Positions 1 through 64,000 of a DNA stretch of 64,000 bases are shown here, piece after piece. The stretch covers positions 2,048,001-2,112,000 of the forward strand of contig CBDBCY010000004.1 of the NCBI GenBank assembly GCA_965203555.1, read 5' to 3'. A program made the position numbers and the translations under genes. Position 1 is the first letter of the stretch; each line of letters begins with the position of its first letter. The notes under the pieces are model-generated. The model ran no database searches and was not told where the DNA came from. It saw nothing but the letters and a program-made list of their open reading frames with translations. The DNA is from Acidimicrobiia bacterium (GTDB taxonomy: Bacteria; Actinomycetota; Acidimicrobiia; Spongiisociales; ZC4RG35).

Positions 1-229
1 CGGCATGCCCAAGTCCTGGGCGTTGAGCTTCATGATCAATGACGAGGAGGCTCCGACCGGCCGGCCGGCGGGCGCTCTGGCCTGGGCGGGCCTGGCCAAC
101 CTCTACTACTGGATCGATCGCCAGAACGATGTTGGGGGTTTCTGGGCCACCCAGATCTTCCCGTTCGCCGATGGGACATCGGTTGGCGGTTTCATGGACT
201 TCGAGACCGCGATCTACAACAACCTGTAG
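1..229 (+). CDS. C-terminal part of a beta-lactamase-fold serine hydrolase/esterase (5' truncated by window)
   Basis: [26 protein letters not shown]...[10 protein letters not shown] is the typical C-terminus of class C beta-lactamase-like esterases; stop TAG 227-229. Confidence 0.8.
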
Positions 230-259
230 GGAGACCTGCACAAGCTCACATTGATTAAA

Positions 260-294
260 GAGATGGCTCCCCAGGTCATGCCGGGAGCCATCTC
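260..294. terminator. Hairpin between convergent genes, probable bidirectional terminator
   Basis: Perfect 12-bp inverted repeat GAGATGGCTCCC / GGGAGCCATCTC with 11-nt loop. Confidence 0.7.
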
Positions 295-346
295 CTCATA
301 AAACCCTCTTGAGTTGTGGCCGACTGCGTCCCTGTGGGGAACCCGG

Positions 347-1293
347 CTAGCGGTAGCCGCCGCCTCGCCGGAGGCTGTCGAGCGTTACGGCGATGATCAG
401 TATGGCGCCGCGGACTACCGACTGCCAGTAGATCTGCACTTGCAGGAGGATCAGTCCGTTCTGGACGACCCCGATTATCAACAGTCCCAGGAGGGTTCCC
501 AAAAGGCCTCCCCGTCCTCCGCTCAGGGCGATGCCGCCCAGCAGTACTGCGGCGATGATGTCCAACTCGGCGCCGTTCAGGGCGCTTGGCAGGGCCGTTC
601 CGCTCTGGGAAGTGAGCATCAGACCCGCCAACCCCGCCAGGCAGGCCTGGGCCACGTAGGTCCAGCCTCGCAGGCGGTCGACCCTGATGCCGACGTTGCG
701 GCAAGCTTCGCTGTTTCCGCCCACGGCGTAGAGGTGATTGCCTGCCACGGTGAATCGCATGAAGCACATTCCCAGCACCACCACCGCCAGGAACAACCAG
801 ACGGTTATGGGGGCTCCCAGCCAGGACCCTCTTCCCAGTTCGCTCCACGCGTTGACCCCGATCACGATGTTGTCGCCGCCCGTGGAAACGAAGGCCAAGC
901 CCCGATAGAAGAGCAGGGTTCCCAGGGTGGCGATGATCGGGTTGATTCTGAACTTGACGATCAACAGGGCATTGAACGCGCCCAGCACTCCTGCGGCGGC
1001 TACTCCCAACACACCAACCAGGACGCTGTTGACGTCCAGGGTGATCAGGCTGGCAGTGACCATACCCGCCACTGCCGCCACTGCCGCCATGGACAGGTCC
1101 AATCCTCCGGCGATCATCACCACCGTCAGACCGATAGCGATCAGACCTCTGATAGAAATGGCCTGTCCGATATTGATGAAGTTGCGGGTCGTGAAGAAAA
1201 ACTCGGACTGCCAACTGAATAGGGCAATCATCAACAACAGGGTGATGAGCAGACCGATCAGCGTCCAGTTGTCCTGCCTCTTGAAAACCGAGA

Positions 1294-1297
<4 letters not shown>
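347..1297 (-). CDS. Monosaccharide (CUT2/RbsC-like) ABC transporter permease
   Basis: Hydrophobic; GLTVVMIAGGLDLS, IIATLG, YAVGGN, ELDIIAAVLLGG..L.GGRG motifs; ATG 1297 overlaps the ATPase stop (ATGA). Confidence 0.92.
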
Positions 1298-2067
<770 letters not shown>

Positions 2068-2089
2068 ACCTCTCTACCGATAAGGAAGG

Positions 2090-2133
2090 GAGGTACTCGG
2101 CGTACGAACCGGGGCTCGAAACGCCGAGTCCTC
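2090..2133 (-). terminator. Intra-operon hairpin after the binding-protein gene (partial terminator or mRNA stabiliser)
   Basis: GAGG(T)ACTCGGCGT ... ACGCCGAGTCCTC inverted repeat. Confidence 0.55.
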
Positions 2134-2152
2134 TTTTGTTAGTTGGCTGTCT

Positions 2153-4186
2153 CTATCCGGGATAGAGGTCGAAGACGTTGTCCCGGGTTACGGGTGAGAC
2201 CGAGGGTATTAGCCGTTCGGGAACGGTCTTTCCTTCGATCAGGTCGACGATGGCCGGCACCAGGTAGGTCCCGTAGCGCTCGGGGAAGTAGGAGATGGTG
2301 GCTTTGAACACAGACTCCTCGTCAGAGCGCTCCCGCAAATCCACCAGCGCCTCGTCGGAGGCGCCCAGGCTGGCAGCGGCCGCGTGACCCAGGTAGCCAC
2401 TCTGCTCCAAAGCCAGCGCGCAGTCCACGCCGGGCTGGTCGCTGTGGCCGAAGCACAGCACGTGCTGTGCGCCGGGGTTGGCAGTCGCCCAGGTGGTCAC
2501 GTTGGGAAGGGTGTCGGTCAGGCCCTCGGTGGGGATGTCGTGGATGTTCTCGTCCGGGATGTCGAACGATTCCCGCACGCCGTCTCGGGCGCCGTCGGCG
2601 CGGGCCTTGTGGACCGGCACATCCGGAGTCCACACCAACAGCAGATGGGTGTCCTCGGGCGCCCAACCCTGCTCTTGGGCGAAGCCGGCCAGATATCGGC
2701 CGGCCTCCAGCGCCGCGTTGTAGTTGTCCGGGCCGAAGGCCACGCATCCGGGGTGGGGTCCGTCGTAGGAGACACATGGAATCCCGGCGTCGTGGAAGAT
2801 GCCGGCGATCAGTTCTTCGGTGCCGGCGATCCAGTTGGCGAAGATCACTCCGTCAACCTCTTGGGTTACCAGCAGGTTGGAGCACTCCACGGTCCGCTCC
2901 TGGTCGTAGGCGTTGTCGCAGTAGACGATCTCCACGCCCATCTCGGCGGCGATGGCGTTGATGTTGTCGGTCACGCTGTCCGTAAACGGGATACCCGACA
3001 GGCCGTCGCCGTAACCGATCCTGAACGCTCCGGAAGCTTCTCGAATCACGGCTTCGTACTCATCCTCCTCAGCCATGGCTGCTTCGTCCAGTTCGCCTCC
3101 CGGATACAGTTCCTCGACGTTGTCACGGGTGACAGGCTCCACCGAGGGGATGATCCTCTCGGGCAGGTCGGTGCGGTCTTCAATGAGATCGACGATGATG
3201 GGCACCAGATACTGTCCGTAACGCTCGGGGAAGTATGAGATAGTGGCCTTGAACACAGACTCGTCATTGCCACGCTCGCGCAGCTCCACGAGGGCTTCAG
3301 TGGATGCACCGGTTCCCGCGGCCGCGGCGTTGCCCAAGAAGCCGTTCTGTTCCAGGGCCAATCCGCAGTCGACGCCGGGCTGGTCGCTGTGGCCGAAGCA
3401 CAGCACATGCTTGGCATCGGGGTTGGCGATCGACCAGGTGGTCACGTTGGGCAGTGTGTCGGTCAGGCCCTCGGTGGGAATGTCGTGGATGTTCTCGTCC
3501 GGGATGTTGAACGACTCCCGCACGCCGTCGGTGGCGCCGTCGGCCCGAGCCTTGTGGACCGGCACGTCCGGGGTCCACACGAGCAGCAGCTCAGTCTCTT
3601 CGGGCGCCCATCCCTGCTCAAGGGCGTACTGCGCCAGGAAGCGACCGGCGGCTACTCCGGCCTCGTAGTTGTCGGGGCCGAAGGCCACGCATCCGGGGTG
3701 GGGGCCGTCGTAGGAGACGCATGGAATCCCGGCATCGTGGAAGATATTGGAGATCAGTTCTTCGGTGCCGGCGATCCAGTTGGCGAAGATCACTCCGTCG
3801 ACTTGTTGGGTTACCAGCAGGTTGGAGCATTCCACGGTCCGCTCCTGGTCGTAGGCGTTGTCGCAGTAGACGATCTCCACGCCCATCTCGGCGGCGATGG
3901 CGTTGATGTTGTCGGTCACGCTGTCGGTAAATGGAATTCCCGACAGTCCGTCACCGTAACCGATCTTCCACGGTTGTTCGGCCGGGCGGATCACGGCTTC
4001 GTAGGGGCCGGAAGGCGCCTCTGGCTCCTCCTCCATTACCTCATCTTCGGGGGCCTCTTCAACCGCGGCGGCCGTGGTCTCCGGGGCGGCGGTGGTGCCA
4101 GGAGCCTCATCCTCGTCTCCCCCGCAGGCGGCCACCAATAGGGCAATGACCGCCACTCCAACTATCAGCTTGCGTGACATTCTCAA
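2153..4186 (-). CDS. Sugar ABC substrate-binding lipoprotein with two tandem periplasmic-binding domains
   Basis: Lipobox LVAAC, acidic linker, then two very similar ~300-aa RbsB-like domains (PF.DSV.DNI, DGVI, GPDNY.A, TISYFPERYG, PVTRDN). Confidence 0.9.
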   Translation of the reverse strand: MRMSRKLIVGVAVIALLVAACGGDEDEAPGTTAAPETTAAAVEEAPEDEVMEEEPEAPSGPYEAVIRPAEQPWKIGYGDGLSGIPFTDSVTDNINAIAAEMGVEIVYCDNAYDQERTVECSNLLVTQQVDGVIFANWIAGTEELISNIFHDAGIPCVSYDGPHPGCVAFGPDNYEAGVAAGRFLAQYALEQGWAPEETELLLVWTPDVPVHKARADGATDGVRESFNIPDENIHDIPTEGLTDTLPNVTTWSIANPDAKHVLCFGHSDQPGVDCGLALEQNGFLGNAAAAGTGASTEALVELRERGNDESVFKATISYFPERYGQYLVPIIVDLIEDRTDLPERIIPSVEPVTRDNVEELYPGGELDEAAMAEEDEYEAVIREASGAFRIGYGDGLSGIPFTDSVTDNINAIAAEMGVEIVYCDNAYDQERTVECSNLLVTQEVDGVIFANWIAGTEELIAGIFHDAGIPCVSYDGPHPGCVAFGPDNYNAALEAGRYLAGFAQEQGWAPEDTHLLLVWTPDVPVHKARADGARDGVRESFDIPDENIHDIPTEGLTDTLPNVTTWATANPGAQHVLCFGHSDQPGVDCALALEQSGYLGHAAAASLGASDEALVDLRERSDEESVFKATISYFPERYGTYLVPAIVDLIEGKTVPERLIPSVSPVTRDNVFDLYPG
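2156..4003 (-). repeat. Intragenic tandem duplication, offset ~945 bp
   Basis: ATCACGGCTTCGTA at 3045-3058 and 3990-4003; long nearly identical DNA stretches in both copies. Confidence 0.9.
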
Positions 4187-4261
4187 CCTTTCTCTCTTTC
4201 AACTGTGATGGTGACGAAAATGGTCTTCGTCAAACCGGAGTCAGGTACACCGCCGTATGAC

Positions 4262-4269
4262 GGTATACC
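4262..4269. promoter_or_regulatory. Possible GntR-family operator upstream of the ABC operon
   Basis: Palindrome GGTATACC with a related GGTACACC just upstream; short, so weak. Confidence 0.3.
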
Positions 4270-4333
4270 ACCATTTCCGGTCAGAAAAATAGCCTAACCC
4301 CGCCTATCCCTCAAAAGCCAACCTTGACGTTCA

Positions 4334-5632
4334 CTATTTTGGCCGCGAAATGCCTTCGGCATATTCGACCATGCTGGCGTTGACGGGATCTTCAAATTGA
4401 AATTCACCAGGTTGCAGAGTGGCGACATCAACAGGCTGTCCTCCCCGAATTACCTCCCGCACCCGGCGAATGTGGCTTATGTCAGAGAGGGGGTTTCCCT
4501 CCGTAATGAGAAGATCGGCCGCCTTCCCCTCCGCGAGAGTGCCGGTGAGGTGGTGCACGCCGAGGCGGCGACTTCCTTCCCGGGTGGCAGCCGTGAGGAC
4601 TTGCGCCGGTGTGAGCCCGGACTTTGTCAACATCTGCAATTCGTCGTGGAGGCTGAAACCGGGGATCAAGTATGGCCAGGGCGCGTCGGTCCCCACGACG
4701 ATGGGCACGCCGGCTTCATAGAACTTGGGGATGACCCTTTGGATCTCTGCAACCGCCGCCATTCGGCCCCGGGATCCTTGCGGATCGTGCCGGTGGGGGA
4801 AGGCATCCCAGCACTCACGAATCTTGTCGGGCACCCACCGCAGCCGCGGATCGGGCCGGGAGGCGAAGTGGCTGAGACGAGCCAGGCGATCCCAGACGAT
4901 GACAGTGGGACATAGCGCCGTGTTCGCCTCGATCAGTGCTTTCGTTATGTCCTCCAGATCAGCCAGATGGGTGCCGTCGAGGGGGTGAATGATCCCGCTC
5001 AGGTGCTGAAGTTCGGCCACGCCCGCCCCGGCGGCTTCCAGCGCGTTCACCTCTCCCAGGTGGGCGACTACCGGCACCCCGTTTCTTCTCCCCGCTGCCA
5101 CGGCCGCCTTGACCTGCTCCAGGTCCAGGTGAACGTAGAGCTTGATCTCGTTTACCCCGGCGGCGGCCAGCAGGTCGATCTTGGCGGCCACCGCCTCGGG
5201 ATCGGCGTGGCCTTCTCCGAGGCGAGGCCAGTTGACGTGCTCACCGTCCAGAACCGGGCCGCAGCAGCGCACCCGGGGAGTCGGCCGGGGGTCGGCCGCA
5301 AGTCGGCTACGCAGCCCCAGTATCCAGTCAAGGTCGTTGCCGATGTCCCGCACCGTGGTCACACCGGCAGCCAGGAGAGCGGGAACCATCCACGAGGCCA
5401 TGTGAATGTGGGCATCGATCAGCCCGGGCATGAGGGTGCATCCCGGAAAGACCATACGGTCGACGTCACCTGGCAGGGTCCTGGCATCCGCCACTCCTTC
5501 GATCTTGCTCCCTGATATCACCAGGGCCTTCCCCGATTGAGGCTCGGAATCCGGTGGATTCCACACCAGGTCTGGAACCAGCGCCAAGCGCGGTGAGCGT
5601 GGGTGTTGGGAGGGAGGAGATCGATGTTGCAT
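4334..5632 (-). CDS. Metal-dependent amidohydrolase (amidohydrolase superfamily)
   Basis: PGLIDAHIH, AGVTTVRD, KLY, VAH, LQH, VGTD, GKAADL motifs; start at ATG 5632 (the longer ORF overlaps the divergent SDR). Confidence 0.88.
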   Translation of the reverse strand: MQHRSPPSQHPRSPRLALVPDLVWNPPDSEPQSGKALVISGSKIEGVADARTLPGDVDRMVFPGCTLMPGLIDAHIHMASWMVPALLAAGVTTVRDIGNDLDWILGLRSRLAADPRPTPRVRCCGPVLDGEHVNWPRLGEGHADPEAVAAKIDLLAAAGVNEIKLYVHLDLEQVKAAVAAGRRNGVPVVAHLGEVNALEAAGAGVAELQHLSGIIHPLDGTHLADLEDITKALIEANTALCPTVIVWDRLARLSHFASRPDPRLRWVPDKIRECWDAFPHRHDPQGSRGRMAAVAEIQRVIPKFYEAGVPIVVGTDAPWPYLIPGFSLHDELQMLTKSGLTPAQVLTAATREGSRRLGVHHLTGTLAEGKAADLLITEGNPLSDISHIRRVREVIRGGQPVDVATLQPGEFQFEDPVNASMVEYAEGISRPK

Positions 5633-5713
5633 GCAGTGGACCCGGTTGTCAGCGAGATTTACCCTACCGGATGAGGACCGCAGAAGCCAGCCTCGCCCTA
5701 GCCTTCTGAGACA

Positions 5714-6493
5714 ATGACTGACGACCAACTCTCCTTGGGGGCGGGACTCTCGGGGCGCGGGGTGATAGTCACCGGCGCAGCCAGCGGGATCGGACGAGCG
5801 ACTGCTCGTCTCGCCGCGGCTTGCGGGGCCCGGGTGTGTGGGGTGGACCTGAACGGTCCGGCCTTGCGGGCGGAGAAGGAGCAATGGGACGATCCCGGTC
5901 GTCATCTGGCAGTGGAGATCGACTTGACCGGCGACGATGCTCCTCACACGGTGGTTGAGACCGTGCTGGAGGAGTTCGGCGACCTGTGGGGACTGGTCCA
6001 CTGCGCGGGAGTGCTGGTCCGCCGATCCAGCCCTGCCGAGGTGACCCGACAGGAATGGGATCTCCAGCACAGCGTGAACCTGAAAGCCTCCTTCTTCATC
6101 AACCAGGCAGTGGGCGAGGCGCTGAAAGCCCGCGGCGGGGGTGGGCGTATGATCACTCTCAGTTCGCAAGGGTGGTGGACGGGCGGAAGCCATGGTGCGG
6201 TGGTCTATTCCGCTTCGAAGGGGGGCATCGTCTCCATGTGCCGCGGTCTGTCCACCTCTTACGCTCCCCACGGGATCATGGTGAACTCCATCGCGCCCGG
6301 GGTGGTGGACACCCCCATGCTGGGGATTGGACTAACTGAGGCCGATCTCGAGGCGATCGCCGCCTCCTGCCCCATGGGAAGATTGGCGAGGCCTGAGGAG
6401 ATCGCCCAGGTTGCGGTGTTCCTGCTGTCCGCCCATGCCAGCTACATCTCGGCCGCCACCATCAATGTCAGCGGTGGTCTGCTCTTTTACTGA
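5714..6493 (+). CDS. SDR-family NAD(P)-dependent oxidoreductase
   Basis: TGAASGIG, catalytic S...YSASK, NSIAPG. Confidence 0.93.
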   Translation: MTDDQLSLGAGLSGRGVIVTGAASGIGRATARLAAACGARVCGVDLNGPALRAEKEQWDDPGRHLAVEIDLTGDDAPHTVVETVLEEFGDLWGLVHCAGVLVRRSSPAEVTRQEWDLQHSVNLKASFFINQAVGEALKARGGGGRMITLSSQGWWTGGSHGAVVYSASKGGIVSMCRGLSTSYAPHGIMVNSIAPGVVDTPMLGIGLTEADLEAIAASCPMGRLARPEEIAQVAVFLLSAHASYISAATINVSGGLLFY

Positions 6494-6606
6494 TCCGGTC
6501 GTCGGCCAACCGACAAATACATCAGCAGGGGAGGACCAACCTGGGATTCTTCCCTATAGTCGGGGCTGTTGGATTACAGATAGAGGACAAGTCAAGGAGG
6601 GCACTC

Positions 6607-8067
6607 ATTACTGCTAAAAACACAAGTTTACGTGGAGGGGTAGGCCGGACCGACATAACCCCGCCCGTTCCCGCGGACCTGGTCGGATATGTACGCCGTT
6701 GGCGGCCTGCCATCGAGGTGCGATCTCCGCTGACGGCCACCGCCTTGGTGCTGGAGTCCGAGACCGAGCGAGTGGCGATACTGGGAATAGACCTGGCCAT
6801 TCTCAACCCCGAATACGCCACCATGATCCGGGAGATGATCGCCGAAGCGATCGACACGCGCCCCGAGTCGGTACTGTTGAATGTGAGCCACACCCATGCC
6901 GGGCCGCACACCCCCGGGCGCGTGAAGCTGGGAGGCCTGCTGGATGAGATCAGGCCTTCCGAGCAGGCCTATGCGGAGATACTTCCACACCAGATGGTCT
7001 CCGCGGCCCTGATCGCTGCGGAGAACACGGTGCCGGTGAGAGTGGGTTCGACCAGCACCGAGGTGCAGGGATTGACGGTGAACCGCCGCGAGCGGGTGCA
7101 AGGCGTGGAGGGGACGGTCGGGTCGCTAAACACCATCCTGGGCTGGAATCCCGACGGTCCGATCGACCGGGATGCGGGGGTGATCAGGGTCGACCGCCAG
7201 GACGGTTCGCCCCTGGCGGTGGTGGTGAGTTTCGGCTGCCACCCGGTGGTGGTGGGGCCCGAGGACCCGGCTATCAACCCCGACTTCCCCTGGCCGCTGC
7301 GAGACGCCGTGGAAGAGGCCACCGGGGCGATGTGCGTGTTCCTGCAGGGCGCCGGTGGGAATGTCCTGCCCTTGCAGGCGTTCATACCCGACCCCGCCGC
7401 GGGGGTGGAGTTCGGCGAGAAACTGGCGGCGGAGGCGCTGCACGCCATGGCTGGCATCGAAACGTTTGAAACTGAAATCGAGCGCCATGATTACGGTTCG
7501 GTCACTCCCATCGTCCTCTACCGGGTGGTGAGGGCCGAGAACCAGCCTCCCCAGGAGTTGGCCGTGGCTTCCACCGTGGTGGACCTGCCGCTCAAGAGAG
7601 TGCCCTCGATCGAAGAAGTGCAGGCCGAGCGGGATCACTACCGAGGCAACCTGGAGAAAGCGAAAGAGGCAGGCCTCGGACCCGAGGAACTCAATCCCAT
7701 CCAATACCACATCAGCTGGGCGGAAGCGGCGATCGCCCAGTTGGAGGAGGCCCCCTATGACCGGGTCCCGGCCTTCATTCAGGCGATCAGGATTGGAGAC
7801 ACCGCCATCGTTGCCATCCCCGGGGAAGCTTTTGCCGAGATCGCCCTGGCCATCAGGGACCGGTCCCCCACAGACCGGGCCAGCACTCTCTTCTCCGGAT
7901 ACTCCAACGGGGTTATTTCATACCTGCCCAGCGCCGCTGAGTACCCTCATGGTGGTTACGAGGTGGACTATGCCCACCATAGTTACGGTTTGATCGAACA
8001 GGTAGCCCCCGAGACGGAGGCGATCCTGGTTGAGGCAGGAGTGGCGATGCTCGAGGAGTTGTGGTAA
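6607..8067 (+). CDS. Neutral/alkaline ceramidase-like Zn hydrolase; probable ATT start
   Basis: SHTHAGP, NRR, FGCHPVV, FLQGAGGN, PGE.F, GYSNG..SYLP, GGYE; the family N-terminus (LRGGVGRTDITPP..LVGY) lies in frame upstream of the first canonical start (GTG 6718); AAGGAGG 6 nt before ATT 6607. Confidence 0.8.
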   Translation: MTAKNTSLRGGVGRTDITPPVPADLVGYVRRWRPAIEVRSPLTATALVLESETERVAILGIDLAILNPEYATMIREMIAEAIDTRPESVLLNVSHTHAGPHTPGRVKLGGLLDEIRPSEQAYAEILPHQMVSAALIAAENTVPVRVGSTSTEVQGLTVNRRERVQGVEGTVGSLNTILGWNPDGPIDRDAGVIRVDRQDGSPLAVVVSFGCHPVVVGPEDPAINPDFPWPLRDAVEEATGAMCVFLQGAGGNVLPLQAFIPDPAAGVEFGEKLAAEALHAMAGIETFETEIERHDYGSVTPIVLYRVVRAENQPPQELAVASTVVDLPLKRVPSIEEVQAERDHYRGNLEKAKEAGLGPEELNPIQYHISWAEAAIAQLEEAPYDRVPAFIQAIRIGDTAIVAIPGEAFAEIALAIRDRSPTDRASTLFSGYSNGVISYLPSAAEYPHGGYEVDYAHHSYGLIEQVAPETEAILVEAGVAMLEELW

Positions 8068-9086
8068 TGGTTCGGATGCGGATGAACCAGGCGGTGGCTG
8101 CCGCCCTGGGTGATGAGATGCGCGAAGACCCCAGCGTGGTGGTGTTCGGGGAAGACGTGGCGGCCGCCGGAGGGCCGTTCAAGACTTCGGACGGGCTGTT
8201 GGAGGAGTTCGGGCCCCTACGGGTTCGGGACACTCCCATCTCCGAGATGGGGTTCCTCGGCATGGCCGTAGGCGCCGCGGCCTCCGGTCTTCGCCCGGTG
8301 GCCGAAATCATGTTTATCGAGTTCTTGGGGGTGGCGCTCGACCAGGTGGTGACGGAAGCTGCCAAATTCCACTTCCTTTCGAACGGGGTGTTCACATGCC
8401 CGATGGTGGTGCGGGCTTCGATCGGCGCCGGCTTGGGTTTCGGGTGCCAGCACTCTCAGACGTTTGAGAACTGGATGAGTCATGCCCCTGGGCTGAAGAT
8501 GGCGGTCGTGTCCGGACCCCAATCCGCCTACGGGTTAATGCGATCGGCCATCCGGGATCCCAATCCGGTGGTGGTGCTGGAACCGCGGGCTCTCTACGGT
8601 GGCCGCGCCCAGGTGACTATCGGGGAGGAGGGGATCATTCCGCTGGGGGAAATCGCCAGGGTCCGGGAAGGCGACGACGTGACCATCATCACCGCAGGGG
8701 CGATGCTGCGGGTGGCCATGGCCGCCGCCAAGGCTTCGGATGACTGGTCGGCGGAGGTGATCGACCTTCAAACTCTTATCCCCTGGGATCGTGAGGGAGT
8801 CGTTTCGGCAGTGCGGCGGACCGGTCGGTTGGTGATCGTGGAGGAAAGCCCCTACACCTCCGGTTGGGGGACGGAAATCTCCTCCTACGTCGGCTCGCGT
8901 TTGTTCGGCGAACTCAGGGCGCCGGTGCTTCGGGTCACATGCCCCGATGTTCCCGTGCCGTTCGGGAGAGAACTGGAGTTGCGCTACATGCCGAACAAGG
9001 AGTACGTAACAGAGCAGATCGATCAACTGATGGCCACCGGCCGGGTACCCGACCCCTGGTGGGTGGGAGAAGGGAGCAGCGTCTGA
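8067..9086 (+). CDS. TPP-dependent dehydrogenase E1 beta subunit (acetoin/pyruvate dehydrogenase-like)
   Basis: VFGEDV, DTPISE, GLRPVAEIMF, QHSQ, VRRTGRL; TAATG coupling to upstream gene. Confidence 0.93.
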   Translation: MVRMRMNQAVAAALGDEMREDPSVVVFGEDVAAAGGPFKTSDGLLEEFGPLRVRDTPISEMGFLGMAVGAAASGLRPVAEIMFIEFLGVALDQVVTEAAKFHFLSNGVFTCPMVVRASIGAGLGFGCQHSQTFENWMSHAPGLKMAVVSGPQSAYGLMRSAIRDPNPVVVLEPRALYGGRAQVTIGEEGIIPLGEIARVREGDDVTIITAGAMLRVAMAAAKASDDWSAEVIDLQTLIPWDREGVVSAVRRTGRLVIVEESPYTSGWGTEISSYVGSRLFGELRAPVLRVTCPDVPVPFGRELELRYMPNKEYVTEQIDQLMATGRVPDPWWVGEGSSV

Positions 9087-10078
9087 TGGGCGACGGAACG
9101 AAGATGGAACGCCGTTTGGCTTTGGCTGACGACCGGGTGGCGCGCTACGAGCGGATGGTGGAGATACGCGCTTTCGAGGATCGGGTGCAGGGCCTCTTTG
9201 CCGAGGGACTGGTGCATGGCACTACTCATACCGCCCAGGGACAGGAAGCGGTGGCGGTGGGCATTGCCGCCGTGGCTCGCACCACCGATACGGTCACCTG
9301 CACCTACCGGGGACATGGCATGGGATTGGCCCTCGGAATGACCCCTGAGTTGATCCTGGGAGAGATCATGGGTCGGGAGATGGGATGCATCGGCGGCATC
9401 GCCGGTTCCATGCATCTCGTCGACCGGGAACTGGGCCTGCTTCCTACTTTCGCCATCATCGGCGCCGGTATTCCGGTGGCGGCGGGGGCGGCTCTGACCG
9501 CCCAGGTGAAGGGAACCGATGATGTGGCGATCGGAGTGTTCGGCGACGGGGCGTCCAATATCGGCGCCTTCCATGAAGGTCTGAACCTGGCCGCTATCTG
9601 GAATCTGCCGGTGGTGTTCATCTGCGAGAACAACCAGTACGGCGAGTACAGCCGGATCAACCTGACCACGCCCATCGACGATCTGGCCGACCGGGCCGTC
9701 TCCTACGGGATCCCTGGAGTCATGGTGGATGGGCAAGATCCCGACAAGACGGTGGTGGCGGTGAGCGATGCTCTGGAGAGGGCGCGGTCCGGCGAAGGTC
9801 CGACCCTGCTCGAGATGAAGACCTACCGTTACGCCGGGCACTCCCGGGCCGACAAGGCCGAGTACCGACCCGAGGGCGAGTTCGAGCGCTGGTACCAGCG
9901 GGATCCGATCAACACCTTCCGGGCAAGACTGGAATCAGAGGGCCTGCTGGCCGAAGGGCAGGCTGCCGAAATCGACCGGCAGGTGGCAGCCCGCATAGAG
10001 GCGGCGGTGGAGACCGTGAAAACAAGTCCCCCTGCCGGTGTCGATGCGATGTTCCGGAACATCTACGCGCCCGCATAG
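9086..10078 (+). CDS. TPP-dependent dehydrogenase E1 alpha subunit
   Basis: GQEA, TYRGHG, GSMH, TPP motif GDGA...ENN, TYRY.GHS; TGATG coupling. Confidence 0.93.
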   Translation: MGDGTKMERRLALADDRVARYERMVEIRAFEDRVQGLFAEGLVHGTTHTAQGQEAVAVGIAAVARTTDTVTCTYRGHGMGLALGMTPELILGEIMGREMGCIGGIAGSMHLVDRELGLLPTFAIIGAGIPVAAGAALTAQVKGTDDVAIGVFGDGASNIGAFHEGLNLAAIWNLPVVFICENNQYGEYSRINLTTPIDDLADRAVSYGIPGVMVDGQDPDKTVVAVSDALERARSGEGPTLLEMKTYRYAGHSRADKAEYRPEGEFERWYQRDPINTFRARLESEGLLAEGQAAEIDRQVAARIEAAVETVKTSPPAGVDAMFRNIYAPA

Positions 10079-10095
10079 AAAGGATGTACTAACCG

Positions 10096-10332
10096 ATGCA
10101 GTTTGAGGTGAAGATGCCCAGGCTGGGCGAGACAGTGGACGAAGTGGTGCTTCTGGAGTGGATGGTCGAGGTGGGCGACGAGGTGGAGGAGGACACCGAA
10201 CTTGCCTTGGTCGAAACTGACAAGGTGGAGACCGAGGTGCCTTCTCCCGTGGCGGGAACCGTGATCGACATACTGGTGGAAGAGGACGCCGAAGTCGTCA
10301 CCGGAGAGGTGATCTGCGTCATTGAGACGTAG
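10096..10332 (+). CDS. Stand-alone lipoyl-carrier domain protein
   Basis: MPRLGE..EW.V.VGD.V, lipoylation motif ETDKV, SP..G; 78 aa with no linker or acyltransferase domain. Confidence 0.9.
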   Translation: MQFEVKMPRLGETVDEVVLLEWMVEVGDEVEEDTELALVETDKVETEVPSPVAGTVIDILVEEDAEVVTGEVICVIET

Positions 10333-10375
10333 CCGTCAGGCTTTGCCTCGGGGGTTGGGGATGGCGACGCAGGCG

Positions 10376-10456
10376 ATTTCCACCCGCGACGCCGGGAGGC
10401 GATAGCCGAGCCTGATCCGTCGAGGGGCCCCGATCCCTCGGCGCGCGGGTGGAAAT
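10376..10456 (+). other. Long imperfect stem-loop in intergenic region
   Basis: ATTTCCACCCGCG (10376-10388) pairs perfectly with CGCGGGTGGAAAT (10444-10456); extended by CGCCGGG/CTCGGCG with one G-U pair. Confidence 0.55.
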
Positions 10457-10614
10457 TGGCCCCTAAAGGCCGATTAGGGCGCCGGGGAGGGCGAATTCAA
10501 CCCGGTCGGCGTGGAAAAAACCACCGTTGGCGCTCCGAAATTCCGCTCTGTGGGAATAGCATGAGGAGTGGCTAGTTGTCAAATCAGTGGACAACATTGT
10601 GGAAGGAGGTGGAA

Positions 10615-11934
10615 ATGGAAGGTTTAGATACCTATTTCCGAATCTCAGAGCGCGGTTCCTCGGTAGGCACCGAGGTCCGCGCGGGCATCACCACATTCCT
10701 GGTGATGGCCTATATATTGTTCGTAAACGCCTTGATTCTCGGCGACGCGGGTCTCGATCCTGCTGCCGTGGCAGCCGGGACGGCGCTGGTAGCCGCCATC
10801 ATGACGATCGCGATGGGGGTTTTCTCCAACTACCCGATCGCCATGGCGGCCGGTCTCGGGCTCAACGCAGTGGTGGCCTACAGCCTGACGGCCCAGGGCC
10901 TCTCGATAGAGGGAGCAATGGGCGTCATAGTTTGGGAGGGTGTCATAGTCACCGTCCTCGTCTTGTTTGGCCTGCGGGAAGCCGTGATGGCAGCTATACC
11001 GACCAGCCTCAAGTACTCGATCGGGGTGGGCATAGGCCTCTTCATCCTGTTCATCGGGTTGGTCAACGGCGGGCTGGTCCACGGAGAAGGGGGCACGATC
11101 GTAGAGTTCGTGTTTCCCACCGAAGCCGGTCAGGGGGTGACCTTGATCGGGGTACTGATCGGTGTGGTTCTGGTGGCGCGCAAGGTCAAGGGGGCGATGA
11201 TCATCACGATCGTGGCAACCACCGTCGTGGCCCTGATTGCAGGGGTTGCCAGCGTGCCGGACAGTATCGCGGCATCCGTGAGCCTCGAGACCCTCTGGGG
11301 CTTCGACCTCGGCAACTCGTTTGCGGAACTCGGCTTCCTGTCAGCGATCTTGGCAATCTTCACGCTGATGCTTGCCGACTTCTTCGATACGATGGGCACC
11401 GCCACTGCCATCGTCGAGCAGGCAGGATTGACCGATGAGGAAGGCAAGATCCCTCGTCTCAAAAGCCTCCTGCTGGTGGACTCGCTCGGCGCCGCGCTCG
11501 GCGGCGTGGCCGGAGTCAGCTCGAACACGAGCTACATCGAGAGCTCGGCGGGGGTGGCAGAAGGAGGAAAGACCGGTCTCACGTCCGTGGTCACGGGGAT
11601 ACTCTTCCTGATCGCCATTGTCCTGTCGCCGCTGGCCGGGATCGTCCCGGCACAGGCGACTGCACCGGTGCTGATCCTCATCGGGTTCCTCATGGTCGGG
11701 TTGCTCAAGCACATCGACTTTACGGACATGGAAGAAGGATTGCCGGCGCTGCTGGCCATCATTCTCATGCCCTTGACGTACTCGATCACAGTCGGGATAG
11801 CGGCCGGGTTTGTGACGCACACGCTGATCAAGGTGGTGAGGGGCAAGTCGAGCGAGATTCACGTTTTGATGTGGATAGTCTCGATTGCCAGCCTGGTCTA
11901 CTTTGCCAGCGACTGGATCGAGCTGTTCATCTAG
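10615..11934 (+). CDS. NCS2/AzgA-family purine permease
   Basis: GITTFLVMAYILFVN, GLGLNA, DFFDTMGT, YIES..GV.EGG.TGLT, MPLTYSI; SD AGGAGG. Confidence 0.93.
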   Translation: MEGLDTYFRISERGSSVGTEVRAGITTFLVMAYILFVNALILGDAGLDPAAVAAGTALVAAIMTIAMGVFSNYPIAMAAGLGLNAVVAYSLTAQGLSIEGAMGVIVWEGVIVTVLVLFGLREAVMAAIPTSLKYSIGVGIGLFILFIGLVNGGLVHGEGGTIVEFVFPTEAGQGVTLIGVLIGVVLVARKVKGAMIITIVATTVVALIAGVASVPDSIAASVSLETLWGFDLGNSFAELGFLSAILAIFTLMLADFFDTMGTATAIVEQAGLTDEEGKIPRLKSLLLVDSLGAALGGVAGVSSNTSYIESSAGVAEGGKTGLTSVVTGILFLIAIVLSPLAGIVPAQATAPVLILIGFLMVGLLKHIDFTDMEEGLPALLAIILMPLTYSITVGIAAGFVTHTLIKVVRGKSSEIHVLMWIVSIASLVYFASDWIELFI

Positions 11935-11955
11935 CCCCGTCCGGTTAGTTATATG

Positions 11956-11987
11956 TACGAGAGAGCGCTTCCCGGCGCTCTCTCGTA
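11956..11987 (+). terminator. Hairpin (probable terminator/attenuator) after the permease
   Basis: 13-bp perfect stem TACGAGAGAGCGC / GCGCTCTCTCGTA followed by TTT. Confidence 0.65.
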
Positions 11988-12065
11988 TTTCACATGCCGT
12001 GTATCCACCAGTAGCTGTATACAACGTTCCGGCAAATAGCGGACCTGCCAAAGGAGAACCTGGGA

Positions 12066-13082
12066 ATGGATAGCTTCGTCCGGGGCCTTCCAAAGACCGA
12101 GTTGCACATTCACATCGAGGGGACGCTCGAGCCGGAGATGATGTTTGAGATGGGGGAGCGCAACGGTGTGGCGTTGCCTTTCGGGTCTGTCGAAGAGGTG
12201 AGAGCAGCCTACGAGTTCGACGATCTCCAGTCTTTCCTCGACATCTATTACCAAGCTGCCGAGGTACTGCAAACCGAGGATGACTTCGCCCGGTTGATGG
12301 CGGCCTACCTGAGAAAGGCGGCATCCGACGGGGTGCGGCATGCGGAGATCTTCTTCGACCCCCAGACGCACACCGAGCGCGGTATCGGCATCGGGACGGT
12401 TATTCGGGGATTGGCGCGTGGACAACAAGAAGTAGCGGATGTGTCCTCGACCCTGATCCTGTGTTTCCTGCGTCATCTGCCGCCTGAATCGGCTGTCGAG
12501 GTGTTCGAGCAAGCCCGACCGTTCCTCGATTACCTCCAGGGGGTAGGACTCGATTCGGGCGAGTTGGGCAATCCTCCCGAGTTGTTCGCCGAGGCCTACC
12601 GCCGCGCCGTCGAGGCAGGCTTGAGGCCGGTCGCCCACGCCGGCGAGGAGGGCCCGGCGGAATACATCTGGTCGGCTCTCGACGTATTAGGTGTGGAGCG
12701 GATCGACCACGGGGTGCGCGCCGGAGACGACCCGACCCTGGTGGACAGGTTGATTAGGGAGCAGATTCCCCTGACCGTGTGTCCCCTCTCGAACCAAAAG
12801 CTCCAGGTGTTTCCCGATCTTCGAGACCACAATCTCAAGGAGTTGATGGATGCCGGAGTGCTGGTCACCGTCAACTCCGACGATCCTTCCTACTTCGGTG
12901 GTTACGTCGGAGATAACTACCTCGGTATCGCATCGGCCCTGGATCTATCCCGTGACGATCTGATCCAGCTAGCCCGCAATTCGGTGACAGCCTCCTTCCT
13001 GCCCGAGGGTCGGAAAGAGGCTCTCCAGAGGGAGATCACCGACTACATCATCTCCTCTTGGCCTGGATCCACCCAAGGGTGA
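12066..13082 (+). CDS. add: Adenine/adenosine deaminase (ADA fold, adenine-deaminase type)
   Basis: [49 protein letters not shown]. Confidence 0.92.
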
Positions 13083-13393
13083 ACTTGTTACCCGACAGAG
13101 CAAGAACGTCGTCCGGGCTCGCTCCTTTTCTGACATGCTTGAACGGAGCCTGCGCCGCTACCAGAACAGGGCCAGGAAGGCGGGCCAGGTCTGAATCCTG
13201 GGCCGCGTGAACGCAAGTCGATCTACCTTTTCGTAAAGCTTCTGGTCGGAGACCCTCACCGGGAACTGCTTTGCAAAGGTATCGTGCTCCCCCGTCGCAT
13301 AACCGGACAACGCGTGGGTGCGTTTCTTTAGACACAGATGTGGTTGTGTACTACAATTCGGGTGAAGATGGCTGAACACGGGAGGTTGTCATA

Positions 13394-13669
13394 GTGAAAG
13401 CTGTTCAACGAACGGCGCTGCGGGAGGCAGGGTTTACCGAGGCTCAGACAAATGCCTTGGCCATAGCACTCGAGCCGTTTGCAACCAGGGAAGACCTGAG
13501 GAGCATGGTGGAAGAGTTGCGTCATGACGTGGAAGAGTTGCGTCATGACGTGGGGGTGTTGCGTCATGATATGGGAGTGTTGCGTAATGATTTGCGGTGG
13601 ATGAAGTGGGTAGGTGGCGCTATCGGCGTAGCGGTGCTGACCGAAATGGTCAGTAGCCTCTTTCTTTGA
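13394..13669 (+). CDS. Small coiled-coil protein with C-terminal TM anchor (DUF1640/CCDC90-like)
   Basis: LREAGF.E.Q..AL, AT+EDL, heptad repeats, hydrophobic tail after LRWMKW; SD GGAGG. Confidence 0.7.
   Translation: MKAVQRTALREAGFTEAQTNALAIALEPFATREDLRSMVEELRHDVEELRHDVGVLRHDMGVLRNDLRWMKWVGGAIGVAVLTEMVSSLFL
13508..13591 (+). repeat. Four 21-bp tandem repeats encoding heptads (VEELRHD)
   Basis: GTGGAAGAGTTGCGTCATGAC x2, then two diverged copies. Confidence 0.85.
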
Positions 13670-13845
13670 AGCAAAGTCGGTTTCGAATCTGTCTGCGCTG
13701 TTTCCGTGCGTCTAGTACGCGCTTCGGCAGTCCGCTTTCTGCCGGAAGAGCGACTCTGGCGAATACGGCCCGAATATGACTTACCCTTACATCATGACGT
13801 CCCCGGCGTGACAGGCCGGGTGGCATTACCCAAGAGAGGTGGACC

Positions 13846-14256
13846 ATGGAAGCTTTGTTGATTATCGGTCGGATTATGTTCTCGTTGATTTTCCTGGGGG
13901 CGGGGATAGGACACCTTGCTCAACCCGGCGCCACCGCCGGGTATGCGGCGTCGCGGGGAGTTCCTGCCGCCGGGTTGCTGGCCCGGGTCTCGGGTGTGCT
14001 CATCGCCGCAGGCGGTCTCGGGGTCATTTTGGGGGTGTGGATGGACCTGGCCGCGCTCGGACTGGCGGTGTACGTGTTGCTGGCCGCCTTCATGGTCCAT
14101 CACTTCTGGTCCGACGAAGAGCCGACCAAGACCGCCGAGATGTCGATGTTCATGAAGAACCTATCTATCTGTGGTGCCGGACTGATCCTCTTCGCCATGT
14201 CCGCGACCGGCGCCGACATGGGCTGGGAACTGGGAACACGCCTGTTCAATCTCTGA
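13846..14256 (+). CDS. DoxX-family membrane protein
   Basis: IGRI.F..IF..AG..H, H.FW, FMKN..I.GA.L. Confidence 0.85.
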   Translation: MEALLIIGRIMFSLIFLGAGIGHLAQPGATAGYAASRGVPAAGLLARVSGVLIAAGGLGVILGVWMDLAALGLAVYVLLAAFMVHHFWSDEEPTKTAEMSMFMKNLSICGAGLILFAMSATGADMGWELGTRLFNL

Positions 14257-14337
14257 GATACGCGTTCTTCGGACAGCGGTAGGAAGGATTGTCCGCCTAT
14301 TATCAGCCGGAGGAATCGAACACGGGAGGCGGCAAAA

Positions 14338-14572
14338 GTGAAAGCAGTCCAACGGACGGCCCTGCGGGAGGCGGGATTCGCCGAGCCTCAGATGAATGCG
14401 TTGGCCATGGCTCTAGAGCCGCTGGCAACCAAGGAAGACTTAAAGGGCGTCGTAGAGGTGATTCGCTATGACCTGGAAGCGATTCGTAATGACTTGCGAT
14501 GGATTAAAATGGGTAGGAGGAGCCGTCGGCATCGCGGTGCTGGCCGAACTGGTCGGCGGTCTCTTTTCTTAG
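14338..14572 (+). pseudogene. Frameshifted paralogue of the DUF1640-like gene at 13394
   Basis: Same N-terminus MKAVQRTALREAGF; an extra A in ATTAAAATGG (~14506-14509); removing it restores WVGGAVGIAVLAELVGGLFS* ending at TAG 14570-14572. Confidence 0.7.
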
Positions 14573-14646
14573 AGGGGTTCGGATCCCGAACGGCGGCTAA
14601 TAGGAAGCCGTGGGATCTTTGACCAGGCTCCTGTAGGATTCTGAAG

Positions 14647-15738
14647 GTGGGCACCAACCAATCCCCGCTAAAAGTTGCCGTAATCGGTGCCGGTTGGTGG
14701 GCGGTGGAGAACCACCTTCCCGTGCTGGCGTCCCGTCCCGACGTGGAAATCCGGGCTGTCTGTCGCAAGGGCGCTGCGGAAGTACAAGCGGTAGCAGAAC
14801 GGTTCGGCGCGCCGGTGGCGACCGAAGATCATGAACTCCTGCCCTGGGACGAGCTGGATGCGGTGGTGGTTTCATCGCCGCACAGCCTTCACCACGAGCA
14901 CACCATGGCCGCCCTGGACCAGGGACTGCATGTGATGTGCGAAAAGCCGCTGGCGATCACTGGCGCAGATGCCTTCGATATGGTTACTAGGGCGGACGAA
15001 CAGGGGTTGGTGTTACTTGTTCCGCACGGATGGCAGTTCTTTCCCCAGGCTGCGGTTGCCCGTCAATGGATCAAAGCAGGTCGCATCGGCCGTTTGGAGC
15101 ATGTCGTCGCCCAGATGGCGTCTCCCGCTCGGGGCCTTTTTTCCGGCGAAGAGGACTCTATCCCAGGCGCGGAGAGCCCACCCGAGCCATCCACCTGGGT
15201 GGGGAAGGAGGGCGGGTACGCCTACGGGCAACTGAGCCACCTCTACTCATTGGTGTTCTGGCTGACCGGCTTGGTTCCCACCGAGGTGATGGGGGCAGTC
15301 AGTCCCGGCCCGGCAGGAAGCGACATGTATGACGCCTTTCTGTCTACCACCCGCCAGGGTCCTCTCATCTCTGTGTCCGGAGGAGCGGGCGTGCCGACCT
15401 CCCAGCGGCATCACATGGAGGTGCGGGTATTCGGAACTGAAGGAGTGGTGATCGTGGACCTGGAGCGGGACCGCATAGAGGTGGTCCGTGAGGACGGAGA
15501 CGACTACTCCTTTCCCCTGATGAGAGGCGCGGCCATCTATCCGGGGACGCTACCGGTGCACGCCTTCTGCGATCTGGCGTTGGGCTACCTCGACGCCGTA
15601 AACCACGGCGATGCGGTTGCGTCCGCCCTTGGCATTGCGGTGATCGAAGCGGCTCTTCGCTCTGCCCGCACCCGCCGCTCGGAGCCGGTTTCTGCTGCGC
15701 TCAGTGCAGCAGAAGCAAAGGGGATAAGACTGGATTAG
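14647..15738 (+). CDS. Gfo/Idh/MocA-family oxidoreductase
   Basis: VAVIGAG, VVVSSP...H, HV.CEKP, GG...Q.SH. Confidence 0.9.
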   Translation: MGTNQSPLKVAVIGAGWWAVENHLPVLASRPDVEIRAVCRKGAAEVQAVAERFGAPVATEDHELLPWDELDAVVVSSPHSLHHEHTMAALDQGLHVMCEKPLAITGADAFDMVTRADEQGLVLLVPHGWQFFPQAAVARQWIKAGRIGRLEHVVAQMASPARGLFSGEEDSIPGAESPPEPSTWVGKEGGYAYGQLSHLYSLVFWLTGLVPTEVMGAVSPGPAGSDMYDAFLSTTRQGPLISVSGGAGVPTSQRHHMEVRVFGTEGVVIVDLERDRIEVVREDGDDYSFPLMRGAAIYPGTLPVHAFCDLALGYLDAVNHGDAVASALGIAVIEAALRSARTRRSEPVSAALSAAEAKGIRLD

Positions 15739-15939
15739 CTGGGCCACCCTGCGAATACTCCTCGGTTCACGTCAAACCAGGCAATAACGCACGGCGACTC
15801 TTCTCTTTAGGATCTACTTGCCCGCCGTCTGCCTCCACGGACAACGCCGAACAACCGGCCACACCTGGATTGGAAGACGCAGGATTCGCTGAAAAAAATC
15901 TGTCTCGACCCGGCGAGGCAATGATTCTCAACCTAGCAT

Positions 15940-15973
15940 GATCATTAAATGATCGGGTCATATGATGATCCGA
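15940..15973. promoter_or_regulatory. Tandem palindromic operator candidates
   Basis: GATCAT-TAA-ATGATC (15940-15954) and TCGGGTCAT-ATG-ATGATCCGA (15953-15973) in an AT-rich stretch upstream of the operon. Confidence 0.5.
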
Positions 15974-15997
15974 GTAGTGAAGAATAGAAGGTGTGCA

Positions 15998-16777
15998 ATG
16001 TCAATGGTTCTTCCTCCCGACGAACGCCCGCTCCTGGTCTGTCGCGTCGACTGTCCGCCCCCTCTCCAAGAGGAGCTTGACGGCTGGACTGCCTGGCACT
16101 TTGACGACTTCGGCCGTCACTACGCGGTGTTGGGGGCGTCCAGCTACAAGATCATTCGCGACTTTGATCCTGAGACAGGACTCCCCGCGGCATTTAACGC
16201 TTCCCAGGCCACCCGTTTCATTCCATACGTGGCCACCAATATTCCGGACATGCATGCTTGGATCGGAAGCGAGGTGGTAACAGGAGGGTTGGATGAGCCC
16301 ACCTTGGAACGCGAGTCGCAGTATCCGTCACTGGAGCAGGAGCCGTTCAACGGGACCATGATGACCATTTCCAAGGTGATTGGAGCCTTGGGCAGGGATC
16401 AAGTGGGAAGCGGCGGCTGTGTTGTCGAACGCTTTGAAGTTGGTCCCGAACATGAAGAGGAGTTTGACGAGTGGCTTGATGGTCCACATCTCGCCAGCTA
16501 CGCAGAACTGGACGGATGGGTGAGGATTCGCACCTTCCGGGGAGATCGGACAGCTGACTACGCCTTTCCCTGGAACCGTTACCTGGGTAAAGGAAATCGC
16601 ATGCTCTGGTGCGAGTTGAAGGCGGACGTGGACCCCAAAGAGTTTGTTCGACGTCCCGAATACAACGAGATTCTGAAGGACTCGCTGCGATGGGATTCGG
16701 TGCTGCCTTACATCACCCGCGAAGCTTGCGAGGAATTCATCGTTCGCGACCTGTCGCAAATCCCTTCGGCAGTCTGA
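15998..16777 (+). CDS. Hypothetical protein, EthD/DUF4286-like dimeric alpha-beta barrel (paralogue A)
   Basis: EEEFDEW....HL.......GW motif and a degenerate N-terminal copy; homologous to 20142-20867. Confidence 0.6.
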   Translation: MSMVLPPDERPLLVCRVDCPPPLQEELDGWTAWHFDDFGRHYAVLGASSYKIIRDFDPETGLPAAFNASQATRFIPYVATNIPDMHAWIGSEVVTGGLDEPTLERESQYPSLEQEPFNGTMMTISKVIGALGRDQVGSGGCVVERFEVGPEHEEEFDEWLDGPHLASYAELDGWVRIRTFRGDRTADYAFPWNRYLGKGNRMLWCELKADVDPKEFVRRPEYNEILKDSLRWDSVLPYITREACEEFIVRDLSQIPSAV

Positions 16778-16873
16778 CATTGGGGACACAGCTACCGACT
16801 AATGCCGGGTCATAATCACTGTCTCGTAGAACGGGGCAGTGCGAGAAACTGCTAAGGAAAGGAAGATCAAGCA

Positions 16874-18274
16874 ATGAGATTAAGCAAGGAAATGGAGATA
16901 ATCCGGCGGGCGAAGCAGGCCGGAATGTCCCGACGAGAGTTCATCCGGTTGGGCGGCACCGCGGCTGCCGCCGCGGCCTTCCTGGCGGCGTGTGGCGACG
17001 ACACCGTCGAAACCACGGCCGCTGCCACCACGACGGCTGCCCCCGCCACCACGGCGGCGCCGGCCACTACCGCCGCGCCAACCACCACGGCGGCGCCCGA
17101 CGCCGACGAGGTCGGCGGCGAGATCACCCTTTGGGCATGGGGCGCCGGCTTCGAAGGAGAGGTAATTCAACAGCGCATCGACTACTTCAACAGCAAGTAT
17201 CCGAATGTGCAGGTCAACTGGGAGCCGCTGGCTGCCAACGGTTACGAGGAGTACCCACAACTTCTGGCCCGGTTTGCCGCTGGAAATGCGCCGGATGTCA
17301 TGAGGATGCTCAACTTCCAGTTGACGCAGCTCACCGCTGAGGGTGAGGCGCTTCTCCAAGTGGACGACTACATCGCAAGGGACGCCGAAGAGTTGAATAT
17401 GGGCGACTTTATCCCCACCACTGTTGAAGGCGCCAAGGTCGACGGAAAGATGTACGGACTGCCCGATAACACTGAGCCGTATGTCATTTACTACAACCGG
17501 GACGCCTTTAACGCGGCAGGACTGGAAGATCCGCAGGTGCTCTTCCAAAACGGCGAGTGGAACGAGGAAGCGTTCACAAATTCCATCGATACGCTGGTGG
17601 ACAACGGGATGCGCTTCGGGGTGTCCTTCGAGTCTTGGAACTACGATACGTTCTGCTTCATGGGTGGAGGGACGATTCTCAACGAGAACCTGGAACCCAC
17701 CATCCATCAGGGCGCCAGTCCCCAGATGCTCGGCTATTTCGCCAAGCTCATCGAAGACGGCAAGTCTCCCAATCCCGTGGTGGCTGGAGGAGCTCACTTG
17801 GAGGCCTTCCGCAACCAGCAGACCGGCATGTACCTCATGGGTCCGTGGTGGTACGGAGCCCTGGCGGGCACCCTGGATTTCGACTACGACGTGACCGCCC
17901 TCCCGAGTTTCAACGGAGTGCGGGCCGGGAAACTCGAGTTGGGAACCATCTCGATTTCCTCCCAGTCGAAGAATCCCGAAGCTGCATGGGCTTTCACCAA
18001 GACCATCACCGATACCAGAGGACTGGAGATATGGAGCCAGGTTGCCACGCCGACTCGTCGGAGCGCCTTGGAGGCCGCCGGTTTCAACGACGTGCAGTGG
18101 AAGAAGGACGCGGTCGCCATGGTAGAGGCCGGGACGTGGACGCCGTTCACCACGCAGGGCTTCGCGGTCGACACCGCATGCGCCGCCGCATTGGACCTGT
18201 TGTGGGCCGGTGAAGCCACCGCCGAGGAAGCGACCCAGGATGCGGCGAACAGAATCACGGAAGCACTGGCGTAA
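16874..18274 (+). CDS. CUT1 sugar ABC substrate-binding lipoprotein, Tat-exported
   Basis: SRREFI twin-arginine motif, FLAAC lipobox, TTAAP linker, AGNAPDV, GKMYGLP, YYNRD.F, SKNPEAAW.F. Confidence 0.9.
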   Translation: MRLSKEMEIIRRAKQAGMSRREFIRLGGTAAAAAAFLAACGDDTVETTAAATTTAAPATTAAPATTAAPTTTAAPDADEVGGEITLWAWGAGFEGEVIQQRIDYFNSKYPNVQVNWEPLAANGYEEYPQLLARFAAGNAPDVMRMLNFQLTQLTAEGEALLQVDDYIARDAEELNMGDFIPTTVEGAKVDGKMYGLPDNTEPYVIYYNRDAFNAAGLEDPQVLFQNGEWNEEAFTNSIDTLVDNGMRFGVSFESWNYDTFCFMGGGTILNENLEPTIHQGASPQMLGYFAKLIEDGKSPNPVVAGGAHLEAFRNQQTGMYLMGPWWYGALAGTLDFDYDVTALPSFNGVRAGKLELGTISISSQSKNPEAAWAFTKTITDTRGLEIWSQVATPTRRSALEAAGFNDVQWKKDAVAMVEAGTWTPFTTQGFAVDTACAAALDLLWAGEATAEEATQDAANRITEALA

Positions 18275-18283
18275 CTAGCCTGG

Positions 18284-19252
18284 GTGACGACCATCACCAA
18301 CCTAAAAACTGTCAGAGCGAATGCGGGGGACCCGCTGGTCGAGTCTCCCGCATTCAAGAAGCCAAGGGTGCGATGGAGGCGTAAAAGCACCCTGATTGCG
18401 TATGCCTTTCTGGCGCCATGGATCGTTGGTCTGGCAGTGTTTTACCTGGGGCCGGTGGCAACCTCGGCCGTTCTGTCGTTTACCGATTACAACATCATCT
18501 CGCCGGCGGAGTTCACCGGCTTCGACAACTACGAGAAGATGATCACCGATGGGGAATTCGTGCAAGCCCTGAAAGTGACCCTCTATTACACGGCCTTCTT
18601 CTTGTTGATGTACGTTGTCCTCTCGCTGTTCGTGGCCATTCTGGCCAACCGGCCGGGACGGGGAACCGCCCTGTTCCGGTTGATCGTCTTCCTTCCGTCT
18701 CTGATCCCGTTGTTCGCGGCCGCCGTCCTGTGGGGGTGGATATTCAACACCGACTTCGGGCTGATCAACTACCTGTTGGAGCAGGTGGGCCTCCCCCGGC
18801 AGGGGTTTTTCCAGGATCCCCAGCAGGCATTGCCCCTGGTGGGAATGCTGACCTTCTGGTCGATCGGATCGGCCTTTCTGGTCTATCTATCAGGGTTGCA
18901 GTCGATCCCTGTACACCTCTATGAGGCGATCACTGTCGACGGGGCGTCAGGCATCCGTCGGTTCTGGCACATCACCCTCCCGATGCTCAGCCCGGTCATC
19001 TTGTTCAATCTCATCATCGGAATCGTGCTTTCGTTCCAGGTTTTCGACATCGCCTGGGTCCTGACTGACGGCGGCCCGGCCAATCGCACGCTCTTTTGGG
19101 TGCTGTTGATTTTCCGCCGGGCCTTCCAAGACTTCCAAATGGGATATGCGTCGGCGCTGTCGTGGGTCCTGTTCATCGTCGTCGCGGGCGTGACCGGACT
19201 GATCTTTCGCACGTCCCGGTGGTGGGTCCACTACGAGGGAAGGGCCCAGTGA
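18284..19252 (+). CDS. CUT1 sugar ABC permease (MalF/UgpA-like)
   Basis: SFTDY, GF.NY, LSGLQSIP..LYEA..VDGA...RFW.ITLPMLSP, MGYASA. Confidence 0.93.
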   Translation: MTTITNLKTVRANAGDPLVESPAFKKPRVRWRRKSTLIAYAFLAPWIVGLAVFYLGPVATSAVLSFTDYNIISPAEFTGFDNYEKMITDGEFVQALKVTLYYTAFFLLMYVVLSLFVAILANRPGRGTALFRLIVFLPSLIPLFAAAVLWGWIFNTDFGLINYLLEQVGLPRQGFFQDPQQALPLVGMLTFWSIGSAFLVYLSGLQSIPVHLYEAITVDGASGIRRFWHITLPMLSPVILFNLIIGIVLSFQVFDIAWVLTDGGPANRTLFWVLLIFRRAFQDFQMGYASALSWVLFIVVAGVTGLIFRTSRWWVHYEGRAQ

Positions 19253-20142
19253 CTGCCTCTGGAACGGCGCTTCGTCCGGTTCCCACCGGGAACCTGGCTC
19301 AACGTTTGCAGCGGCGGCGCAAGGCCCTGTGGTACCTGAGCATGGTGTTCATAGGTTTGGTCATGATCCTTCCCGTCTACTACATGATCTACCTGGCCTT
19401 CTCCGAACTCGGGAAGGAGTTCGTCTTCCCGCCCGGGTTCTTGCCGGACCCGATCAAATTCGAGAACGTGCTCAAGGCGCCGGAGGGTACGGCAACCCCT
19501 CTCTGGGGATACGCAAAGAACAGCCTCCTGTACGCGGGGCTGGGCACCCTGGGAGCGTTGGTTGCGGAGTCGATGGCAGGCTTTGCCCTGGCCCGGATGC
19601 GCTTTCCGGGCCGTAACGTCATTTTCGCCCTCACGGTGGGCATGCTGATCATGCCTTTCGTCGCCACCATCATCCCCAAGTTCCTGCTGTTCAGCAGAGT
19701 CGGGTTGGTGGACACCTACTGGGCACTGATCCTGCCCTGGTGGTTCGGAGGGTCGCCGTACGGGATATTCCTGATGCGCCAGTTCTTCCTGACCATTCCA
19801 CGGGAATTCGATGAAGCCGCACTGATCGACGGCGCCGGGCCGTGGAGAACCATGTGGCTGGTGCTCATGCCCCAGGCGGTTCCGGTGCTGGTGGCCCTGG
19901 GCATGCTGCACTTCGCCTACTTCTGGAATGACCTGCTGGGGCCACTGGTGTTCTGCCAGACACGGGCCTGCAAGACCCTGCCCCAGGGCATCCTGGCCAA
20001 CTACCAGGCGACCTGGGATCCGCAGTGGGCGATGTTCATGATGTCCACGGTGCTGATGGTGCTGCCGGTGGCGGTGGTGTTCATCCTGGCTCAACGGCGG
20101 TTCAAGCAGGGATTCTTGTTCTCGGGACTGGGGGGACGGTGA
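19249..20142 (+). CDS. CUT1 sugar ABC permease (MalG/UgpE-like)
   Basis: GFALAR.RFPG, IFLMRQFF..IP.E.DEAA.IDGA, WND; GTGA coupling. Confidence 0.93.
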   Translation: MTASGTALRPVPTGNLAQRLQRRRKALWYLSMVFIGLVMILPVYYMIYLAFSELGKEFVFPPGFLPDPIKFENVLKAPEGTATPLWGYAKNSLLYAGLGTLGALVAESMAGFALARMRFPGRNVIFALTVGMLIMPFVATIIPKFLLFSRVGLVDTYWALILPWWFGGSPYGIFLMRQFFLTIPREFDEAALIDGAGPWRTMWLVLMPQAVPVLVALGMLHFAYFWNDLLGPLVFCQTRACKTLPQGILANYQATWDPQWAMFMMSTVLMVLPVAVVFILAQRRFKQGFLFSGLGGR

Positions 20143-20867
20143 TGCCGCTGCACCTCGGCGCCGTGCTCATTGCCCGGGCTTGGCCGCAACGGCACGCGCT
20201 CGAGGAGTTCGATCGGTGGCAGCAGACCAAGCATCTGGTCGACCTTGTGGCATTGCCGGGTGTCCGCCGGGTCAGCTACTACGCCACCCGGACGGCCGGC
20301 GTCCCCCAGGCCTGGCAGGGGAGCGGCAACCGGATGGCGGCTTACTGGGGCGAGGATCTGGAGGGGCTCAACCGTTGGATGTCCGATCCGGGCCTGGCGG
20401 AGGCCATCGAAGACGGCAGCCAATTCTTCGATTCGTTCAACGAGTTGGACGACAGCACCTACACGGGGAACGTCTACCAACTCGGACCCAGATGGCCGGG
20501 AGATCCGGAGCCATCGTTGCAGGGGTGTCTTCTAATGCAACGATTCGAAGTGACCGATCACGAGAAAGAAGAATTCGACGATTGGATCATCCGCAAGCAC
20601 CTGCCGGCCCTGCGCAGCATCCCGGGATGGCGGTGGGTCCAATGGGGCAAGGCGGTGAGGGGTCTTCCCGTGCAGTACTACAACTCCCCGGGCAATCGGG
20701 TGGTGCTGGCGGAATTGGATCACCCGACGGCGCCTGATCTGACTTCCGGACCTGTAGACCGCGTCTTGGCCGATTCGCTCAGGTGGGATCGCCGCCTCAA
20801 CTACATCCGCCGAGAGGTTGACGAGCGGGTCGCTTCTTTCGACAAACCTGTGGGGGCATCCGCATGA
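20142..20867 (+). CDS. Hypothetical protein, EthD/DUF4286-like (paralogue B)
   Basis: Two EEFD.W...HL..L...PG repeats; shares RFEV, GNR, DSLRWD and YI.RE with 15998-16777. Confidence 0.6.
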   Translation: MPLHLGAVLIARAWPQRHALEEFDRWQQTKHLVDLVALPGVRRVSYYATRTAGVPQAWQGSGNRMAAYWGEDLEGLNRWMSDPGLAEAIEDGSQFFDSFNELDDSTYTGNVYQLGPRWPGDPEPSLQGCLLMQRFEVTDHEKEEFDDWIIRKHLPALRSIPGWRWVQWGKAVRGLPVQYYNSPGNRVVLAELDHPTAPDLTSGPVDRVLADSLRWDRRLNYIRREVDERVASFDKPVGASA

Positions 20868-22081
20868 GTTTTGTAACCATGGAGAACGTTTGGAAGGTGT
20901 ACCTCGACGGTACGGTGGCGGTCGAGAGCCTCGATCTCAGCGTCGAAGAGGGCGAATTGATGGTGCTGGTAGGACCGTCGGGTTGTGGAAAGTCATCCAT
21001 TCTGAGGATGATCGCCGGCCTTGAGGAGATATCGGCGGGTTCGCTCTACATCGGAGGGGAACTGGTGAACGAGGTCTCTCCCGACAAGCGCAACATCGCC
21101 ATGGTCTTCCAGAACTACGCGCTCTATCCCCATATGACGGTGGCCGAGAACATGGGGTTCAGCCTGAGGCTCCAGCACGTGGCCAGGGCCATCCGGGACC
21201 GGGTGGTGGGTGAGACCGCCAACGTGCTGAGCTTGAGCGAATTGTTGAAACGGCAGCCGGCGCAACTGAGCGGAGGCCAACGGCAAAGAGTGGCGATGGG
21301 ACGCGCCATGGTGCGGGATCCGCGGGTCTTCCTCCTGGATGAGCCCCTCTCGAATCTCGACGCCAAGCTGCGCACGCAGATGCGAACGGAGGTGCGGGAA
21401 CTGCAGCGCCGTCTCGGTGCGACCATGATCTATGTAACCCACGACCAGGTCGAAGCCATGACCATGGCCGACCGGATCGCGGTGCTGCGGCGGGGTGTGC
21501 TGCAACAGGTGGGGACACCCCGAGAGCTCTACTGGGAGCCCGCCAACCTTTTCGTGGCGGACTTCATCGGCTCACCCGCCATGAATCTGCTCCAGGGCAC
21601 GCTGGAAGTTGACGGCGACCGAGTCAGCATTCTGTACGGCGAGGGATTGACATTCGAACTGCCCTCGCGGCTGCGGACCGGTCGGACGCGGTCCGATGCT
21701 CAGGGGAAGGAAGTAATCCTCGGTGTGCGGCCGGAGCACTTCGCCGTGGCCCACAACGGATCGGAACGGGGGATTCCCGTGAAGGTGCGGTTTTCCGAGG
21801 TACTGGGGTCGGAGACCCTGGTGCATGTCGATGTGCCCGCGCCAACCGTGGTGACCGAAGGGCTTCGCGAGATAGCCCAGGACATCGACGACACGGTGTT
21901 GAGTCAATTGGAGATGTCCAAGGAAAGCCGATTCGTCGTCAAGCTGAACGGAGACCGCCCGGTGGAATCGGGAGCGCAACTGCAGATCGTTCCCGACGAG
22001 GACTGCCGTCTTTACTTCTTCGATCCACAGTCGCCTGCAACGCCCGCCTGGTCGTTGAAACCCAAGGAGGATGATTTATGA
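20864..22081 (+). CDS. Sugar ABC ATP-binding protein (MalK/MsiK-like)
   Basis: GPSGCGKS, VFQNYALYPHMTV, LSGGQRQRVAMGRA, DEPLSNLDAKLR, YVTHDQ, FIGSPAMN. Confidence 0.95.
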   Translation: MSFVTMENVWKVYLDGTVAVESLDLSVEEGELMVLVGPSGCGKSSILRMIAGLEEISAGSLYIGGELVNEVSPDKRNIAMVFQNYALYPHMTVAENMGFSLRLQHVARAIRDRVVGETANVLSLSELLKRQPAQLSGGQRQRVAMGRAMVRDPRVFLLDEPLSNLDAKLRTQMRTEVRELQRRLGATMIYVTHDQVEAMTMADRIAVLRRGVLQQVGTPRELYWEPANLFVADFIGSPAMNLLQGTLEVDGDRVSILYGEGLTFELPSRLRTGRTRSDAQGKEVILGVRPEHFAVAHNGSERGIPVKVRFSEVLGSETLVHVDVPAPTVVTEGLREIAQDIDDTVLSQLEMSKESRFVVKLNGDRPVESGAQLQIVPDEDCRLYFFDPQSPATPAWSLKPKEDDL

Positions 22082-23097
22082 GTGACTCGAAGCTCTCGAA
22101 GCTTGCTCTCGGCTGCTACCCGCTCGGCGGTGGGTATGGGAATCTGGAGTTGGAGACGGCACGAGCCACCGTGGATGCCGCCTTGGATGCCGGCTGGACG
22201 TTCTTCGACACGGCCGAGGGATATCTCGACTCCGAGGTGAGGCTGGGACAGTTCTTGGCAGGACGCCGTGATCAGGTGTTCCTGGCCACCAAGGTGTTTC
22301 CCAACGAGCCCTATACCTACGAAAACATGAGGGTCTCCTTGAACAACAGCTTGAGGAAACTGCGCACGGACCGGGTTGATCTTCTCCAGTTGCACGGTCC
22401 CCCGGACTGGGTGATCACCTTCGACGACGCGCCTTCAATGGCCGAGGTGGGAGAGTCCCTGGCTCGATTGGTAGAAAGCGGTGATGTCCTCAAAGTGGGG
22501 GTCTGCAACCTCCCCGTTTCTCTGATGGAGGAACTCTCCACCACTGTCCAACTCTTCTCCACCCAGAACCTGTGGTCGCTCTACGATCAGGTCGGCACGG
22601 ACGACGGGATCCACCTGCCGGTGGGTGAGTCCATCATTCCCTGGTGCCGCGACAACAGTGTGCATGTCTTTGCCTTCAGTCCGCTGGCTCGAGGTCTGTT
22701 GGCCGACGGATTGTCGCCCGACCGCACCTTTCCGACCCACGACGAGCGGTATTACCTGCCCCGCTTCCAGCCCGACGTCTACCCCGACTGGGCGCGCCTT
22801 TCCAATCGGCTGGAGGGATGGGCGCGGGACAACGGTCGCACCCTGGTGCAGTTGGCGGTGGCTTGGACCCTGGCCACTCCCGGAGTCACTTCCACCCTGA
22901 TCGGCGCGAAGACGCCGCGCCACATCGAGGCCATGGCCGGCGCCGATGAATGGGAGATGTCGGAGAGCGACCTGGCGGAAATCGACGACATCATCGCCAC
23001 GCTCCCACCCAGAGCGGCCGCAGCCCTATCCATCGTCTGGGACCACTTTCCCGAAAATGCGGTCCGGGCCATGGCCGATCGTCGACACGGGCGGTAG
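22078..23097 (+). CDS. Aldo/keto reductase
   Basis: FDTA..Y, SE..LG, LATK, SL..L.TD.VDL.QLH, SPLARGLL, LIGA. Confidence 0.92.
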   Translation: MSDSKLSKLALGCYPLGGGYGNLELETARATVDAALDAGWTFFDTAEGYLDSEVRLGQFLAGRRDQVFLATKVFPNEPYTYENMRVSLNNSLRKLRTDRVDLLQLHGPPDWVITFDDAPSMAEVGESLARLVESGDVLKVGVCNLPVSLMEELSTTVQLFSTQNLWSLYDQVGTDDGIHLPVGESIIPWCRDNSVHVFAFSPLARGLLADGLSPDRTFPTHDERYYLPRFQPDVYPDWARLSNRLEGWARDNGRTLVQLAVAWTLATPGVTSTLIGAKTPRHIEAMAGADEWEMSESDLAEIDDIIATLPPRAAAALSIVWDHFPENAVRAMADRRHGR

Positions 23098-23325
23098 CTG
23101 GAAACGCCACCCGTCACAGCCATGATCCGATAATTGTGTGTCAAGCGGATTGTCTATGTGACTCGGTATGGGGGATGTCTACCTTTGAGGGTGGCTCTCG
23201 CGTCAGCGAGGCCTTCTCCGTTACCCACCCTTTTCAGACTCGCGGCTGGACTCAAGCGTAACGTGTCATGCGGTGCGAGAGTGATAGTACTTCTGCGCAT
23301 TGCCTACTTGACCTGGCGTTTCAAT

Positions 23326-23348
23326 CTACTCTAACATTGTTAGAGTAG
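23326..23348. promoter_or_regulatory. AT-rich perfect palindrome at the 3' end of the AlbA_2 gene
   Basis: CTACTCTAACA-T-TGTTAGAGTAG. Confidence 0.6.
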
Positions 23349-23349
23349 G

Positions 23350-24852
23350 TTATAGCCCGGGTGTTTGAGGTTCGTGTTCCGTTAGTACCCAATATGCCTG
23401 TGGGTCCTGCCGTGAGCTTCCCACCCACTTGACCAACCCAGCGGTCTGCAAGGTTTTGATGTGACGTAGAACGGTGGGTCGGGAATGGAAGGTGGCGGCC
23501 ATGATCTCGCCCGTGGAGAGCCGGGTTGCTACCCGTAATAGCTGCAGCACTTGTCGAGCGGTCTGCGGCAGTGCTTCCTCCACACCCTTGACGGTGGTGC
23601 GGGCGAGCAAAGTAACGTGAACCGAGGATGATCTCTGTTCAAAAACGGGATCAACCAGGCCCTCCCTCCGCATCCGGTCGAACATGCGGCGTATTCCTTC
23701 TCCCAACTCTTGGCCGAACCGCATGTCTGCACATACGCGGGCTATATTGGGGTTCCGGGCGTACCGCATCACTTCACGAGGATCGGCGCTGTTGGCGAGA
23801 CCAGGAAAGCGCCCCGGGCTGTGCACTTCGATTCGGTTGTCGAATATCTCGAATCGAATGTGGTCTCCGGACATGCTGTATGAGCGGTGCACGACCGCAT
23901 TCACAAGCGCTTCGCTCCACACCTCGGTGGGGATGATCGGCACAGTCTCGAATCGGCCCCGGTGTCCGAAGGCTTCCCGGGAAGGCATGAGGCTCTTTAT
24001 GGAACGACGGGCCTCTTCGATCTGACCGAGCAGAGACCCGTCAACCTGCCGATCAGTCTCCAGTTGCTGTCCGCGGCCGACCCCACGGGCATTGCCCCGG
24101 TATCTCAAGATACGCACCCGAGCCTGGGGGAACCAGGCTTGGGGCGTGATTCCGAATAGCAACACTGCGGCGACTGTGATCTGTCCGGCCCGGTCCACGA
24201 GTCCTCTTGCGGTAAGAAGTCGCTCTCCATTCCCGGATCCCAATGCCGAAGCCCAGGATGTCATGGCGCCGGGGTCCAGGTCGGCCTGGGAGGCGTCAGG
24301 TATCGGCGTTGCTTCGTAAATGCTCTGTCCCTTGTCATGCAGCAATTCCCGCCGCTGATCGAACCGGAGCTTTCGGGTTTCGTCGCCCACTCGAAGAAAT
24401 ACCTCGTCGGCGACCGTGGCATGAACCACGTTCGACTTCCTGATCCGGAATACCAACAGATGATCTCTCTGCCCGGATTGGTTGACACATGCCAGCAGTT
24501 CGGTGGAAATGGGGACCACAGGTACGGTGAAGTCGATTGCGGCCTGCTGCCAGGATGAAAGCAGCCTCGGACCGGAGTGGTAAATTCCGACGACGCAGCT
24601 CCTTTCGACTCCTTCAGAGCGGTCTTTGCTAAGACCAACCACCACGATTCCCCCGTCAGCATTGGCGAACGCCACCAGAGTGTTGGCCAGATCTCTCGCG
24701 GCGACACGCGGGCCTTTGCGCTCGAACCATTGGCTTTCGGGAACCTGGCAAAGCAACGTGCCGCATCGAGATTCGTCGGCGATTAGTGCTTGTTCAGCGG
24801 CGGCGGTGGTCACTAGGTCGGTGATCTCTCTCAAGAAAGCCAGTCTGGACAA
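23350..24852 (-). CDS. Schlafen/AlbA_2 domain protein with ATP-binding (RecG C-terminal-like) and C-terminal wHTH domains
   Basis: ESQWFERK, AFANADGG.VVVG, EALVNAVVHRSY, IE..SPG, RNP.IA, ELGEGI, C-terminal HTH; TTG start. Confidence 0.85.
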   Translation of the reverse strand: MSRLAFLREITDLVTTAAAEQALIADESRCGTLLCQVPESQWFERKGPRVAARDLANTLVAFANADGGIVVVGLSKDRSEGVERSCVVGIYHSGPRLLSSWQQAAIDFTVPVVPISTELLACVNQSGQRDHLLVFRIRKSNVVHATVADEVFLRVGDETRKLRFDQRRELLHDKGQSIYEATPIPDASQADLDPGAMTSWASALGSGNGERLLTARGLVDRAGQITVAAVLLFGITPQAWFPQARVRILRYRGNARGVGRGQQLETDRQVDGSLLGQIEEARRSIKSLMPSREAFGHRGRFETVPIIPTEVWSEALVNAVVHRSYSMSGDHIRFEIFDNRIEVHSPGRFPGLANSADPREVMRYARNPNIARVCADMRFGQELGEGIRRMFDRMRREGLVDPVFEQRSSSVHVTLLARTTVKGVEEALPQTARQVLQLLRVATRLSTGEIMAATFHSRPTVLRHIKTLQTAGLVKWVGSSRQDPQAYWVLTEHEPQTPGL

Positions 24853-24855
24853 CTA

Positions 24856-24876
24856 TACTATAAACTTTTTATAGTA
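24856..24876. promoter_or_regulatory. AT-rich palindrome immediately upstream of the AlbA_2 start, overlapping a possible -10
   Basis: TACTATAAA-CTT-TTTATAGTA; TATAGT on the minus strand a few nt before TTG 24852. Confidence 0.55.
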
Positions 24877-25069
24877 GATTACACCAACCCCGTCCTTATG
24901 TGATGGTGCCTCCCAAGCCTCTATTACCTCGACGGATGGCGCCCCACATGTTCGTAACAAGCGACATCGAAGGCTCTCCCAAGGCGCCATCAGCCCTGCG
25001 AGACGGTGAAACGGTTGCTCATCACTGAACCAACTCAGGTCGATTCAGCCAGTGGGGCCAGACCGCGCT

Positions 25070-27313
25070 TTACGGTTGGTTGGCGGCCCCAGGGGTGGGG
25101 TTGTCAACGGTTTGAAAGTCGCCGGTGGCGTCGGGCAGGCGGGCGTAGCTGTGATCCGCGGGAGATTGGCCTTCGCTCCAGTCGACACTGGAGACGAGGG
25201 CGCCGTCCAGCAGCCAGATTCCCAGTTCCTCGTCTCCGCCCAAGGCGAAGCCGGGCCAGCCGTCCTTGTCCAACCTGAACTGCACGTACCCGCCCGGTTG
25301 GATGCTGGCGCCGACCGGGAAGGAGACCCGCTTGGCGGCGTCGGTGAGGCTGTCGGCCACCACAAAGCCGTCGAGCGACACCGGATGGGACAGCGGGTTG
25401 TGCAACTCGAACCAGTCCAGGGGGTCACCCTTGGCAGCCACCTCGTTGATGACCAGGCCGACCTGCGGAGGAGGGTCGGGGTCCGGTGCCTGCGGGACGT
25501 CGCCACCGGTCGACGGCGGACGCCCGAAAACGCCGGAGAAGGCGCCGGCCACCGTGGAGCCGGGCGTCGTCCCCGCCTTCGACAGTTCCAGTGTGCCCTC
25601 GGTGAAGGGCGAGAAGGCGTCCGGCGCCGCGGCTCCAGCCGGGATGGACCACGTCCCCCCGGCGATGGCGTCCTCGCCAATGAGCAGCCTGGCGCCCTCG
25701 GCCAAGCGATCGAGGTCCATGGTCAGCGTCATTCCGGTGAGGGAACCGTCGTCGTTGAACCTGATGACGGTGACGGACCCGGGCCTATCGACGTCCGGTA
25801 GCAGGCTGCTCTCCTCCGGGCTGGAGTGGCCGGCCAGAACTGCCATGCCCTCCCCCGAATCCTCGGAGCCGTTCAGCAGCAGGTTGCTGATCGTCCCCTC
25901 CCCCCAAGGCTCGGAACTCAGGTTGCTTCCCCAAGTCGTCTCGAAGACGATTTCCAGGGTGCCCGACCCGGCGTCCGGCGGGGCGGATGTCTCCGACTCG
26001 GGCCACTCGGGCGGACTGGGTATGAGGTCCGCCAGTATCTCGCCTCTCCGCTTCAGGATGAACTTGCGCACCCGCTCCGTGTCGGCGGAGGCCTCCTCTC
26101 TGGCCTCCGGTAGAGCGTGCCGCTGCACGATGGCGGCCATTTGGTCCACAACGGCCAGCAGTTCCTCCTCGTTCCAGGCGATGCCCAGGATCTCCTCCAG
26201 GCGGGCGGTGTATTTGCCCCGCCAATCGGGATGGTTGTAAAGGCGGTTGGGGATGGCCGTGAGGGCCAGCACCGACGGGGGCGGGTCGCTGATGTTGTCG
26301 AAGGGATTGGGGTCGTCCTTCAGGTGGAAGGTGTCGTCGACGCCCCACGGTATGAACACGAACGGCCCGTCTGGCTCACGGTAGAAGTGATAGTTGTTGC
26401 GGTTGCCGGCGTACCCGTCCCAGTGTCCCACCAGCACCTCCGTCGCCCAAAAGGAGAGGAACCGGTCCAGGTCCGCGATCTCGCCCAGCGCCTCCAGGCC
26501 GGCGTCGGACGGGTCCTGCAGGGCTGCCACCACCGCGTCTATGTCCGACCAGTCGGCAACGTCTTCGTTGGTCTTCTTCTCGATGGTGCCGCGAAACTCC
26601 GGCGTGAAGTCGCTTACCGTGCCTTCGTACAGGTTGCCCTCGGCGCTATCGAAGTGCCGGGACAGAAACGGCGCCTTGATTTCTTCGACATGGACGTACA
26701 GTCCCAGATCCTTCCCGTTCACCGACACGGTGGCGAAGTTGCAGCGCGGCGCGGGAATACCGGCGGCGGCGAACACCCGGTACGACAGGCAGGTGTTGAC
26801 CATGGAGGGGTCCTGGATGCTGTTGTTCAGGGTCATCCGCTTCATGATCCCGCCGAGGGACCGGCCGTCCACGTACTTGTCGAACCGCAGCTTCAGGGAC
26901 GGCTTGGTGTCGCTCTGGGAGCCGACGAACCCCTTCTTGCGAATCCCGATGTCGGTGTGGGTCTCGCCGTCCACGGTGACGGTGCCGGAAAACCAGGTGT
27001 AGATATCGGCAAAGGGCCGGGAGAGGCCGAATTCCTCGATCTCCGCCATCACGTCCTCCAGCGTCCGGGTCTGGTGGCGCAGGGTGTCCCAGTCCTCGCC
27101 GGCGATTTCGATGCTGATGTCCAGCACGCGGTCCAGGGCGAAGTAGGCATCGCCGGGGAAGGTGGTGGTGGCGCCAGAGGTGGTGGTGTCGGAGGTGTCC
27201 GCCACCGTTGAGGTGGTACCGGCAGGGGATACGTCGGCGTCGTCGGTCTCGTCCCCGCAGGCAACCGCAATCATCACGGCCGCCGCCAGCACCATGGTTA
27301 GTCGCCGGTACAC
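25070..27313 (-). CDS. CotH kinase-family lipoprotein with C-terminal lamin-tail domain
   Basis: Lipobox AVAC, Thr-rich linker, RKKG..S...KPSLKL, LNN..QDPS, GLY..VE, GNLYE, HWDGY, NNY, IPW; LVINEV...DWFEL.N...PTPG..N; start uncertain (27343/27313/27295). Confidence 0.85.
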   Translation of the reverse strand: MYRRLTMVLAAAVMIAVACGDETDDADVSPAGTTSTVADTSDTTTSGATTTFPGDAYFALDRVLDISIEIAGEDWDTLRHQTRTLEDVMAEIEEFGLSRPFADIYTWFSGTVTVDGETHTDIGIRKKGFVGSQSDTKPSLKLRFDKYVDGRSLGGIMKRMTLNNSIQDPSMVNTCLSYRVFAAAGIPAPRCNFATVSVNGKDLGLYVHVEEIKAPFLSRHFDSAEGNLYEGTVSDFTPEFRGTIEKKTNEDVADWSDIDAVVAALQDPSDAGLEALGEIADLDRFLSFWATEVLVGHWDGYAGNRNNYHFYREPDGPFVFIPWGVDDTFHLKDDPNPFDNISDPPPSVLALTAIPNRLYNHPDWRGKYTARLEEILGIAWNEEELLAVVDQMAAIVQRHALPEAREEASADTERVRKFILKRRGEILADLIPSPPEWPESETSAPPDAGSGTLEIVFETTWGSNLSSEPWGEGTISNLLLNGSEDSGEGMAVLAGHSSPEESSLLPDVDRPGSVTVIRFNDDGSLTGMTLTMDLDRLAEGARLLIGEDAIAGGTWSIPAGAAAPDAFSPFTEGTLELSKAGTTPGSTVAGAFSGVFGRPPSTGGDVPQAPDPDPPPQVGLVINEVAAKGDPLDWFELHNPLSHPVSLDGFVVADSLTDAAKRVSFPVGASIQPGGYVQFRLDKDGWPGFALGGDEELGIWLLDGALVSSVDWSEGQSPADHSYARLPDATGDFQTVDNPTPGAANQP

Positions 27314-27445
27314 AATCCTCAGGGTATCGGACCACGGTCCCAACCAGGTTATCCGGCCCGAAGCCGGACTCCGACCCGGGTTCGGCTCACCGCACGGCGC
27401 CCGGGGGAGCAGCTACCGGGGGACCCAGCTTTCAGAATAAGGGTC

Positions 27446-28306
27446 TTACCCCGAGTCGGCCAGGGCCTGGCGGATCTGGTCGCGGACGTAGATCGTCTCG
27501 CACAGGTTGTCGACCCTGTCGCAGCCCCACTTCTGCATCCACACGTACTCGGCGGCTATGAAGCCCTCATAGCCCTGATCGACCAGCCGACGAACCAGAC
27601 GTTGGATGTCGATCGTTCCCTCATAGGAGATGGCCTGCATCACTTCCGGCGCCGCCTGGCGGACCTGGTGGTGCCTCGAGATCGGCAAGAGGGTCTCGAT
27701 GCGCTCCTGGGAGATGCCCTGGTAGACGAAGTGGGCAAAGTCGAGGCAGACCTTCAGGCCTGGGACCTCTGCGACGAGTTGAGCCGTTACCTCGGGAGTC
27801 TCGGTGATGGAGCCGATGTGCGGCTCGAAACCCAGTTCCAGCCCTGCGTCCTGTGCCACCTCCACCCGCCAGGCCAGCTCCTCCACCGCCAAGTCCCAGT
27901 CGCGGGCTGGATCGCGATCCTGGAATGGACAGCCCGGCAGGATGGTCAATCCCGGAGACTCCAGCACCAGGGTGAACTCGATGAAGCGGCGGAAGTCCTC
28001 TCGGGCCTTGTCGCGAACCTCGGCGGACGGATTGTTCGGCGCCGCCGACTGCACGTCGAACACTGGCCTGAAGTCGGTGATCACGATGGGAAAGACGTCC
28101 GCCACCGCCAACCCGTGATCGTCGGCCATCGCCTTTATCCGTCGGCCGACGCCGGTGGGATCGGCGATGACGTCCTCGGCGGAATTGTTGGGATTTCCCG
28201 AGAAGACGGCAACGTCCACCGCGTCGAACTCCAGTCCCTTGATCAGGGCAAGGTTCACGTTGTACGGCAGGAGCGGGAAGGAATAGTCGGCGCAGGAAAG
28301 CCGCAT
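27446..28306 (-). CDS. Sugar phosphate isomerase/epimerase (xylose isomerase-like TIM barrel)
   Basis: FEPH, LDFAH, H.Q.R, G.ID, GYEG.IAAE motifs; SD AAAGGA. Confidence 0.82.
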   Translation of the reverse strand: MRLSCADYSFPLLPYNVNLALIKGLEFDAVDVAVFSGNPNNSAEDVIADPTGVGRRIKAMADDHGLAVADVFPIVITDFRPVFDVQSAAPNNPSAEVRDKAREDFRRFIEFTLVLESPGLTILPGCPFQDRDPARDWDLAVEELAWRVEVAQDAGLELGFEPHIGSITETPEVTAQLVAEVPGLKVCLDFAHFVYQGISQERIETLLPISRHHQVRQAAPEVMQAISYEGTIDIQRLVRRLVDQGYEGFIAAEYVWMQKWGCDRVDNLCETIYVRDQIRQALADSG

Positions 28307-28362
28307 GGCAGTCGTTCCTTTCGTCATCGGGATGTAGCGTGCTATTAAAGTTAGGCCGACCG

Positions 28363-29781
28363 ATGAGTCGCCCCTCCCCAGACCGCCCACCTCGTATCGG
28401 CCAGTTGTCGGTTTACTTCGGACTCTTCGACGCGGCGATGCCCCCCGAGTTCCGCCGCGACCGGGAAGCACTGGCAAACCGCTTCACCGAGTTCCTTTCC
28501 GCCGGCGGGGACGTTGTCTTTCCCGGTCTGGTGGACTCCGAGGAAGCGGGACGCCGGGCGAATGACGTGTTTGCCGCCGAGCAGGTGGACGTGGTGGTGT
28601 TCGTTCCGGCCATGGCTGCCCCGCCCAGCTACGGCTGGGAGGCCATCTCCGGTCTGGGCATCCCGGTCATCTCGGTGGCGGCCCAGGAGCTCACCTCGAT
28701 ACCCGATGTGTACACCACCGAGGAGGGGACGCAGCGGAGCACCCTGGTGGGCCTGGTGATGTTCACCAACGTCATGGCCCGGGAGGGAAAGCCCATGGTG
28801 ACATTGGTGGGGCGGTTGGAGTCGGAGGAATTCGCCGCGGAGGTGGCGCAGACCGTACGGGCGGCCGCCCTGGCGAAACGCCTGCAAGGTGCGCGGGTGG
28901 GCGCCATCGGGGCTCCGATCGGGGGGTATCTGGACGTGGAGGCCACCCCCGAGGAAGTCGACGGCTTGGGATTGGAGATGGTCTCGATATCGAGGGAGGA
29001 ACTGAACGCGGCTTTTGCCGGAGCATCCCAGGAGAGCGTTGGGGAACTCGTTGACGGTCTGCGGGACAGATTCGATACCGACCGGACTCCCGACGAGACC
29101 CTTCAGCGGTCCGCCCGGCTGGCCGTAGCCCTTCGGGACATCTGCGAACGAAACGACCTGGTGGGGGGGACGGTGAACTGCCACGGCGACATGTTCCGCT
29201 GGAACCCGGAGGTGGGGATCACGGCCTGTCTGGGGGTGACCTGTCTGACCGAGGCGGGAACGCCCCTTTCCTGCACCGGCGACCTTCCCGCCGGTATCGC
29301 CCTGGTGATCGGGAAGGCCGTGGCGGGAGGGTCCCTGTACTGCGAGGTCTACGGGGTCGACTTCGAAGGAGACTGGGTGCTGCTGGCCAACGGCGGCGAG
29401 AGCGATGTCTCGATGGCCGATACATCCCGGCCGATCACCCTCCTGCCCGAGGACCACTACATGGGTGAGCAGGGTCCGGGCACCGCCATCGTGTTCTCCC
29501 TGCCCACCGGGCCCGCCACCCTGCTGAGCATGTCTCCCATCGCGGGGGCCGAGGGAGGTTGGGCGTTGGTGGTGGGCGAGGGGGAGATCATCGGTTCGCG
29601 GCACGAGTCGATCGAGGGCCCCAACGGGATGTTCCGCTTCTCCTCGGGTCCTGCGTCCGAGGCCTTCCAGCGGTTCTGCAACGCCGGCGCCACTCATCAC
29701 AGCGCCCTGACCCCCGGCCACCACCTCCGGACGCTTCGGATGATGGCGGAGTGGATAGGCTTCGAGGTCCGGGCGGTCTGA
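28363..29781 (+). CDS. L-fucose/L-arabinose isomerase-family protein
   Basis: V.FPGLV, G.IG....G..DV, NCH, C.GD, G.THHSAL..GH C-terminal motif. Confidence 0.7.
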   Translation: MSRPSPDRPPRIGQLSVYFGLFDAAMPPEFRRDREALANRFTEFLSAGGDVVFPGLVDSEEAGRRANDVFAAEQVDVVVFVPAMAAPPSYGWEAISGLGIPVISVAAQELTSIPDVYTTEEGTQRSTLVGLVMFTNVMAREGKPMVTLVGRLESEEFAAEVAQTVRAAALAKRLQGARVGAIGAPIGGYLDVEATPEEVDGLGLEMVSISREELNAAFAGASQESVGELVDGLRDRFDTDRTPDETLQRSARLAVALRDICERNDLVGGTVNCHGDMFRWNPEVGITACLGVTCLTEAGTPLSCTGDLPAGIALVIGKAVAGGSLYCEVYGVDFEGDWVLLANGGESDVSMADTSRPITLLPEDHYMGEQGPGTAIVFSLPTGPATLLSMSPIAGAEGGWALVVGEGEIIGSRHESIEGPNGMFRFSSGPASEAFQRFCNAGATHHSALTPGHHLRTLRMMAEWIGFEVRAV

Positions 29782-29920
29782 TACCGGCCTCTGCCCGGGG
29801 ACTCTCCCCGCCAATTAACTCTCTTCCCCACCGAAGCGCCGGAGGGTCTGTGCTCTACCATTACCTAATAGGGTTTTCTTGCAGAAGCAGGGGCTGAGAG
29901 GTCCCGGAACAGGAGAAGTG

Positions 29921-31045
29921 ATGCGCATATCCAAAGTAACTCCAATCTCGGTCGCCTATCCCGAGCCCAACGATTCGGGCGCCACCCGGCACCTCACCTT
30001 TTGCCGGATCGAGACCACCGATGGGACCGTGGGCTGGGGAGAGGCCATAACCATGTGGCCGGAGGCGTGCCGGGCCACCGAGCAGATCATCTCAGGGATG
30101 GGAGATCTCATCGTGGGAAGAGACGTGGCCGACAACATCGCCATCTGGCGGGAGTTGCGCAAACACGCCTGGTGGTATGGATATCGCGGCGGGATTTCTC
30201 ACTTCGCCCTCTCGGCGATCGACCTGGCCCTGTGGGACCTGAAGGGGAAGGACCTGGGACAGTCGGTTCTCAAGATGATGGGCGGGCCCGTCCGGGAGTC
30301 GCTGCCGGCCATTGCCAGCACGCACGCCTTCCTGACCATGGACGAGGAGATCGAAAAACACGGACGGTGGGTGCAGGAAGACGGTTACCGGGGGGTGAAG
30401 ATCGGATTGGGCAAGGCGGGGATAACCCGCCTGGGTTACGACGCCAACCGGGACATCGAATTCATGCGCCGTCTCCGGGAGGCGGTGGGCCCCGACGCCT
30501 GGATCATGCTGGACCGCGGCGTCAATTGCACCTGGGACCTGGAACACGCCATCCGACTGATCAACGCATGGGAAGAGTACGGATTGCGGTGGATGGAGGA
30601 GCCCTTCGAGCCCCGCGAATACATCAACTACCAGAGACTCCGAGTCGCCGTGAACACCATGCTGGCCTGGGGAGAGCGGGAGTGGGACGAGGACGGCTAC
30701 CGCGAGGTGATCGGCACCGGCAACGCCGACGTGTTGGGAGTCGACCCCGGTCGCGTCGGGGGGATCACCGGCGCCCTGCGGATCATTCGCCTGGTGGAAG
30801 ACGCAGGAGTGTGGTTCAACGCCCATGCGTGGAGCGGCGCACCGGTGACCGCCGCCAGCCTGGCGCTGTCGTTCAGCACGAACCGATGCCTGCTGTTCGA
30901 GTTCAAGCCCATCGAGAACCCGATGCAGCATGAACTGGTCACCAACCCCTTCGTCCATGATCGGGGCACCGTCGGCATCCCGCCGGAGCGACCCGGTCTG
31001 GGCATCGACGTGCAGGAGAAAGTGATCCAAAAGTATCGGCTGTGA
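29921..31045 (+). CDS. Mandelate racemase/enolase-superfamily enzyme (probable acid-sugar dehydratase)
   Basis: G.VGWGE, SAIDLALWDLKGK, MLD, WMEEP, GE, GGITG, PGLGID; SD AGGAG. Confidence 0.88.
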   Translation: MRISKVTPISVAYPEPNDSGATRHLTFCRIETTDGTVGWGEAITMWPEACRATEQIISGMGDLIVGRDVADNIAIWRELRKHAWWYGYRGGISHFALSAIDLALWDLKGKDLGQSVLKMMGGPVRESLPAIASTHAFLTMDEEIEKHGRWVQEDGYRGVKIGLGKAGITRLGYDANRDIEFMRRLREAVGPDAWIMLDRGVNCTWDLEHAIRLINAWEEYGLRWMEEPFEPREYINYQRLRVAVNTMLAWGEREWDEDGYREVIGTGNADVLGVDPGRVGGITGALRIIRLVEDAGVWFNAHAWSGAPVTAASLALSFSTNRCLLFEFKPIENPMQHELVTNPFVHDRGTVGIPPERPGLGIDVQEKVIQKYRL

Positions 31046-31092
31046 TCTTGGCGGCGTGCTGAGGTTCCGATTGGTTCCAACATGGCGCCGGG

Positions 31093-31953
31093 TCAGGCGC
31101 CGCAGACGACCTCTATGTAGGCGGTGATTTCTCGGAACGTGACCACCCCCAGGGCGCGATTGGTCTCATTGGTGAGCACCAGGTAACGATGGCCCAGCTC
31201 GGCCATGACGCCCAGGGCCTCGCTGATTGGCGTACCGGGGGCGGCGGCGGCGATCTGGTGGTTCATCCAGTCGCCCACGGGCTGGTCCTCAAGGTCCTCC
31301 ACTCGGCAGGCGATCTTCCAGAAAATGTCGTACTCGGTCAACTCGCCGATCACCGCCCCTCGGTGGTTGACCACCGACACCAACCCGGTTTGCGCGGAGA
31401 TCATGGCCTCGATGGCGACAGACAGAGAATCGTCGGCTGTGACCAGCAGCGGCTCGTGGGCGGACAGCCCGGTGAGGTCCACGAAGTGCAGATTGTGCTC
31501 CGGGGACAGGTCGGGGCCCAGGTCGCTTTGGGATTCCAGGAAGGCCGCCGCCATCCGAACCAGGTCATAATGGGTGACGCTGCCCAGAAGGTCGCCGTCG
31601 GGGCTGGTCACGGGCAGGTTCCGGAACCGGTGGGCGTTCATAAGGCGCAGCGCGTCGATGGCCGAGGCGTCGTGGTCGATCACCATCGGGTCAACGGTCA
31701 TGAAGTTGTCAACCGGGGCGTCCCACATGTCGGGAGATCGCACCACATGGTTGGTGATGTCTCGCTCGGTGAAGATCCCGGCCAGCCCGCCTCCGTGGGT
31801 GACCACCGCGCACCCCGTGCGCTGGGCAGCCATGGCCGCCACCACCTTGCGAACCCGGCGGCCGCTGGGAACCAAGACGTTTGACGACAGCTTCATGCGC
31901 GACAGAGGCATTCTTTCGAAGTGCTGCACGATGTTGATGCTTGTCACGGTCAT
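31093..31953 (-). CDS. CBS-domain protein (two Bateman modules)
   Basis: GIFTERDI, FM.VDP, FRNLPV, GELTEYD, LGVVTFRE. Confidence 0.8.
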   Translation of the reverse strand: MTVTSINIVQHFERMPLSRMKLSSNVLVPSGRRVRKVVAAMAAQRTGCAVVTHGGGLAGIFTERDITNHVVRSPDMWDAPVDNFMTVDPMVIDHDASAIDALRLMNAHRFRNLPVTSPDGDLLGSVTHYDLVRMAAAFLESQSDLGPDLSPEHNLHFVDLTGLSAHEPLLVTADDSLSVAIEAMISAQTGLVSVVNHRGAVIGELTEYDIFWKIACRVEDLEDQPVGDWMNHQIAAAAPGTPISEALGVMAELGHRYLVLTNETNRALGVVTFREITAYIEVVCGA

Positions 31954-32023
31954 ATCCTCCGTTTCCGGCGACGTTCTCTAGCCTAGCCCGAATTCGCCGT
32001 TTGGGCCGGGGCGGCCCGGTCGT

Positions 32024-32606
32024 TCAGCGGCGCATCACCTTGGGAGCGACGGTGCCGAACTCCGACGGAAGTTTCAACACGGTCACGCCGCATTCCCGCA
32101 TGATCTGGACTTTCTCCGCCGCCGACTCCCCGACGGTCGACACGATGGCCCCGGCGTGGCCCATCTTACGACCCTTGGGGGCGGTGAGGCCTGCGATGTA
32201 GGCCACCACCGGTTTGTGCATGTGGTCCCGGGCGTACAGGGCCGGCTTGGGCCTCCTGCGGCCCTCCGATTTCGCCCACCATCACCACCGCTTCGGTCTG
32301 GTTGTCAAGCTCGAACAGCTTCAGGTGGTCGAGGAACGAGCTGCCATTAATGGGATCGCCGCCGATGCCGACACTGGTGCTGACCCCGATGCCGACCGCT
32401 TTGAGCTGAGATGCCGCCTCGTAGCCGAGCGTTCCCGACCGGCTGATGATTCCGATCGAGCCCCGCCGGTAGATGTGTCCGGGCATGATGCCCATCATGG
32501 CCCGGCCCGGGCTGATCACGCCGGCGCCGTTGGGGCCGATCAGGCGCATCCGGCGAGCGTGCCGGTAGCGGCGAAGGTAACGCTTGACTTTCAGCATGTC
32601 CTGGAT
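32024..32606 (-). pseudogene. mtkB: 5'-truncated, frameshifted succinyl-CoA-synthetase-alpha-like gene, closest in motifs to malate thiokinase small subunit
   Basis: [51 protein letters not shown]; +1 frameshift near 32244; then [22 protein letters not shown]; N-terminal CoA-binding region missing. Confidence 0.75.
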
Positions 32607-32729
32607 GAGGTCGGCGGCGGCCTGGGAGCCTTCGCCGGTCGGTGCTGGCGGATCGGCTTGATGGGCCACACGGCTCGGCTTGACAACGTGTCGCGGGTGC
32701 TGGCCGCCTTGGACGAAGTGCTGGTGTAG
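32607..32729 (+). pseudogene. 3' fragment of a class V alanine/serine-glyoxylate aminotransferase
   Basis: [21 protein letters not shown]...NV..VL.AL.E.L* matches the AGT/PucG C-terminus; rest of gene absent. Confidence 0.65.
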
Positions 32730-32825
32730 ATCCAGAGGAGGCGGATTTAGGCGGGTTGCATCGCGCCGCTCCTCCCACCGGGCGGTTGACTAAAGGGCGT
32801 CCGAGAAAGGGCCGGTTGTTCGGCG

Positions 32826-33683
32826 TCAGCGTTCCGTCTTGTACGGATTGAGGAGGTCGGTGAGGGTGTCGCCGAGGAGGGTGAAGACCAGCACCGTTAT
32901 GAATATGGCGCTTCCCGCTCCCAACGCCAGGTAGGGATTGGTGGAGACCAGGGTCTTGCCGGCCAGCAGCATGGCGCCCCAGGACGGGGCGGGAGGCTGA
33001 GCGCCCAGACCCAGGAAACTGAGGGCGGCTTCGGTTAGCACCGCGGTGGCGAAGGTGAGAGTGAACTGCACCAGGATGATCGAGGTCAGGTTGGGCAGGA
33101 GCGACCGCTGCATCAGATATACATGACTGGCGCCCAAGGCTCTGCCCGCGGTGATGAATTCGCTCTCTTTGAGGGAGAGGGCCATTCCTCGCACCAGACG
33201 GGCGAAGCGGGGGATCTGGACTATCCCGATGGCAATGATGGTATTGCGCAGATTGGTTCCCAGCACCGCCACCATGGCCATGGCCAGGATGATGGGGGGA
33301 AACGCCAGCAAGCCGTCGGTGGTGCGCATCATTATGGTGTCGGTGAGCTTCCCGAAGTACCCGCTGACCACGCCCATCGGCACCCCGAACACCACCGCGA
33401 TGGCGGTGGAGGCAAAGCCCACGTACAGGGAGACTCGCGACCCGTGGATGAGACGACTGAAGATGTCCCTTCCTATCGAGTCGGTGCCAAGCCAGAACTG
33501 TGCGGTGGGCAACTCGAAGGGATAGGCGACCACTTCGGTGGCGCCGTAAGGCGCCAGGAGATCGGCGAACAGCGCGGTCAGCACCAGTAGCGCCACCATG
33601 CTGAGCGTGAAGAGGTGGAGGGGATTGCGGACGATCCTCCTCCAGATCTTGCGTCTCTCCGAGAACTGTGCGGCAGATGTCAT
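32826..33683 (-). CDS. Peptide/nickel ABC permease (DppC/OppC-like)
   Basis: LGTD.IGRDIFSRL.HG.RVSL, PRFARLVRG, EAALSFLGLG.QPP.PSWG. Confidence 0.93.
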   Translation of the reverse strand: MTSAAQFSERRKIWRRIVRNPLHLFTLSMVALLVLTALFADLLAPYGATEVVAYPFELPTAQFWLGTDSIGRDIFSRLIHGSRVSLYVGFASTAIAVVFGVPMGVVSGYFGKLTDTIMMRTTDGLLAFPPIILAMAMVAVLGTNLRNTIIAIGIVQIPRFARLVRGMALSLKESEFITAGRALGASHVYLMQRSLLPNLTSIILVQFTLTFATAVLTEAALSFLGLGAQPPAPSWGAMLLAGKTLVSTNPYLALGAGSAIFITVLVFTLLGDTLTDLLNPYKTER

Positions 33684-33705
33684 ATCCGGGTTGGTCCTTG
33701 TGCGC

Positions 33706-34653
33706 TCATGAACGGGCGATCCTCGGGTCGAGCCAGGAATAGGTCAGGTCCACCAGCAGGTTGACGATCACGAAGGTGGCGGCCGAGACCAGCACGGCTA
33801 TCTGAACCACGTCGAACGCCCGGGTGAGGATGGACTGGATCATAAGCCATCCCAACCCCGGCCAAATGAAGATCTGCTCGATAACCACCATCCCTCCCAC
33901 CAGCAATCCGAAGTTGACGCCCACCTCGGTGACCAGCGGGATGGCGGCGTTCCGGAAGGCATGCCAGTAGTTGACCCGACGCTCCGTCAGGCCCTTGGCG
34001 CGGGCGGTGCGCACGTAGTCGGCGCTGAGCACTTCCAACATCCCTGCTCTCATGAACCGGGTCAGCCGGGCGGCGGTCACCGACGCGATGGTGAGCACCG
34101 GCATTATCAGTTGACTGAGGTGCTTGACGGGATCTTCTCCAAAGGGAACGTACCCCCCGGGAGGTAGAAGGGGGAACACTTCCGCCAGCAGGATGAGCAA
34201 GCCGATTCCCATCACATAGGTGGGCATGCTGAACCCCAGGGTGGTGAACACCCGGGCGATGTGGTCCACCCATGTCCCTTCCCGGATGGCCGAGATCATC
34301 CCCAGGGGCACGGCCACAATCACGGCCAGGAGTATGGAGAGAGCAGCCAGTTCCAAGGTTCTCCCCAAGGCGGGAAAGACCAGGCTGGACACCTCGGCGT
34401 AGCCGTGAGTAATCGACTTCCCGAAGTCGCCGCGGGCCAGGTTCCCCATCCAGCGCAGGTATTGGACGTGGGTGGGGTCGTTGAGGCCCAACTCCTCTCG
34501 GAGTGCTTCGTAGTCCTCCGGTGAGGCGTCGAGGCCGAGTGTCATGGCGGCGGGGTCGCCTGGGACCAGCCGGAAGATCACGAACACGGCGGTCGAGACG
34601 ATCCACATGACCAGGATCCCGTGCAACAGGCGGCGGGCAACGTATCTGGTCAT
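33706..34653 (-). CDS. Peptide/nickel ABC permease (DppB/OppB-like)
   Basis: PGDPA, GDFG.S, DYVRTARAKGL, HAFRNA, IEQIF.WPGLG; ATG 34653. Confidence 0.93.
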   Translation of the reverse strand: MTRYVARRLLHGILVMWIVSTAVFVIFRLVPGDPAAMTLGLDASPEDYEALREELGLNDPTHVQYLRWMGNLARGDFGKSITHGYAEVSSLVFPALGRTLELAALSILLAVIVAVPLGMISAIREGTWVDHIARVFTTLGFSMPTYVMGIGLLILLAEVFPLLPPGGYVPFGEDPVKHLSQLIMPVLTIASVTAARLTRFMRAGMLEVLSADYVRTARAKGLTERRVNYWHAFRNAAIPLVTEVGVNFGLLVGGMVVIEQIFIWPGLGWLMIQSILTRAFDVVQIAVLVSAATFVIVNLLVDLTYSWLDPRIARS

Positions 34654-35660
34654 GATCGAGCGCTCCAGTGGCTTTCGGCGCCCGGGTAATGGCAGGCCAC
34701 CAAGCTGTCGGAGACAGGCGCCAATGGGGGGTCCTGTTCGACGCAGAGTTGGTCGCCTCGCCAGCACCGGGTTCTGAACCGGCAGCCGGAGGGCGGATCG
34801 AGGGGATTGGGCAGGTCGCCGGTGAGAATTATCCGTTCCCGGGTCTGTCGACCCTGGGCGGCGGAGATGTCGGGGATCGCCGACAGGAGGGCGATCGTGT
34901 AGGGATGCTGGGGGGAGTTGAAAACCGCGTCCCGGGGGCCTTCTTCCACGATCCGGCCGAGGTACATGACCGCCACGCGATCGGAGACCTGGCCCACCAC
35001 CGACAGATCGTGGGCGATGAACAGATACGCCAGGCCGAGTTCGGTTTGCAGGTCTTCCAGCAAGTTGAGAATCTGGGCCTGGATGGAGACGTCCAGCGCC
35101 GACACCGGTTCGTCCAGCACCAGAAGAGAGGGCTCCAGGGCCAGGGCTCGGGCGATGGCGATCCGCTGTCGCTGACCGCCGGAGAACTCGTGGGGGAACC
35201 GGCGCAGGGAGTCGGGTGGCAACTGGACCAGGGACAGCAGTTCCGGGATCTTTTTGCTGGCCACCTTTTTGGAGATGCCATGGATCCGGAAAGGCTCGTA
35301 CAGGATCTGGCGGACTCTGAACCGGGGATTGAGGGAGGCGTAGGGATCCTGGAAGACGATCTGCATCTCCTGGCGCAGGGGACGCATCTGTTGGTGATCG
35401 AAGTGGGTGATGTCCTCTCCCGCGAAACTCACAGTTCCGGCAGAGGGTTCCAGCAGTCGGATGATGGTCCTTCCCAGGGTGGACTTGCCGCACCCCGACT
35501 CACCCACCAGCCCCAGAGTTTCACCAGGCTTGATGGACAGGGTGACGTCCTCCACCGCCACCAGGGTGGTGGCCTTCTGGGCGCCGCTGCGTCGGATGTG
35601 GTAACTGGTGGTGATGTCCCGGATGTCGAGAATCGGCTTCCGGGCGGCGGCGGTGTTCAT
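34650..35660 (-). CDS. Peptide ABC ATP-binding protein (DppF/OppF-like)
   Basis: GESGCGKST, FQDPYASLNP, FSGGQRQR, DEPVSALD, HPYT, GC.F.TRC. Confidence 0.94.
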   Translation of the reverse strand: MNTAAARKPILDIRDITTSYHIRRSGAQKATTLVAVEDVTLSIKPGETLGLVGESGCGKSTLGRTIIRLLEPSAGTVSFAGEDITHFDHQQMRPLRQEMQIVFQDPYASLNPRFRVRQILYEPFRIHGISKKVASKKIPELLSLVQLPPDSLRRFPHEFSGGQRQRIAIARALALEPSLLVLDEPVSALDVSIQAQILNLLEDLQTELGLAYLFIAHDLSVVGQVSDRVAVMYLGRIVEEGPRDAVFNSPQHPYTIALLSAIPDISAAQGRQTRERIILTGDLPNPLDPPSGCRFRTRCWRGDQLCVEQDPPLAPVSDSLVACHYPGAESHWSARS

Positions 35661-36667
35661 GTTGCTCTCCCGGTGAGCCAGGATGCCGCCTCCTCGGTGA
35701 AGTGACAGGCTGCCTGGTGTCGGGTTCCCACTTCCAGCAGCCGCGGGGAGTCGGATCGGCAGACCGAACGCTCCCCTCCGACGGCGCACCGGGGATGGAA
35801 GGGGCATCCCGGGGGGACGTTGGCCATATCGGGAGGCTGGCCGGGAATGGAGTAGAGTTTCGTCCTCTTTTGCGTGATCGAAGGAATGGAAGCCAGCAGT
35901 CCGATCGTGTAGGGGTGCCGTGGCCGGGAGAAGATGTCGCCGATGCGCCCTTCCTCCACGATCCGACCGGCGTACATCACTATCACCCGGTCGGCAATCT
36001 GGGAGACCAGCCCCAGGTCGTGGGTGATCAGGATGGAAGCCGCCCCCGTCTCCTGGCGGGCTGCCTTGAGGGTTTCGATCACCTGCGCCTGGATGGTCAC
36101 GTCCAGGGCGGTGGTGGGCTCGTCGGCGATCAGCAGCTTGGGCCGGTTGGCCATGGCCATGGCGATCATGGCCCGCTGGCGCATACCGCCCGAGTACTCG
36201 TGGGGAAACTGGTTGTAGCGCCGTTCCGGCTGCGGGATCCCCACCATGTCCAGCAATTCGATGCCGCGCCGGCGGTGATTGGACCTGGAATCGGAAGGAT
36301 TGTGGGTCCACAGAGCTTCCCGCAGTTGCTCCCCCACCTTGATAACCGGGTTCAAAGAGGTCATGGGATCCTGGAACACCATGGAGATCTCCTGTCCCCG
36401 GATCGCGCGGAGGGCTTCCGTGGACAGGGGCAACAAGTCCTGCCCCTCGAAGAGAGCCCTTCCACCGGTTATCTCCCCGGGGGGTTTGGGGATGAGTCCC
36501 AGGATGCTCAGCACCGTCACCGTCTTGCCGGATCCGGACTCGCCGACTATTCCGAGGGTCTCCCCGGTGTTGAGGGAGAAACTCACGCCATTGACGGCAT
36601 TGATCAACTGATCATGGGTGTTGAACCGGACTGAAAGGTTCTCGACGGTTAGCAACGGAACTGGCAT
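35657..36667 (-). CDS. Peptide ABC ATP-binding protein (DppD/OppD-like)
   Basis: GESGSGKT, FQDPMTSLNP, SGGMRQR, DEPTTALDVT, HPYT, GCPFHPRC. Confidence 0.94.
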   Translation of the reverse strand: MPVPLLTVENLSVRFNTHDQLINAVNGVSFSLNTGETLGIVGESGSGKTVTVLSILGLIPKPPGEITGGRALFEGQDLLPLSTEALRAIRGQEISMVFQDPMTSLNPVIKVGEQLREALWTHNPSDSRSNHRRRGIELLDMVGIPQPERRYNQFPHEYSGGMRQRAMIAMAMANRPKLLIADEPTTALDVTIQAQVIETLKAARQETGAASILITHDLGLVSQIADRVIVMYAGRIVEEGRIGDIFSRPRHPYTIGLLASIPSITQKRTKLYSIPGQPPDMANVPPGCPFHPRCAVGGERSVCRSDSPRLLEVGTRHQAACHFTEEAASWLTGRAT

Positions 36668-36713
36668 CGGGATTGAAAGATACCTTGCTGGGCGAGGTTT
36701 GGGCGGTAGGAGA

Positions 36714-36750
36714 GGAGGGGCGGGGACGCCGAAGCGCCCCCGTTCTCCTC
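36714..36750 (-). terminator. Hairpin after the binding-protein gene
   Basis: GAGGAGGGCGGGGACGC ... GCGCCCCCGTTCTCCTC imperfect inverted repeat. Confidence 0.45.
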
Positions 36751-36768
36751 AGTTTGCGTTAGCGGAAC

Positions 36769-38655
36769 CTAGTTCTCTGACAGGTAGACGTCGGTGAGGT
36801 ACAGGGTTCCTTGAGTGTGCGAAATGAAGCCGTGGACATTGGGACTGTGGGGTATGGGGTTCAGTCGCCCTCCGAGGACGATCTGGGGTTGTTCCTCCAT
36901 GGCCCACTCCTGCAACTGGTATATGGCTTCCTTGTACTCGATGTTGGAGGCGATGGATCGGGCACTGGCCAGCAACTCGAAGAACTCGGGCTTGTGGTCG
37001 ATCCATCCCATGGTCTCAACGAAGAGCTTGTTGTAGGGATGGTTCAGCAAGTCGTACTCGTCCGGCTTGGGCACCATTGCGCACTGGGCCAGGTCGTACA
37101 GGCCAAGCTGGTCAGGATCATTCGTATGCGTGGGGAGCGTTCTGTCAACATAGGTCGCCACATCCATGATGTTCAGCTCGATCTGGATGTTCAAGCCGGT
37201 TTTCAGTTGCTCCTGAACGGCCTCGGCCAGCCAGGTGTGCTCGATGTTAGTAGCGCAAACTATCATCTCCCCGCCGTCGAAGCCGTCGGCATACCCCGCA
37301 CTCGCGAGAAGGGCCTTCGCTCCCTCGACGTCAGGAGCGTTGTATGAGGCCGCGTCCGGGTTGAAGAACTGCGCGTTGCTCTCCATGGGGTTGGAAATAA
37401 CCTGCATGTGGCCCAGCAGGGTTCGTTGCAGCGCAGGGCGATCAATCGCCATGCTGACCGCCTGGCGCACCAGGGGATTCGACCAGATGTCCCTGCGGGT
37501 GTTGACGTGGAAGTGATACAGGCCGGTGTTCCCCGATGGAGGACTGGCGATTACCATGCCCGCTTCGCTGAGGGCTGCCAACTCGGGCAACGGACCCTGG
37601 GCCAGCATGTGGACCTCGCCGGATCGAAGCTGAAGCGACTGGACGTTCTCATCAGGAACGGTGACGTACTCGATCCTGTCCAGGTAAGCCTCGCCCCAGT
37701 AGTCGGGGTTGCGCTCTATGACAACCTTTTGGTTTTTCTCCCAGGACACGAACCTGTACGGACCGGTGCCGGTAGGCGTCGCGTTCAAGTCGATGTCCTC
37801 GGCAGGCGATATATACACGTCGATCAGCGTGCTGTGCAATATGCGATCCGGCTCTGAGAGTCGAACCTCCACGGTGAGGTCGCCAGTCGCTACGACTTCC
37901 GCGACTCGAGTCAGCAAGGAAGCTGTCCTTCCCGCCCCGGGCTCCTGCGCGCGTTCGATTGAGCGAACAACGTCAACGGCGTCCAGATCCGAGCCGTCGT
38001 GAAAGACCACGTCCGGACGAATATGGAATTCATGCGTCAGACCGTCTTCTGAGACATTCCAGTGAGTGGCCAGCAAAGGCCTGATCTCGTAGGTGTTCAG
38101 GTCGAACTCAACCAGGGTTTCATACATGTTGGTGACGACGTTGCGGCCAGCTGTGGATCCGTACCGGTTGGGATGCATTTGGTTTGGATCGGCCGTTTGG
38201 GCGATGACGAGAGTCCCACCACGGGGAATCATCTCCTCTTCCATCGCCATGGTGGCTTCTTCCAACTCCTGTTCGGCCATGGCGGCTGCCTCTTCGGCTT
38301 CGGCTACCATCGCTTCGGCTTCGGCTGCCTTAGCTTCGGCTTCGGCTGCCTTAGCTTCGGCTTCGGCCAATGCTTCCATGGCTGCTTCGTCCCCTTCTTC
38401 GGCGGCCATCTTCGTGTCTTCCAGTTCCGCCATGGCCTCATCCAGGGCAGCTTGCGCCTCGGCAGCTTCCGCGGCCGCGGCCGCGGCTTCGGCCGAGGCG
38501 GTTTCGGCTGCCGCCTGTGCCTCGGCTGCCTGTGCTTCGGCTGCGGCGCGGGCTGCTGCTTCGGCTTCGGCTGCGGCCTCGGCTTCCGAAGTGTCCTCCC
38601 CACAGGCCGTTGCAACCAGGGCCAGAATGGCCAGCATCGCGAGTAGTTTCTTCAT
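36769..38655 (-). CDS. Family 5 (DppA/OppA) substrate-binding lipoprotein with a long Ala/Glu-rich N-terminal stalk
   Basis: MKKLL..LVATAC lipobox, ~125-aa EAEAAA region, YETLV, PLLA..W, FHDGS, GTGPY, VRQA...AIDR; SD AAAGGAG. Confidence 0.92.
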   Translation of the reverse strand: MKKLLAMLAILALVATACGEDTSEAEAAAEAEAAARAAAEAQAAEAQAAAETASAEAAAAAAEAAEAQAALDEAMAELEDTKMAAEEGDEAAMEALAEAEAKAAEAEAKAAEAEAMVAEAEEAAAMAEQELEEATMAMEEEMIPRGGTLVIAQTADPNQMHPNRYGSTAGRNVVTNMYETLVEFDLNTYEIRPLLATHWNVSEDGLTHEFHIRPDVVFHDGSDLDAVDVVRSIERAQEPGAGRTASLLTRVAEVVATGDLTVEVRLSEPDRILHSTLIDVYISPAEDIDLNATPTGTGPYRFVSWEKNQKVVIERNPDYWGEAYLDRIEYVTVPDENVQSLQLRSGEVHMLAQGPLPELAALSEAGMVIASPPSGNTGLYHFHVNTRRDIWSNPLVRQAVSMAIDRPALQRTLLGHMQVISNPMESNAQFFNPDAASYNAPDVEGAKALLASAGYADGFDGGEMIVCATNIEHTWLAEAVQEQLKTGLNIQIELNIMDVATYVDRTLPTHTNDPDQLGLYDLAQCAMVPKPDEYDLLNHPYNKLFVETMGWIDHKPEFFELLASARSIASNIEYKEAIYQLQEWAMEEQPQIVLGGRLNPIPHSPNVHGFISHTQGTLYLTDVYLSEN

Positions 38656-38793
38656 CTTGATCGCTCCTTTGTTGTCGGACATGTCCATCAGTATCGCGAC
38701 TGTAATAGCTAGACTAGAACTCTTCAATAGTCACAACCATCTGAAAAGTAAAAGAATTCTTTGCAAAACCGTTAATAGCCCTGCCCCTTTGCC

Positions 38794-38804
38794 AGGTAAG
38801 ACCT
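38794..38804. promoter_or_regulatory. Possible FadR/GntR-type operator in the divergent promoter region
   Basis: AGGT-AAG-ACCT palindrome, resembling GGT-N3-ACC sites, in an AT-rich 180-bp gap. Confidence 0.35.
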
Positions 38805-38838
38805 ATAGAAGATGTTTAAGATGGGTAACGGCAAGCCT

Positions 38839-39177
38839 ATGTCTGACTTTCTGAAGCGCCCCCGACTTCCCGCTGGCATTGACGGGTCTCGGCTTGATCT
38901 GTGGGAGGAGTTCCGGCGACGGCCCTTCGGCCAGCATTCACCTGATCTGCAGGCGCTGTTGGACTACATGCGGGGTGGTCCGATCACTGGCAAGTTTTTC
39001 CTGAAGCTGACCGGCCCTCATTCGGAGTGGACCCTGGCGCGGTTCAGCACCACCTACCCATTGACCACCGAAACTCTGCCCGAGCATGTCTTCACCACCA
39101 TCGAAGACGCCGAGTATTTTGTGTTCCGCCGCCGCTGGGAGGAGATGTTCGGCGCCGACCCGGGAGCGGAGTCGTGA
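38839..39177 (+). CDS. dmfA1: N,N-dimethylformamidase small (alpha) subunit-like protein
   Basis: EEF...P.GQHS..L..LL.Y.R....GK+, F.T..DAE..VF..R pattern; GTGA-coupled to the large subunit. Confidence 0.7.
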   Translation: MSDFLKRPRLPAGIDGSRLDLWEEFRRRPFGQHSPDLQALLDYMRGGPITGKFFLKLTGPHSEWTLARFSTTYPLTTETLPEHVFTTIEDAEYFVFRRRWEEMFGADPGAES

Positions 39178-41402
39178 GCGTCAAGGCCGCGGTCATGGGA
39201 TATGCGGACCGCCAGAGCCTGCGGCCGGGAGAGCGCATCGAGTTCAAGGTGAGCGCGTTGGGCCCGGAGACCTACCGGGCGGACATCGTGCGGTTGATCG
39301 CTCCGGAAGTGGGTCTGGGCGACGACTGCCCGGACTTCTGCGAGATTGAACTCCACACCGAGGTTTGCGGTGACTATCCCACGGAGTGGCAGCCCATGCA
39401 TCCCGGTTCGGCGGTGCGGGTCCCGGGGGGTCTTCCCCTGGATGAGGGAGTGACCCTCAGCGCCAACATCTTTCCCACCTTGATCGAGGCGGGTCGGCAG
39501 GCCATCCTGGGAACCTACAGTCCCACCGACGATTCGGGCCTCAGCCTGATCCTGGAGGACGGGGCTCTCGCTCTGGTGGTGGGAAGCGGGGGGTCCACGG
39601 CCATCGTGACCAGTTCGATTACCCCGGTGGAGCACCGTTGGACGGCGGTGGCCGTCACCTATGAGCCTGACGCCGGCACGGTGGAATTCCATGCCCGGGG
39701 AATGGAGACCCATCGCCTCGAATCTTCACTGTCATCCCGGGAGAGGATGGAAGGGGCGGCGCCCGGAGCATCGGGAGGAAGCCACTTCCACATAGGGGCC
39801 GCCCGAGCCGTGGATGACCGCGGCGTGGAGCACACCGCGCTCTGTTTCAACGGCCGGGTCGAAAGGCCCCGGGTCTACGCCCGGTTGCTGGACCATGAAG
39901 ACATCTCCCGTCTGTCGGCGGTGACCGGTCCGGCGCCGGTTGCAGGAGCGTATGCAGACTGGGACCTCTCCATCGGTATCGACACCGATTCGGTCACCGA
40001 CGTGTCGGGCAACGGCCGTCACGGAGAGACGGTAAACCTGCCCACCCGCGCGGTGGGAGGCTCCAACTGGGCGGGTGAGACCGACAACTGGCAACTACGG
40101 ACCGAGCAGTACGGCGCCATCCACTTCCACGACGACGACGTCGATGACGCCCGGTGGCGGACCAGTTTCGCCCTGGTGGTACCCGAGGACTGGAAGAGCG
40201 GATGCTATGCGGCCCGCCTTCGGGCCGACGACGCCGAGTTCTACGTGCCCTTCGTGGTGCGGCCGACTCCCGGCAAGGAGGCCGATGCGGTGTTGCTGCT
40301 GTCCACCGCCACCTACGGCGCCTACGCCAACCTGAGGCTTCGGGTCGTCTTCCCATGGAACGAGTTGATCCACGGTCGCCTGACGGTGCTGGACGACACC
40401 GATCTGCTGATGCTCCGGTTTCCCGAGATCGGCTCCTCCACCTACGACAGCCACACCGACGGGAGCACCGTTGTCTATGCCTCGATGCGGCGCCCGGTCA
40501 CCAATTTCCGCCCCAAGGGCCGCATCTACAAGTTCTGCCAGGACATGCTGCTGGTCTCCTGGCTCGAGGAGGACGGATACGACTTCGACGTGATCACCGA
40601 CGAGGACGTGCACCGCGAGGGCCTGTCTGCCCTGGAGCCCTATCGGGTGGTCATCACCAGTTCCCATCCCGAGTACTTCAGCACCCGGATGTTCGACGCC
40701 ACCGAGGACCATGTCAGGCAGGGAGGACGGATGATGTACCTGGGAGGCAACGGCTGGTACTGGGTGATCGGTTATCACCCCACCCGCTCGGGAATAGTGG
40801 AGGTCCGCCGGCCCGACGCTCCCCGGCTGTGGGCGGCCGACGTCAGCCAGGGTCATCTCTCGTTCACCGGAGAGCGAGCCGGTACGTGGTCATGGGCGGG
40901 CCGTCCCCCCGAGACCTTCCTGGGAGTGTGTTTCATCACCCAGGGCTTCGACGAGTGTTCCTATTACCGACGCACCGAGGCCTCCGACGATGAGCGCGCT
41001 GCCTTCATTTTCGAGGGCGTCGACGACGAGCTCATCGGAGACTTCGGCCTGTTGATGGGAGGAGCGGCAGGATATGAGATCGACCGGGCGGACTACCTTA
41101 TGGGGACCCCGCGGCATGCGCTGGTTTTGGCGTCGTCGGAGGGCCATTCCAACCTCTACGACTTGATGGTCACCTCACTGGTCGATACTTTGCCGCCCAC
41201 CAATCCCGATGATCCCGACCGGATCCGTGCCGACATAGTGTTCTACGAGACCCCCGGTGGCGGTGCGGTGTTCTCGGTGGGCTCGATTGCCTGGTCGGGA
41301 AGCCTCAGCGCCGCACGGTACGACAACAACGTGGCGGCGGTCAGCCGTAACGTCCTCAACCGCTTCCTGGATCCCGAGCCCTTCCAGATGCCCGCCGAAT
41401 GA
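39174..41402 (+). CDS. dmfA2: N,N-dimethylformamidase large (beta) subunit-like protein
   Basis: GY.DR.S..PGE.I.F.VS, LamG-like insert, YGAIHFHDDD, TY.AYAN, STYD.H.DGS, HPEY, YLGGNG.YW, AAG.EIDR, GAVFS.GSI. Confidence 0.88.
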   Translation: MSVKAAVMGYADRQSLRPGERIEFKVSALGPETYRADIVRLIAPEVGLGDDCPDFCEIELHTEVCGDYPTEWQPMHPGSAVRVPGGLPLDEGVTLSANIFPTLIEAGRQAILGTYSPTDDSGLSLILEDGALALVVGSGGSTAIVTSSITPVEHRWTAVAVTYEPDAGTVEFHARGMETHRLESSLSSRERMEGAAPGASGGSHFHIGAARAVDDRGVEHTALCFNGRVERPRVYARLLDHEDISRLSAVTGPAPVAGAYADWDLSIGIDTDSVTDVSGNGRHGETVNLPTRAVGGSNWAGETDNWQLRTEQYGAIHFHDDDVDDARWRTSFALVVPEDWKSGCYAARLRADDAEFYVPFVVRPTPGKEADAVLLLSTATYGAYANLRLRVVFPWNELIHGRLTVLDDTDLLMLRFPEIGSSTYDSHTDGSTVVYASMRRPVTNFRPKGRIYKFCQDMLLVSWLEEDGYDFDVITDEDVHREGLSALEPYRVVITSSHPEYFSTRMFDATEDHVRQGGRMMYLGGNGWYWVIGYHPTRSGIVEVRRPDAPRLWAADVSQGHLSFTGERAGTWSWAGRPPETFLGVCFITQGFDECSYYRRTEASDDERAAFIFEGVDDELIGDFGLLMGGAAGYEIDRADYLMGTPRHALVLASSEGHSNLYDLMVTSLVDTLPPTNPDDPDRIRADIVFYETPGGGAVFSVGSIAWSGSLSAARYDNNVAAVSRNVLNRFLDPEPFQMPAE

Positions 41403-41448
41403 TCTCGGGCTTCGGATCCGAAGAAGCCGCCGATGGGTGGGGACAGGC

Positions 41449-42222
41449 ATGACCGCACCGGACTGGTCGCTGGGCGCCGGTCTCCGGAACCAGGCGGTGC
41501 TGGTGACCGGAGCGGCGAGCGGCATCGGAAAGGCGACCGCCCGGACCATGGCGGCCCTGGGCGCCAGGGTGGCGGCATTGGACGTTCAGGAGACGGTGCG
41601 GGAAGTGGTGGGGGACTTGGAGGACCCCGGCCGGCACCTGCCGGTGGTCTACGATCTGGCTGACAGCGGGTCGATGCCGTCGTTGGTGGCCGACATCGAG
41701 GCGCGGCTGGGCCCGCTGTGGGCGCTGGCTCATGTGGCGGCCTACCTGCGGCGCAAGGAGTTGGGCGATGTGACCGAAGAGGACTGGGACGCTCAGCTGG
41801 ATGTGAACCTGAAGGGTTCATTCTTTCTCAACAAGGCGGTTGGAGAGGCGATGATCGCCACCGGCAGAGGGGGGCGCATCATCAACTTCACGTCCGGAGC
41901 TTGGCTGAGCGGACCGGTGCATGGCAGCCACATCTACGTGGCCAGCAAGGGGGGTGTGGTCTCCATGACCCGGGGGTTTGCCCGGGCCTACGGGCCACAT
42001 GACATTCTGGTGAACTGCGTGTCGCCCGGGCAGATAGACACCCCCATGCAGCACGTCGACAATATCCCCGAAATCGTGGCGGCCGGAATCGAGCAATGCC
42101 CACTGGGGCGGATGGGACAACCCGAGGAGTTGGCCAGGGTGGTGGCCTTCCTGGCTTCCGAACACGCCAGTTTCGTCAGTGGCGCCACCATCAACGTGAG
42201 CGGCGCGCTGACGATGTACTAG
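41449..42222 (+). CDS. SDR-family oxidoreductase (paralogue of 5714-6493)
   Basis: TGAASGIG, S...YVASK, NCVSPG. Confidence 0.92.
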   Translation: MTAPDWSLGAGLRNQAVLVTGAASGIGKATARTMAALGARVAALDVQETVREVVGDLEDPGRHLPVVYDLADSGSMPSLVADIEARLGPLWALAHVAAYLRRKELGDVTEEDWDAQLDVNLKGSFFLNKAVGEAMIATGRGGRIINFTSGAWLSGPVHGSHIYVASKGGVVSMTRGFARAYGPHDILVNCVSPGQIDTPMQHVDNIPEIVAAGIEQCPLGRMGQPEELARVVAFLASEHASFVSGATINVSGALTMY

Positions 42223-42234
42223 AGGGGTGGATCA

Positions 42235-43146
42235 CTGAACACCGTTCAAACCGTTCTGGGACCCGTTTCTCCGGACGAGTTGGGTGTGACCCTGCCCCAC
42301 GAGCATGTCTTCCTGGACCTCTACGAGATAACCATGAACTCCCATCTGATCCTCTGCGATCCCGAGGTTGCCCGGTACGAGTTGGGTTTCTTCAAGGAGT
42401 GCGGTGGGGGCACCATCGTCGATCAGACGGTGCACGGGCTGGGGCCGGATCCGGAGGCGCTCCGGGAGGTGGCCCGGGACGTGGGCATAAACATCATTGC
42501 GGGTACGGGCTTTTACTGGGAGAAGTTCCACCCGCCCTGGCTGAGGGACATGACCGACCGGGACATCGTGGCAATGCTGGTGAAAGACCTGACGGGAGGG
42601 TTCTACGGGACCGACATCCGGGCGGGGATCCTGGGCGAGATCGGGACTCACCATCGAAGGATCTCGGCCGCCGAGGAACGGGTGATCAGAGCTTGTGCGG
42701 TCGCCCAGCGGGAGACGAGCGTTCCCATCTCCACCCACGCGCTTTTCACCCGCATCGGCATGGAGCAGGTGCGACTGTTCGAAGATGCCGGGGCGAACCT
42801 CGACAAGTTGGTGATCGGCCACGTCGACACCACACCTGACGTGGACTACCACATCGAGCTTCTCCGGAGGGGAGTCTGGATCGCCTACGACGCCATCGGC
42901 CAGCTTGACAAGCAGACGGACGAGAGAAGGGCGGATGCCATAGTCCGGCTGATCGGCGCCGGGTACCGGGACCGGATTCTGCTGTCCACCGATGTGGGAA
43001 AGAGAGGGGCTATGAGATCGTACGGCGGAACAGGGTATGATCATGTGATCAACATCTTTCTGCCACTGCTACGGGAACGGGGCATCGAGGAAGAAGACTT
43101 GGACGCGCTCACCGTGGACAATCCCCGCCGCCTGTTCACCGGATAG
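42235..43146 (+). CDS. Phosphotriesterase-family (Php/PTE-like) hydrolase; probable CTG start
   Basis: VQTVLGP..PDELG.TL.HEH, TIVD.T, GTGFY, GEIG, STH, IGH.D, ILLSTD, DNP.R; the conserved N-terminus lies upstream of TTG 42280. Confidence 0.88.
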   Translation: MNTVQTVLGPVSPDELGVTLPHEHVFLDLYEITMNSHLILCDPEVARYELGFFKECGGGTIVDQTVHGLGPDPEALREVARDVGINIIAGTGFYWEKFHPPWLRDMTDRDIVAMLVKDLTGGFYGTDIRAGILGEIGTHHRRISAAEERVIRACAVAQRETSVPISTHALFTRIGMEQVRLFEDAGANLDKLVIGHVDTTPDVDYHIELLRRGVWIAYDAIGQLDKQTDERRADAIVRLIGAGYRDRILLSTDVGKRGAMRSYGGTGYDHVINIFLPLLRERGIEEEDLDALTVDNPRRLFTG

Positions 43147-43149
43147 CAG

Positions 43150-44262
43150 ATGGACGGGATTCAGGACAGAAGCTATGAGGAGAGGAGTCGAGACTCTGTG
43201 AGCGGCGCAGATCGGCACCGCCCGGTAGAGGTGGTCCACTTCGGCCTGGGAACGGTGGGTCGGGCGGCCTTGCGTCTGTGCCGGACCCGGGAGTGGATTC
43301 GTTCGGTAGGGGCCGTGATAGGCGGGAAGTCTTCGGTGCGGGAAAGAATCGAGGCGGGAGAGGTCCCCGTAGATCTGCCTCTTTCGACCGATGCCGACTA
43401 TTTGTTGGACCAACTGCGACCGGAGGTGGCTTTGATCGCCACCCGCTCTCCCGTGGCGGAGGTGAAAGCCGACATCCTGAGGTGCCTGCATCGGGGGGTG
43501 AGTGTCGTCACCTCGAGCGAGGAACTGTACTTTCCCGACGTCACCGACCCGTCGGCGACCAGAGAGATCGAAGCAGCCTGCCGCGCCGGGGGAGCGGCGG
43601 TGGTGGCCACCGGCATCAATCCCGGGTTCGTGTTCGATGTTCTCCCGGTGGTGATCGCCGGCTCTTCCTGGGACGTCCAGCGGTTGGCGGTGACCCGTGC
43701 GCTCGATTGCTCGGTGTTCGGGCGGACCATCCATCGCTCGCTGGGGGTGGGGTACAGTCCGGCCGGATTCGAGGAGGCCCGCCGGACAGGAGTCATCCGC
43801 GGTCACATCGGGTTCGAGGAGAGCGCCCGGGTCATCGCCAGGGTGATGGGCAGGGAACTCGACCGTTTCGAGGAGAATGTCCAGCCATTGATCGCCGAGC
43901 GACCCTATCAACTCGCCGAGTATGAGATCTCCCCCGGGGAGACGGCCGGGGTGGTTCAGGATGCGACCGGTTGGGTCGGGGAGCGTCCCTGGCTCCGTTT
44001 CGACCTGTCCCTTCACGTGGATCCGAAGTCGGTGGGTATTCAGACCCGTGATCACATCCGGATAGAGGGCGAGAACACCCTGGACGTAACCATCCAGCCC
44101 GGAACCACGTCGATTCTCACCACCTCGGCCCTGTTGGTCAACAGCATCCCGGCGGTGTTGTCCGCGCCCCCGGGCCTCTATACCGCCGCCGACCTCCTAC
44201 CCACCGCACCCTGGTTGGGCGCCAGCCCTCCTCCGGGTTTACGGAGACGAACCCAAGGCTGA
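43150..44262 (+). CDS. DapB-like / 2,4-diaminopentanoate-dehydrogenase / native amine dehydrogenase family protein
   Basis: FGLGTVG, G.SVVTSSEEL.FP, ATGINPGF..D, LGVG.....F, GHIGF.ES, T.A..VN.IP.V..APPG; alternative start GTG 43198. Confidence 0.8.
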   Translation: MDGIQDRSYEERSRDSVSGADRHRPVEVVHFGLGTVGRAALRLCRTREWIRSVGAVIGGKSSVRERIEAGEVPVDLPLSTDADYLLDQLRPEVALIATRSPVAEVKADILRCLHRGVSVVTSSEELYFPDVTDPSATREIEAACRAGGAAVVATGINPGFVFDVLPVVIAGSSWDVQRLAVTRALDCSVFGRTIHRSLGVGYSPAGFEEARRTGVIRGHIGFEESARVIARVMGRELDRFEENVQPLIAERPYQLAEYEISPGETAGVVQDATGWVGERPWLRFDLSLHVDPKSVGIQTRDHIRIEGENTLDVTIQPGTTSILTTSALLVNSIPAVLSAPPGLYTAADLLPTAPWLGASPPPGLRRRTQG

Positions 44263-44732
44263 CCGGCCCGGTAGTCGTGTTTTCCGGTGGTGGGGTCTGA
44301 GCGGCGCTTTCCGCTGCTTCCCAACAATCTGGCAAAAGAACCCGTGCAGGATGGTTGACTCTGTCACAGTGACGGATCATGTTGTTAGGGCCAAGCACCG
44401 AGGCGGTCCGCTCCGGCGTCGTTCGGACCGCAAGAAGGGATCACAGAGTCTGACGAAGCCCGGTCCGGGCTGTCCGAAAACCGTTCAACCCAAGGACAGG
44501 TGGAGGTGGGGGTGGGGACCCGAAGGGGGAAATTCGCGACAAATCGATCTGGTCGGTTTCACACCTTTTCGGCCAGTGTCCCGGTCTGTACCGGCCACGG
44601 ATTCGACCCCACGCTGCCATTGGTGGGTTCGGGAACTGAGGTGTGTTCATACTATGTGGGGTGTCGCGGATGAGGTGGACGCTGCGAAAGTTTTAGTGTT
44701 TGTTTTCACAACTTAGTGATATGCGGGGTGTT

Positions 44733-44755
44733 TTGTCACACCCCCTGTGCATACT
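44733..44755 (+). promoter_or_regulatory. Putative RecA-NDp/PafBC-like promoter giving a leaderless transcript
   Basis: TTGTCAC-N10-CATACT ending 6 nt before ATG 44762. Confidence 0.45.
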
Positions 44756-44761
44756 GTACAC

Positions 44762-46000
44762 ATGAAACACATGAACACACAACCCGCAGGCACAACAGCA
44801 GCCACCAATCGGGTGCGTCTGCTGGCACCCTCCCTGCCGGCGGCCGGGGCTACGTCCGAGCAGTTACGGCAGCGTATACAGTCCACCATCCGCGTCCAGA
44901 ACCAGGCCGCCGCGGTCCGCGCCGAGGCGGTGTCGGAGTTGCGCCGCCGACAGGGGGCGGAGAAGGTGGAGACGATATTGCGAGAAGACGGGCTGTTGGG
45001 CCGTCGGAAGGCCCGAACGGAGGTGGAGACCGCCAAAGAATTGGAGGAACTGCCCAAGACGAGGGAGGGTTTCCAAAAGGGAGAGATCTCTGCTGACAAC
45101 GCGCGTATCCTGGCGGGCGCTAACCAGAGGGGAACCATCAACGAGGACGAGTTGTTGGACGGTGCCCGTTCCCAGTCTCCTGACAAGTTCGCGGCCATGG
45201 TCCGCAAACACGAACAGGCCCGTGCCCAAGATGATGGTGTGTCGGAGTTGGAGCATCAGCGTTCCCGGCGGTTCGCGAAGATCACCACTGACCAGGATGA
45301 CGGGATGACTGTTCTTTATGGGAGGTTCGACCCGGTCACGGGTGCTCGGGTCGAAACGGCGGTGTCTCACATGATGAACCAACTATGGCACAAAGAAGAC
45401 CCTCGGGATCGGGCTACTGCGGGGCAGCGGATGGCCGACGCTATAGCCAAGCTCCTTACTCGGGAAGGAGAGGATGGTGGTTCCCAAGGCGTGCGGTTGT
45501 TGTTGATCGCCGATTACGACGCGGTCAGCCAACAGTTGGGCAGCCCTCGCTTGGAGAACGGAACCCCCCTGCCCGCCCGTACCCTGCGCCAGTTGGCCTG
45601 CGACGCGCAGGTCCTCCCGGCCATCTTTTCGGGTTCGTCGGTGCCGTTGGATTTGGGACGGGCCCGGCGGACGGCCAGCGGTTCCCAACGGGCCGCGCTG
45701 GTCGCCCGCGACAAACACTGTGTGGGTTGCGGCGCCAAGGCCTCCTGGTGTCAGGCCCACCACATTGTCCACTGGGCCGATCAGGGTTCCACGAACCTGG
45801 ACAACATGTGTCTTCTGTGCAGCAGATGCCACCACAAAGTCCACGACAACGGGTGGACAGTTCACAAAACCCCCACCGGAACATACACCCTCCGCCGCCC
45901 ACCAACCGACCGGCCGCCACGGCACCGTACGAACCGCTACCGCCGCCGATCCACACGCCGCCGATCCACGCGCCGCCGCCCCATTAAACAACGGAAATGA
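44762..46000 (+). CDS. DUF222 + HNH endonuclease (REP13E12-like)
   Basis: G.FDP..G, QR.ADA, LACDA...PA, LDLGR..R.A...QR.AL..RD..CVGC...WCQAHHI.HW...G.T.L.N..LLC..CH..VH; Arg-rich tail. Confidence 0.9.
   Translation: MKHMNTQPAGTTAATNRVRLLAPSLPAAGATSEQLRQRIQSTIRVQNQAAAVRAEAVSELRRRQGAEKVETILREDGLLGRRKARTEVETAKELEELPKTREGFQKGEISADNARILAGANQRGTINEDELLDGARSQSPDKFAAMVRKHEQARAQDDGVSELEHQRSRRFAKITTDQDDGMTVLYGRFDPVTGARVETAVSHMMNQLWHKEDPRDRATAGQRMADAIAKLLTREGEDGGSQGVRLLLIADYDAVSQQLGSPRLENGTPLPARTLRQLACDAQVLPAIFSGSSVPLDLGRARRTASGSQRAALVARDKHCVGCGAKASWCQAHHIVHWADQGSTNLDNMCLLCSRCHHKVHDNGWTVHKTPTGTYTLRRPPTDRPPRHRTNRYRRRSTRRRSTRRRPIKQRK
45941..45978 (+). repeat. 15-bp tandem repeat in the HNH C-terminal tail (RRRST)
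   Basis: CGCCGCCGATCCAC(A/G) x2 plus a partial copy. Confidence 0.7.
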
Positions 46001-46335
46001 TCGAACCCGCGTCTGTTTCTATGGCGTCTACCAGCCCGGTTTGCCACTCTCGATCCACGCCCATCCCCAATAGGGGTTCTGAAAGCATTTTGAACACCAG
46101 ATCCAACACCCCCGCGCTATCTGCCCACCAACTCATACGCACATAAACAGCGCGCCATCTCTAACCGGGACGGCAACCCCGCCCCCGGTCGTCGAACACA
46201 TCCGACAGGGCCCCGGTCACCCCATCGAGTCGGCGAAACGCCCAGATGCAGCCCCCACTTGGCCCATGACCCCCTCAACGCCCTCTCCCACCACCTTCAA
46301 CGGGACCAGGCTCCTCACTTTGCCATTCTTCACCA

Positions 46336-46410
46336 TGCGGGTGAACCTTCTGACTTGGTAGCTTCTAACCACGTATCTCAGAACCATCCCAGGTCAGAAG
46401 GCCACCTGCA
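46336..46410 (+). other. Long stem-loop downstream of the HNH gene
   Basis: TGCGGGTG..CCTTCTGACTTGG pairs with CCAGGTCAGAAGG.CACCTGCA; both mismatches are G-U pairs on the + strand. Confidence 0.55.
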
Positions 46411-46450
46411 CCCCCTCCACACACCCCACCCCCACCATGAACAGTCGGGG

Positions 46451-46849
46451 CTATTCGTGGCAGACCGCGGTCGCCTCGATCTCGATCAGGTACCCCGGGT
46501 CCAGGAACTTGGAGACTTCAACCATAGTGGAGGCGGGCTTGATATGGCCGAAGATCTCGGCATGGGCCCGTCCGGCTTCCTCCCAGCGGGAGATGTCGGT
46601 GAGGAACATCCTGGTGCGCACCACGTTCTCGGCCGCGGCGCCCAGTTTGGCCAGGGCTCGCAGGATTATTTCCAGACAGGCCTTCGTCTGCCCGTACATG
46701 TCGTCGGGCGCGATCACCGATCCGTCCGGAGCGCCGGCGGTGGTGCCGGCCACTTCGATCAGGTTCCCGACTCGAACCGCCCGCGAGTAGCCCACCGGGT
46801 CCCACGGGCGGTTGGACGGCACCTGCTGTCTCGGTCCACTAAGCGTCAG
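46451..46849 (-). CDS. RidA/Rid-family protein; start possibly CTG 46849 (first canonical start GTG 46822)
   Basis: PW..VGYSRAVRVG..I.VAGTT, VVRTRMF.TDI, PASTMVEV, LIEIEA.A. Confidence 0.88.
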   Translation of the reverse strand: MTLSGPRQQVPSNRPWDPVGYSRAVRVGNLIEVAGTTAGAPDGSVIAPDDMYGQTKACLEIILRALAKLGAAAENVVRTRMFLTDISRWEEAGRAHAEIFGHIKPASTMVEVSKFLDPGYLIEIEATAVCHE

Positions 46850-46857
46850 GGGTTTTC

Positions 46858-47319
46858 CTAGTCGTCTTCGGCCGGGTAGACATCCACCGTAATAGGAAAT
46901 TGGACGTCTTCGTGGGGACGGATCGTAACCGGAAAAGCCCCGATCCTGCGGATCGGCGTGTCGAGCACCACGTGGCTGGGTTCCAGTTGGAACCCGGTGT
47001 CCCTGCGCACCGCCTCCACCACATCCTTGGGGCCCACCGAGCCGTACAGGTTTCCGGCCTGGGAGGCGCGGGCGGCGATCACCACCATCTTGCCCACCAG
47101 TCGGGTGGCGATCTGTTCGGCCTGGCTCTTTCGCCGCATGTACTCGGCCAGTTTCGCCTGCTTGAGCGCTTGTATGTGGGCGATTGCCTTAGGGGTGGCC
47201 TTTATCGCCTTCTTGCGGGGAAGGAGGTAGTTACGTGCGTATCCGGGCGCCACTACTACCACTTCCCCCTTGTAGCCGAGTCCGGCGATGTCTTCGGTGA
47301 GGATCAGCCGGGTGCTCAT
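46858..47319 (-). CDS. rplI: 50S ribosomal protein L9
   Basis: [33 protein letters not shown]. Confidence 0.95.
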
Positions 47320-47582
47320 AGGTTGGTATAGGGCAAAAGCGCCATCTCGCGGGCGTTCTTGATGGCTCGCGCCACCGCATTCTGATGCCGTTGGCAGTTT
47401 CCTGTCGAGCGTCTTCCCCGGATCTTGGCGCGGGAATCAGAGATGTATCTGCGGAGCAGCGTGATGTCCTTGTAGTCCACGTAGCGGATATTGTTGTCAC
47501 AAAAGTAACAGGACCTCTTTTTGATTCTGCGATAGCTCGATCCCGAACGGGGACGTCTGCGAGGTGAAGATTTGCGTGCCAT
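47316..47582 (-). CDS. rpsR: 30S ribosomal protein S18 (Zn-binding form)
   Basis: CYFC..VDYKD..LLRRYIS..KI..RR.TG.C..HQ..VA.AIK.AR.MALLPY. Confidence 0.96.
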
Positions 47583-47594
47583 ACCGCTTCTCTC

Positions 47595-48059
47595 CTAGAA
47601 AGGCTCTTCGTCGCTTTTGTAGCTGGTGGGCCGGGTGGGAGCGGCGGGAGGGCGGGAGGGACGCTGGACTCCCTCGTAATAACCACCTCCGGATTCGCGG
47701 GTTGTACGCCGCACGTCGGCGGTAGCAAATCGAAGCGCAGGTCCGATTTCCTCGATCCTGATTTCAATCACCGAACGGCGGTCGCCCTCTGGTGTCTCCC
47801 AACTGCGTTGCTGAAGACGGCCGGTGACGATGACCCTGGATCCTTTCTCAAGGGATTCGGCGACATTCTCGGCGTATTGACGCCAAACGGTTCCGCTGAA
47901 GAAGCTGGTCTCTTCCTGCCACTCGTTGTTCGGGTCGCGCCAACTACGATTGACCGCTATACGGATATTTGCCCGGGGGATTCCCGAAGCGGTGAACCTC
48001 AGTTCCGGATCCTCCACCAAATTGCCGACAACGGTTACCGCGTTGTAGTTTGTTGCCAT
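47595..48059 (-). CDS. ssb: Single-stranded DNA-binding protein
   Basis: VGNL..DPELRFT.SG, AENVAESL.KG.RV.V.GRL.QRSWET, acidic EEPF tail. Confidence 0.96.
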   Translation of the reverse strand: MATNYNAVTVVGNLVEDPELRFTASGIPRANIRIAVNRSWRDPNNEWQEETSFFSGTVWRQYAENVAESLEKGSRVIVTGRLQQRSWETPEGDRRSVIEIRIEEIGPALRFATADVRRTTRESGGGYYEGVQRPSRPPAAPTRPTSYKSDEEPF

Positions 48060-48093
48060 TGCTCTTCTCTCTCTCGTTATTCAGGAACCCGAC

Positions 48094-48381
48094 TCAAATC
48101 TCAGGACGGATGACCTTGTGACGGAGCACGTCGTCGGCCAAAGACAGCACTCGCCTCAAGGAGTCCACGGTCAATGGTTCCGATTCGAACCGGATGACGG
48201 TGTAGTAACCCTCGGAGACATGTTCGATTTTGTACGCCAACCGCCTCTTTCCCCACGGATCGATGGCTTGGTTGACGGCTCCCTGATTGGTGAGGAACTC
48301 CTCCAATTCCGAAACCTTGTCTCGGTATTGGGCCTCGGACATCTCCGGGCGATGGATGGTCATTAGCTCATACTGACGCAA
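48094..48381 (-). CDS. rpsF: 30S ribosomal protein S6
   Basis: MR.YELM.I..P, WGKRRLAY.I, EG.Y, VLRHKVIR; TTG start with AGGAGG. Confidence 0.96.
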   Translation of the reverse strand: MRQYELMTIHRPEMSEAQYRDKVSELEEFLTNQGAVNQAIDPWGKRRLAYKIEHVSEGYYTVIRFESEPLTVDSLRRVLSLADDVLRHKVIRPEI

Positions 48382-48388
48382 TTCGCGT

Positions 48389-48445
48389 CACCTCCTTTGG
48401 TCATCTGCCTCAAACGCAGAAGGCCCCTTCTCTGGGGCAGGACAG
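48389..48445 (-). ncRNA. Probable S6:S18-responsive rpsF leader
   Basis: Minus strand TCCT-GCCCC-AGAGAA-GGGGC-C...GACC-AA-AGGAGG; 5' TCCT can sequester the SD; TACAAT -10 at ~48479-48484. Confidence 0.55.
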
Positions 48446-48522
48446 GCGCTAAGCGCATTTTGGGGCTTGTGAAACACCATTGTAGCGGAGATCGAAACCT
48501 AATAAATCCCGACGTTTCTCCC

Positions 48523-49173
48523 TTATGGCCGGGCAACGGTCTCGCCCAACATCAGAGATTCTCCAAACTGGACCTCGTCGAAGAACCCGGGAGCCGCCTC
48601 CAGGGCGTAACGGACTGGATTTTTCGAGGGGTAGGTGGGACAGGGATCCTGGGTGCAGGGAAGCATCGCCAACACCGCGAAGAGAGCGCCTTCCTCGTCA
48701 AAGTACCCGATATCGAGCGGTATCAGGGTGTTCTTCATCCAAAACGAGACAGGGAGGGGATCCTCCCAGGCAAACACCATCCCGTCCAGGTCGCCCAGCG
48801 ATTCGACTCCCATCAGACCCCGGGTCCGCAGGGCGGTGGTGTCCGCCAACGCCAGCAGCAGAGACCGCTCGCCCAGTCGGGCGGTGATGATCATGAATCC
48901 TTCTACGTCTCCCGTGTCCGCACGGATGGTTGTCGGGGTGATGGTGGTGGTTGTGGTAGCTGGGAAAGAAGACGTGGTCGTGGATGGGACGGCAGTGGTG
49001 TCTGTGGCAGGCGGGGCCATGGTCGAGGATGTGGTGGTGACCGGCAGGGCAACAGTGGTGGACGTCGTCGGCGAACCGCCGTTCGGGGGTTCGGGGTGGG
49101 TGGCGTCCGTGGACACGGCGCCTCCACCCAGATCGTCTGCGACCCGGACCTCCCCACATGCCCAGGCCGCCAA
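48523..49173 (-). CDS. DUF192-family lipoprotein (true start likely further upstream)
   Basis: Thr/Ser linker, ADT...R.RGLM, GMVF, FWMKNT.IPLDI.YFD, PC...CP.Y, YALE; in-frame signal-like HRKSLFLVVFLAL precedes the annotated start. Confidence 0.82.
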   Translation of the reverse strand: MAAWACGEVRVADDLGGGAVSTDATHPEPPNGGSPTTSTTVALPVTTTSSTMAPPATDTTAVPSTTTSSFPATTTTTITPTTIRADTGDVEGFMIITARLGERSLLLALADTTALRTRGLMGVESLGDLDGMVFAWEDPLPVSFWMKNTLIPLDIGYFDEEGALFAVLAMLPCTQDPCPTYPSKNPVRYALEAAPGFFDEVQFGESLMLGETVARP

Positions 49174-49184
49174 AGCCAGGAAAA

Positions 49185-50045
49185 CTACAAGGAAAAGACT
49201 TTTGCGGTGGAAGGCGTTTCCTCCAGCAGGGCTTCCTCGAGACCGGAGTCCACCCGGTATGTCTCTTTCTGGTCGGGGAAGTTCCCGGTCTTGACGTCGT
49301 GGCGAAAGCGGCGCAGCGCATCGGTGGCTACTTCCCGAAGATTGGCATATTGCCGCACGAACTTGGGATAGCGGCCGAACCCCATGCCGAGTAGGTCGTG
49401 GAACACCAGCACCTGGCCATCCGCCGAACGACCGGCGCCGATCCCGATGGTGGGAGTGGAGATGCGTTCGGTGACCACCGACGCCAACGCTTCCGGCACT
49501 CCTTCCAGAACCAGGGCGAATATGCCGGCCTCCTCCAGGGCCTCGGCTTCACGGATGATCTTTCGGGCCGTGTCGAGTCGCCGTCCCTGGACCCGGTAAC
49601 CGCCCTCGGCGTGAATCGACTGGGGGGTCAGGCCCAAGTGGCCCATCACCGGTATCTCTGCCGCCAGCAGCCTCTCGATGTGAGGAATTCGCTCGGATCC
49701 CCCTTCGATCTTGACAGCCTCGGCCCCCGCCCGTACCAGGGTGGCGGCGTTGCGGACCGTTTCCTCGGGGGATATGTGAAAGCTCATCCAGGGCATGTCA
49801 CCCACCACCAGTGAATGGGGCTTGGCCCGGGCGACGGCCGCCACATGATAGACCATCATTTCCAGACTGATCGAGAGGGTGGTTTCGAAACCGTGTACGA
49901 CGTTTGCGGCGGAATCTCCCACCAGGATGATGTCAATGCCCGCCTCCGACGCCAGCTTGGCGCCGGGAAAGTCATAGGCTGTAACCATGGCGATCTTTTC
50001 GACGCCTTTGCGGGCTCGAATGACTGGGACAGTCACCTTTGCCAT
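49185..50045 (-). CDS. panB: 3-methyl-2-oxobutanoate hydroxymethyltransferase
   Basis: TAYD, ILVGDS, DMPW.S, VKIEGG, GHLGLTPQS, IGIGAG, DGQVLV.HD. Confidence 0.96.
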   Translation of the reverse strand: MAKVTVPVIRARKGVEKIAMVTAYDFPGAKLASEAGIDIILVGDSAANVVHGFETTLSISLEMMVYHVAAVARAKPHSLVVGDMPWMSFHISPEETVRNAATLVRAGAEAVKIEGGSERIPHIERLLAAEIPVMGHLGLTPQSIHAEGGYRVQGRRLDTARKIIREAEALEEAGIFALVLEGVPEALASVVTERISTPTIGIGAGRSADGQVLVFHDLLGMGFGRYPKFVRQYANLREVATDALRRFRHDVKTGNFPDQKETYRVDSGLEEALLEETPSTAKVFSL

Positions 50046-50263
50046 ATTCTGCTCCTCTCTCCCCACCGCCAAGGGTTGGGGGATCGGCTCTTCAGGTTTG
50101 GGGTTGCCCGGTGTGGGGGTCAGCACGCTGCAATCGAGTCGACCGCCCCCTGGGGCCGGCTGCTCTCAATAATAAGCCGCCGCCTGGTGTCCATTACCGG
50201 GAATTGACGGAAAGGTTTATCGATACGCTCTGCTGTCGACTTTGGAGTGAGGACCGAGAGCCG

Positions 50264-50617
50264 CTACAGGTAAATGCCGAGGAGGATCACCACCAGGGTC
50301 AGGATCGTGACTGCCGTGAGCCTCCTTCCCCGTGCCGGTTCTTCGACCTGTGAGGTTCTGATCCTGCCGATCTTGAACACGGTGACGGCAATCAGCATCA
50401 CCACGGGATGGAAGAGGTCATCCCAAGTCCCGTTGACGACCAACAGGATGATTCCCAGCAACGCCTGCACATCCAACAGAATGGAAGTAACGCTCACCAG
50501 GGCAGGGTGATGGGAGGAGTCCTTGCTCCATTTGACCAGTCCTATCACCACCATGGCGATCAGGGCGGCCAGCACCAGCCATCGCAGACCCGAATGTGTC
50601 TCTAACAAAAAATCCAT
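50264..50617 (-). CDS. Small four-TM membrane protein
   Basis: HSGLRW..L, LD.Q.LLG, HP..M.IA; hydrophobic helices. Confidence 0.6.
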   Translation of the reverse strand: MDFLLETHSGLRWLVLAALIAMVVIGLVKWSKDSSHHPALVSVTSILLDVQALLGIILLVVNGTWDDLFHPVVMLIAVTVFKIGRIRTSQVEEPARGRRLTAVTILTLVVILLGIYL

Positions 50618-50796
50618 GTCTCTGATGATATCTGCTATTGGGTTCTGTTTAGTCAGGATGGAACAACCGCGGCGGCATGATCCCGGTGGACACTGTTGGT
50701 ACCCTGAGCCCGTGGGAATAGAGGATACGTTCCATCCCATCGGCATCCACGGTTCGGTAAACCCGAGCGCAGAAGACATCGACAGTGGAGGATCAC

Positions 50797-51117
50797 ATGC
50801 TGTTCGAGTTGAGGCAGTACCAGTGCAAATCGGGAAGACGCGACGAGTTCGTGCGCTATATGGAGGAAACGCTGATACCCTTCCAGGTCTCGCACGGAGT
50901 GGTTGTGGTGGGATCGTTCATAGATGAGGAAGACCCCAACGGTTACGTGTGGATCCGGCGTTTCGACTCCGATGAGGAACGTGAACGGATTTACCAAACG
51001 ATTTACGGAAGTGACACATGGAATGAGGAGATACTGCCCGCCGTCGTAAAGATGGTCCACCGGGAACGTTCGGTGATCTCGCAGCTTCGCCCCACGCCGA
51101 AGTCAGTTGTCCGCTAG
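50797..51117 (+). CDS. NIPSNAP-family protein
   Basis: FELRQY, G..VVGSF, YVWIRRF...ER....IY.S..W, L.PTPKS. Confidence 0.85.
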   Translation: MLFELRQYQCKSGRRDEFVRYMEETLIPFQVSHGVVVVGSFIDEEDPNGYVWIRRFDSDEERERIYQTIYGSDTWNEEILPAVVKMVHRERSVISQLRPTPKSVVR

Positions 51118-51148
51118 AGGTGGGCCTGGTCGGGGCACTTTCCGATGA

Positions 51149-51925
51149 TCAGCCGTGGCTGAGTAGTTGGTCTCTCAACCAGACGATGTCCGCCTCCTGG
51201 CCTTCCGAGGGAGTCTCCACCACTGCCGGGGCGGCGGCGTCGCGGACCACTTCGGCCAAAAGTTCCGACGGGATTTCCCCATCCTTGAGATTGGCATGGC
51301 GATCCCTTCTCGAGTTGAAAGGATCACGGGAATTGTTGGCGTGCACCAAGTCGATTCTTCCGGTTGCGGCCAGGATGCGTTCCACTAGTCCTTCCAACGG
51401 TTCTCCCCCCGCCCAGGCATGACAGGTGTCGAGCACGAAACCCACCTCCAGGTCGCCTATCTCCTCCCACAGTCGCCGGATGTCCTCCAGTCGCCGGGCG
51501 GCGGCGAAGTTGCCGGAGGCGGTGTTCTCGATCAAGACCGGCACATCGGTGTCGAGTTGCACCAATGCCTTGCGCCACCGTTTGGCGCCTTCCCTCAAAT
51601 CGCCTCCCCCCGTGACATGACCACCGTGAACCACCACTCCCGCCGCCGCGATCTGCGACGCTGCTTCGCAGGTTTCGGCCAGGATCCGCCGGCTCGGAAT
51701 CCGTATCCTGCTCACCTTGGCCACCACATTCACCAGGTAGGGCGCATGTACATAGATGGGGATCGGGGAGCATGCCAGTTCCTCCGCGTCGTCTCTGGGA
51801 AGGGGCTTTTTCCAGCTTTGGGGGTTCGACAGAAAGAATTGGATCGCTTCGGCCCCAATCGCCCTGGCTTTTGCCAGGGGCGTCTTGTTGGACAGGTGCG
51901 CTCCGATCAGCAAGGGACTAGGCAT
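51149..51925 (-). CDS. nfo: Endonuclease IV (AP endonuclease)
   Basis: IGAH, Q.F..NPQSW, VHAPY.VN, VVHGGH, IENTA, LDTCHAWA, HANNS, DRHAN, VETP. Confidence 0.92.
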   Translation of the reverse strand: MPSPLLIGAHLSNKTPLAKARAIGAEAIQFFLSNPQSWKKPLPRDDAEELACSPIPIYVHAPYLVNVVAKVSRIRIPSRRILAETCEAASQIAAAGVVVHGGHVTGGGDLREGAKRWRKALVQLDTDVPVLIENTASGNFAAARRLEDIRRLWEEIGDLEVGFVLDTCHAWAGGEPLEGLVERILAATGRIDLVHANNSRDPFNSRRDRHANLKDGEIPSELLAEVVRDAAAPAVVETPSEGQEADIVWLRDQLLSHG

Positions 51926-52493
51926 TGTCCTCCACTTGGACCTGTTCGGTCAGACGGCTGAGGTATTGGTTGCTCACTGTGGACACTACTTCGGCGCGAA
52001 CCGACCAGTCAGAAGCCAACACTCTCAAGATTCGGCTTCCCGTCCATCTCGCTCCCCACGGATCCCAGGGAAGGTCGTGTCCGAGGTAAATGGGATGCAG
52101 CACGATGGTCAGGCTTGACAACCGGCTCCCGTCATCGTTGGTCGGTTGCGCGAAGACACCTTCAATCCAGCGCCACGGTAGGAGATGGAGTGAGCGGAAA
52201 GGCCCGCGCAGCGCAAGGTGGAGACCGTCGGGCGCCACGATGAGGACCGGACGGAGTCGGATACCCGAGACTGTCCCCCAAACAATCAGAACCGCCCCGG
52301 CCGCCAATATGATCCCCGCCCACACCCGTTCCCGGGCCTCCAGGACCTCCTCTCCCTGGTAGACCCGCTCGGCCAACCCGGCGACCAGGCTGTTCCACAC
52401 CAGCAGGTCCAAGGCCAGGGCCGCCAGGACCATGCCCGACAGGGCGATCAGCCAGCTTCGCCGGGAAGAGTTGTAGACGGTGATGGTTTCCAT
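51918..52493 (-). CDS. Hypothetical membrane protein
   Basis: Two TM segments, SD AGGAG, overlaps nfo start. Confidence 0.6.
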   Translation of the reverse strand: METITVYNSSRRSWLIALSGMVLAALALDLLVWNSLVAGLAERVYQGEEVLEARERVWAGIILAAGAVLIVWGTVSGIRLRPVLIVAPDGLHLALRGPFRSLHLLPWRWIEGVFAQPTNDDGSRLSSLTIVLHPIYLGHDLPWDPWGARWTGSRILRVLASDWSVRAEVVSTVSNQYLSRLTEQVQVEDNA

Positions 52494-52600
52494 ATTCTCC
52501 TGAAGGGGCGATTTACACGATACCCCGATGACTTTGGGAAGTTCCCGCGGTTCATCCGGCGATTGGCAAAAGCAAAGACGGAAGGATTAGCTTTGCAGGT

Positions 52601-53281
52601 GTGAAGCTGATACTCATCCGGCATGCCGAACCCGCTTGGACCCAGGGTGGGAGAATGGTGGGTAACCCTAACCTCACCGAATTGGGCAGGCGCCAGGCCC
52701 GGCGGCTGGCCGGGCGGTCCTGGTCGGGAGTGGATGAACTGTGGGTCTCGGAGTTGAGGCGCGCCCGGGAAACCGCCGCCCCTCTGGCGGAAAAGCTCGG
52801 TTTGACGCCGCAGGTTCGTTCCTGGATGAACGAGATAGGAGACCCGGTGGAATGGGACGGGATGCCGATCCGGCAGGTCGACGCCCGCATCTCCAAACTC
52901 GAACGGGCGCCTTCTCTCGAACGGCTCTGGAAAGGGGTGCGCCGGGGTGAGCCCTATCACAGCTTCCGGGAGAGAATTGCTTCCGGACTGCTACGGTCGC
53001 TGGGAGACTACGGGGTGCGAATGTTGGAACCCGATCAGCCTCGCCTCTGGCGACCCGGCCAGCGAAAGTCGATAGTGCTGGTGGCTCACGGCGGCACCAA
53101 CGCGGTTGTCTACGAGACGCTGCTGGGGTGTGGACCCACGCCCATCGCCTGGCACAAGTTTCGCTCGCTGCACACCGCCGTGTCGGTACTTGGGACCTAT
53201 CCCCTGGCCCATGCGACGATGTTTGCCCTGGAGAAATTCGGAGATGTCACCCACTTGGCGCCGGAGCAGGTGACCCAATAG
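52601..53281 (+). CDS. Histidine phosphatase family protein
   Basis: LIRHA, LT.LG..QA, S.L.RA.ETA, VAHGG, D..HL. Confidence 0.88.
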   Translation: MKLILIRHAEPAWTQGGRMVGNPNLTELGRRQARRLAGRSWSGVDELWVSELRRARETAAPLAEKLGLTPQVRSWMNEIGDPVEWDGMPIRQVDARISKLERAPSLERLWKGVRRGEPYHSFRERIASGLLRSLGDYGVRMLEPDQPRLWRPGQRKSIVLVAHGGTNAVVYETLLGCGPTPIAWHKFRSLHTAVSVLGTYPLAHATMFALEKFGDVTHLAPEQVTQ

Positions 53282-53283
53282 CC

Positions 53284-54066
53284 TCAGCGTCCGTAGCGAC
53301 GCTCCCGCCGCGAGAAGTCACGCAGCGCCCGAAGGTAGTCGACTCGCCGGAAGGCCGGCCAGTAGACGTCGGCGAAGACGAACTCGGCGTAGGCGGACTG
53401 CCAGAGCAGGAATCCCGAGAGACGGGACTCGCCGGAAGTCCGGATCAAAAGATCCGGATCGGGAAGGCCGGCGGAATACATGTGACGGGCCAGGCCTTCA
53501 TGGTCGATTTGCTCAGCCAGTTGAACGGGATCTTTGACAGTGGTCCCGAGTTCGGCTACCAGGTTGCGGCAGGCGTCAACGATTTCCTGGCGCCCGCCAT
53601 ATCCCATGGCGATGGTCAGATTGCGGTTCTCGTCGCCCGGACCGGTCTGCTCCATGGCGATCTTGGCCGCGGTTGTCAACCCCGACGGCAGCAGATCGAG
53701 ACTTCCGATGAAACGCAGTCCCATTCCGTGCTGCCGGCAACGTTTCGGAATGCGTTCGAAGAAGCTGATCAGCACTTCGTAGATGGGGGCGAGTTCGGCG
53801 GCCGAGCGACTGAGGTTGTCTTTTGACAAAGCCCAGGCGGTTATGGCCGGAATCTTGAGTTCCGCCGACCAGTCGACGAACTTCTCGAAGCGGCGCATCC
53901 CCTCCCAGTAGCTGTCCGTGTAGGCCGGTAACCCGCTCTGGCGGGCATAACGGCGATGGCCGTCGAGGATCACTCCCACATGCCGGGGAAAACGGGAGGC
54001 GTCCATCTGAGCCAAAAGGCGTCGCTCATATATGCGGTAGAGGAGGCTGGTGAAGGGTGTGGTCAT
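53284..54066 (-). CDS. uppS: cis-isoprenyl diphosphate synthase (UppS family)
   Basis: PRHVG.ILDGHRR, S.DN..R, YGGRQEI, PDLLIRTSGE.RLSGFLLWQ, WP.F, RERRYG. Confidence 0.9.
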   Translation of the reverse strand: MTTPFTSLLYRIYERRLLAQMDASRFPRHVGVILDGHRRYARQSGLPAYTDSYWEGMRRFEKFVDWSAELKIPAITAWALSKDNLSRSAAELAPIYEVLISFFERIPKRCRQHGMGLRFIGSLDLLPSGLTTAAKIAMEQTGPGDENRNLTIAMGYGGRQEIVDACRNLVAELGTTVKDPVQLAEQIDHEGLARHMYSAGLPDPDLLIRTSGESRLSGFLLWQSAYAEFVFADVYWPAFRRVDYLRALRDFSRRERRYGR

Positions 54067-54097
54067 GAACTGGCGGCAGGTCGGTTGCTTGTAAATC

Positions 54098-54880
54098 CTA
54101 TCCTGAACCCTTCGGATCCCAACTGAAGAACCGGGTGGTCAGTACCAACCCGAGCACCAGCCAGGCGCCCATGATCGCCAGATTCTCCCAACCCAGGATC
54201 TGCCCGTCATGGAAGGGGTTGAACGAGTCGCCGAAAGGCTCCGCGAAATGCTTGAGCGGGAAAACGTCTCCCAGGACAAGCAGCCACCCTGGGGCATCGT
54301 CGAGGGGGATGAAAATCCCCGAGATGAAAGCCATTGGCAGAAAGACGGCATTGGCCACCGCCGGCACCGAGTCGGCGTTCTTGACAACTGCACATACCGA
54401 CAGGCCGAGCGCCGAAAAGGTGGCCATGCCCAGTACGAACACCAGCAGGGCAACTCCCAGGTTGTCCCATAACATGACGAAGCCGAACAAAGCCCATGCC
54501 ACCGAGAACATCACCACCACCGACACCAACGCGACCCACACCGCTGAGCCGATCCGCCCCCCCATGTAGATCCATGGTGGAAGCGGTGTGCCCCGCACCC
54601 GCTTGAGAATGCCCTGATCGCGGGCCAGGGCGGTGCCGATCGACAGGCTGGTGAAAGTTGCCGATCCGGCCGCGAAGACCGCCATGGCGGGCGCGAAGAA
54701 TTGAGAGAACCGGTACCCCTCGGTCACCTCGGCGCTTCCAAAGAGCACACTGAACAACACCAGGAAGAAGACCGGGAGGGCCAAGGTGAAGAAAGCGGCC
54801 ACCGGTGTTCTCCAAAAGGTGCGGTTCTGGCTGCGGATCTGTCGCCACAACAAGGGAAGGCCGGCTCGCACAGCGGTCAT
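54098..54880 (-). CDS. ABC-2 type exporter permease
   Basis: FFT..LP, R..GILKR.R.TPLP, FISG.F.P, FPL.H. Confidence 0.88.
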   Translation of the reverse strand: MTAVRAGLPLLWRQIRSQNRTFWRTPVAAFFTLALPVFFLVLFSVLFGSAEVTEGYRFSQFFAPAMAVFAAGSATFTSLSIGTALARDQGILKRVRGTPLPPWIYMGGRIGSAVWVALVSVVVMFSVAWALFGFVMLWDNLGVALLVFVLGMATFSALGLSVCAVVKNADSVPAVANAVFLPMAFISGIFIPLDDAPGWLLVLGDVFPLKHFAEPFGDSFNPFHDGQILGWENLAIMGAWLVLGLVLTTRFFSWDPKGSG

Positions 54881-55806
54881 CCTTGCTGCTTTTCAATGTC
54901 CGCTTGGTCCATGATGTCGAGGTAGATGTCCTCCAGGCTGGGCCGGGTCACCGTCAGGCCGACCAATTCCACGCTCCCCTCGACAGCCCAGCGGGTGAGG
55001 GAGTACAGATCGGCGGTCGGCTGGGTGGTGTGGTACGTCACCTTGTTGTCCGTTATGGCGGGACCGTCGCGAAGAGCAGGGAGCCCGGCGGTATCGGCAA
55101 TGCTGAATCGGACTGTGGTGACTGCCTGTGTCGAGCCCAAAGACTGGGGCGTTCCCTCAGCCACAATTCTTCCCTCGTTGAGAACCACTATCCGATCGGC
55201 CAGATGCTGAGCTTCGTCGAGGTAGTGGGTAGTCAGGAGAATGGTTTTACCCAGGGCGGTGAGCCCTTCCACCAATTCCCAGGACTTGCGGCGTGCAGCA
55301 GGGTCGAATCCGGTGGTGGGTTCGTCCAAGAACACCAGATCAGGATCTCCCACCAGTCCCAGGGCGAGGTCGAGTCGGCGACGCTGGCCGCCTGACAGAG
55401 TCTTGATCCGGGCATCGGCCTTTTCCTCCAGCCCAACCAGCGAGATGAGGTCATCGGCGGGGCGCCGACGGGAATAGGACATCCCGTACAGTTCGATCAC
55501 TTCCCGCACAGTCAGAACCAGTTCGACGCCGGTTTCCTGGAGCACGATGCCGATCCGATCGCGGAAGGCCCGCCCGCCGGCGGCTGGACGAAAGCCGAGC
55601 ACGTCGATTTCGCCGGAGTCGGCCTGCCGGTACCCCTCCATTATCTCGACTGCGGTGGTTTTCCCCGCTCCATTGGGTCCGAGCAACGCCAGAACCTCTC
55701 CTTCAGCCACCGAGAAACTCACCCCATCAAGCGCAGTCACATCGCCATATCTCTTCACCAGGTTCTTCACAGTTATGGCGGAGGGCACCGAACCCAGGAT
55801 ACACAT
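54877..55806 (-). CDS. ABC exporter ATP-binding protein (DrrA-like)
   Basis: GPNGAGKTT, LSGGQRRR, FLDEPTTGFD, TTHYLDEA. Confidence 0.93.
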   Translation of the reverse strand: MCILGSVPSAITVKNLVKRYGDVTALDGVSFSVAEGEVLALLGPNGAGKTTAVEIMEGYRQADSGEIDVLGFRPAAGGRAFRDRIGIVLQETGVELVLTVREVIELYGMSYSRRRPADDLISLVGLEEKADARIKTLSGGQRRRLDLALGLVGDPDLVFLDEPTTGFDPAARRKSWELVEGLTALGKTILLTTHYLDEAQHLADRIVVLNEGRIVAEGTPQSLGSTQAVTTVRFSIADTAGLPALRDGPAITDNKVTYHTTQPTADLYSLTRWAVEGSVELVGLTVTRPSLEDIYLDIMDQADIEKQQG

Positions 55807-55977
55807 CGGATGGGGGCTTCTTTTCGAGCGGGTTGGTTGATTTCTCCACTGGCAGGGGCATCTATCGGGTTCGCCATTGGGAAGCTAATTCCAAAGAAAC
55901 AGAAGATAAGAAATATATTTATCAAATCTATTAGAAGTCTTACTAGTATAAAATCCAATGCAGGGGGTTTGGCGCAC

Positions 55978-57555
55978 ATGAAACCGGGGGAGATCCATCA
56001 GAGCCTGGCGACAACCAACCGATGGTGGAGCCATCCGGCAGAGTGGACCGGAGACGATCCTGATCTGCGCAACGCTGACAGGGCGCCCTTTCACTACAGA
56101 GCCGGGGTCCTCTCCGGCCTCACGCCCGGCGGATTATATGTGCTGCGAGGACCACGGCGGGTGGGAAAGTCGGTAGAGGTGAAGCGTGCCATCGTGGGCC
56201 TGCTATCCGACGGAGTCCACCCCCGTCGGATAGTGCATATGTCTATGGAAGGCTGGAGCGCCAACCGGTTACACCGTTTGGTCGACGCCGCCCAACAACT
56301 GACACTGGACGGTCCCCGCTATTGGTTTCTCGACGAGATCACCGGGATGATCGGAAGTTGGCCGCAAAGGATCAAATGGCTGAGGGACAACGATCCTCGC
56401 TTCCAAACCGATACGGTGGTTCTAACCGGCTCGTCCTCGGCAGATCTGCGGGAGGCGGTGGGTGTGCTGGCGGGACGGCGAGGCGCGGCCACGACTCCGG
56501 ATCGGGTCTTGTTGCCGATGGGATTCCGAGATTTCGTGGCTCTGGTGGCAAACGGCAAGCTACCTGAGGAGATCGGACCTTTGCGGATCGATACCCTCGC
56601 CGAGCAGTTGCGCGAAGCGTGTTTCGAGTTGGCGCCCTGGCTGGGGATACTGGTCAATGCCTGGGAGATCTACCTTTGGGTGGGAGGCTTCCCTCTTGCT
56701 GTGTCGGGCTATCTACGCGAGCGTGAGGTCGATCCTGCTCTGTGGAGAGGACTGTGGGAAGTCATAAGTGGTGACGCTTTCCGAAGGGCTCGGCAATCCG
56801 ACCTCCAGACCAAGAAGATGTTGCAACGTCTCGCCGCAGGTCTGGGATCCCCCGTCAACGTAGCACGAATCGCTCGGGCAACAGATGTGACACCAACCAC
56901 CGCTCAACAACGAATCGACAATCTTCGGGAGGCGTTCGTGGTTTGGCCGTGTTACAAGGAAGAAGGATTGAGGCCGAGACTCCAGGCCCAGAAGAAGATC
57001 TATTTCACCGATCCGGTCTACCGCCTGCTTACGTCACAGACCACAGATCTGTCGGTCCTGTCCGAACAGCAATTGGGTATGGCCTTACTCCGCAGCTTGG
57101 AACGGGAGAATCCTGGTTCCTACGTCCACTTTGACCGGGTCTTGCATCATCGCACCAAGGCGGGCAGGGAGATCGACTTCGTGGGGCCGGACTTCGGGGA
57201 CGTGGCAATAGAGTCCAAGTATGTTGATGATGATCCCTGGCGACACTCCGAGGGTCGCATCCTGAGAGCCTCTCCCTGGTTGGGTATCGTGGCCACCCGT
57301 AACCTGCTGGATCTGGATGACCGCCACACTTTGGCTGTCCCTGCCGCCATGATCGCTTGGCTGCTCGACACTCAGCGAAGCGAGTCGCCGATCCGATCCG
57401 CCGTCCCACCTGATTTAAGGAGTCAGTGGCCGCAAGCGGCATCTCCTTTCCGCGATGAGACCCCTGACGAAGAACCCCTGCCCGGATTCTCCGGCTCAGT
57501 CAATCCTCAACGGCACAGCCTTGGCCGAACCCCTCCGTCAGGATGGAGCGTCTGA
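55978..57555 (+). CDS. AAA_14 ATPase with DUF4143 (PD-(D/E)xK-like) C-terminal domain
   Basis: N.WW, GPRRVGKS, FLDEI, LTGSS, PMGF.DF, GGFP, KIYF.D, EIDF..IESK; start set at ATG 55978. Confidence 0.85.
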   Translation: MKPGEIHQSLATTNRWWSHPAEWTGDDPDLRNADRAPFHYRAGVLSGLTPGGLYVLRGPRRVGKSVEVKRAIVGLLSDGVHPRRIVHMSMEGWSANRLHRLVDAAQQLTLDGPRYWFLDEITGMIGSWPQRIKWLRDNDPRFQTDTVVLTGSSSADLREAVGVLAGRRGAATTPDRVLLPMGFRDFVALVANGKLPEEIGPLRIDTLAEQLREACFELAPWLGILVNAWEIYLWVGGFPLAVSGYLREREVDPALWRGLWEVISGDAFRRARQSDLQTKKMLQRLAAGLGSPVNVARIARATDVTPTTAQQRIDNLREAFVVWPCYKEEGLRPRLQAQKKIYFTDPVYRLLTSQTTDLSVLSEQQLGMALLRSLERENPGSYVHFDRVLHHRTKAGREIDFVGPDFGDVAIESKYVDDDPWRHSEGRILRASPWLGIVATRNLLDLDDRHTLAVPAAMIAWLLDTQRSESPIRSAVPPDLRSQWPQAASPFRDETPDEEPLPGFSGSVNPQRHSLGRTPPSGWSV

Positions 57556-57601
57556 CCACAGACCAGGAGTTGGCGCTGCCTCCGATTCGTCCGAGCCCGC
57601 C

Positions 57602-59413
57602 TCAAGAAGAACAGCCTTCCTCAAGGAGGGACACGGGCAGCGGAACATATTTGGCCCGCAGATACTCGCCCAGGCTCTTGGCCTGCGGATCGGTGTGAGT
57701 GTTGGACGATACTCCCTCTCCCAGGAGTCCGCGTACCACGAAGTTGATCGCCCACAGGTTGGGAAGAATGTGCCGTTCCACCTTGAGGTCGGCGGCTTCG
57801 GACACCATTTTTCGGAAGCGTGAAACGGTTAGGAACTGGACAATCCACTCGAAGGCATCCGGGCTCTCTGCCCAAACCCCCACATTGGCGTCTCCGCCCT
57901 TGTCACCGGAACGAGCACCGGCAACCCTTCCCAGGGGGACCATCACCGTCTGTGCGCCGTGCCACCGCGAACTGTCCCTCGATTCGGCGGTGGAATCGGC
58001 GCCGGCCGGTGCAAGGCTGGTGTCTCCGCCGGCCCCGGCCTCGGGTGGCCGGTAGAGGGGAACTTCCCTCTCGCGGTCCCCCAAACGTACCTTCTGGAGG
58101 ACCTCGGAAGCGTCCACGGCGGTCGGCCAGTAAACGGCGTAGGGAGAGGAGTCCTGCGGCGGAGCGGTCATGAAGAATCCCGGATAGTGCGCCAGCGCCA
58201 ACTCCACGGCCGCCCGCGAGAAACGGCGGCCAACCTTTTTGGGATCGGCATCCTTGACTGTGATGCGAAGTTGCGACATAGCCGCCTCGTTGGTGGCGGG
58301 ATCGGCATGGCCGGTGTCACTGAAAGTGACGGCCGCCTCCCCAAACTGTTCTGCTCCTCCCAGACTCTCCCACAAAGCCCTGGTGACCGACTCCGCCTTC
58401 CGATCGGCGTCCAAGCCGGTAATCATCATGGTGACGCTGTTGCGGTATCCACCCAGGTAGTTGAGAGCAACTTTCAAAGTGGAGGGAGGGGGTTCACCGC
58501 GGACTCCGGTGACCGCCACCCGGTCGGGTCCCTTCTGGGAGAGTTGGATGGTATCGAGACGGGCGGTTACATCGGGATTGTGATATCGCACCCCTCCCAC
58601 CTCGTACAAGAGTTGGGCAGTGACGGTTCCCACCGACACAAGCCCTCCGGTTCCCGGGTGCTTGGTTATAACCGCCGAGCCGTCAGCCGCCAGCTCGGCG
58701 ATGGGAAATCCCACCCGCTCGGGCATGGGCACCCGGTCGAAGAAGGCATAGTTTCCCCCGGTGCACTGTGCTCCGCATTCGATGATGTGCCCCGCCACCA
58801 GGGCGCCGGCCAGGGCGTCGTAGTCGTCCACTGCCCAGTCGAAGGCCCACATCCCCGGGCCGATCACCACTGCGGCGTCTGTTACCCGTCCCGTAACCAC
58901 CACGTCGGCGCCCCGGGAAAGCGCCTGGGCAATGCCCGTTCCGCCCAGGTAGGCGTTGGCGGTGAGGGGTTTGATGCTCGACGGCAGGGGCTGTCCGGTA
59001 TCGAAGTGGCGTAGCCCGTTCAGCTTCTGCAACTCCCCTACCCGCCCGGAAAGATCGTCTCCCGTTACACAGGCGATCCGCGGTTGCAGACCGAGACGAT
59101 CGGCCAGTTCTCCCAACCGTTCCGCCATTCCCTCCGGGTTGAGTCCGCCGGCGTTGGACACCACTTTTATTCCCCGATCCAGGCAGGTTCCCAACACTTG
59201 TTCCATCTGTGTCAGAAAGGTGCGGACATACCCGCCCTTGGGATCCCGTCGCCGCAACCGCCAGAGGATCGCCATGGTCAGTTCGGCCAGATAGTCCCCG
59301 GTGAGAACATCGATGGGCCCTCCTTCCACCATCTCCCGGGCCGCGGCGAGCCGGTCACCGTAAAAGCCGGAACAATTGGCGATACGCAGGGCATTCACCG
59401 CATCTCCTGTCAT
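57602..59413 (-). CDS. Acyclic terpene utilization AtuA-family protein
   Basis: IANCSGFYGD, DYLAELT, NAGG.NP, NAYLGG, GRVTDA, GHIIECG.Q.TGGN, ARSGDKG, D.QAK.LGE; ATGA-coupled to pepP. Confidence 0.92.
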   Translation of the reverse strand: MTGDAVNALRIANCSGFYGDRLAAAREMVEGGPIDVLTGDYLAELTMAILWRLRRRDPKGGYVRTFLTQMEQVLGTCLDRGIKVVSNAGGLNPEGMAERLGELADRLGLQPRIACVTGDDLSGRVGELQKLNGLRHFDTGQPLPSSIKPLTANAYLGGTGIAQALSRGADVVVTGRVTDAAVVIGPGMWAFDWAVDDYDALAGALVAGHIIECGAQCTGGNYAFFDRVPMPERVGFPIAELAADGSAVITKHPGTGGLVSVGTVTAQLLYEVGGVRYHNPDVTARLDTIQLSQKGPDRVAVTGVRGEPPPSTLKVALNYLGGYRNSVTMMITGLDADRKAESVTRALWESLGGAEQFGEAAVTFSDTGHADPATNEAAMSQLRITVKDADPKKVGRRFSRAAVELALAHYPGFFMTAPPQDSSPYAVYWPTAVDASEVLQKVRLGDREREVPLYRPPEAGAGGDTSLAPAGADSTAESRDSSRWHGAQTVMVPLGRVAGARSGDKGGDANVGVWAESPDAFEWIVQFLTVSRFRKMVSEAADLKVERHILPNLWAINFVVRGLLGEGVSSNTHTDPQAKSLGEYLRAKYVPLPVSLLEEGCSS

Positions 59414-60858
59414 CGTTGCGGGCTGTGTAGCGGAGCCTGCAGGCACAACTCCTCTACCTCCTCCGGCGTCTTGGCCAAAGCGGCGGTGAGTACCTCGTGG
59501 CCGCGGTCGGTTATCACCACGTCATCCTCGATTCTGACTCCGATTCCCAACAGTTCGGGGGGAATGGCATGGGTCACTTTGGGGGCTTCGTCCCGTAGTT
59601 CCCTGTGGCGGGCCGAAGCCGCCGGGTCAAGCATTTTCTCCCTGGCCCACTGGTCGGCATCGAATTGCAGCATCGTGAACTCCACCTCGGGGCGGGAGGG
59701 GTCGACATATATCCCCGGCTCGACCGTCAGGGCCATTCCCGGCTCCAGGCAGCGATCGGCGCCCTCAACCCGATAGGCCCCGGCATCATGGACATCCATC
59801 CCCAACCAGTGGGAGGTTCCATGCATGAAGAACTCCCGGTACAGGTTCATGTCCATCGCATCCTCGAAACCGGTGGGCAAAAGGCCCAACTCCACCATGC
59901 CTTCCACCAGGACACCCACAGCCGCCTCGTGTGGCGCCCGGATGTGACTTCCCGGTTGGCAGGCTGCGATCGCAGCCTCTTGGGCGTCCAGCACCACCTG
60001 GTAGACGCGAAGCTGCGGACCGGAATAAGAACCCGAGACCGGAAAGGTGCGGGTGATGTCGGATGTGAAGTGATGCAGTTCGCAGGCTGCGTCCACCAGC
60101 AGAAGCTCGCCGTCCTGCATCTGGCGGTTGCTGTTCACATAGTGGAGGATGCAGGCGTTCGGTCCGGAGGCGACGATGGACGGGTATCCGTCACGGGGAG
60201 AGCCTCCCATCCTCCACACGGTCTCCATGGCGGCCTGCACCTGATACTCCCAGCGGCCCGGCGCGGCAAAGCGCATAGCTTCCCGGTGGCCTTCCATGGT
60301 GAGATCACAGGCATCCCGTAGCCATTGGATTTCCTGGGAAGACTTGCGCAGTCGAAGCTCGGAGAGAAGCGGACGCAAATCGGAGAGGCGTCGGGGGAAG
60401 TCCACACCCAGGCGGGTGCGTAGCGCATGGGCCCGGTCCAGCAGGTTCATGACCTGTTTGGACCGGGCGGACGGGGCCAGAGACAACCATACCTCCGAAC
60501 GTCCCTGCGCCAGTCCTGGTAAGCGTTTGTCGAAATCCGTCACCGGATAGGCGGCATCGGCGCCGTAGGTTTCCTTGGCGCCGTCCACTCCCGCCCGCGG
60601 TCCGTCCCATATTTCCCGTTGGCGATCTGCCGGCTGGACGAACAGCGTGAACTCTCCCCGGGGGTGCTCGGGAGCGATCACCGCTGCCGCATGCGGTTCG
60701 CCGAAGCCGGTGAGATAGAAGAAGTCGGAGTCCTGGCGGAAGATGTGCTCCACGTCGTTGTTGCGGGGACTCGGGACACCCGCCATCACCACTGCTAAAC
60801 CTTCGGGGCCGACCATCTCGGCTAGTCGTCGCCGGTTACGGGCGAAAAGGTTGTCCAT
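59410..60858 (-). CDS. pepP: Xaa-Pro aminopeptidase P
   Basis: FRQDSDF.YLTG, W.G.R.G, ILHY, D...DITRT.P, HG.SHWLG.DVHD, EPGIY, G.RIEDD. Confidence 0.93.
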   Translation of the reverse strand: MDNLFARNRRRLAEMVGPEGLAVVMAGVPSPRNNDVEHIFRQDSDFFYLTGFGEPHAAAVIAPEHPRGEFTLFVQPADRQREIWDGPRAGVDGAKETYGADAAYPVTDFDKRLPGLAQGRSEVWLSLAPSARSKQVMNLLDRAHALRTRLGVDFPRRLSDLRPLLSELRLRKSSQEIQWLRDACDLTMEGHREAMRFAAPGRWEYQVQAAMETVWRMGGSPRDGYPSIVASGPNACILHYVNSNRQMQDGELLLVDAACELHHFTSDITRTFPVSGSYSGPQLRVYQVVLDAQEAAIAACQPGSHIRAPHEAAVGVLVEGMVELGLLPTGFEDAMDMNLYREFFMHGTSHWLGMDVHDAGAYRVEGADRCLEPGMALTVEPGIYVDPSRPEVEFTMLQFDADQWAREKMLDPAASARHRELRDEAPKVTHAIPPELLGIGVRIEDDVVITDRGHEVLTAALAKTPEEVEELCLQAPLHSPQR

Positions 60859-60935
60859 CCAAGTCCTTTTGGTTGTGACAAGACTGACCCTGAAGGATAA
60901 GGGGGATCGGGGGCGGGAGCACTACCCCTGGAGAG

Positions 60936-61940
60936 TCATCCCGAGGGGGAGACCAAGGCCAAATCCACCACCAGTGGTAAGTGATCGGAGCCCAGGTCAG
61001 GTCCCAGCCACCTGTCCGCCACCGCCAGATGCGGGGAGTGGAGGAGATGGTCGATGGGAACCCGGGTGAGGAGGTTGCCGTTTGTCGGGAAGCTGAGAGC
61101 AAGACCGAATCCGCGCTGGGAGTTGCGAAGGCCGGCGTCGGTTAGCGGCGCGAAGACATGGGACCAGGGAGTGGCGTTGAAGTCCCCGGTTATCACCGTC
61201 GGTCCCCTGGAGCCGCGCGCCCACTCTGCCGCGAATTCGAATTGCGCGTCCCGCAATGCTGTTCGCCGGGGATTGGTGGGCGCCAGCGGATGTATTCCGA
61301 GCAACGTGACTTCCCTGTCTCCCAAACCAACCACCACCTCCATTGCTCTGGCTTCCCTCTCCGCCCATCCGTGACTGATCACCTCCACGGGCCGGATTTT
61401 GGTGAGCGTCAGGGTGGAGAAGATGAGGTGGTCAGGGCGCGAGCGATGTTGGTGGTATTCAAACCCCTCCTCCGTGATGGCCTCTGACAGGGCTTCTTCC
61501 CAGAGCCGGTTGGCTTCATGGAGGAAGACCACGTCGGCAGCTGTTCGCCGGAGAAAATCGATCACCTGTCGGTACTCCTCGTTCTGTCCCTGGACGTTGA
61601 AGGAGACCACCCGCATGGTGGGCGATTGGGGAGGAATATCCTGCTTTCCCCAGAACAGCGGCGCCACATAGGCGGCGTTCAGCAATCCGAGAATCACCAC
61701 CGCCCAGCCCAGTCGCCGCCATTTGCCCAGCAGGAGGGCGGCCCCCGCCGCCACCAGTCCCACCGCATAAAGGGGCCGAAAGCTGGTGGCGAGATCAAGA
61801 GGCCAGATCCATCTACCGAGAAAAGCGAGGAGGCTTACTGTGGCGACCAGCAAAGCCGGGATCGCTACCAGAATCACTGCTGTCGCCCCCGCCTCAGCTT
61901 GGATGGCGACTTCGGCTGCCGATGGACTCTTGGTTGCCAA
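60936..61940 (-). CDS. Membrane-anchored endonuclease/exonuclease/phosphatase (EEP, YafD-like) protein
   Basis: N-terminal TMs, SFNV, DVV.L.E, GDFNATPWS, PIDH, GSDHLP. Confidence 0.88.
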   Translation of the reverse strand: MATKSPSAAEVAIQAEAGATAVILVAIPALLVATVSLLAFLGRWIWPLDLATSFRPLYAVGLVAAGAALLLGKWRRLGWAVVILGLLNAAYVAPLFWGKQDIPPQSPTMRVVSFNVQGQNEEYRQVIDFLRRTAADVVFLHEANRLWEEALSEAITEEGFEYHQHRSRPDHLIFSTLTLTKIRPVEVISHGWAEREARAMEVVVGLGDREVTLLGIHPLAPTNPRRTALRDAQFEFAAEWARGSRGPTVITGDFNATPWSHVFAPLTDAGLRNSQRGFGLALSFPTNGNLLTRVPIDHLLHSPHLAVADRWLGPDLGSDHLPLVVDLALVSPSG

Positions 61941-61968
61941 TCCAGGTGGAGTGTGAAATGAGAGTTCA

Positions 61969-62694
61969 TCAAAACGGAAGCATCAAGCTTGTTTTGTTGA
62001 GTTGTTTGCTGCGGCCTCTTGCGTCCGGCATAACGAACGCCATCGACTCCCAGAACGCGGGGGAATGATTCATGACAAGGAAATGAGTCAGTTCGTGCAC
62101 AACCAGATAGTCGATGAGTTCGGGGTCAAGCATCATGACCCGCCAGTTGAAACGCAGGGTTCCGTCCGAGGAGCAGCTGGCCCAGCGGCGTTTCTGATCA
62201 CGGATCAGAATCCGAGGCTCTCGGTGGCCGGCTACAAACGGCAACCAGTAGTCAACCTGCTCGGGTAGGAATTCCTCGGCTTTCTGCCGGTACCACTCTA
62301 TGAAGCCGTTGCTTATCAGCTCTCGCCGTTCTTCTTCACCCATTTGCGGTGGCGCGTCGAAGAGGAAGTGCCCGTCCTCAAAGCGGATCCAAGGCCTGAT
62401 GAAACTGTCGGTGTCCACCACCAGTGGAAAGTCCTCACCCAGGTATGGCATGGTTTCTCCGGTTACGAACCGCTTGGGAGCGGGCCTATTTGTCAGGGCC
62501 TGTCGCTTCTTGAGTATCCAGGGTGCTTGCTTTCGGACCAGGTCCTCCAGTTCCTGATCAGGCGTGTGGGCAGGCGCCAGCACCCGTACCCTGTCGAGAC
62601 TGATCTTGGTTTGAATCGTCTTCTTGCGGCGCTCGCTTCTAATCACCTCGTAGGTGATGGTGGTATCACCGTATTGGATGCTGTGGTTGTTCAT
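61969..62694 (-). CDS. YgjP/DUF45-family metal-dependent hydrolase
   Basis: RS.RRK, GE...YLG, K.RW.SC, DY.VVHEL.H....NHS..FW. Confidence 0.88.
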   Translation of the reverse strand: MNNHSIQYGDTTITYEVIRSERRKKTIQTKISLDRVRVLAPAHTPDQELEDLVRKQAPWILKKRQALTNRPAPKRFVTGETMPYLGEDFPLVVDTDSFIRPWIRFEDGHFLFDAPPQMGEEERRELISNGFIEWYRQKAEEFLPEQVDYWLPFVAGHREPRILIRDQKRRWASCSSDGTLRFNWRVMMLDPELIDYLVVHELTHFLVMNHSPAFWESMAFVMPDARGRSKQLNKTSLMLPF

Positions 62695-62809
62695 TGGACC
62701 TCCCTTGCAGACCGCTAATGATCGATGTCTCTTCTATCTGTTTGTCCCCCAGGTGTGACACCATACAACTGTCGGCCGCCTCGGCGGGGCAGACAACCGT
62801 TTCGGAGGG

Positions 62810-63682
62810 TTAGATTCCCGCCATCCAGTCAGCAATGAAGGCGCCGATCTCCTCTCCGGAATCCTCCTGAATGAAATGGGTTCCCCGGACGGTCTTTTCG
62901 GTCTGATTGGGCCAGGACCTGCATATCTCCCGCTGCTTTCCGATCAGAATGGTTCCCGGCTTGGCGTTTATGAACAGCTTGGGCACATCGCTCTCCGCCA
63001 GCCATTCCGCATAGGCGGCGGCAATCTCCGTCACGTCGGACGGCTCGCCGTCGATCGGTATTTCCCGTGGCCAGGTGAGCGTGGGGCGGCGGGTCTCGCC
63101 ACCTTCCGTGTAAGGCCGGCGATACTCGGCCATGACCTCCTCCGACAGAGGATCGAGTACCGAGGCGGGAAGGATCCTCTCCACGAATACGTTTTTGGTG
63201 ATAACGATGGCTTCTCCGGCCGGCGACCGCATGGCTTGGAAAATGCCCCGGGCGGGGTCCGGCCAGTCGTCCCAGGAAACGGGACACACGATTGTCTCCA
63301 TGTAGACCAGGCCCCGGACGGCATTCCGGTTGCGATTGGCCCAGTCGAAAGCCAACGCCCCTCCCCAGTCGTGACCCACCAGGGTCACGTTCTCGGTGGC
63401 GCCGACCGCCTCCAACCACGCGTCCAAGTACTGCCGATGTTCTACGAATCGATAGGATCCCGGACCCGAATCGTCCAGTTTGTCAGAGTCGCCCATTCCG
63501 ATCAGGTCCGGCGCCAAGCAGCGACCCTGACCGGACACCGGTGGGATGACTTTGCGCCACAGATAAGAGGAAGTCGGGTTGCCGTGGAGGAATACGATCG
63601 GGTCACCTGCGCCGGCCTCGGTGTAGGCCATGCGCCTGCCCAGGACTTGTACATGTTTCTTGGTGGATGCGAAACTGCTCAT
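62810..63682 (-). CDS. Haloalkane dehalogenase (HLD-II, LinB/DhaA-like)
   Basis: FLHGNPTSSYLWR, DLIGMG.SDK, nucleophile HDWG, YME, N.FVE..LP, PTL.WPR.IP, HF.QED. Confidence 0.92.
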   Translation of the reverse strand: MSSFASTKKHVQVLGRRMAYTEAGAGDPIVFLHGNPTSSYLWRKVIPPVSGQGRCLAPDLIGMGDSDKLDDSGPGSYRFVEHRQYLDAWLEAVGATENVTLVGHDWGGALAFDWANRNRNAVRGLVYMETIVCPVSWDDWPDPARGIFQAMRSPAGEAIVITKNVFVERILPASVLDPLSEEVMAEYRRPYTEGGETRRPTLTWPREIPIDGEPSDVTEIAAAYAEWLAESDVPKLFINAKPGTILIGKQREICRSWPNQTEKTVRGTHFIQEDSGEEIGAFIADWMAGI

Positions 63683-63757
63683 AAGCCAAGCTTAGAAAGG
63701 AACGCCGCCGCGGTACGGTCGGACGGCGTCGACGGGGGCCTGTTTAACCTGGGGGGC

Positions 63758-64000
63758 ATGGAACTGACACAGGCTCTCTACACCACCCGGGCAATGCGCC
63801 GGGTGCTACCCGATCCGATTCCCACCGACGTGATACAGGCCATGCTGGACGCGGCGATTCGCGCTCCCTCGGGGGGCAACGCCCAGAGCTGGCGGTTCGT
63901 GGTGGTGATCGATTCCAAGGTGAGGACCCGGTTGGGCGCCCTGTACCGGGAGGCGTTCGCCGTCTTACTGGACAAGGTGTACGGTGAACACCTGGACCGG
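63758..64000 (+). CDS. Nitroreductase-family protein (3' truncated by window)
   Basis: MEL..ALYTTRAMRR..PDPIP..LDAAIRAPSGGNAQ.WRF, read directly from the sequence. Confidence 0.85.
   Translation, partial: MELTQALYTTRAMRRVLPDPIPTDVIQAMLDAAIRAPSGGNAQSWRFVVVIDSKVRTRLGALYREAFAVLLDKVYGEHLDR

Follow-up and report, generated by a model that had tools for sequence, protein, structure and literature searches.

The window analyzed here is a 64 kb stretch of DNA (C4:2048001-2112000) from a sponge-associated actinobacterium. At 5714-10332 its + strand carries five genes in the order SDR, ceramidase-fold Zn hydrolase, E1-beta, E1-alpha and lipoyl-only protein; this content, with beta before alpha, had been described in an earlier note on the same DNA, and all five genes are found by open reading frames and by Pfam and NCBIfam matches:

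5714..6493, + strand: SDR, polyol/sugar dehydrogenase-like (adh_short_C2, 176 bits)
6594..6600, + strand: Shine-Dalgarno AAGGAGG, 6 nt ahead of the hydrolase ATT start
6607..8067, + strand: ceramidase-fold Zn hydrolase, 486 aa, ATT start, without the C-terminal ceramidase domain
8061..9086, + strand: E1-beta, likely start ATG 8067 (Pfam Transket_pyr and Transketolase_C; NCBIfam PRK09212, 312.9 bits)
9086..10078, + strand: E1-alpha, ThDP-binding (E1_dh, 265 bits; clade placement in the tree)
10096..10332, + strand: stand-alone lipoyl carrier, 78 aa, predicted lipoyl-lysine K43 in ETDK (Biotin_lipoyl, 79.7 bits)

The best NCBIfam matches of the SDR (glucose 1-dehydrogenase and GolD/DthD) are both below cut-off. 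When the junctions are read directly, the E1-beta ATG overlaps the hydrolase stop (TAATG at 8065-8069) and the E1-alpha ATG overlaps the E1-beta stop (TGATG at 9084-9088), in agreement with the stop/start overlaps claimed earlier; the hydrolase is thus translationally coupled to E1-beta, and the E1 genes, both intact, are likewise coupled. For the hydrolase the ORF listing gives a start at GTG 6718, with the reading frame open further upstream. Homologues of 472-490 aa cover 99% of the 486-aa reading from 6607, orthologues in L008, L009, L010 and L017 start with ATG and those in L007 and L011-L016 with ATT or ATC, and a purine-rich Shine-Dalgarno-like stretch precedes each start (AAGGAGG in the window, variants in relatives). 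Homologue coverage and orthologous starts rule out GTG 6718, and together with the Shine-Dalgarno stretch they place the hydrolase gene at 6607-8067 with an ATT start.

Divergent from these genes, as the earlier note had stated, are a CUT2-type sugar ABC importer (347-4186) and an amidohydrolase (4334-5632), both on the - strand; the window also holds other genes of families that neighbor the hydrolase in related loci:

347-~1300, - strand: ABC permease of the sugar-type importer (ORF translations)
1294-2067, - strand: ABC ATPase of the sugar-type importer (ORF translations)
2153..4186, - strand: solute-binding protein, 677 aa, two tandem Peripla_BP_4 units (Pfam, two stretches)
4334..5632, - strand: amidohydrolase, Amidohydro_1, Xaa-Pro-dipeptidase-like (Pfam and NCBIfam), 81 nt from the SDR start
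27455-28306, - strand: xylose-isomerase-like TIM barrel (tblastn with cluster representatives)
28339-29781, + strand: arabinose/sulfoquinovose-isomerase-like gene (tblastn with cluster representatives)
29879-31045, + strand: MR_MLE acid-sugar dehydratase-like gene (tblastn with cluster representatives)
39027..44262, + strand: DMFase-beta-like amidase, second SDR, PTE-family lactonase-like and 2,4-diaminopentanoate-dehydrogenase-like (DAPDH-like) genes
46451..46822, - strand: RidA family protein, a co-occurring family (tblastn; Pfam of the cluster representative)

The solute-binding protein gene contains a direct repeat with a 945-nt period, and the amidohydrolase has its putative ATG start at 5632. 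Importer permease/ATPase genes are kept beside the operon in L007, L011, L013 and L016. An SDR-PTE-DAPDH-like run lies directly upstream of the SDR, hydrolase and E1 genes in relatives L008, L012, L017 and L018, and in L010 and L012 the DMFase-like gene stands ahead of it. The neighbors are sugar-type or sugar-acid-type genes; at other loci they include PTE and Amidohydro_2 lactonase-like genes, rhamnose mutarotase, GFO, TIM barrels and RidA, as well as a DAPDH-like gene, CoA transferase III, a CitE-like lyase, MaoC and isomerases.

Both E1 subunits are of the 2-oxoacid dehydrogenase type, with Transket_pyr at 130 bits and Transketolase_C at 112 bits in E1-beta; their best family matches are PDH-type and both just under cut-off (TIGR03182, 322 bits; PRK09212, 313 bits). 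In the E1-alpha tree, 35 hydrolase-linked Actinomycetota sequences including that of the window form one clade (SH-aLRT 99), outside which fall five E1-alpha paralogues of the same genome and the E1-alpha of Paenibacillus; because of this placement the Paenibacillus operon may be an analogue and not an orthologue. In 26 of 26 aligned loci (Actinomycetota and Chloroflexota) the carrier has an ORF to itself, 77-85 aa long, and E40, T41 and K43, the last being the lysine of the ETDK motif predicted to be lipoylated, are invariant in all 26 sequences. The data support a real and conserved module with a stand-alone carrier that is not a truncated E2 remnant.

Gene content, domain integrity and conservation are observed directly, as is co-localization, which was surveyed in 80 loci fetched with the hydrolase. 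A lipoyl gene is present in 52 of these, consistent with the association of hydrolase, E1 and lipoyl genes proposed earlier; E1-alpha and E1-beta are each present in 40, and E1 together with a lipoyl gene in 38. Where at least 6 kb is available on both flanks, 43 of 54 loci hold a lipoyl, E1 or E2 gene. The arrangement is found again in 12 close relatives and is rearranged in other lineages, and is therefore more than chance; the hydrolase/E1/carrier gene partnership extends to three bacterial phyla.

As the earlier note had claimed, neither an acyltransferase nor a dihydrolipoamide dehydrogenase lies in the window: the four PF00198 matches of the genome, which correspond to four complete E2 genes, and its five PF02852 matches (E3-like genes) are all located outside. 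The four E2 catalytic domains gave a best E of 0.034 when searched against the window by tblastn, with nothing near the lipoyl gene, and no stand-alone E2 catalytic ORF was found in this genome or in five other cluster-bearing Actinomycetota genomes. It is possible that E2 and E3 are supplied in trans from elsewhere in the genome. Among the 80 hydrolase loci, an E2 catalytic domain is present in 12 and stands next to the hydrolase in 11, whereas 37 of the 38 loci with E1 and lipoyl genes are without one; the finding that the earlier note named as contrary to its proposal, a separate E2 catalytic gene in orthologous clusters, is borne out in part. In 10 Chloroflexota-type loci the hydrolase has beside it a separate intact E2 catalytic ORF of 234-248 aa (DHRAVDG or DHRALDG), which in Chloroflexota lies between carrier and hydrolase; in one Chloroflexota assembly (L048) E2 catalytic domain and hydrolase are fused in frame, and the twelfth match (L054) is a distant conventional E2. 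The only one of the 80 loci with an E3 is that of Paenibacillus (L079), ordered IclR, MR_MLE, E1-alpha, E1-beta, E2, RidA, E3, hydrolase, SDR, where E2 comprises lipoyl, E3-binding and catalytic domains. Since the E2 catalytic domain adjoins the hydrolase in 11 of 80 loci, the hydrolase is not a general stand-in for E2. In Chloroflexota the hydrolase is flanked by thioester enzymes (E2 catalytic ORF upstream, CitE-like and MaoC genes downstream), which together with the L048 fusion hints at a closer tie to lipoyl or thioester chemistry than would be expected of an amidase acting far upstream.

The structure model of the hydrolase (pLDDT 88) has Foldseek matches to neutral ceramidases only (2ZWS, 2ZXC and 4WGK), with probability 1.0 and TMq 0.63-0.67; TM normalized to the target is 0.47-0.51, the hydrolase having 486 aa and the targets 630-688 aa. 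H95, H97, H212, E407, Y439 and Y451 are invariant in the homologue alignment, and the HTH, HP and PGE motifs, with their HxH, H and E residues, align to 4WGK; these aligned residues presumably bind Zn as in the ceramidase literature. The Pfam match PF04734 scores 24.8 bits against a cut-off of 32.1 (26 bits in the genome search, also below) and NCBIfam NF041649 19.8 bits against 1200, while most homologues do carry a precomputed PF04734 match. Distant paralogues occur in amino-sugar or sugar clusters without a lipoyl protein, and the second paralogue of this genome has no lipoyl gene nearby. The window's hydrolase probably acts as a cytoplasmic Zn amidohydrolase in the pathway of its operon partners; its most likely role would be to take an N-acyl group off the imported substrate or off an amino-sugar-acid intermediate, or to open an amide in either.

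The reading preferred here is held tentatively, and taken as a whole it falls somewhat short of being probable. The five genes would make up a single operon, set in a catabolic island for carbohydrates or amino-sugar-type compounds; E1-beta and E1-alpha, ThDP enzymes of the heterotetramer type, would constitute an orthologous clade of their own, always with its own 77-85 aa carrier and in beta-alpha order; E1 and carrier would serve a sugar or amino-sugar-type pathway as a dedicated unit, with E2 unbundled and acting in trans; and the hydrolase would not substitute for E2. The catabolic module of the earlier note is retained in this reading, tied to sugar import. The SDR, with the MR_MLE dehydratase in most relatives, would yield a sugar-derived carbonyl compound, which E1 would cleave with reductive acylation of lipoyl-K43 on the free carrier; an E2 catalytic domain acting in trans would then unload the acyl-dihydrolipoyl carrier to CoA, and an E3, also in trans, would re-oxidize the carrier.

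The E1 substrate is somewhat more likely than not a 2-oxo acid, e.g. a 2-keto-3-deoxy or 2-keto aldonate. Galactonate-dehydratase-like MR_MLE genes stand directly beside the E1 and lipoyl genes in L042, L043, L061, L066, L069, L070 and L083; because the operon in the window contains no MR_MLE gene (the nearest is ~20 kb away), the source of the 2-oxo acid is drawn from these relatives. A ketol, the substrate suggested earlier, now appears rather unlikely. In that case E1 would be an oxidative transketolase or acetoin-type enzyme converting a ketose or ketol, formed via the SDR or an isomerase, to an aldehyde and a glycolyl- or acetyl-lipoyl carrier, a difference that concerns the substrate only and fits either route of unloading. 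Such a substrate would accord with the lack of a dehydratase in the window operon, with the SDR adjoining E1 and lipoyl genes in the window, L005 and L104, with E1 and carrier genes in sorbitol/mannitol PTS loci of 1.1-Mb genomes, and with the arabinose/sulfoquinovose-isomerase-like, GFO and xylose-isomerase-like TIM-barrel genes directly before E1-beta in L020-L027; the isomerases and GFO/TIM-barrel genes beside E1 in Poriferisocius-type loci would also suit a ketose. A precedent is offered by ThDP and lipoyl enzymes of the QncN/QncL type, which draw a C2 unit from ketose phosphates (PMC6335953). However, in most lineages and in Paenibacillus the E1 and lipoyl genes are most tightly accompanied by RidA and by MR_MLE dehydratases, enzymes that make 2-oxo acids, a linkage that favors a 2-oxo acid; the best E1 family matches are those of PDH-type enzymes, and no ACP or other acceptor was noticed in passing.

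Of the two roles formerly offered for the hydrolase, deacylation of the substrate fits better than replacement of E2. It is distinctly unlikely that the hydrolase cleaves the S-acyl-dihydrolipoyl carrier and frees the acid, making oxidative cleavage independent of E2, even though hydrolase and free carrier occur together in 52 of 80 loci and are direct neighbors in L045, L047, L051 and L057 (gaps 76-174 nt), a high-scoring free carrier is encoded elsewhere in four of the five genomes whose hydrolase has no carrier nearby, and the coupling to E1-beta, the L048 fusion and the 37 of 38 E1 and carrier loci without E2 catalytic domain point the same way. ABHD11 is a precedent for a hydrolase as lipoyl thioesterase (PMC12643935). 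Replacement would be unneeded where an intact E2 ORF (Chloroflexota) or full E2 and E3 (Paenibacillus) lie alongside, and it is further weakened by E1 and free-carrier modules that have no hydrolase, a second one in this genome (L005) and others in L100, L101 and L104. In a class sample of 61 genomes, a small lipoyl-domain open frame is found in 10 (nine besides this one) but the hydrolase in none of the other 60; moreover, the fold is known for amide hydrolysis only, and hydrolysis would waste the thioester. More doubtful again is that the hydrolase is the first of its fold to act on a lipoyl arm, by S-acyl (or N6-acyl-lysine) hydrolysis or transfer on a true pathway carrier. If so, both the processing of sugar-derived acyl groups and their release would take place at a lipoyl carrier with no classical E2 core, and E2-hydrolase adjacency, the Chloroflexota fusion and co-localization in three phyla would be the footprint of a direct partnership.

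A lipoamidase or de-acylase acting on the carrier lysine amide, and removing lipoyl or aberrant acyl groups in regulation or repair, is very improbable: ceramidases do cut N-acyl amides with medium or long acyl chains, which may be taken to resemble N6-lipoyl-lysine, and carrier and hydrolase do co-localize, but it would be odd for a catabolic operon to encode an enzyme that inactivates another of its products, and the paralogues described above, the second of this genome included, lie apart from lipoyl genes. A decaying PDH or acetoin dehydrogenase operon with the lipoyl ORF as truncated E2 leftover, a possibility raised earlier and compatible with PDH-like E1 scores and the lack of local E2 and E3, is hardly credible, being contradicted by the conservation of the E1 clade and of an intact carrier with its lysine across two phyla, by the intact, coupled genes, and by the absence of any E2 remnant downstream or elsewhere in the window.

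With E1 and carrier read, as preferred, as a dedicated unit served by E2 in trans, the system resembles a 2-oxoacid dehydrogenase that has had its E2 taken apart stepwise, and the steps would run from full E2 and E3 (Paenibacillus) through separate lipoyl and catalytic ORFs (Chloroflexota) to the lipoyl ORF only (Actinomycetota). It shares E1-alpha (PF00676), E1-beta (PF02779 and PF02780) and a lipoyl domain with conserved lysine with PDH/BCKDH-type complexes, and among solved structures human PDH E1-alpha (190 bits) and Thermus 2-oxo acid dehydrogenase (179 bits) come closest. Unlike those complexes, its carrier is a lipoyl domain alone, without E3-binding or catalytic domain and without local E2 or E3, beta precedes alpha, and the setting is sugar catabolism with a ceramidase-fold hydrolase alongside. 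In the actinobacterial OdhA/AceF mixed PDH-ODH, lipoyl and E2 catalytic domains are likewise on separate polypeptides, but there the lipoyl domains are part of a full E2p, whereas here a free 78-aa carrier has a dedicated E1; OdhA-like frames of 1229-1617 aa occur in four of five related genomes, and a profile search found no OdhA-like PF00198 match in this genome.

The acetoin dehydrogenase system (AcoA/AcoB/AcoC/AcoL) has a catabolic E1-alpha/beta pair of similar size with a lipoyl group. In AcoC the lipoyl domain is followed by a second domain, and the aco operon includes the gene for AcoL (E3); in contrast, only the lipoyl part is present here, the carrier matching the acetoin E2 model NF011457 at its N-terminus only (positions 5-78 of 372, 51.5 bits). 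The window lacks an E3, and neither butanediol nor acetoin genes were seen. QncN/QncL/QncM (quinocarcin) and SclQ1-4 combine ThDP-binding and pyrimidine-binding/transketolase-C subunits with a lipoyl domain to capture the C2 unit of a ketose phosphate, but their lipoyl domain is part of a fusion with an acyltransferase catalytic domain, the acceptor is an ACP, and the genes belong to a biosynthetic cluster (PMC6335953). The carrier here is instead a single domain of 78 aa in a catabolic setting, with no acyltransferase in the window. ABHD11, an alpha/beta-hydrolase domain protein, has no known sequence or fold relation to the ceramidase-like protein. It is described in PMC12643935 as a mitochondrial glutaryl-lipoyl thioesterase with a repair role. 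The hydrolase differs from neutral ceramidase (Pseudomonas 2ZWS/2ZXC, human 4WGK) in its carbohydrate gene context, its lack of the C-terminal domain and, in the sequence as read, of any signal-like segment at the N-terminus, and an identity of 14-18%, yet it shares with it the catalytic-domain fold and motifs.

The five genes that the earlier note had assigned to one module are all present on the + strand at 5714-10332:

5714-6493, + strand, SDR, the first of the five genes
6607-8067, + strand, ceramidase-fold hydrolase, 486 aa, start codon ATT at 6607
8061/8067-9086, + strand, E1-beta
9086-10078, + strand, E1-alpha
10096-10332, + strand, lipoyl carrier, 78 aa, lipoyl domain alone, motif ETDK

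The overlap of stop and start codons claimed for this operon can be read directly at the hydrolase/E1-beta junction (TAATG, 8065-8069) and at the E1-beta/E1-alpha junction (TGATG, 9084-9088); hydrolase, E1-beta and E1-alpha are thus translationally coupled, and E1-alpha is separated from the carrier start by 17 nt. The hydrolase frame is open 5' of the start picked by the ORF finder (GTG 6718), and the 486-aa reading from 6607 is 99% covered by homologues of 472-490 aa. The orthologous start codon is ATG in four relatives and ATT or ATC in seven (L007, L011-L016), preceded in all by a Shine-Dalgarno-like purine-rich stretch, which in the window is AAGGAGG, 6 nt 5' of the ATT (6594-6609). The ATT/ATC start, non-canonical but conserved, is overlooked by ORF finders, which lose 37 residues. 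Metatranscriptome contigs from one coral-labelled library of one study match window 6121-9429 at >=99% identity, with partial cover of the four genes from SDR to E1-alpha and of the spacer between SDR and hydrolase; with DNA carry-over possible, they give a weak hint that the operon is expressed. Rfam gave no matches in window 1-16000, and a promoter/terminator scan found sites no more numerous than in shuffles. Divergent from the operon lie an amidohydrolase and a CUT2-type ABC importer, whose binding protein (2153-4186, - strand) is a tandem duplicate in a single 677-aa frame: the whole Peripla_BP_4 unit is doubled head-to-tail with a 945-nt period and 78% DNA identity across 300 nt, and the solute-binding protein of L007 apparently has one such unit.

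The reported local lack of E2 and E3 was borne out for the whole 64-kb window, as the genome's four matches to the E2 catalytic domain (PF00198) and five to the E3 family (PF02852) all lie outside it. That the lipoyl ORF is a truncated E2 is contradicted by its occurrence as a separate ORF of 77-85 aa, by the invariance of E40, T41 and K43 in 26 of 26 aligned sequences, and by a search for an E2 remnant in the window, which detected none (best E = 0.034). An apparent E1-alpha-carrier fusion in one relative (L020, 429-aa ORF) was rejected as ORF over-extension.

Co-localization was evaluated by aligning 24 hydrolase homologues, drawing loci from species-representative genomes (the best 80 of 297 confirmed) and counting genes in each locus by tblastn with the window's proteins. 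Among these best 80 loci a lipoyl gene occurs in 52, E1-alpha and E1-beta in 40 each, SDR in 58 and the E2 catalytic domain in 12; E1 and lipoyl genes occur together in 38, of which 37 have no E2 catalytic domain. When only loci with 6 kb or more on each side are kept (54), the corresponding counts are 40 (lipoyl), 33 (E1-alpha), 33 (E1-beta), 7 (E2 catalytic domain) and 45 (SDR), and a gene for lipoyl, E1 or E2 is present in 43 of them. The exact gene order of the window is confined to 12 close relatives (sponge-type Acidimicrobiia MAGs), and the same set occurs rearranged in other Acidimicrobiia (Poriferisocius-type), Nanopelagicales, unclassified Actinomycetes, Dactylosporangium, Chloroflexota and Paenibacillus contaminans. 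In a quick maximum-likelihood tree of E1-alpha, 35 hydrolase-linked Actinomycetota sequences, including that of the window, form one clade (SH-aLRT 99) within which the order beta-alpha-carrier is kept and outside which the genome's five other E1-alpha paralogues fall. The module of E1, carrier and hydrolase is real and unusual, and not a product of chance. No published account of this gene set was found in the open literature, most subscription journals and supplements being outside reach; titles and abstract openings on PF04734 and on acetoin dehydrogenase, lipoyl and ketose chemistry held nothing relevant, and the papers found on Poriferisocius concern the coral microbiome.

Comparison of the lineages shows where E2 is located in relatives. 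In Paenibacillus contaminans a single co-directional run holds an IclR regulator, MR_MLE, both E1 subunits (alpha, then beta), an E2 complete with lipoyl, E3-binding and catalytic domains, and then RidA, E3, hydrolase and SDR; E3 occurs in none of the other 79 of the 80 loci fetched. Ten Chloroflexota-type loci have, between carrier and hydrolase, an ORF of ~235 aa that consists of the E2 catalytic domain only, with intact DHRAVDG/DHRALDG, and three further Chloroflexota loci have the carrier directly 5' of the hydrolase and no E2 catalytic domain. Neither the present genome nor five further cluster-bearing genomes of Actinomycetota yielded a stand-alone E2 catalytic domain; long OdhA-like frames are present in four of the five. 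The best-matching E1-alpha of five Chloroflexota genomes (51-56% identity) is encoded at another place, within a ~4-kb locus without carrier or E2. The simplest reading would be one system from which E2 has been progressively unbundled, graded from full E2 with E3, through separate carrier and catalytic ORFs, to the carrier alone. In Actinomycetota the E2 catalytic and E3 functions would then be supplied in trans, as lipoyl groups already are to OdhA in this lineage (PMC10415282); such unbundling would add to an actinobacterial pattern in which lipoyl groups and catalytic domains work in trans.

One Chloroflexota MAG (L048, 7266-9473) has the E2 catalytic domain and a ceramidase-like domain in one in-frame ORF of 735 aa. 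Among the best 150 matches to this protein (1.84 billion representatives searched) no clean full-length fusion was present; two candidates for recurrent fusions (P0175, P0225) were rejected as junction-spanning fragments of frameshifted appearance in which good and junk stretches alternate, and a search for longer proteins (852-2430 aa) with a fused hydrolase gave six unrelated architectures. The L048 fusion rests on one assembly and may be genuine or an assembly artefact.

E1 and carrier also occur without the hydrolase. A second module in the same genome (G000:C4, 626.4-629.4 kb; locus L005, 5576-9427, - strand) has E1-alpha before E1-beta, a carrier of 77 aa, an SDR and a TIM barrel of xylose-isomerase-like type; it lacks both a ceramidase-like gene and E2. 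Of the 61 genomes sampled from the class, 10, this one included, encode a lipoyl domain within an open frame no longer than 140 aa, and this genome alone has the hydrolase (E <= 1e-20). Five small-lipoyl loci were fetched, and E1-alpha, E1-beta and carrier are together in two, both from 1.1-Mb genomes; in one (L100; G010:C2, 4663-12399) they lie amid sorbitol-type and mannitol-type PTS components, a DRL-type oxidoreductase and mannitol dehydrogenase. Since such modules lack the hydrolase, and since a high-scoring free carrier is encoded elsewhere in four of the five hydrolase genomes that have no carrier at the locus, the hydrolase clade seems to depend on the lipoyl system more than the reverse. 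The genome totals six E1 pairs and four E2 genes; two further E1-alpha/beta pairs (G000:C4, 722-724 kb and 2966-2968 kb; long open frames of 773 and 617 aa) have no adjoining E2 or carrier detected. A second ceramidase-like paralogue outside the window (G000:C4:2231264-2232616, - strand, 32% identity) has no lipoyl or E1 gene detected nearby.

The AlphaFold model of the hydrolase, a confident one (pLDDT 88, pTM 0.91), has no PDB matches other than neutral ceramidases (2ZWS, 2ZXC, 4WGK; TMq 0.63-0.67), and its HTH, HP and PGE motifs, aligned to 4WGK, are invariant across the family. The sequence scores below curated family cut-offs and has more than 1100 homologues at E <= 0.001; the ESM Atlas returned ceramidase-named clusters only. 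Distant plasmid paralogues occur in an amino-sugar-type cluster with NagB-like, SIS, amidohydrolase and AGE epimerase genes, and in a haloarchaeal group of MR_MLE, GFO, hydrolase and TIM-barrel genes. The most economical role would be that of an amidase acting on an N-acylated sugar derivative. The earlier note, whose interpretation is supported in part, had also considered a hydrolase working in place of E2; this substitution is probably wrong, as relatives carry E2 catalytic ORFs and other modules carry no hydrolase. Action on the lipoyl arm itself, the boldest reading still standing, is unlikely, and a predicted hydrolase-carrier complex scored 0.00 in two runs whose controls did not fold, a result with no weight either way.

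Neighbouring genes were clustered and named by Pfam and NCBIfam. An MR_MLE acid-sugar dehydratase, galactonate-dehydratase-like, often directly adjoins E1 and carrier; other clusters are lactonase-like PTE-family and Amidohydro_2 proteins, rhamnose mutarotase, Zn-ADH, GFO/IDH/MocA oxidoreductase, xylose-isomerase-like TIM barrels, an arabinose/sulfoquinovose-isomerase-like protein, RidA, a 2,4-diaminopentanoate-dehydrogenase-like (DAPDH-like) protein, a creatininase-family protein, CoA-transferase III, a CitE-like C-C lyase, MaoC, LacI regulators and sugar ABC importers. Most recur elsewhere in the window, at 27.4-31.0 kb and 39.0-46.8 kb. Acid-sugar dehydratases yield 2-oxo acids, and RidA handles enamine/imine intermediates; these neighbours therefore favour a 2-oxo acid as the E1 substrate, possibly derived from an amino-sugar acid. 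A ketose or ketol substrate is kept alive by the isomerase, GFO and TIM-barrel genes. In relatives an SDR-PTE-DAPDH-like run lies directly upstream of the operon. In L010 and L012 this run is preceded by a DMFase-like gene, a homologue of the 791-aa protein encoded at 39027-41402 (+ strand), which has an N,N-dimethylformamidase-beta-like C-terminal domain and a lectin-like region and lies opposite a peptide-type ABC importer. The window also encodes a CotH kinase-like protein with a lamin-tail domain (25070-27343, - strand) and, between the DAPDH-like gene and RidA, a DUF222/HNH endonuclease (44747-46000, + strand), which may mark a rearrangement that split the island.

The pathway may represent a new route of catabolism, with sponge symbionts, acI-type freshwater actinobacteria and Chloroflexota from soil as its hosts. 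The hydrolase belongs to a large uncharacterised ceramidase-fold branch tied to cytoplasmic sugar/amino-sugar catabolism and lipoyl-dependent chemistry, for which this linkage offers a handle for function assignment, and cultured carriers of the gene set (Paenibacillus contaminans, Dactylosporangium sp.) make the system testable. Like neutral ceramidases, the hydrolase has their catalytic-domain fold and motifs, but it is missing the C-terminal domain. As a whole the module looks like the 2-oxoacid-dehydrogenase type in a variant form, its carrier free and its E2 probably unbundled, and it is joined to this ceramidase-fold family.

Follow-up and report, generated by a model that had tools for sequence, protein, structure and literature searches.

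A dimethylformamidase-family amidase in an import and catabolism gene cluster of an Acidimicrobiia bacterium, probably directed at a natural sugar-like amide

Gene content of the locus

The host is a member of the Acidimicrobiia whose genus occurs in sponge, coral, and marine metagenomes. Its chromosome was analyzed over a window of 64 kb (the whole stretch of DNA considered here), in which a complete family-5 ABC importer is divergent from an operon encoding a two-subunit amidase of the dimethylformamidase (DMFase) family, a short-chain dehydrogenase/reductase (SDR), a PTE-family hydrolase, and a protein related to 2,4-diaminopentanoate dehydrogenase (DAPDH) and native amine dehydrogenases (AmDHs). 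All genes named in the original prediction were present, and the limits that it gave to this core cluster, 32826 and 44262, are true gene ends. It had missed the enolase-superfamily (MR_MLE) gene at 29879-31045 and the sugar-type genes nearby, and the functional unit probably reaches left from 32826 to 27446. The features are as follows.

27446-28477, minus strand: xylose-isomerase-like TIM-barrel protein (AP_endonuc_2, Pfam 9.8e-23), probable outer cluster member
28339-29781, plus strand: sugar-isomerase-like protein (L-arabinose isomerase C-terminal domain, Pfam 1.2e-7)
29879-31045, plus strand: enolase-superfamily (MR_MLE) protein, acid-sugar-dehydratase-like (MR_MLE_C 7.5e-49, MR_MLE_N)
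32826-33683, minus strand: ABC permease, DppC/OppC type (BPD_transp_1 8e-25, OppC_N; NCBIfam GsiD-like 3.6e-79)
33706-34653, minus strand: ABC permease, DppB/OppB type (NCBIfam Opp2B 2.9e-90; start mapped)
34650-35660, minus strand: ABC ATPase, DppF/OppF type (ABC_tran and oligo_HPY; NF008453, 405.5 bits)
35657-36667, minus strand: ABC ATPase, DppD/OppD type (ABC_tran and oligo_HPY; NF007010, 373 bits)
36769-38655, minus strand: family-5 substrate-binding lipoprotein, SBP (SBP_bac_5 1.5e-76)
38656-38811, no strand: A+T-richer divergent intergenic region, presumed to control both operons
38812-39177, plus strand: DMFase-family small subunit (6lvb_B match; tblastn homologues in subfamily loci)
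39174-41402, plus strand: DMFase-family large subunit, Fe 2-Tyr-1-Glu amidohydrolase (DMFA2_C 2.4e-92; 6lvb_A)
41449-42222, plus strand: SDR (adh_short_C2 3e-53; below NCBIfam equivalog cutoffs)
42280-43146, plus strand: PTE-family binuclear-metal hydrolase (PF02126 4e-69; 1bf6 4.5e-51, 9efa 1.7e-43)
43150-44262, plus strand: DAPDH/native AmDH-family protein (DAP_DH_C 1e-38; 6g1m 9e-48), its true start possibly near 43198

The SBP carries an Ala/Glu-rich linker of about 110 residues after its lipobox. Its best relatives in the PDB are 6ofq (155 bits), 5u4o, and AgaA 6hlx (127 bits), which are not sugar binders; this counts against a sugar-like substrate, as does the importer type, whose annotations concern peptide, nickel, and opine uptake but not that of sugars. 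Scanning 38656-38811 for consensus promoters returned no site. RNA-library contigs from three studies contained near-identical pieces of the SBP (970, 1158, and 529 bases), permease, large-subunit, SDR, AmDH, and MR_MLE genes, a weak hint of cluster expression, since DNA carry-over is possible. No enzyme of the cluster reached an equivalog cutoff in the NCBIfam profile search.

On the left flank, the gene at 27446-28477 is syntenic in two relatives (L003 and L006, 85-86% identity), and a 35% homologue of its product is encoded beside the MR_MLE gene of locus L107. The next gene, which is syntenic in the same two relatives, probably starts downstream of 28477; its product has weak similarity to sulfoquinovose isomerase (NF048012, 48 bits, far below the cutoff). 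The MR_MLE gene belongs to neither operon: it runs convergently to the importer operon, from which a sucD fragment and an inserted CBS gene separate it. The best NCBIfam and PDB matches of its product were dehydratase-like entries for gluconate, galactonate, and rhamnonate, none of them reaching an equivalog cutoff, and acid-sugar dehydratase models scored far above those for N-acyl-amino-acid racemase or OSBS.

The amidase and its separation from dimethylformamidase

The large subunit aligned with that of Paracoccus DMFase (6lvb_A) across residues 5-737 (4.2e-136), and its GTG start overlaps the stop of the small ORF. As originally claimed, its motifs map onto catalytic positions of the Paracoccus enzyme: AYAN onto Y399, TYDSH (TYD.H) onto Y440, HPEY onto H519 and E521, and GYEIDR (G.EID) onto E657. 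N547 is likewise kept in the alignment, and 6/6 named catalytic residues are retained. The roles of these residues are those given in the available text of the structure paper, in which Y399, Y440, and E521 are the Fe ligands (PMC7686228). With the ligands, H519, N547, and E657 aligned and a small subunit present, the amidase is predicted to be catalytically competent.

The small ORF matched 6lvb_B at E=0.0015 in a single-sequence search, and a 15-sequence profile built from it and its relatives had 6lvb_B as its sole match in the PDB (9.3e-14), which confirmed, at the level of sequence, its identity as the small subunit. In 22 of the 24 subfamily loci, tblastn places a homologue upstream of the large-subunit gene; relatives begin at the internal Met equivalent to 38839.

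The large subunit shares 36.5% identity with P. aminophilus DmfA2. In a FastTree tree of 156 rows, it fell into a 24-member clade with a support of 100, DmfA2 being outside, and a 16-row version gave an SH-aLRT of 100. By these trees, the window amidase is no DMFase orthologue but part of a separate, well-supported subfamily. The clade has nine fixed positions whose residues occur in less than 10% of the 132 other rows, including W311S, W473Y, and F693D; for a tenth column, with Thr at N424, the share among the other rows is 10%. F693 is the sole signature position documented as a pocket residue, the others being known from sequence columns, and in the available text of the structure paper it restricts larger amides (PMC7686228).

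Recurrent neighbors and the candidate substrate

The neighbors were conserved with the amidase. Of the 13 loci in the genus-level group, all 13 carry the SBP and SDR genes, 11 the AmDH-like gene, and 10 the PTE gene, and more deeply branching lineages within the amidase subfamily contain parts of the cluster. The PTE gene is absent from L003, L009, and L011 and frameshifted in L004; the AmDH-like gene is absent from L009 and L011, which retain the amidase, importer, and SDR. Thus, the PTE and AmDH genes are not obligatory, being dispensable in some close relatives. In a congener (L185), the SDR-PTE-AmDH trio is tandemly duplicated as a block. The nearest homologues of the SDR (57%) and AmDH (52%) outside the genus occur together in a sugar/cyclitol-type operon (G182), which runs monosaccharide-type ABC, SDR, VOC, GFO_IDH_MocA, AmDH, GFO_IDH_MocA, XylTIM.

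Loci were then compared across the family, with the proviso that they were picked by similarity to the window amidase and that many are kin: a MR_MLE homologue lies beside the amidase in 15/24 subfamily loci versus 2/129 others, an AmDH-like gene in 14/24 versus 0/129, a family-5 SBP gene in 15/24 versus 1/129, a PTE gene in 10/24 versus 3/129, and an SDR gene in 21/24 versus 16/129. By lineage (eight in the subfamily), MR_MLE and SDR each recur in five, and AmDH-like and family-5 importer/SBP genes each in three. MR_MLE is the partner conserved most widely across the amidase subfamily; in L015 its gene and the small-subunit gene share 4 bases. Some lineages additionally harbor LacI regulators, lactonases, GFO/IDH/MocA, or xylose-isomerase-like genes. 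Locus L014 reads LacI, SBP5 ABC, MR_MLE, small subunit, large subunit, MR_MLE, DAP_DH_C, RidA, and L107/L108 read MR_MLE, SDR, SBP5 ABC, small subunit, large subunit, DAP_DH_C, P450, RhaM, GFO_IDH_MocA, XylTIM, MR_MLE (57% identical to that of the window), LacI. An SMP-30 lactonase and an SDR are encoded near the amidase in L013, and an HpcH aldolase in L094. The AmDH-like neighbors in L014 and L107 are 29-33% identical to the window protein and may not be isofunctional with it. Among 401 genomes of the class, 11 had a DMFase-like hit, as did 7 of the 8 with an AmDH-like hit, these genomes being kin that represent about four independent lineages.

The MR_MLE gene and the sugar-type neighbors, the most widely conserved partners, favor a sugar-like substrate over a generic amine or lactam. 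We lean, by a little, toward a chromosomal cluster with an accessory catabolic role, serving an imported polyhydroxylated amine that bears an N-acyl group and is of amino-sugar, sugar-acid, amino-aldonic acid, or cyclitol-like type; within this range, the most likely substrate class is that of amino sugars, amino-aldonic acids, or aminocyclitols with an N-acyl group of formyl or acetyl type. We infer a shared pathway in which steps and enzymes would be matched as follows. The family-5 (Opp/Dpp/Nik/opine-type) importer would take in a polar natural amide; the two-subunit Fe(III) 2-Tyr-1-Glu amidohydrolase, with Asp for the pocket-narrowing Phe693, would split the amide bond; the DAPDH/native-AmDH-like enzyme would oxidatively deaminate the released amine; and the SDR, PTE-family hydrolase, and nearby acid-sugar-dehydratase-like MR_MLE enzyme would handle the carbon skeleton. 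The observation in the original prediction is confirmed and its interpretation partly supported: the enzyme is unlikely to be one for DMF, it lies in a cluster for import and catabolism, and its neighbors, whose lack of conservation would have told against the original prediction, are conserved with it.

An unlikely alternative that retains some credit, and the one closest to the original wording, takes the substrate to be a small peptide-like amide or a non-alpha amino acid with an N-acyl group (e.g. an N-acetylated beta- or gamma-amino acid or N-acyl diamino acid). It would be deacylated in the manner of beta-phenylalanine acylase and deaminated to a keto acid by the DAPDH-like enzyme, a step known from ornithine fermentation, and the SDR would act on the keto or hydroxy acid. 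The peptide/opine type of the importer suits it, as do the characterized non-DMF homologue 8huy, an N-acetyl-beta-amino-acid acylase, the amino-acid ABC, D-amino-acid dehydrogenase, and racemase genes adjoining Burkholderia homologues, and the hydrolysis of N-acetyl-beta-alanine and N-acetyltaurine ascribed, in the available description, to PTER-type enzymes. The AmDH-like protein is nearest the AmDH4/2,4-DAPDH structures and retains an Arg aligned with AmDH4 Arg161, which presumably binds a carboxylate. For native AmDHs, the available text of one study takes a conserved Arg at P9 to suggest a carboxylated substrate (PMC11164908). Against this, the recurrent partners of the subfamily are of sugar type (MR-subgroup dehydratase-like enolases, LacI, RhaM, GFO/IDH/MocA, XylTIM, lactonases, and a KDG-type aldolase), acid-sugar dehydratases are a far better match to the MR_MLE protein than the N-acyl-amino-acid racemase or OSBS models, and the scanned window ORFs contain no ornithine-fermentation genes.

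We regard as rather improbable that there is no single pathway, the unit being the amidase and importer (perhaps with the SDR) while PTE, AmDH, and MR_MLE co-travel by descent in a narrow group. The losses in L003, L009, and L011 agree with this, as do the restriction of full synteny to relatives at 83-97% identity, as descent predicts, and the position of the MR_MLE gene beyond the importer operon. However, AmDH-like or MR_MLE genes lie directly beside amidases of 44-55% identity (L014, L015/L093/L094, L017, L107/L108) and hardly ever or never outside the subfamily, SDR-PTE-AmDH was duplicated as a block, and L009 and L011 lack MR_MLE, PTE, and AmDH together, on both flanks. A genuine hydrolase of DMF, N-methylformamide, or formamide, acting on small C1 amides, is highly improbable. 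Its two-subunit architecture, full set of named catalytic residues, and Tyr656 before the catalytic Glu, common to the window and Paracoccus enzymes and rare elsewhere, are those of a DMFase, but it belongs to a different clade with Asp in place of Phe693, DMF needs no dedicated ATP-driven importer, the 64-kb window showed no methylamine-type genes, and the family comprises 1055 clusters (50% identity, E<=1e-30), far more than the known DMF degraders. The target of the cluster is probably a natural sugar-like amide and not the industrial solvent DMF, in line with the non-DMF context originally proposed.

Comparison with known systems

Non-phosphorylative sugar oxidation proceeds by a sugar 1-dehydrogenase, a lactonase, an enolase-superfamily aldonate dehydratase, and a KD-aldolase, and inositol/rhizopine-type clusters combine GFO/IDH/MocA with an IolE-like TIM barrel. 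SDR, PTE or SMP-30 lactonase, MR_MLE, HpcH aldolase, LacI, RhaM, GFO_IDH_MocA, and AP_endonuc_2 recur around the amidase subfamily, a likeness at the enzyme-family level, not orthology to characterized pathway enzymes. To our knowledge, a DMFase-family amidase is part of neither route, nor is an NAD(P)-dependent amine dehydrogenase.

The AmDH-like protein shares the DAP_DH_C domain with DAPDH/AmDH4 (6G1M, 9e-48), and its aligned Glu-Glu pair and Arg are invariant among seven aligned homologues. In contrast, it falls below the Ord equivalog cutoff (NF040740, 222 versus 400 bits), has no ornithine-fermentation neighbors, and carries Leu at the positions aligned with AmDH4 Asn163 and His264, which we take to be residues with functional roles. 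For native AmDH group G1, the available text of PMC11164908 describes native substrates as unknown and genomic context as uninformative.

The PTE protein is nearest E. coli PHP (1BF6) and PTER (9EFA), its top PDB matches, with which its HxH, Glu, His, His, and Asp metal-ligand positions align; lactonase-type PTEs scored lower. It falls below the PHP equivalog cutoff (199.5 versus 486 bits), and PHP is an orphan with no known substrate. PTER is, in the available description, an amidase of N-acetyltaurine and N-acetyl-beta-alanine, not a lactonase. The lactone hydrolysis originally assigned to the PTE protein is insecure because the family also holds N-acetyl-amide hydrolases, and either a lactone or an N-acyl amide may be its substrate.

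DmfA1/DmfA2 (Paracoccus sp. DMF, 6LVB; P. aminophilus pAMI2) resemble the window amidase in their small and large subunits, their overlapping small stop and large start, and a full-length alignment (E=4e-136) with the six catalytic residues kept. The window amidase differs by its clade and by F693D and eight more subfamily-fixed changes, and its locus is chromosomal with an ABC importer and dehydrogenases, whereas that of DmfA2 holds only LuxR-dmfA1-dmfA2, a cassette of two genes under LuxR control that is flanked by IS elements on an 18.5-kb plasmid. N-acetyl-(R)-beta-phenylalanine acylase (8HUY/8I59/8I5A) shares the fold family of the large subunit (E=7e-119 over residues 6-732), although its match to the window amidase is weaker than that of DMFase. 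Its action on an N-acetyl-beta-amino acid fits an amino-acid substrate and counts against a sugar-like one. The original statement that natural substrates of homologues are mostly unknown overlooked this enzyme, which shows that the DMFase family hydrolyses natural-type N-acetyl amides.

Organization of the amidase cluster and its flanks

The source genome (3.4 Mb, 4 contigs) is 95% complete. The nearest public relatives of the window are Acidimicrobiia MAGs, and the stretch is present in DNA runs labelled as sponge, coral, and marine metagenomes. The cluster comprises an importer operon and a divergent plus-strand run, parted by a 156-base intergenic region, together with a probable extension on the left flank:

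27446-29781, left flank, ahead of the importer operon: sugar-isomerase-like gene and xylose-isomerase-like TIM-barrel gene
29879-31045: enolase-superfamily gene (MR_MLE)
32826-38655, minus strand: complete family-5 ABC importer (SBP_bac_5 substrate-binding lipoprotein [SBP], two BPD_transp_1 permeases, and two ATPases with oligo_HPY)
38812-39177, plus strand: small open reading frame (ORF) of 121 codons, small subunit of the dimethylformamidase (DMFase) family
39174-41402, plus strand: large-subunit gene of 742 codons, its GTG start overlapping the stop of the small ORF (GTGA)
41449-42222, plus strand: short-chain dehydrogenase (SDR) gene, third in the run
42280-43146, plus strand: PTE-family gene, after the SDR gene
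43150-44262, plus strand: DAP_DH_C gene (AmDH-like), last of the run

The domain content of 32826-38655 is in all respects that of an Opp/Dpp-type (family 5) importer, and the successive gaps downstream of the large-subunit gene are 46, 57, and 3 bases. The genes named in the original prediction, from 32826 to 44262, are all present. Scanning 38400-45000 for consensus promoters and terminators was uninformative: no site was detected within the divergent intergenic region, and terminator-like sites were fewer than in shuffled sequences.

Contig pieces from four RNA-library runs, belonging to three studies, matched the genes for the SBP (pieces as long as 1158 bases), the large subunit, the SDR, the AmDH-like protein, and MR_MLE as well as the last permease gene, mostly with 93-100% identity to the window (91% to 100% for the MR_MLE pieces). 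These contigs provide only a hint of expression since DNA carry-over is not excludable and contigs give no levels. The stretch 42304-42924 of the PTE gene was without an RNA-library contig, an observation of a type that cannot show absence. The depth over the ATPase genes was set aside as it consisted largely of partial matches of ABC genes from other organisms.

The lipobox of the SBP is followed by an Ala/Glu-rich, probably helical spacer of ~110 residues (38262-38598, residues ~20-130), which is missing from the 522-residue orthologue of the related locus L014. The length of this spacer differs between strains, as indicated by RNA-library contigs in which 6 and 9 bases are deleted (38231-38240 and 38558). 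On the 3' side of the AmDH-like gene, 44351-46000 harbors a family-less 121-codon ORF followed by a DUF222-HNH endonuclease gene. Neither gene was found in any related locus, and the segment therefore looks like a strain-specific insertion; the X17 RNA-library contigs cover 44788-46000 deeply. A 757-codon ORF at 25070-27343, directly to the left of the extended cluster, encodes CotH kinase and lamin-tail domains. A separate sugar-type cluster (GFO_IDH_MocA, family-1 SBP, two permeases, MalK-type ATPase, and aldo/keto reductase) is located upstream at 14647-23097, in a region rich in importer-linked catabolic modules.

Relationship of the amidase to dimethylformamidase

The large subunit matched PF20254 (DMFA2_C) with a score of 310.7 bits (gathering cutoff of 27), and its residues 5-737 aligned with residues 4-759 of 775 of the Paracoccus DMFase (6LVB_A) over the full length and the three domains (E=4.2e-136). 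The N-acetyl-(R)-beta-phenylalanine acylase was a weaker match (7e-119). The equivalents of the 2-Tyr-1-Glu iron ligands (Y399, Y440, and E521) and of the catalytic residues (H519, N547, and E657) are all kept, these roles being those assigned in PMC7686228. The motifs singled out in the original prediction coincide in this alignment with Y399, Y440, H519/E521, and E657, N547 being kept besides. The small ORF alone matched chain B of 6lvb with an E value of 0.0015, and a profile built from 15 small ORFs had chain B of the DMFase structures as its sole PDB match (9.3e-14). Judged by these matches, the small ORF is a real DMFase-family small subunit, encoded directly upstream.

Five homologues of 837-891 residues (P0004, P0027, P0033, P0088, and P0149), in which the large-subunit match begins at residue 115-150, may represent either natural fusions of the two subunits or gene calls that were merged. 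The genome also contains, ~185 kb away, a second DMFase-like large-subunit gene (L078, G000:C4:2271092-2276284; 34% identity), which is flanked by genes for a GFO_IDH_MocA protein and a BPD_transp_2 permease.

The family comprises 1055 representatives at 50% identity (E<=1e-30), the nearest of which is only 53% identical to the window large subunit. Identity to DmfA2 of P. aminophilus plasmid pAMI2 is 36.5%. The latter enzyme is encoded on an 18.5-kb plasmid by a LuxR-dmfA1-dmfA2 locus that is bordered by IS elements and has no transporter, unlike the cluster described here. Phylogenetic trees were built with IQ-TREE (75 large subunits) and FastTree (156 large subunits). The window large subunit belonged to a clade of 16 members in the former (SH-aLRT of 100) and of 24 members in the latter (support of 100), DmfA2 being outside both. 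Thus, no orthology with an experimentally linked DMFase was found (separate clade, identity as above), and the amidase is, by its placement in the trees, not a DMFase orthologue.

Thirteen dereplicated clade members were compared with 132 other aligned sequences. At the sequence level, nine positions are fixed in the clade, with residues that less than 10% of the others share; W311S, W473Y, E474K, P476C, and F693D are among them. Thr at N424, the tenth column of the list, reaches 10% among the others. Asp occupies the F693 column in 11 of the 12 non-gapped subfamily representatives, and Phe is the commonest letter in the 132 other rows (27 rows). Phe693 of the narrow aromatic pocket, a feature of N,N-dimethylformamidase proper (EC 3.5.1.56), is replaced by Asp in the window enzyme. 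In PMC7686228, F693, which is supplied by the neighbouring large subunit, is held responsible for the exclusion of larger amides. The accessible portions of the main text and supplement of that structure paper name no other DMFase pocket residue. Literature searches found no paper on "beta-phenylalanine acylase" and none joining dimethylformamidase and sponge, and, among the dimethylformamidase publications listed from 2019 onward, none has a natural substrate as its topic, as far as their titles and abstract openings tell.

Recurrence of the neighbours and properties of the partner enzymes

Conservation of the neighbourhood was analyzed in a genus-level group of 13 loci including that of the window (83-97% identity) and in the 24-member clade, which comprises ~8 lineages of Pfam-annotated loci.

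Table. Neighbours of the amidase genes (genus-level loci; loci of the clade; other loci).
Family-5 SBP (importer): 13/13; 15/24; 1/129
Small subunit: 13/13 genus-level loci
SDR: 13/13; 21/24; 16/129
AmDH-like: 11/13 (missing from L009 and L011); 14/24; 0/129
PTE: 10/13 (missing from L003, L009, and L011; frameshifted in L004); 10/24; 3/129
MR_MLE: 15/24 loci of the clade; 2/129 other loci

As the loci include kin and were picked by similarity, counts were also made by lineage (n=8): MR_MLE and the SDR were each found in 5, and the AmDH-like protein and the family-5 SBP each in 3. The three PTE cases outside the clade (L059, L061, and L062) are Acidimicrobiia MAGs, one named Candidatus Spongiisocius, in which a PTE-SDR pair adjoins a DMFase-like gene of another clade. 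The gene orders in the deep lineages were as follows.

L014: LacI, CoA-transferase, family-5 ABC, MR_MLE, small, large, MR_MLE, DAP_DH_C, RidA
L015/L093/L094: MR_MLE-small-large, SDR convergent (4-base overlap between MR_MLE and the small gene in L015; HpcH aldolase and fumarase-type hydratase upstream in L094)
L017: large, MR_MLE, LacI
L107/L108: MR_MLE, SDR, family-5 ABC, small, large, DAP_DH_C, P450, RhaM-like, GFO_IDH_MocA, ceramidase-like, xylose-isomerase-like TIM barrel, second MR_MLE (57% identical to that of the window), LacI
L013/L095: SMP-30 lactonase, 3-hydroxyisobutyrate-dehydrogenase-like, SDR, small, large
L097: large, then SDR

Within the genus-level group, the enolase-superfamily gene of the other flank is likewise missing from L009 and L011. 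The SDR-PTE-AmDH trio is duplicated in tandem behind the amidase genes of one congener (L185, G369:C2:745000-764900), the second AmDH copy being 71-72% identical and containing one TAA stop. Relatives have the MR_MLE gene directly next to the last permease gene. In the window, a CBS-domain gene (31093-31953), shared only with L001 among the relatives compared, and a 167-codon ORF (32166-32669) are inserted between them. Of the 291 positions in the model for succinate-CoA ligase alpha, the latter ORF matches only 102-218, and it is likely a pseudogene fragment of sucD. The left flank of the window (MR_MLE, sugar-isomerase-like, and TIM-barrel genes) fits the neighbour pattern of the subfamily. 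The amidase neighbours recur both in the genus and, in part, in deeper lineages of the clade, which speaks in favor of the original prediction.

Two separate lineages encode, a few genes from the amidase, a protein with a neutral/alkaline ceramidase N-terminal domain, i.e. another type of N-acyl amidase (L003:15279-16736 and L107:15752-17263). Nine Dehalococcoidia loci (L038, L042, L045, L048, L050, L051, L056, L058, and L060) belong to another DMFase-like clade, in which no small subunit was detected and which has conserved neighbours of its own; most contain class-III aminotransferase and CoA-transferase III genes, and most also a D-2-hydroxyacid dehydrogenase gene.

The AmDH-like protein belongs to the native amine dehydrogenase family (133 bits against PF19328, DAP_DH_C) and is closest in the PDB to the AmDH4/2,4-DAPDH structures. 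Its Glu-Glu pair aligns with residues 102/103 of AmDH4, residue 102 being the catalytic Glu (P3), and the pair and an Arg are invariant in 7 homologues. The score of 222 bits against the 2,4-diaminopentanoate dehydrogenase equivalog (Ord, NF040740) falls short of the cutoff (400), and the window ORFs scanned with Pfam included no gene of ornithine fermentation. Matches to the AmDH-like protein were present in 8 genomes of a 401-genome sample of the class, 7 of them among the 11 genomes with a DMFase-like match (~4 independent lineages, allowing for kinship). Outside the genus, the nearest AmDH (52%) and the nearest SDR (57%) sit together in genome G182, in a plus-strand run of monosaccharide-type ABC permease, ATPase, SDR, VOC, GFO_IDH_MocA, AmDH, GFO_IDH_MocA, and xylose-isomerase-like TIM-barrel genes. 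This run is a carbohydrate- or cyclitol-type operon from which the amidase is absent. Phylum-wide, only AmDH matches of <=35% identity were obtained, hence no further contexts, and those of the 32-35% matches in the class (L183 and L184) look unrelated.

The PTE protein scored 233.6 bits against PF02126, and its HxH, E, H, H, and D positions, those of the binuclear-metal ligands, align with those of 1bf6. It remains below the cutoff of the E. coli PHP equivalog (NF007373; 199.5 versus 486 bits), and the PDB structures closest to it are those of E. coli PHP, for which no substrate is known, and of PTER, which is described as an N-acetyltaurine and N-acetyl-beta-alanine amidohydrolase. Based on these relatives, the PTE protein may cleave a lactone or a second amide, and the lactone hydrolysis included in the original prediction is not secure. 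This protein is the least certain part of the cluster. The MR_MLE protein contains both N and C domains; its best models are acid-sugar dehydratases, all scoring below the equivalog cutoffs (150.8 versus 750; 149.5 versus 311), and its best PDB matches are uncharacterised MR-subgroup structures.

Candidate substrates and significance

On balance, we lean toward reading the cluster as an accessory pathway whose substrate would be an N-acylated compound resembling an amino sugar, amino-aldonate, or aminocyclitol, the substrate class being held with less confidence than the pathway as a whole. The partner enzymes and the LacI, RhaM, lactonase, and aldolase neighbours point to a polyhydroxylated, probably carboxylated amine, imported here in its N-acyl form. 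The comparative evidence supports a larger natural amide and functionally linked neighbours, as originally proposed; it does not support the specific order of steps or the lactone step.

The main rival is an N-acyl amino-acid substrate. A scheme in which MR_MLE would be an N-acyl-amino-acid racemase partnering an acylase was rejected on the basis of the scores of dehydratase models (113-151 bits) versus racemase/OSBS models (29-55 bits) and of best PDB matches in the MR subgroup. Quenching of acyl-homoserine lactones by an acylase and a PTE lactonase was discarded in view of the dedicated importer and of a PTE protein closer to PHP/PTER than to lactonase-type PTEs.

DMF is a synthetic compound, and native amine dehydrogenases are sought-after biocatalysts. 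Members of the DMFase family are routinely read as "DMF degraders": in the preprint 10.1101/2021.03.18.435917, a DMFase subunit gene is reported in 924 of 20,762 complete genomes, and these genomes and 28 MAGs are treated as 952 putative degraders. According to PMC11164908, ornithine fermentation is the sole setting in which natural substrates of native amine dehydrogenases are known, and a synteny analysis offered no clue to others, which makes the recurrent amidase-AmDH association a useful lead. The recurrent, subfamily-specific context ties the DMFase and native-AmDH families to each other and to two further enzymes, a PHP-like orphan hydrolase and an enolase-superfamily member yet to be assigned. 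It narrows the candidates to a few testable substrate classes and provides an SBP usable for ligand fishing. If confirmed, the accessory-pathway reading would set right an annotation in wide use and reveal a new catabolic logic from amide to ketone.

A bolder proposal, which we regard as improbable, is that the cluster marks a route, so far undescribed, by which marine symbionts would process N-acylated forms of amino sugars, amino-aldonic acids, or aminocyclitols. It would provide the first physiological role for a non-Ord native-AmDH branch and for a DMFase subfamily, and perhaps for PHP-like PTE proteins. Deacylation would be catalyzed by a DMFase-type Fe(Tyr2Glu) amidase, a step normally performed by Zn deacetylases, and deamination by a native NAD(P)-dependent amine dehydrogenase, a step normally performed by PLP enzymes or lyases.
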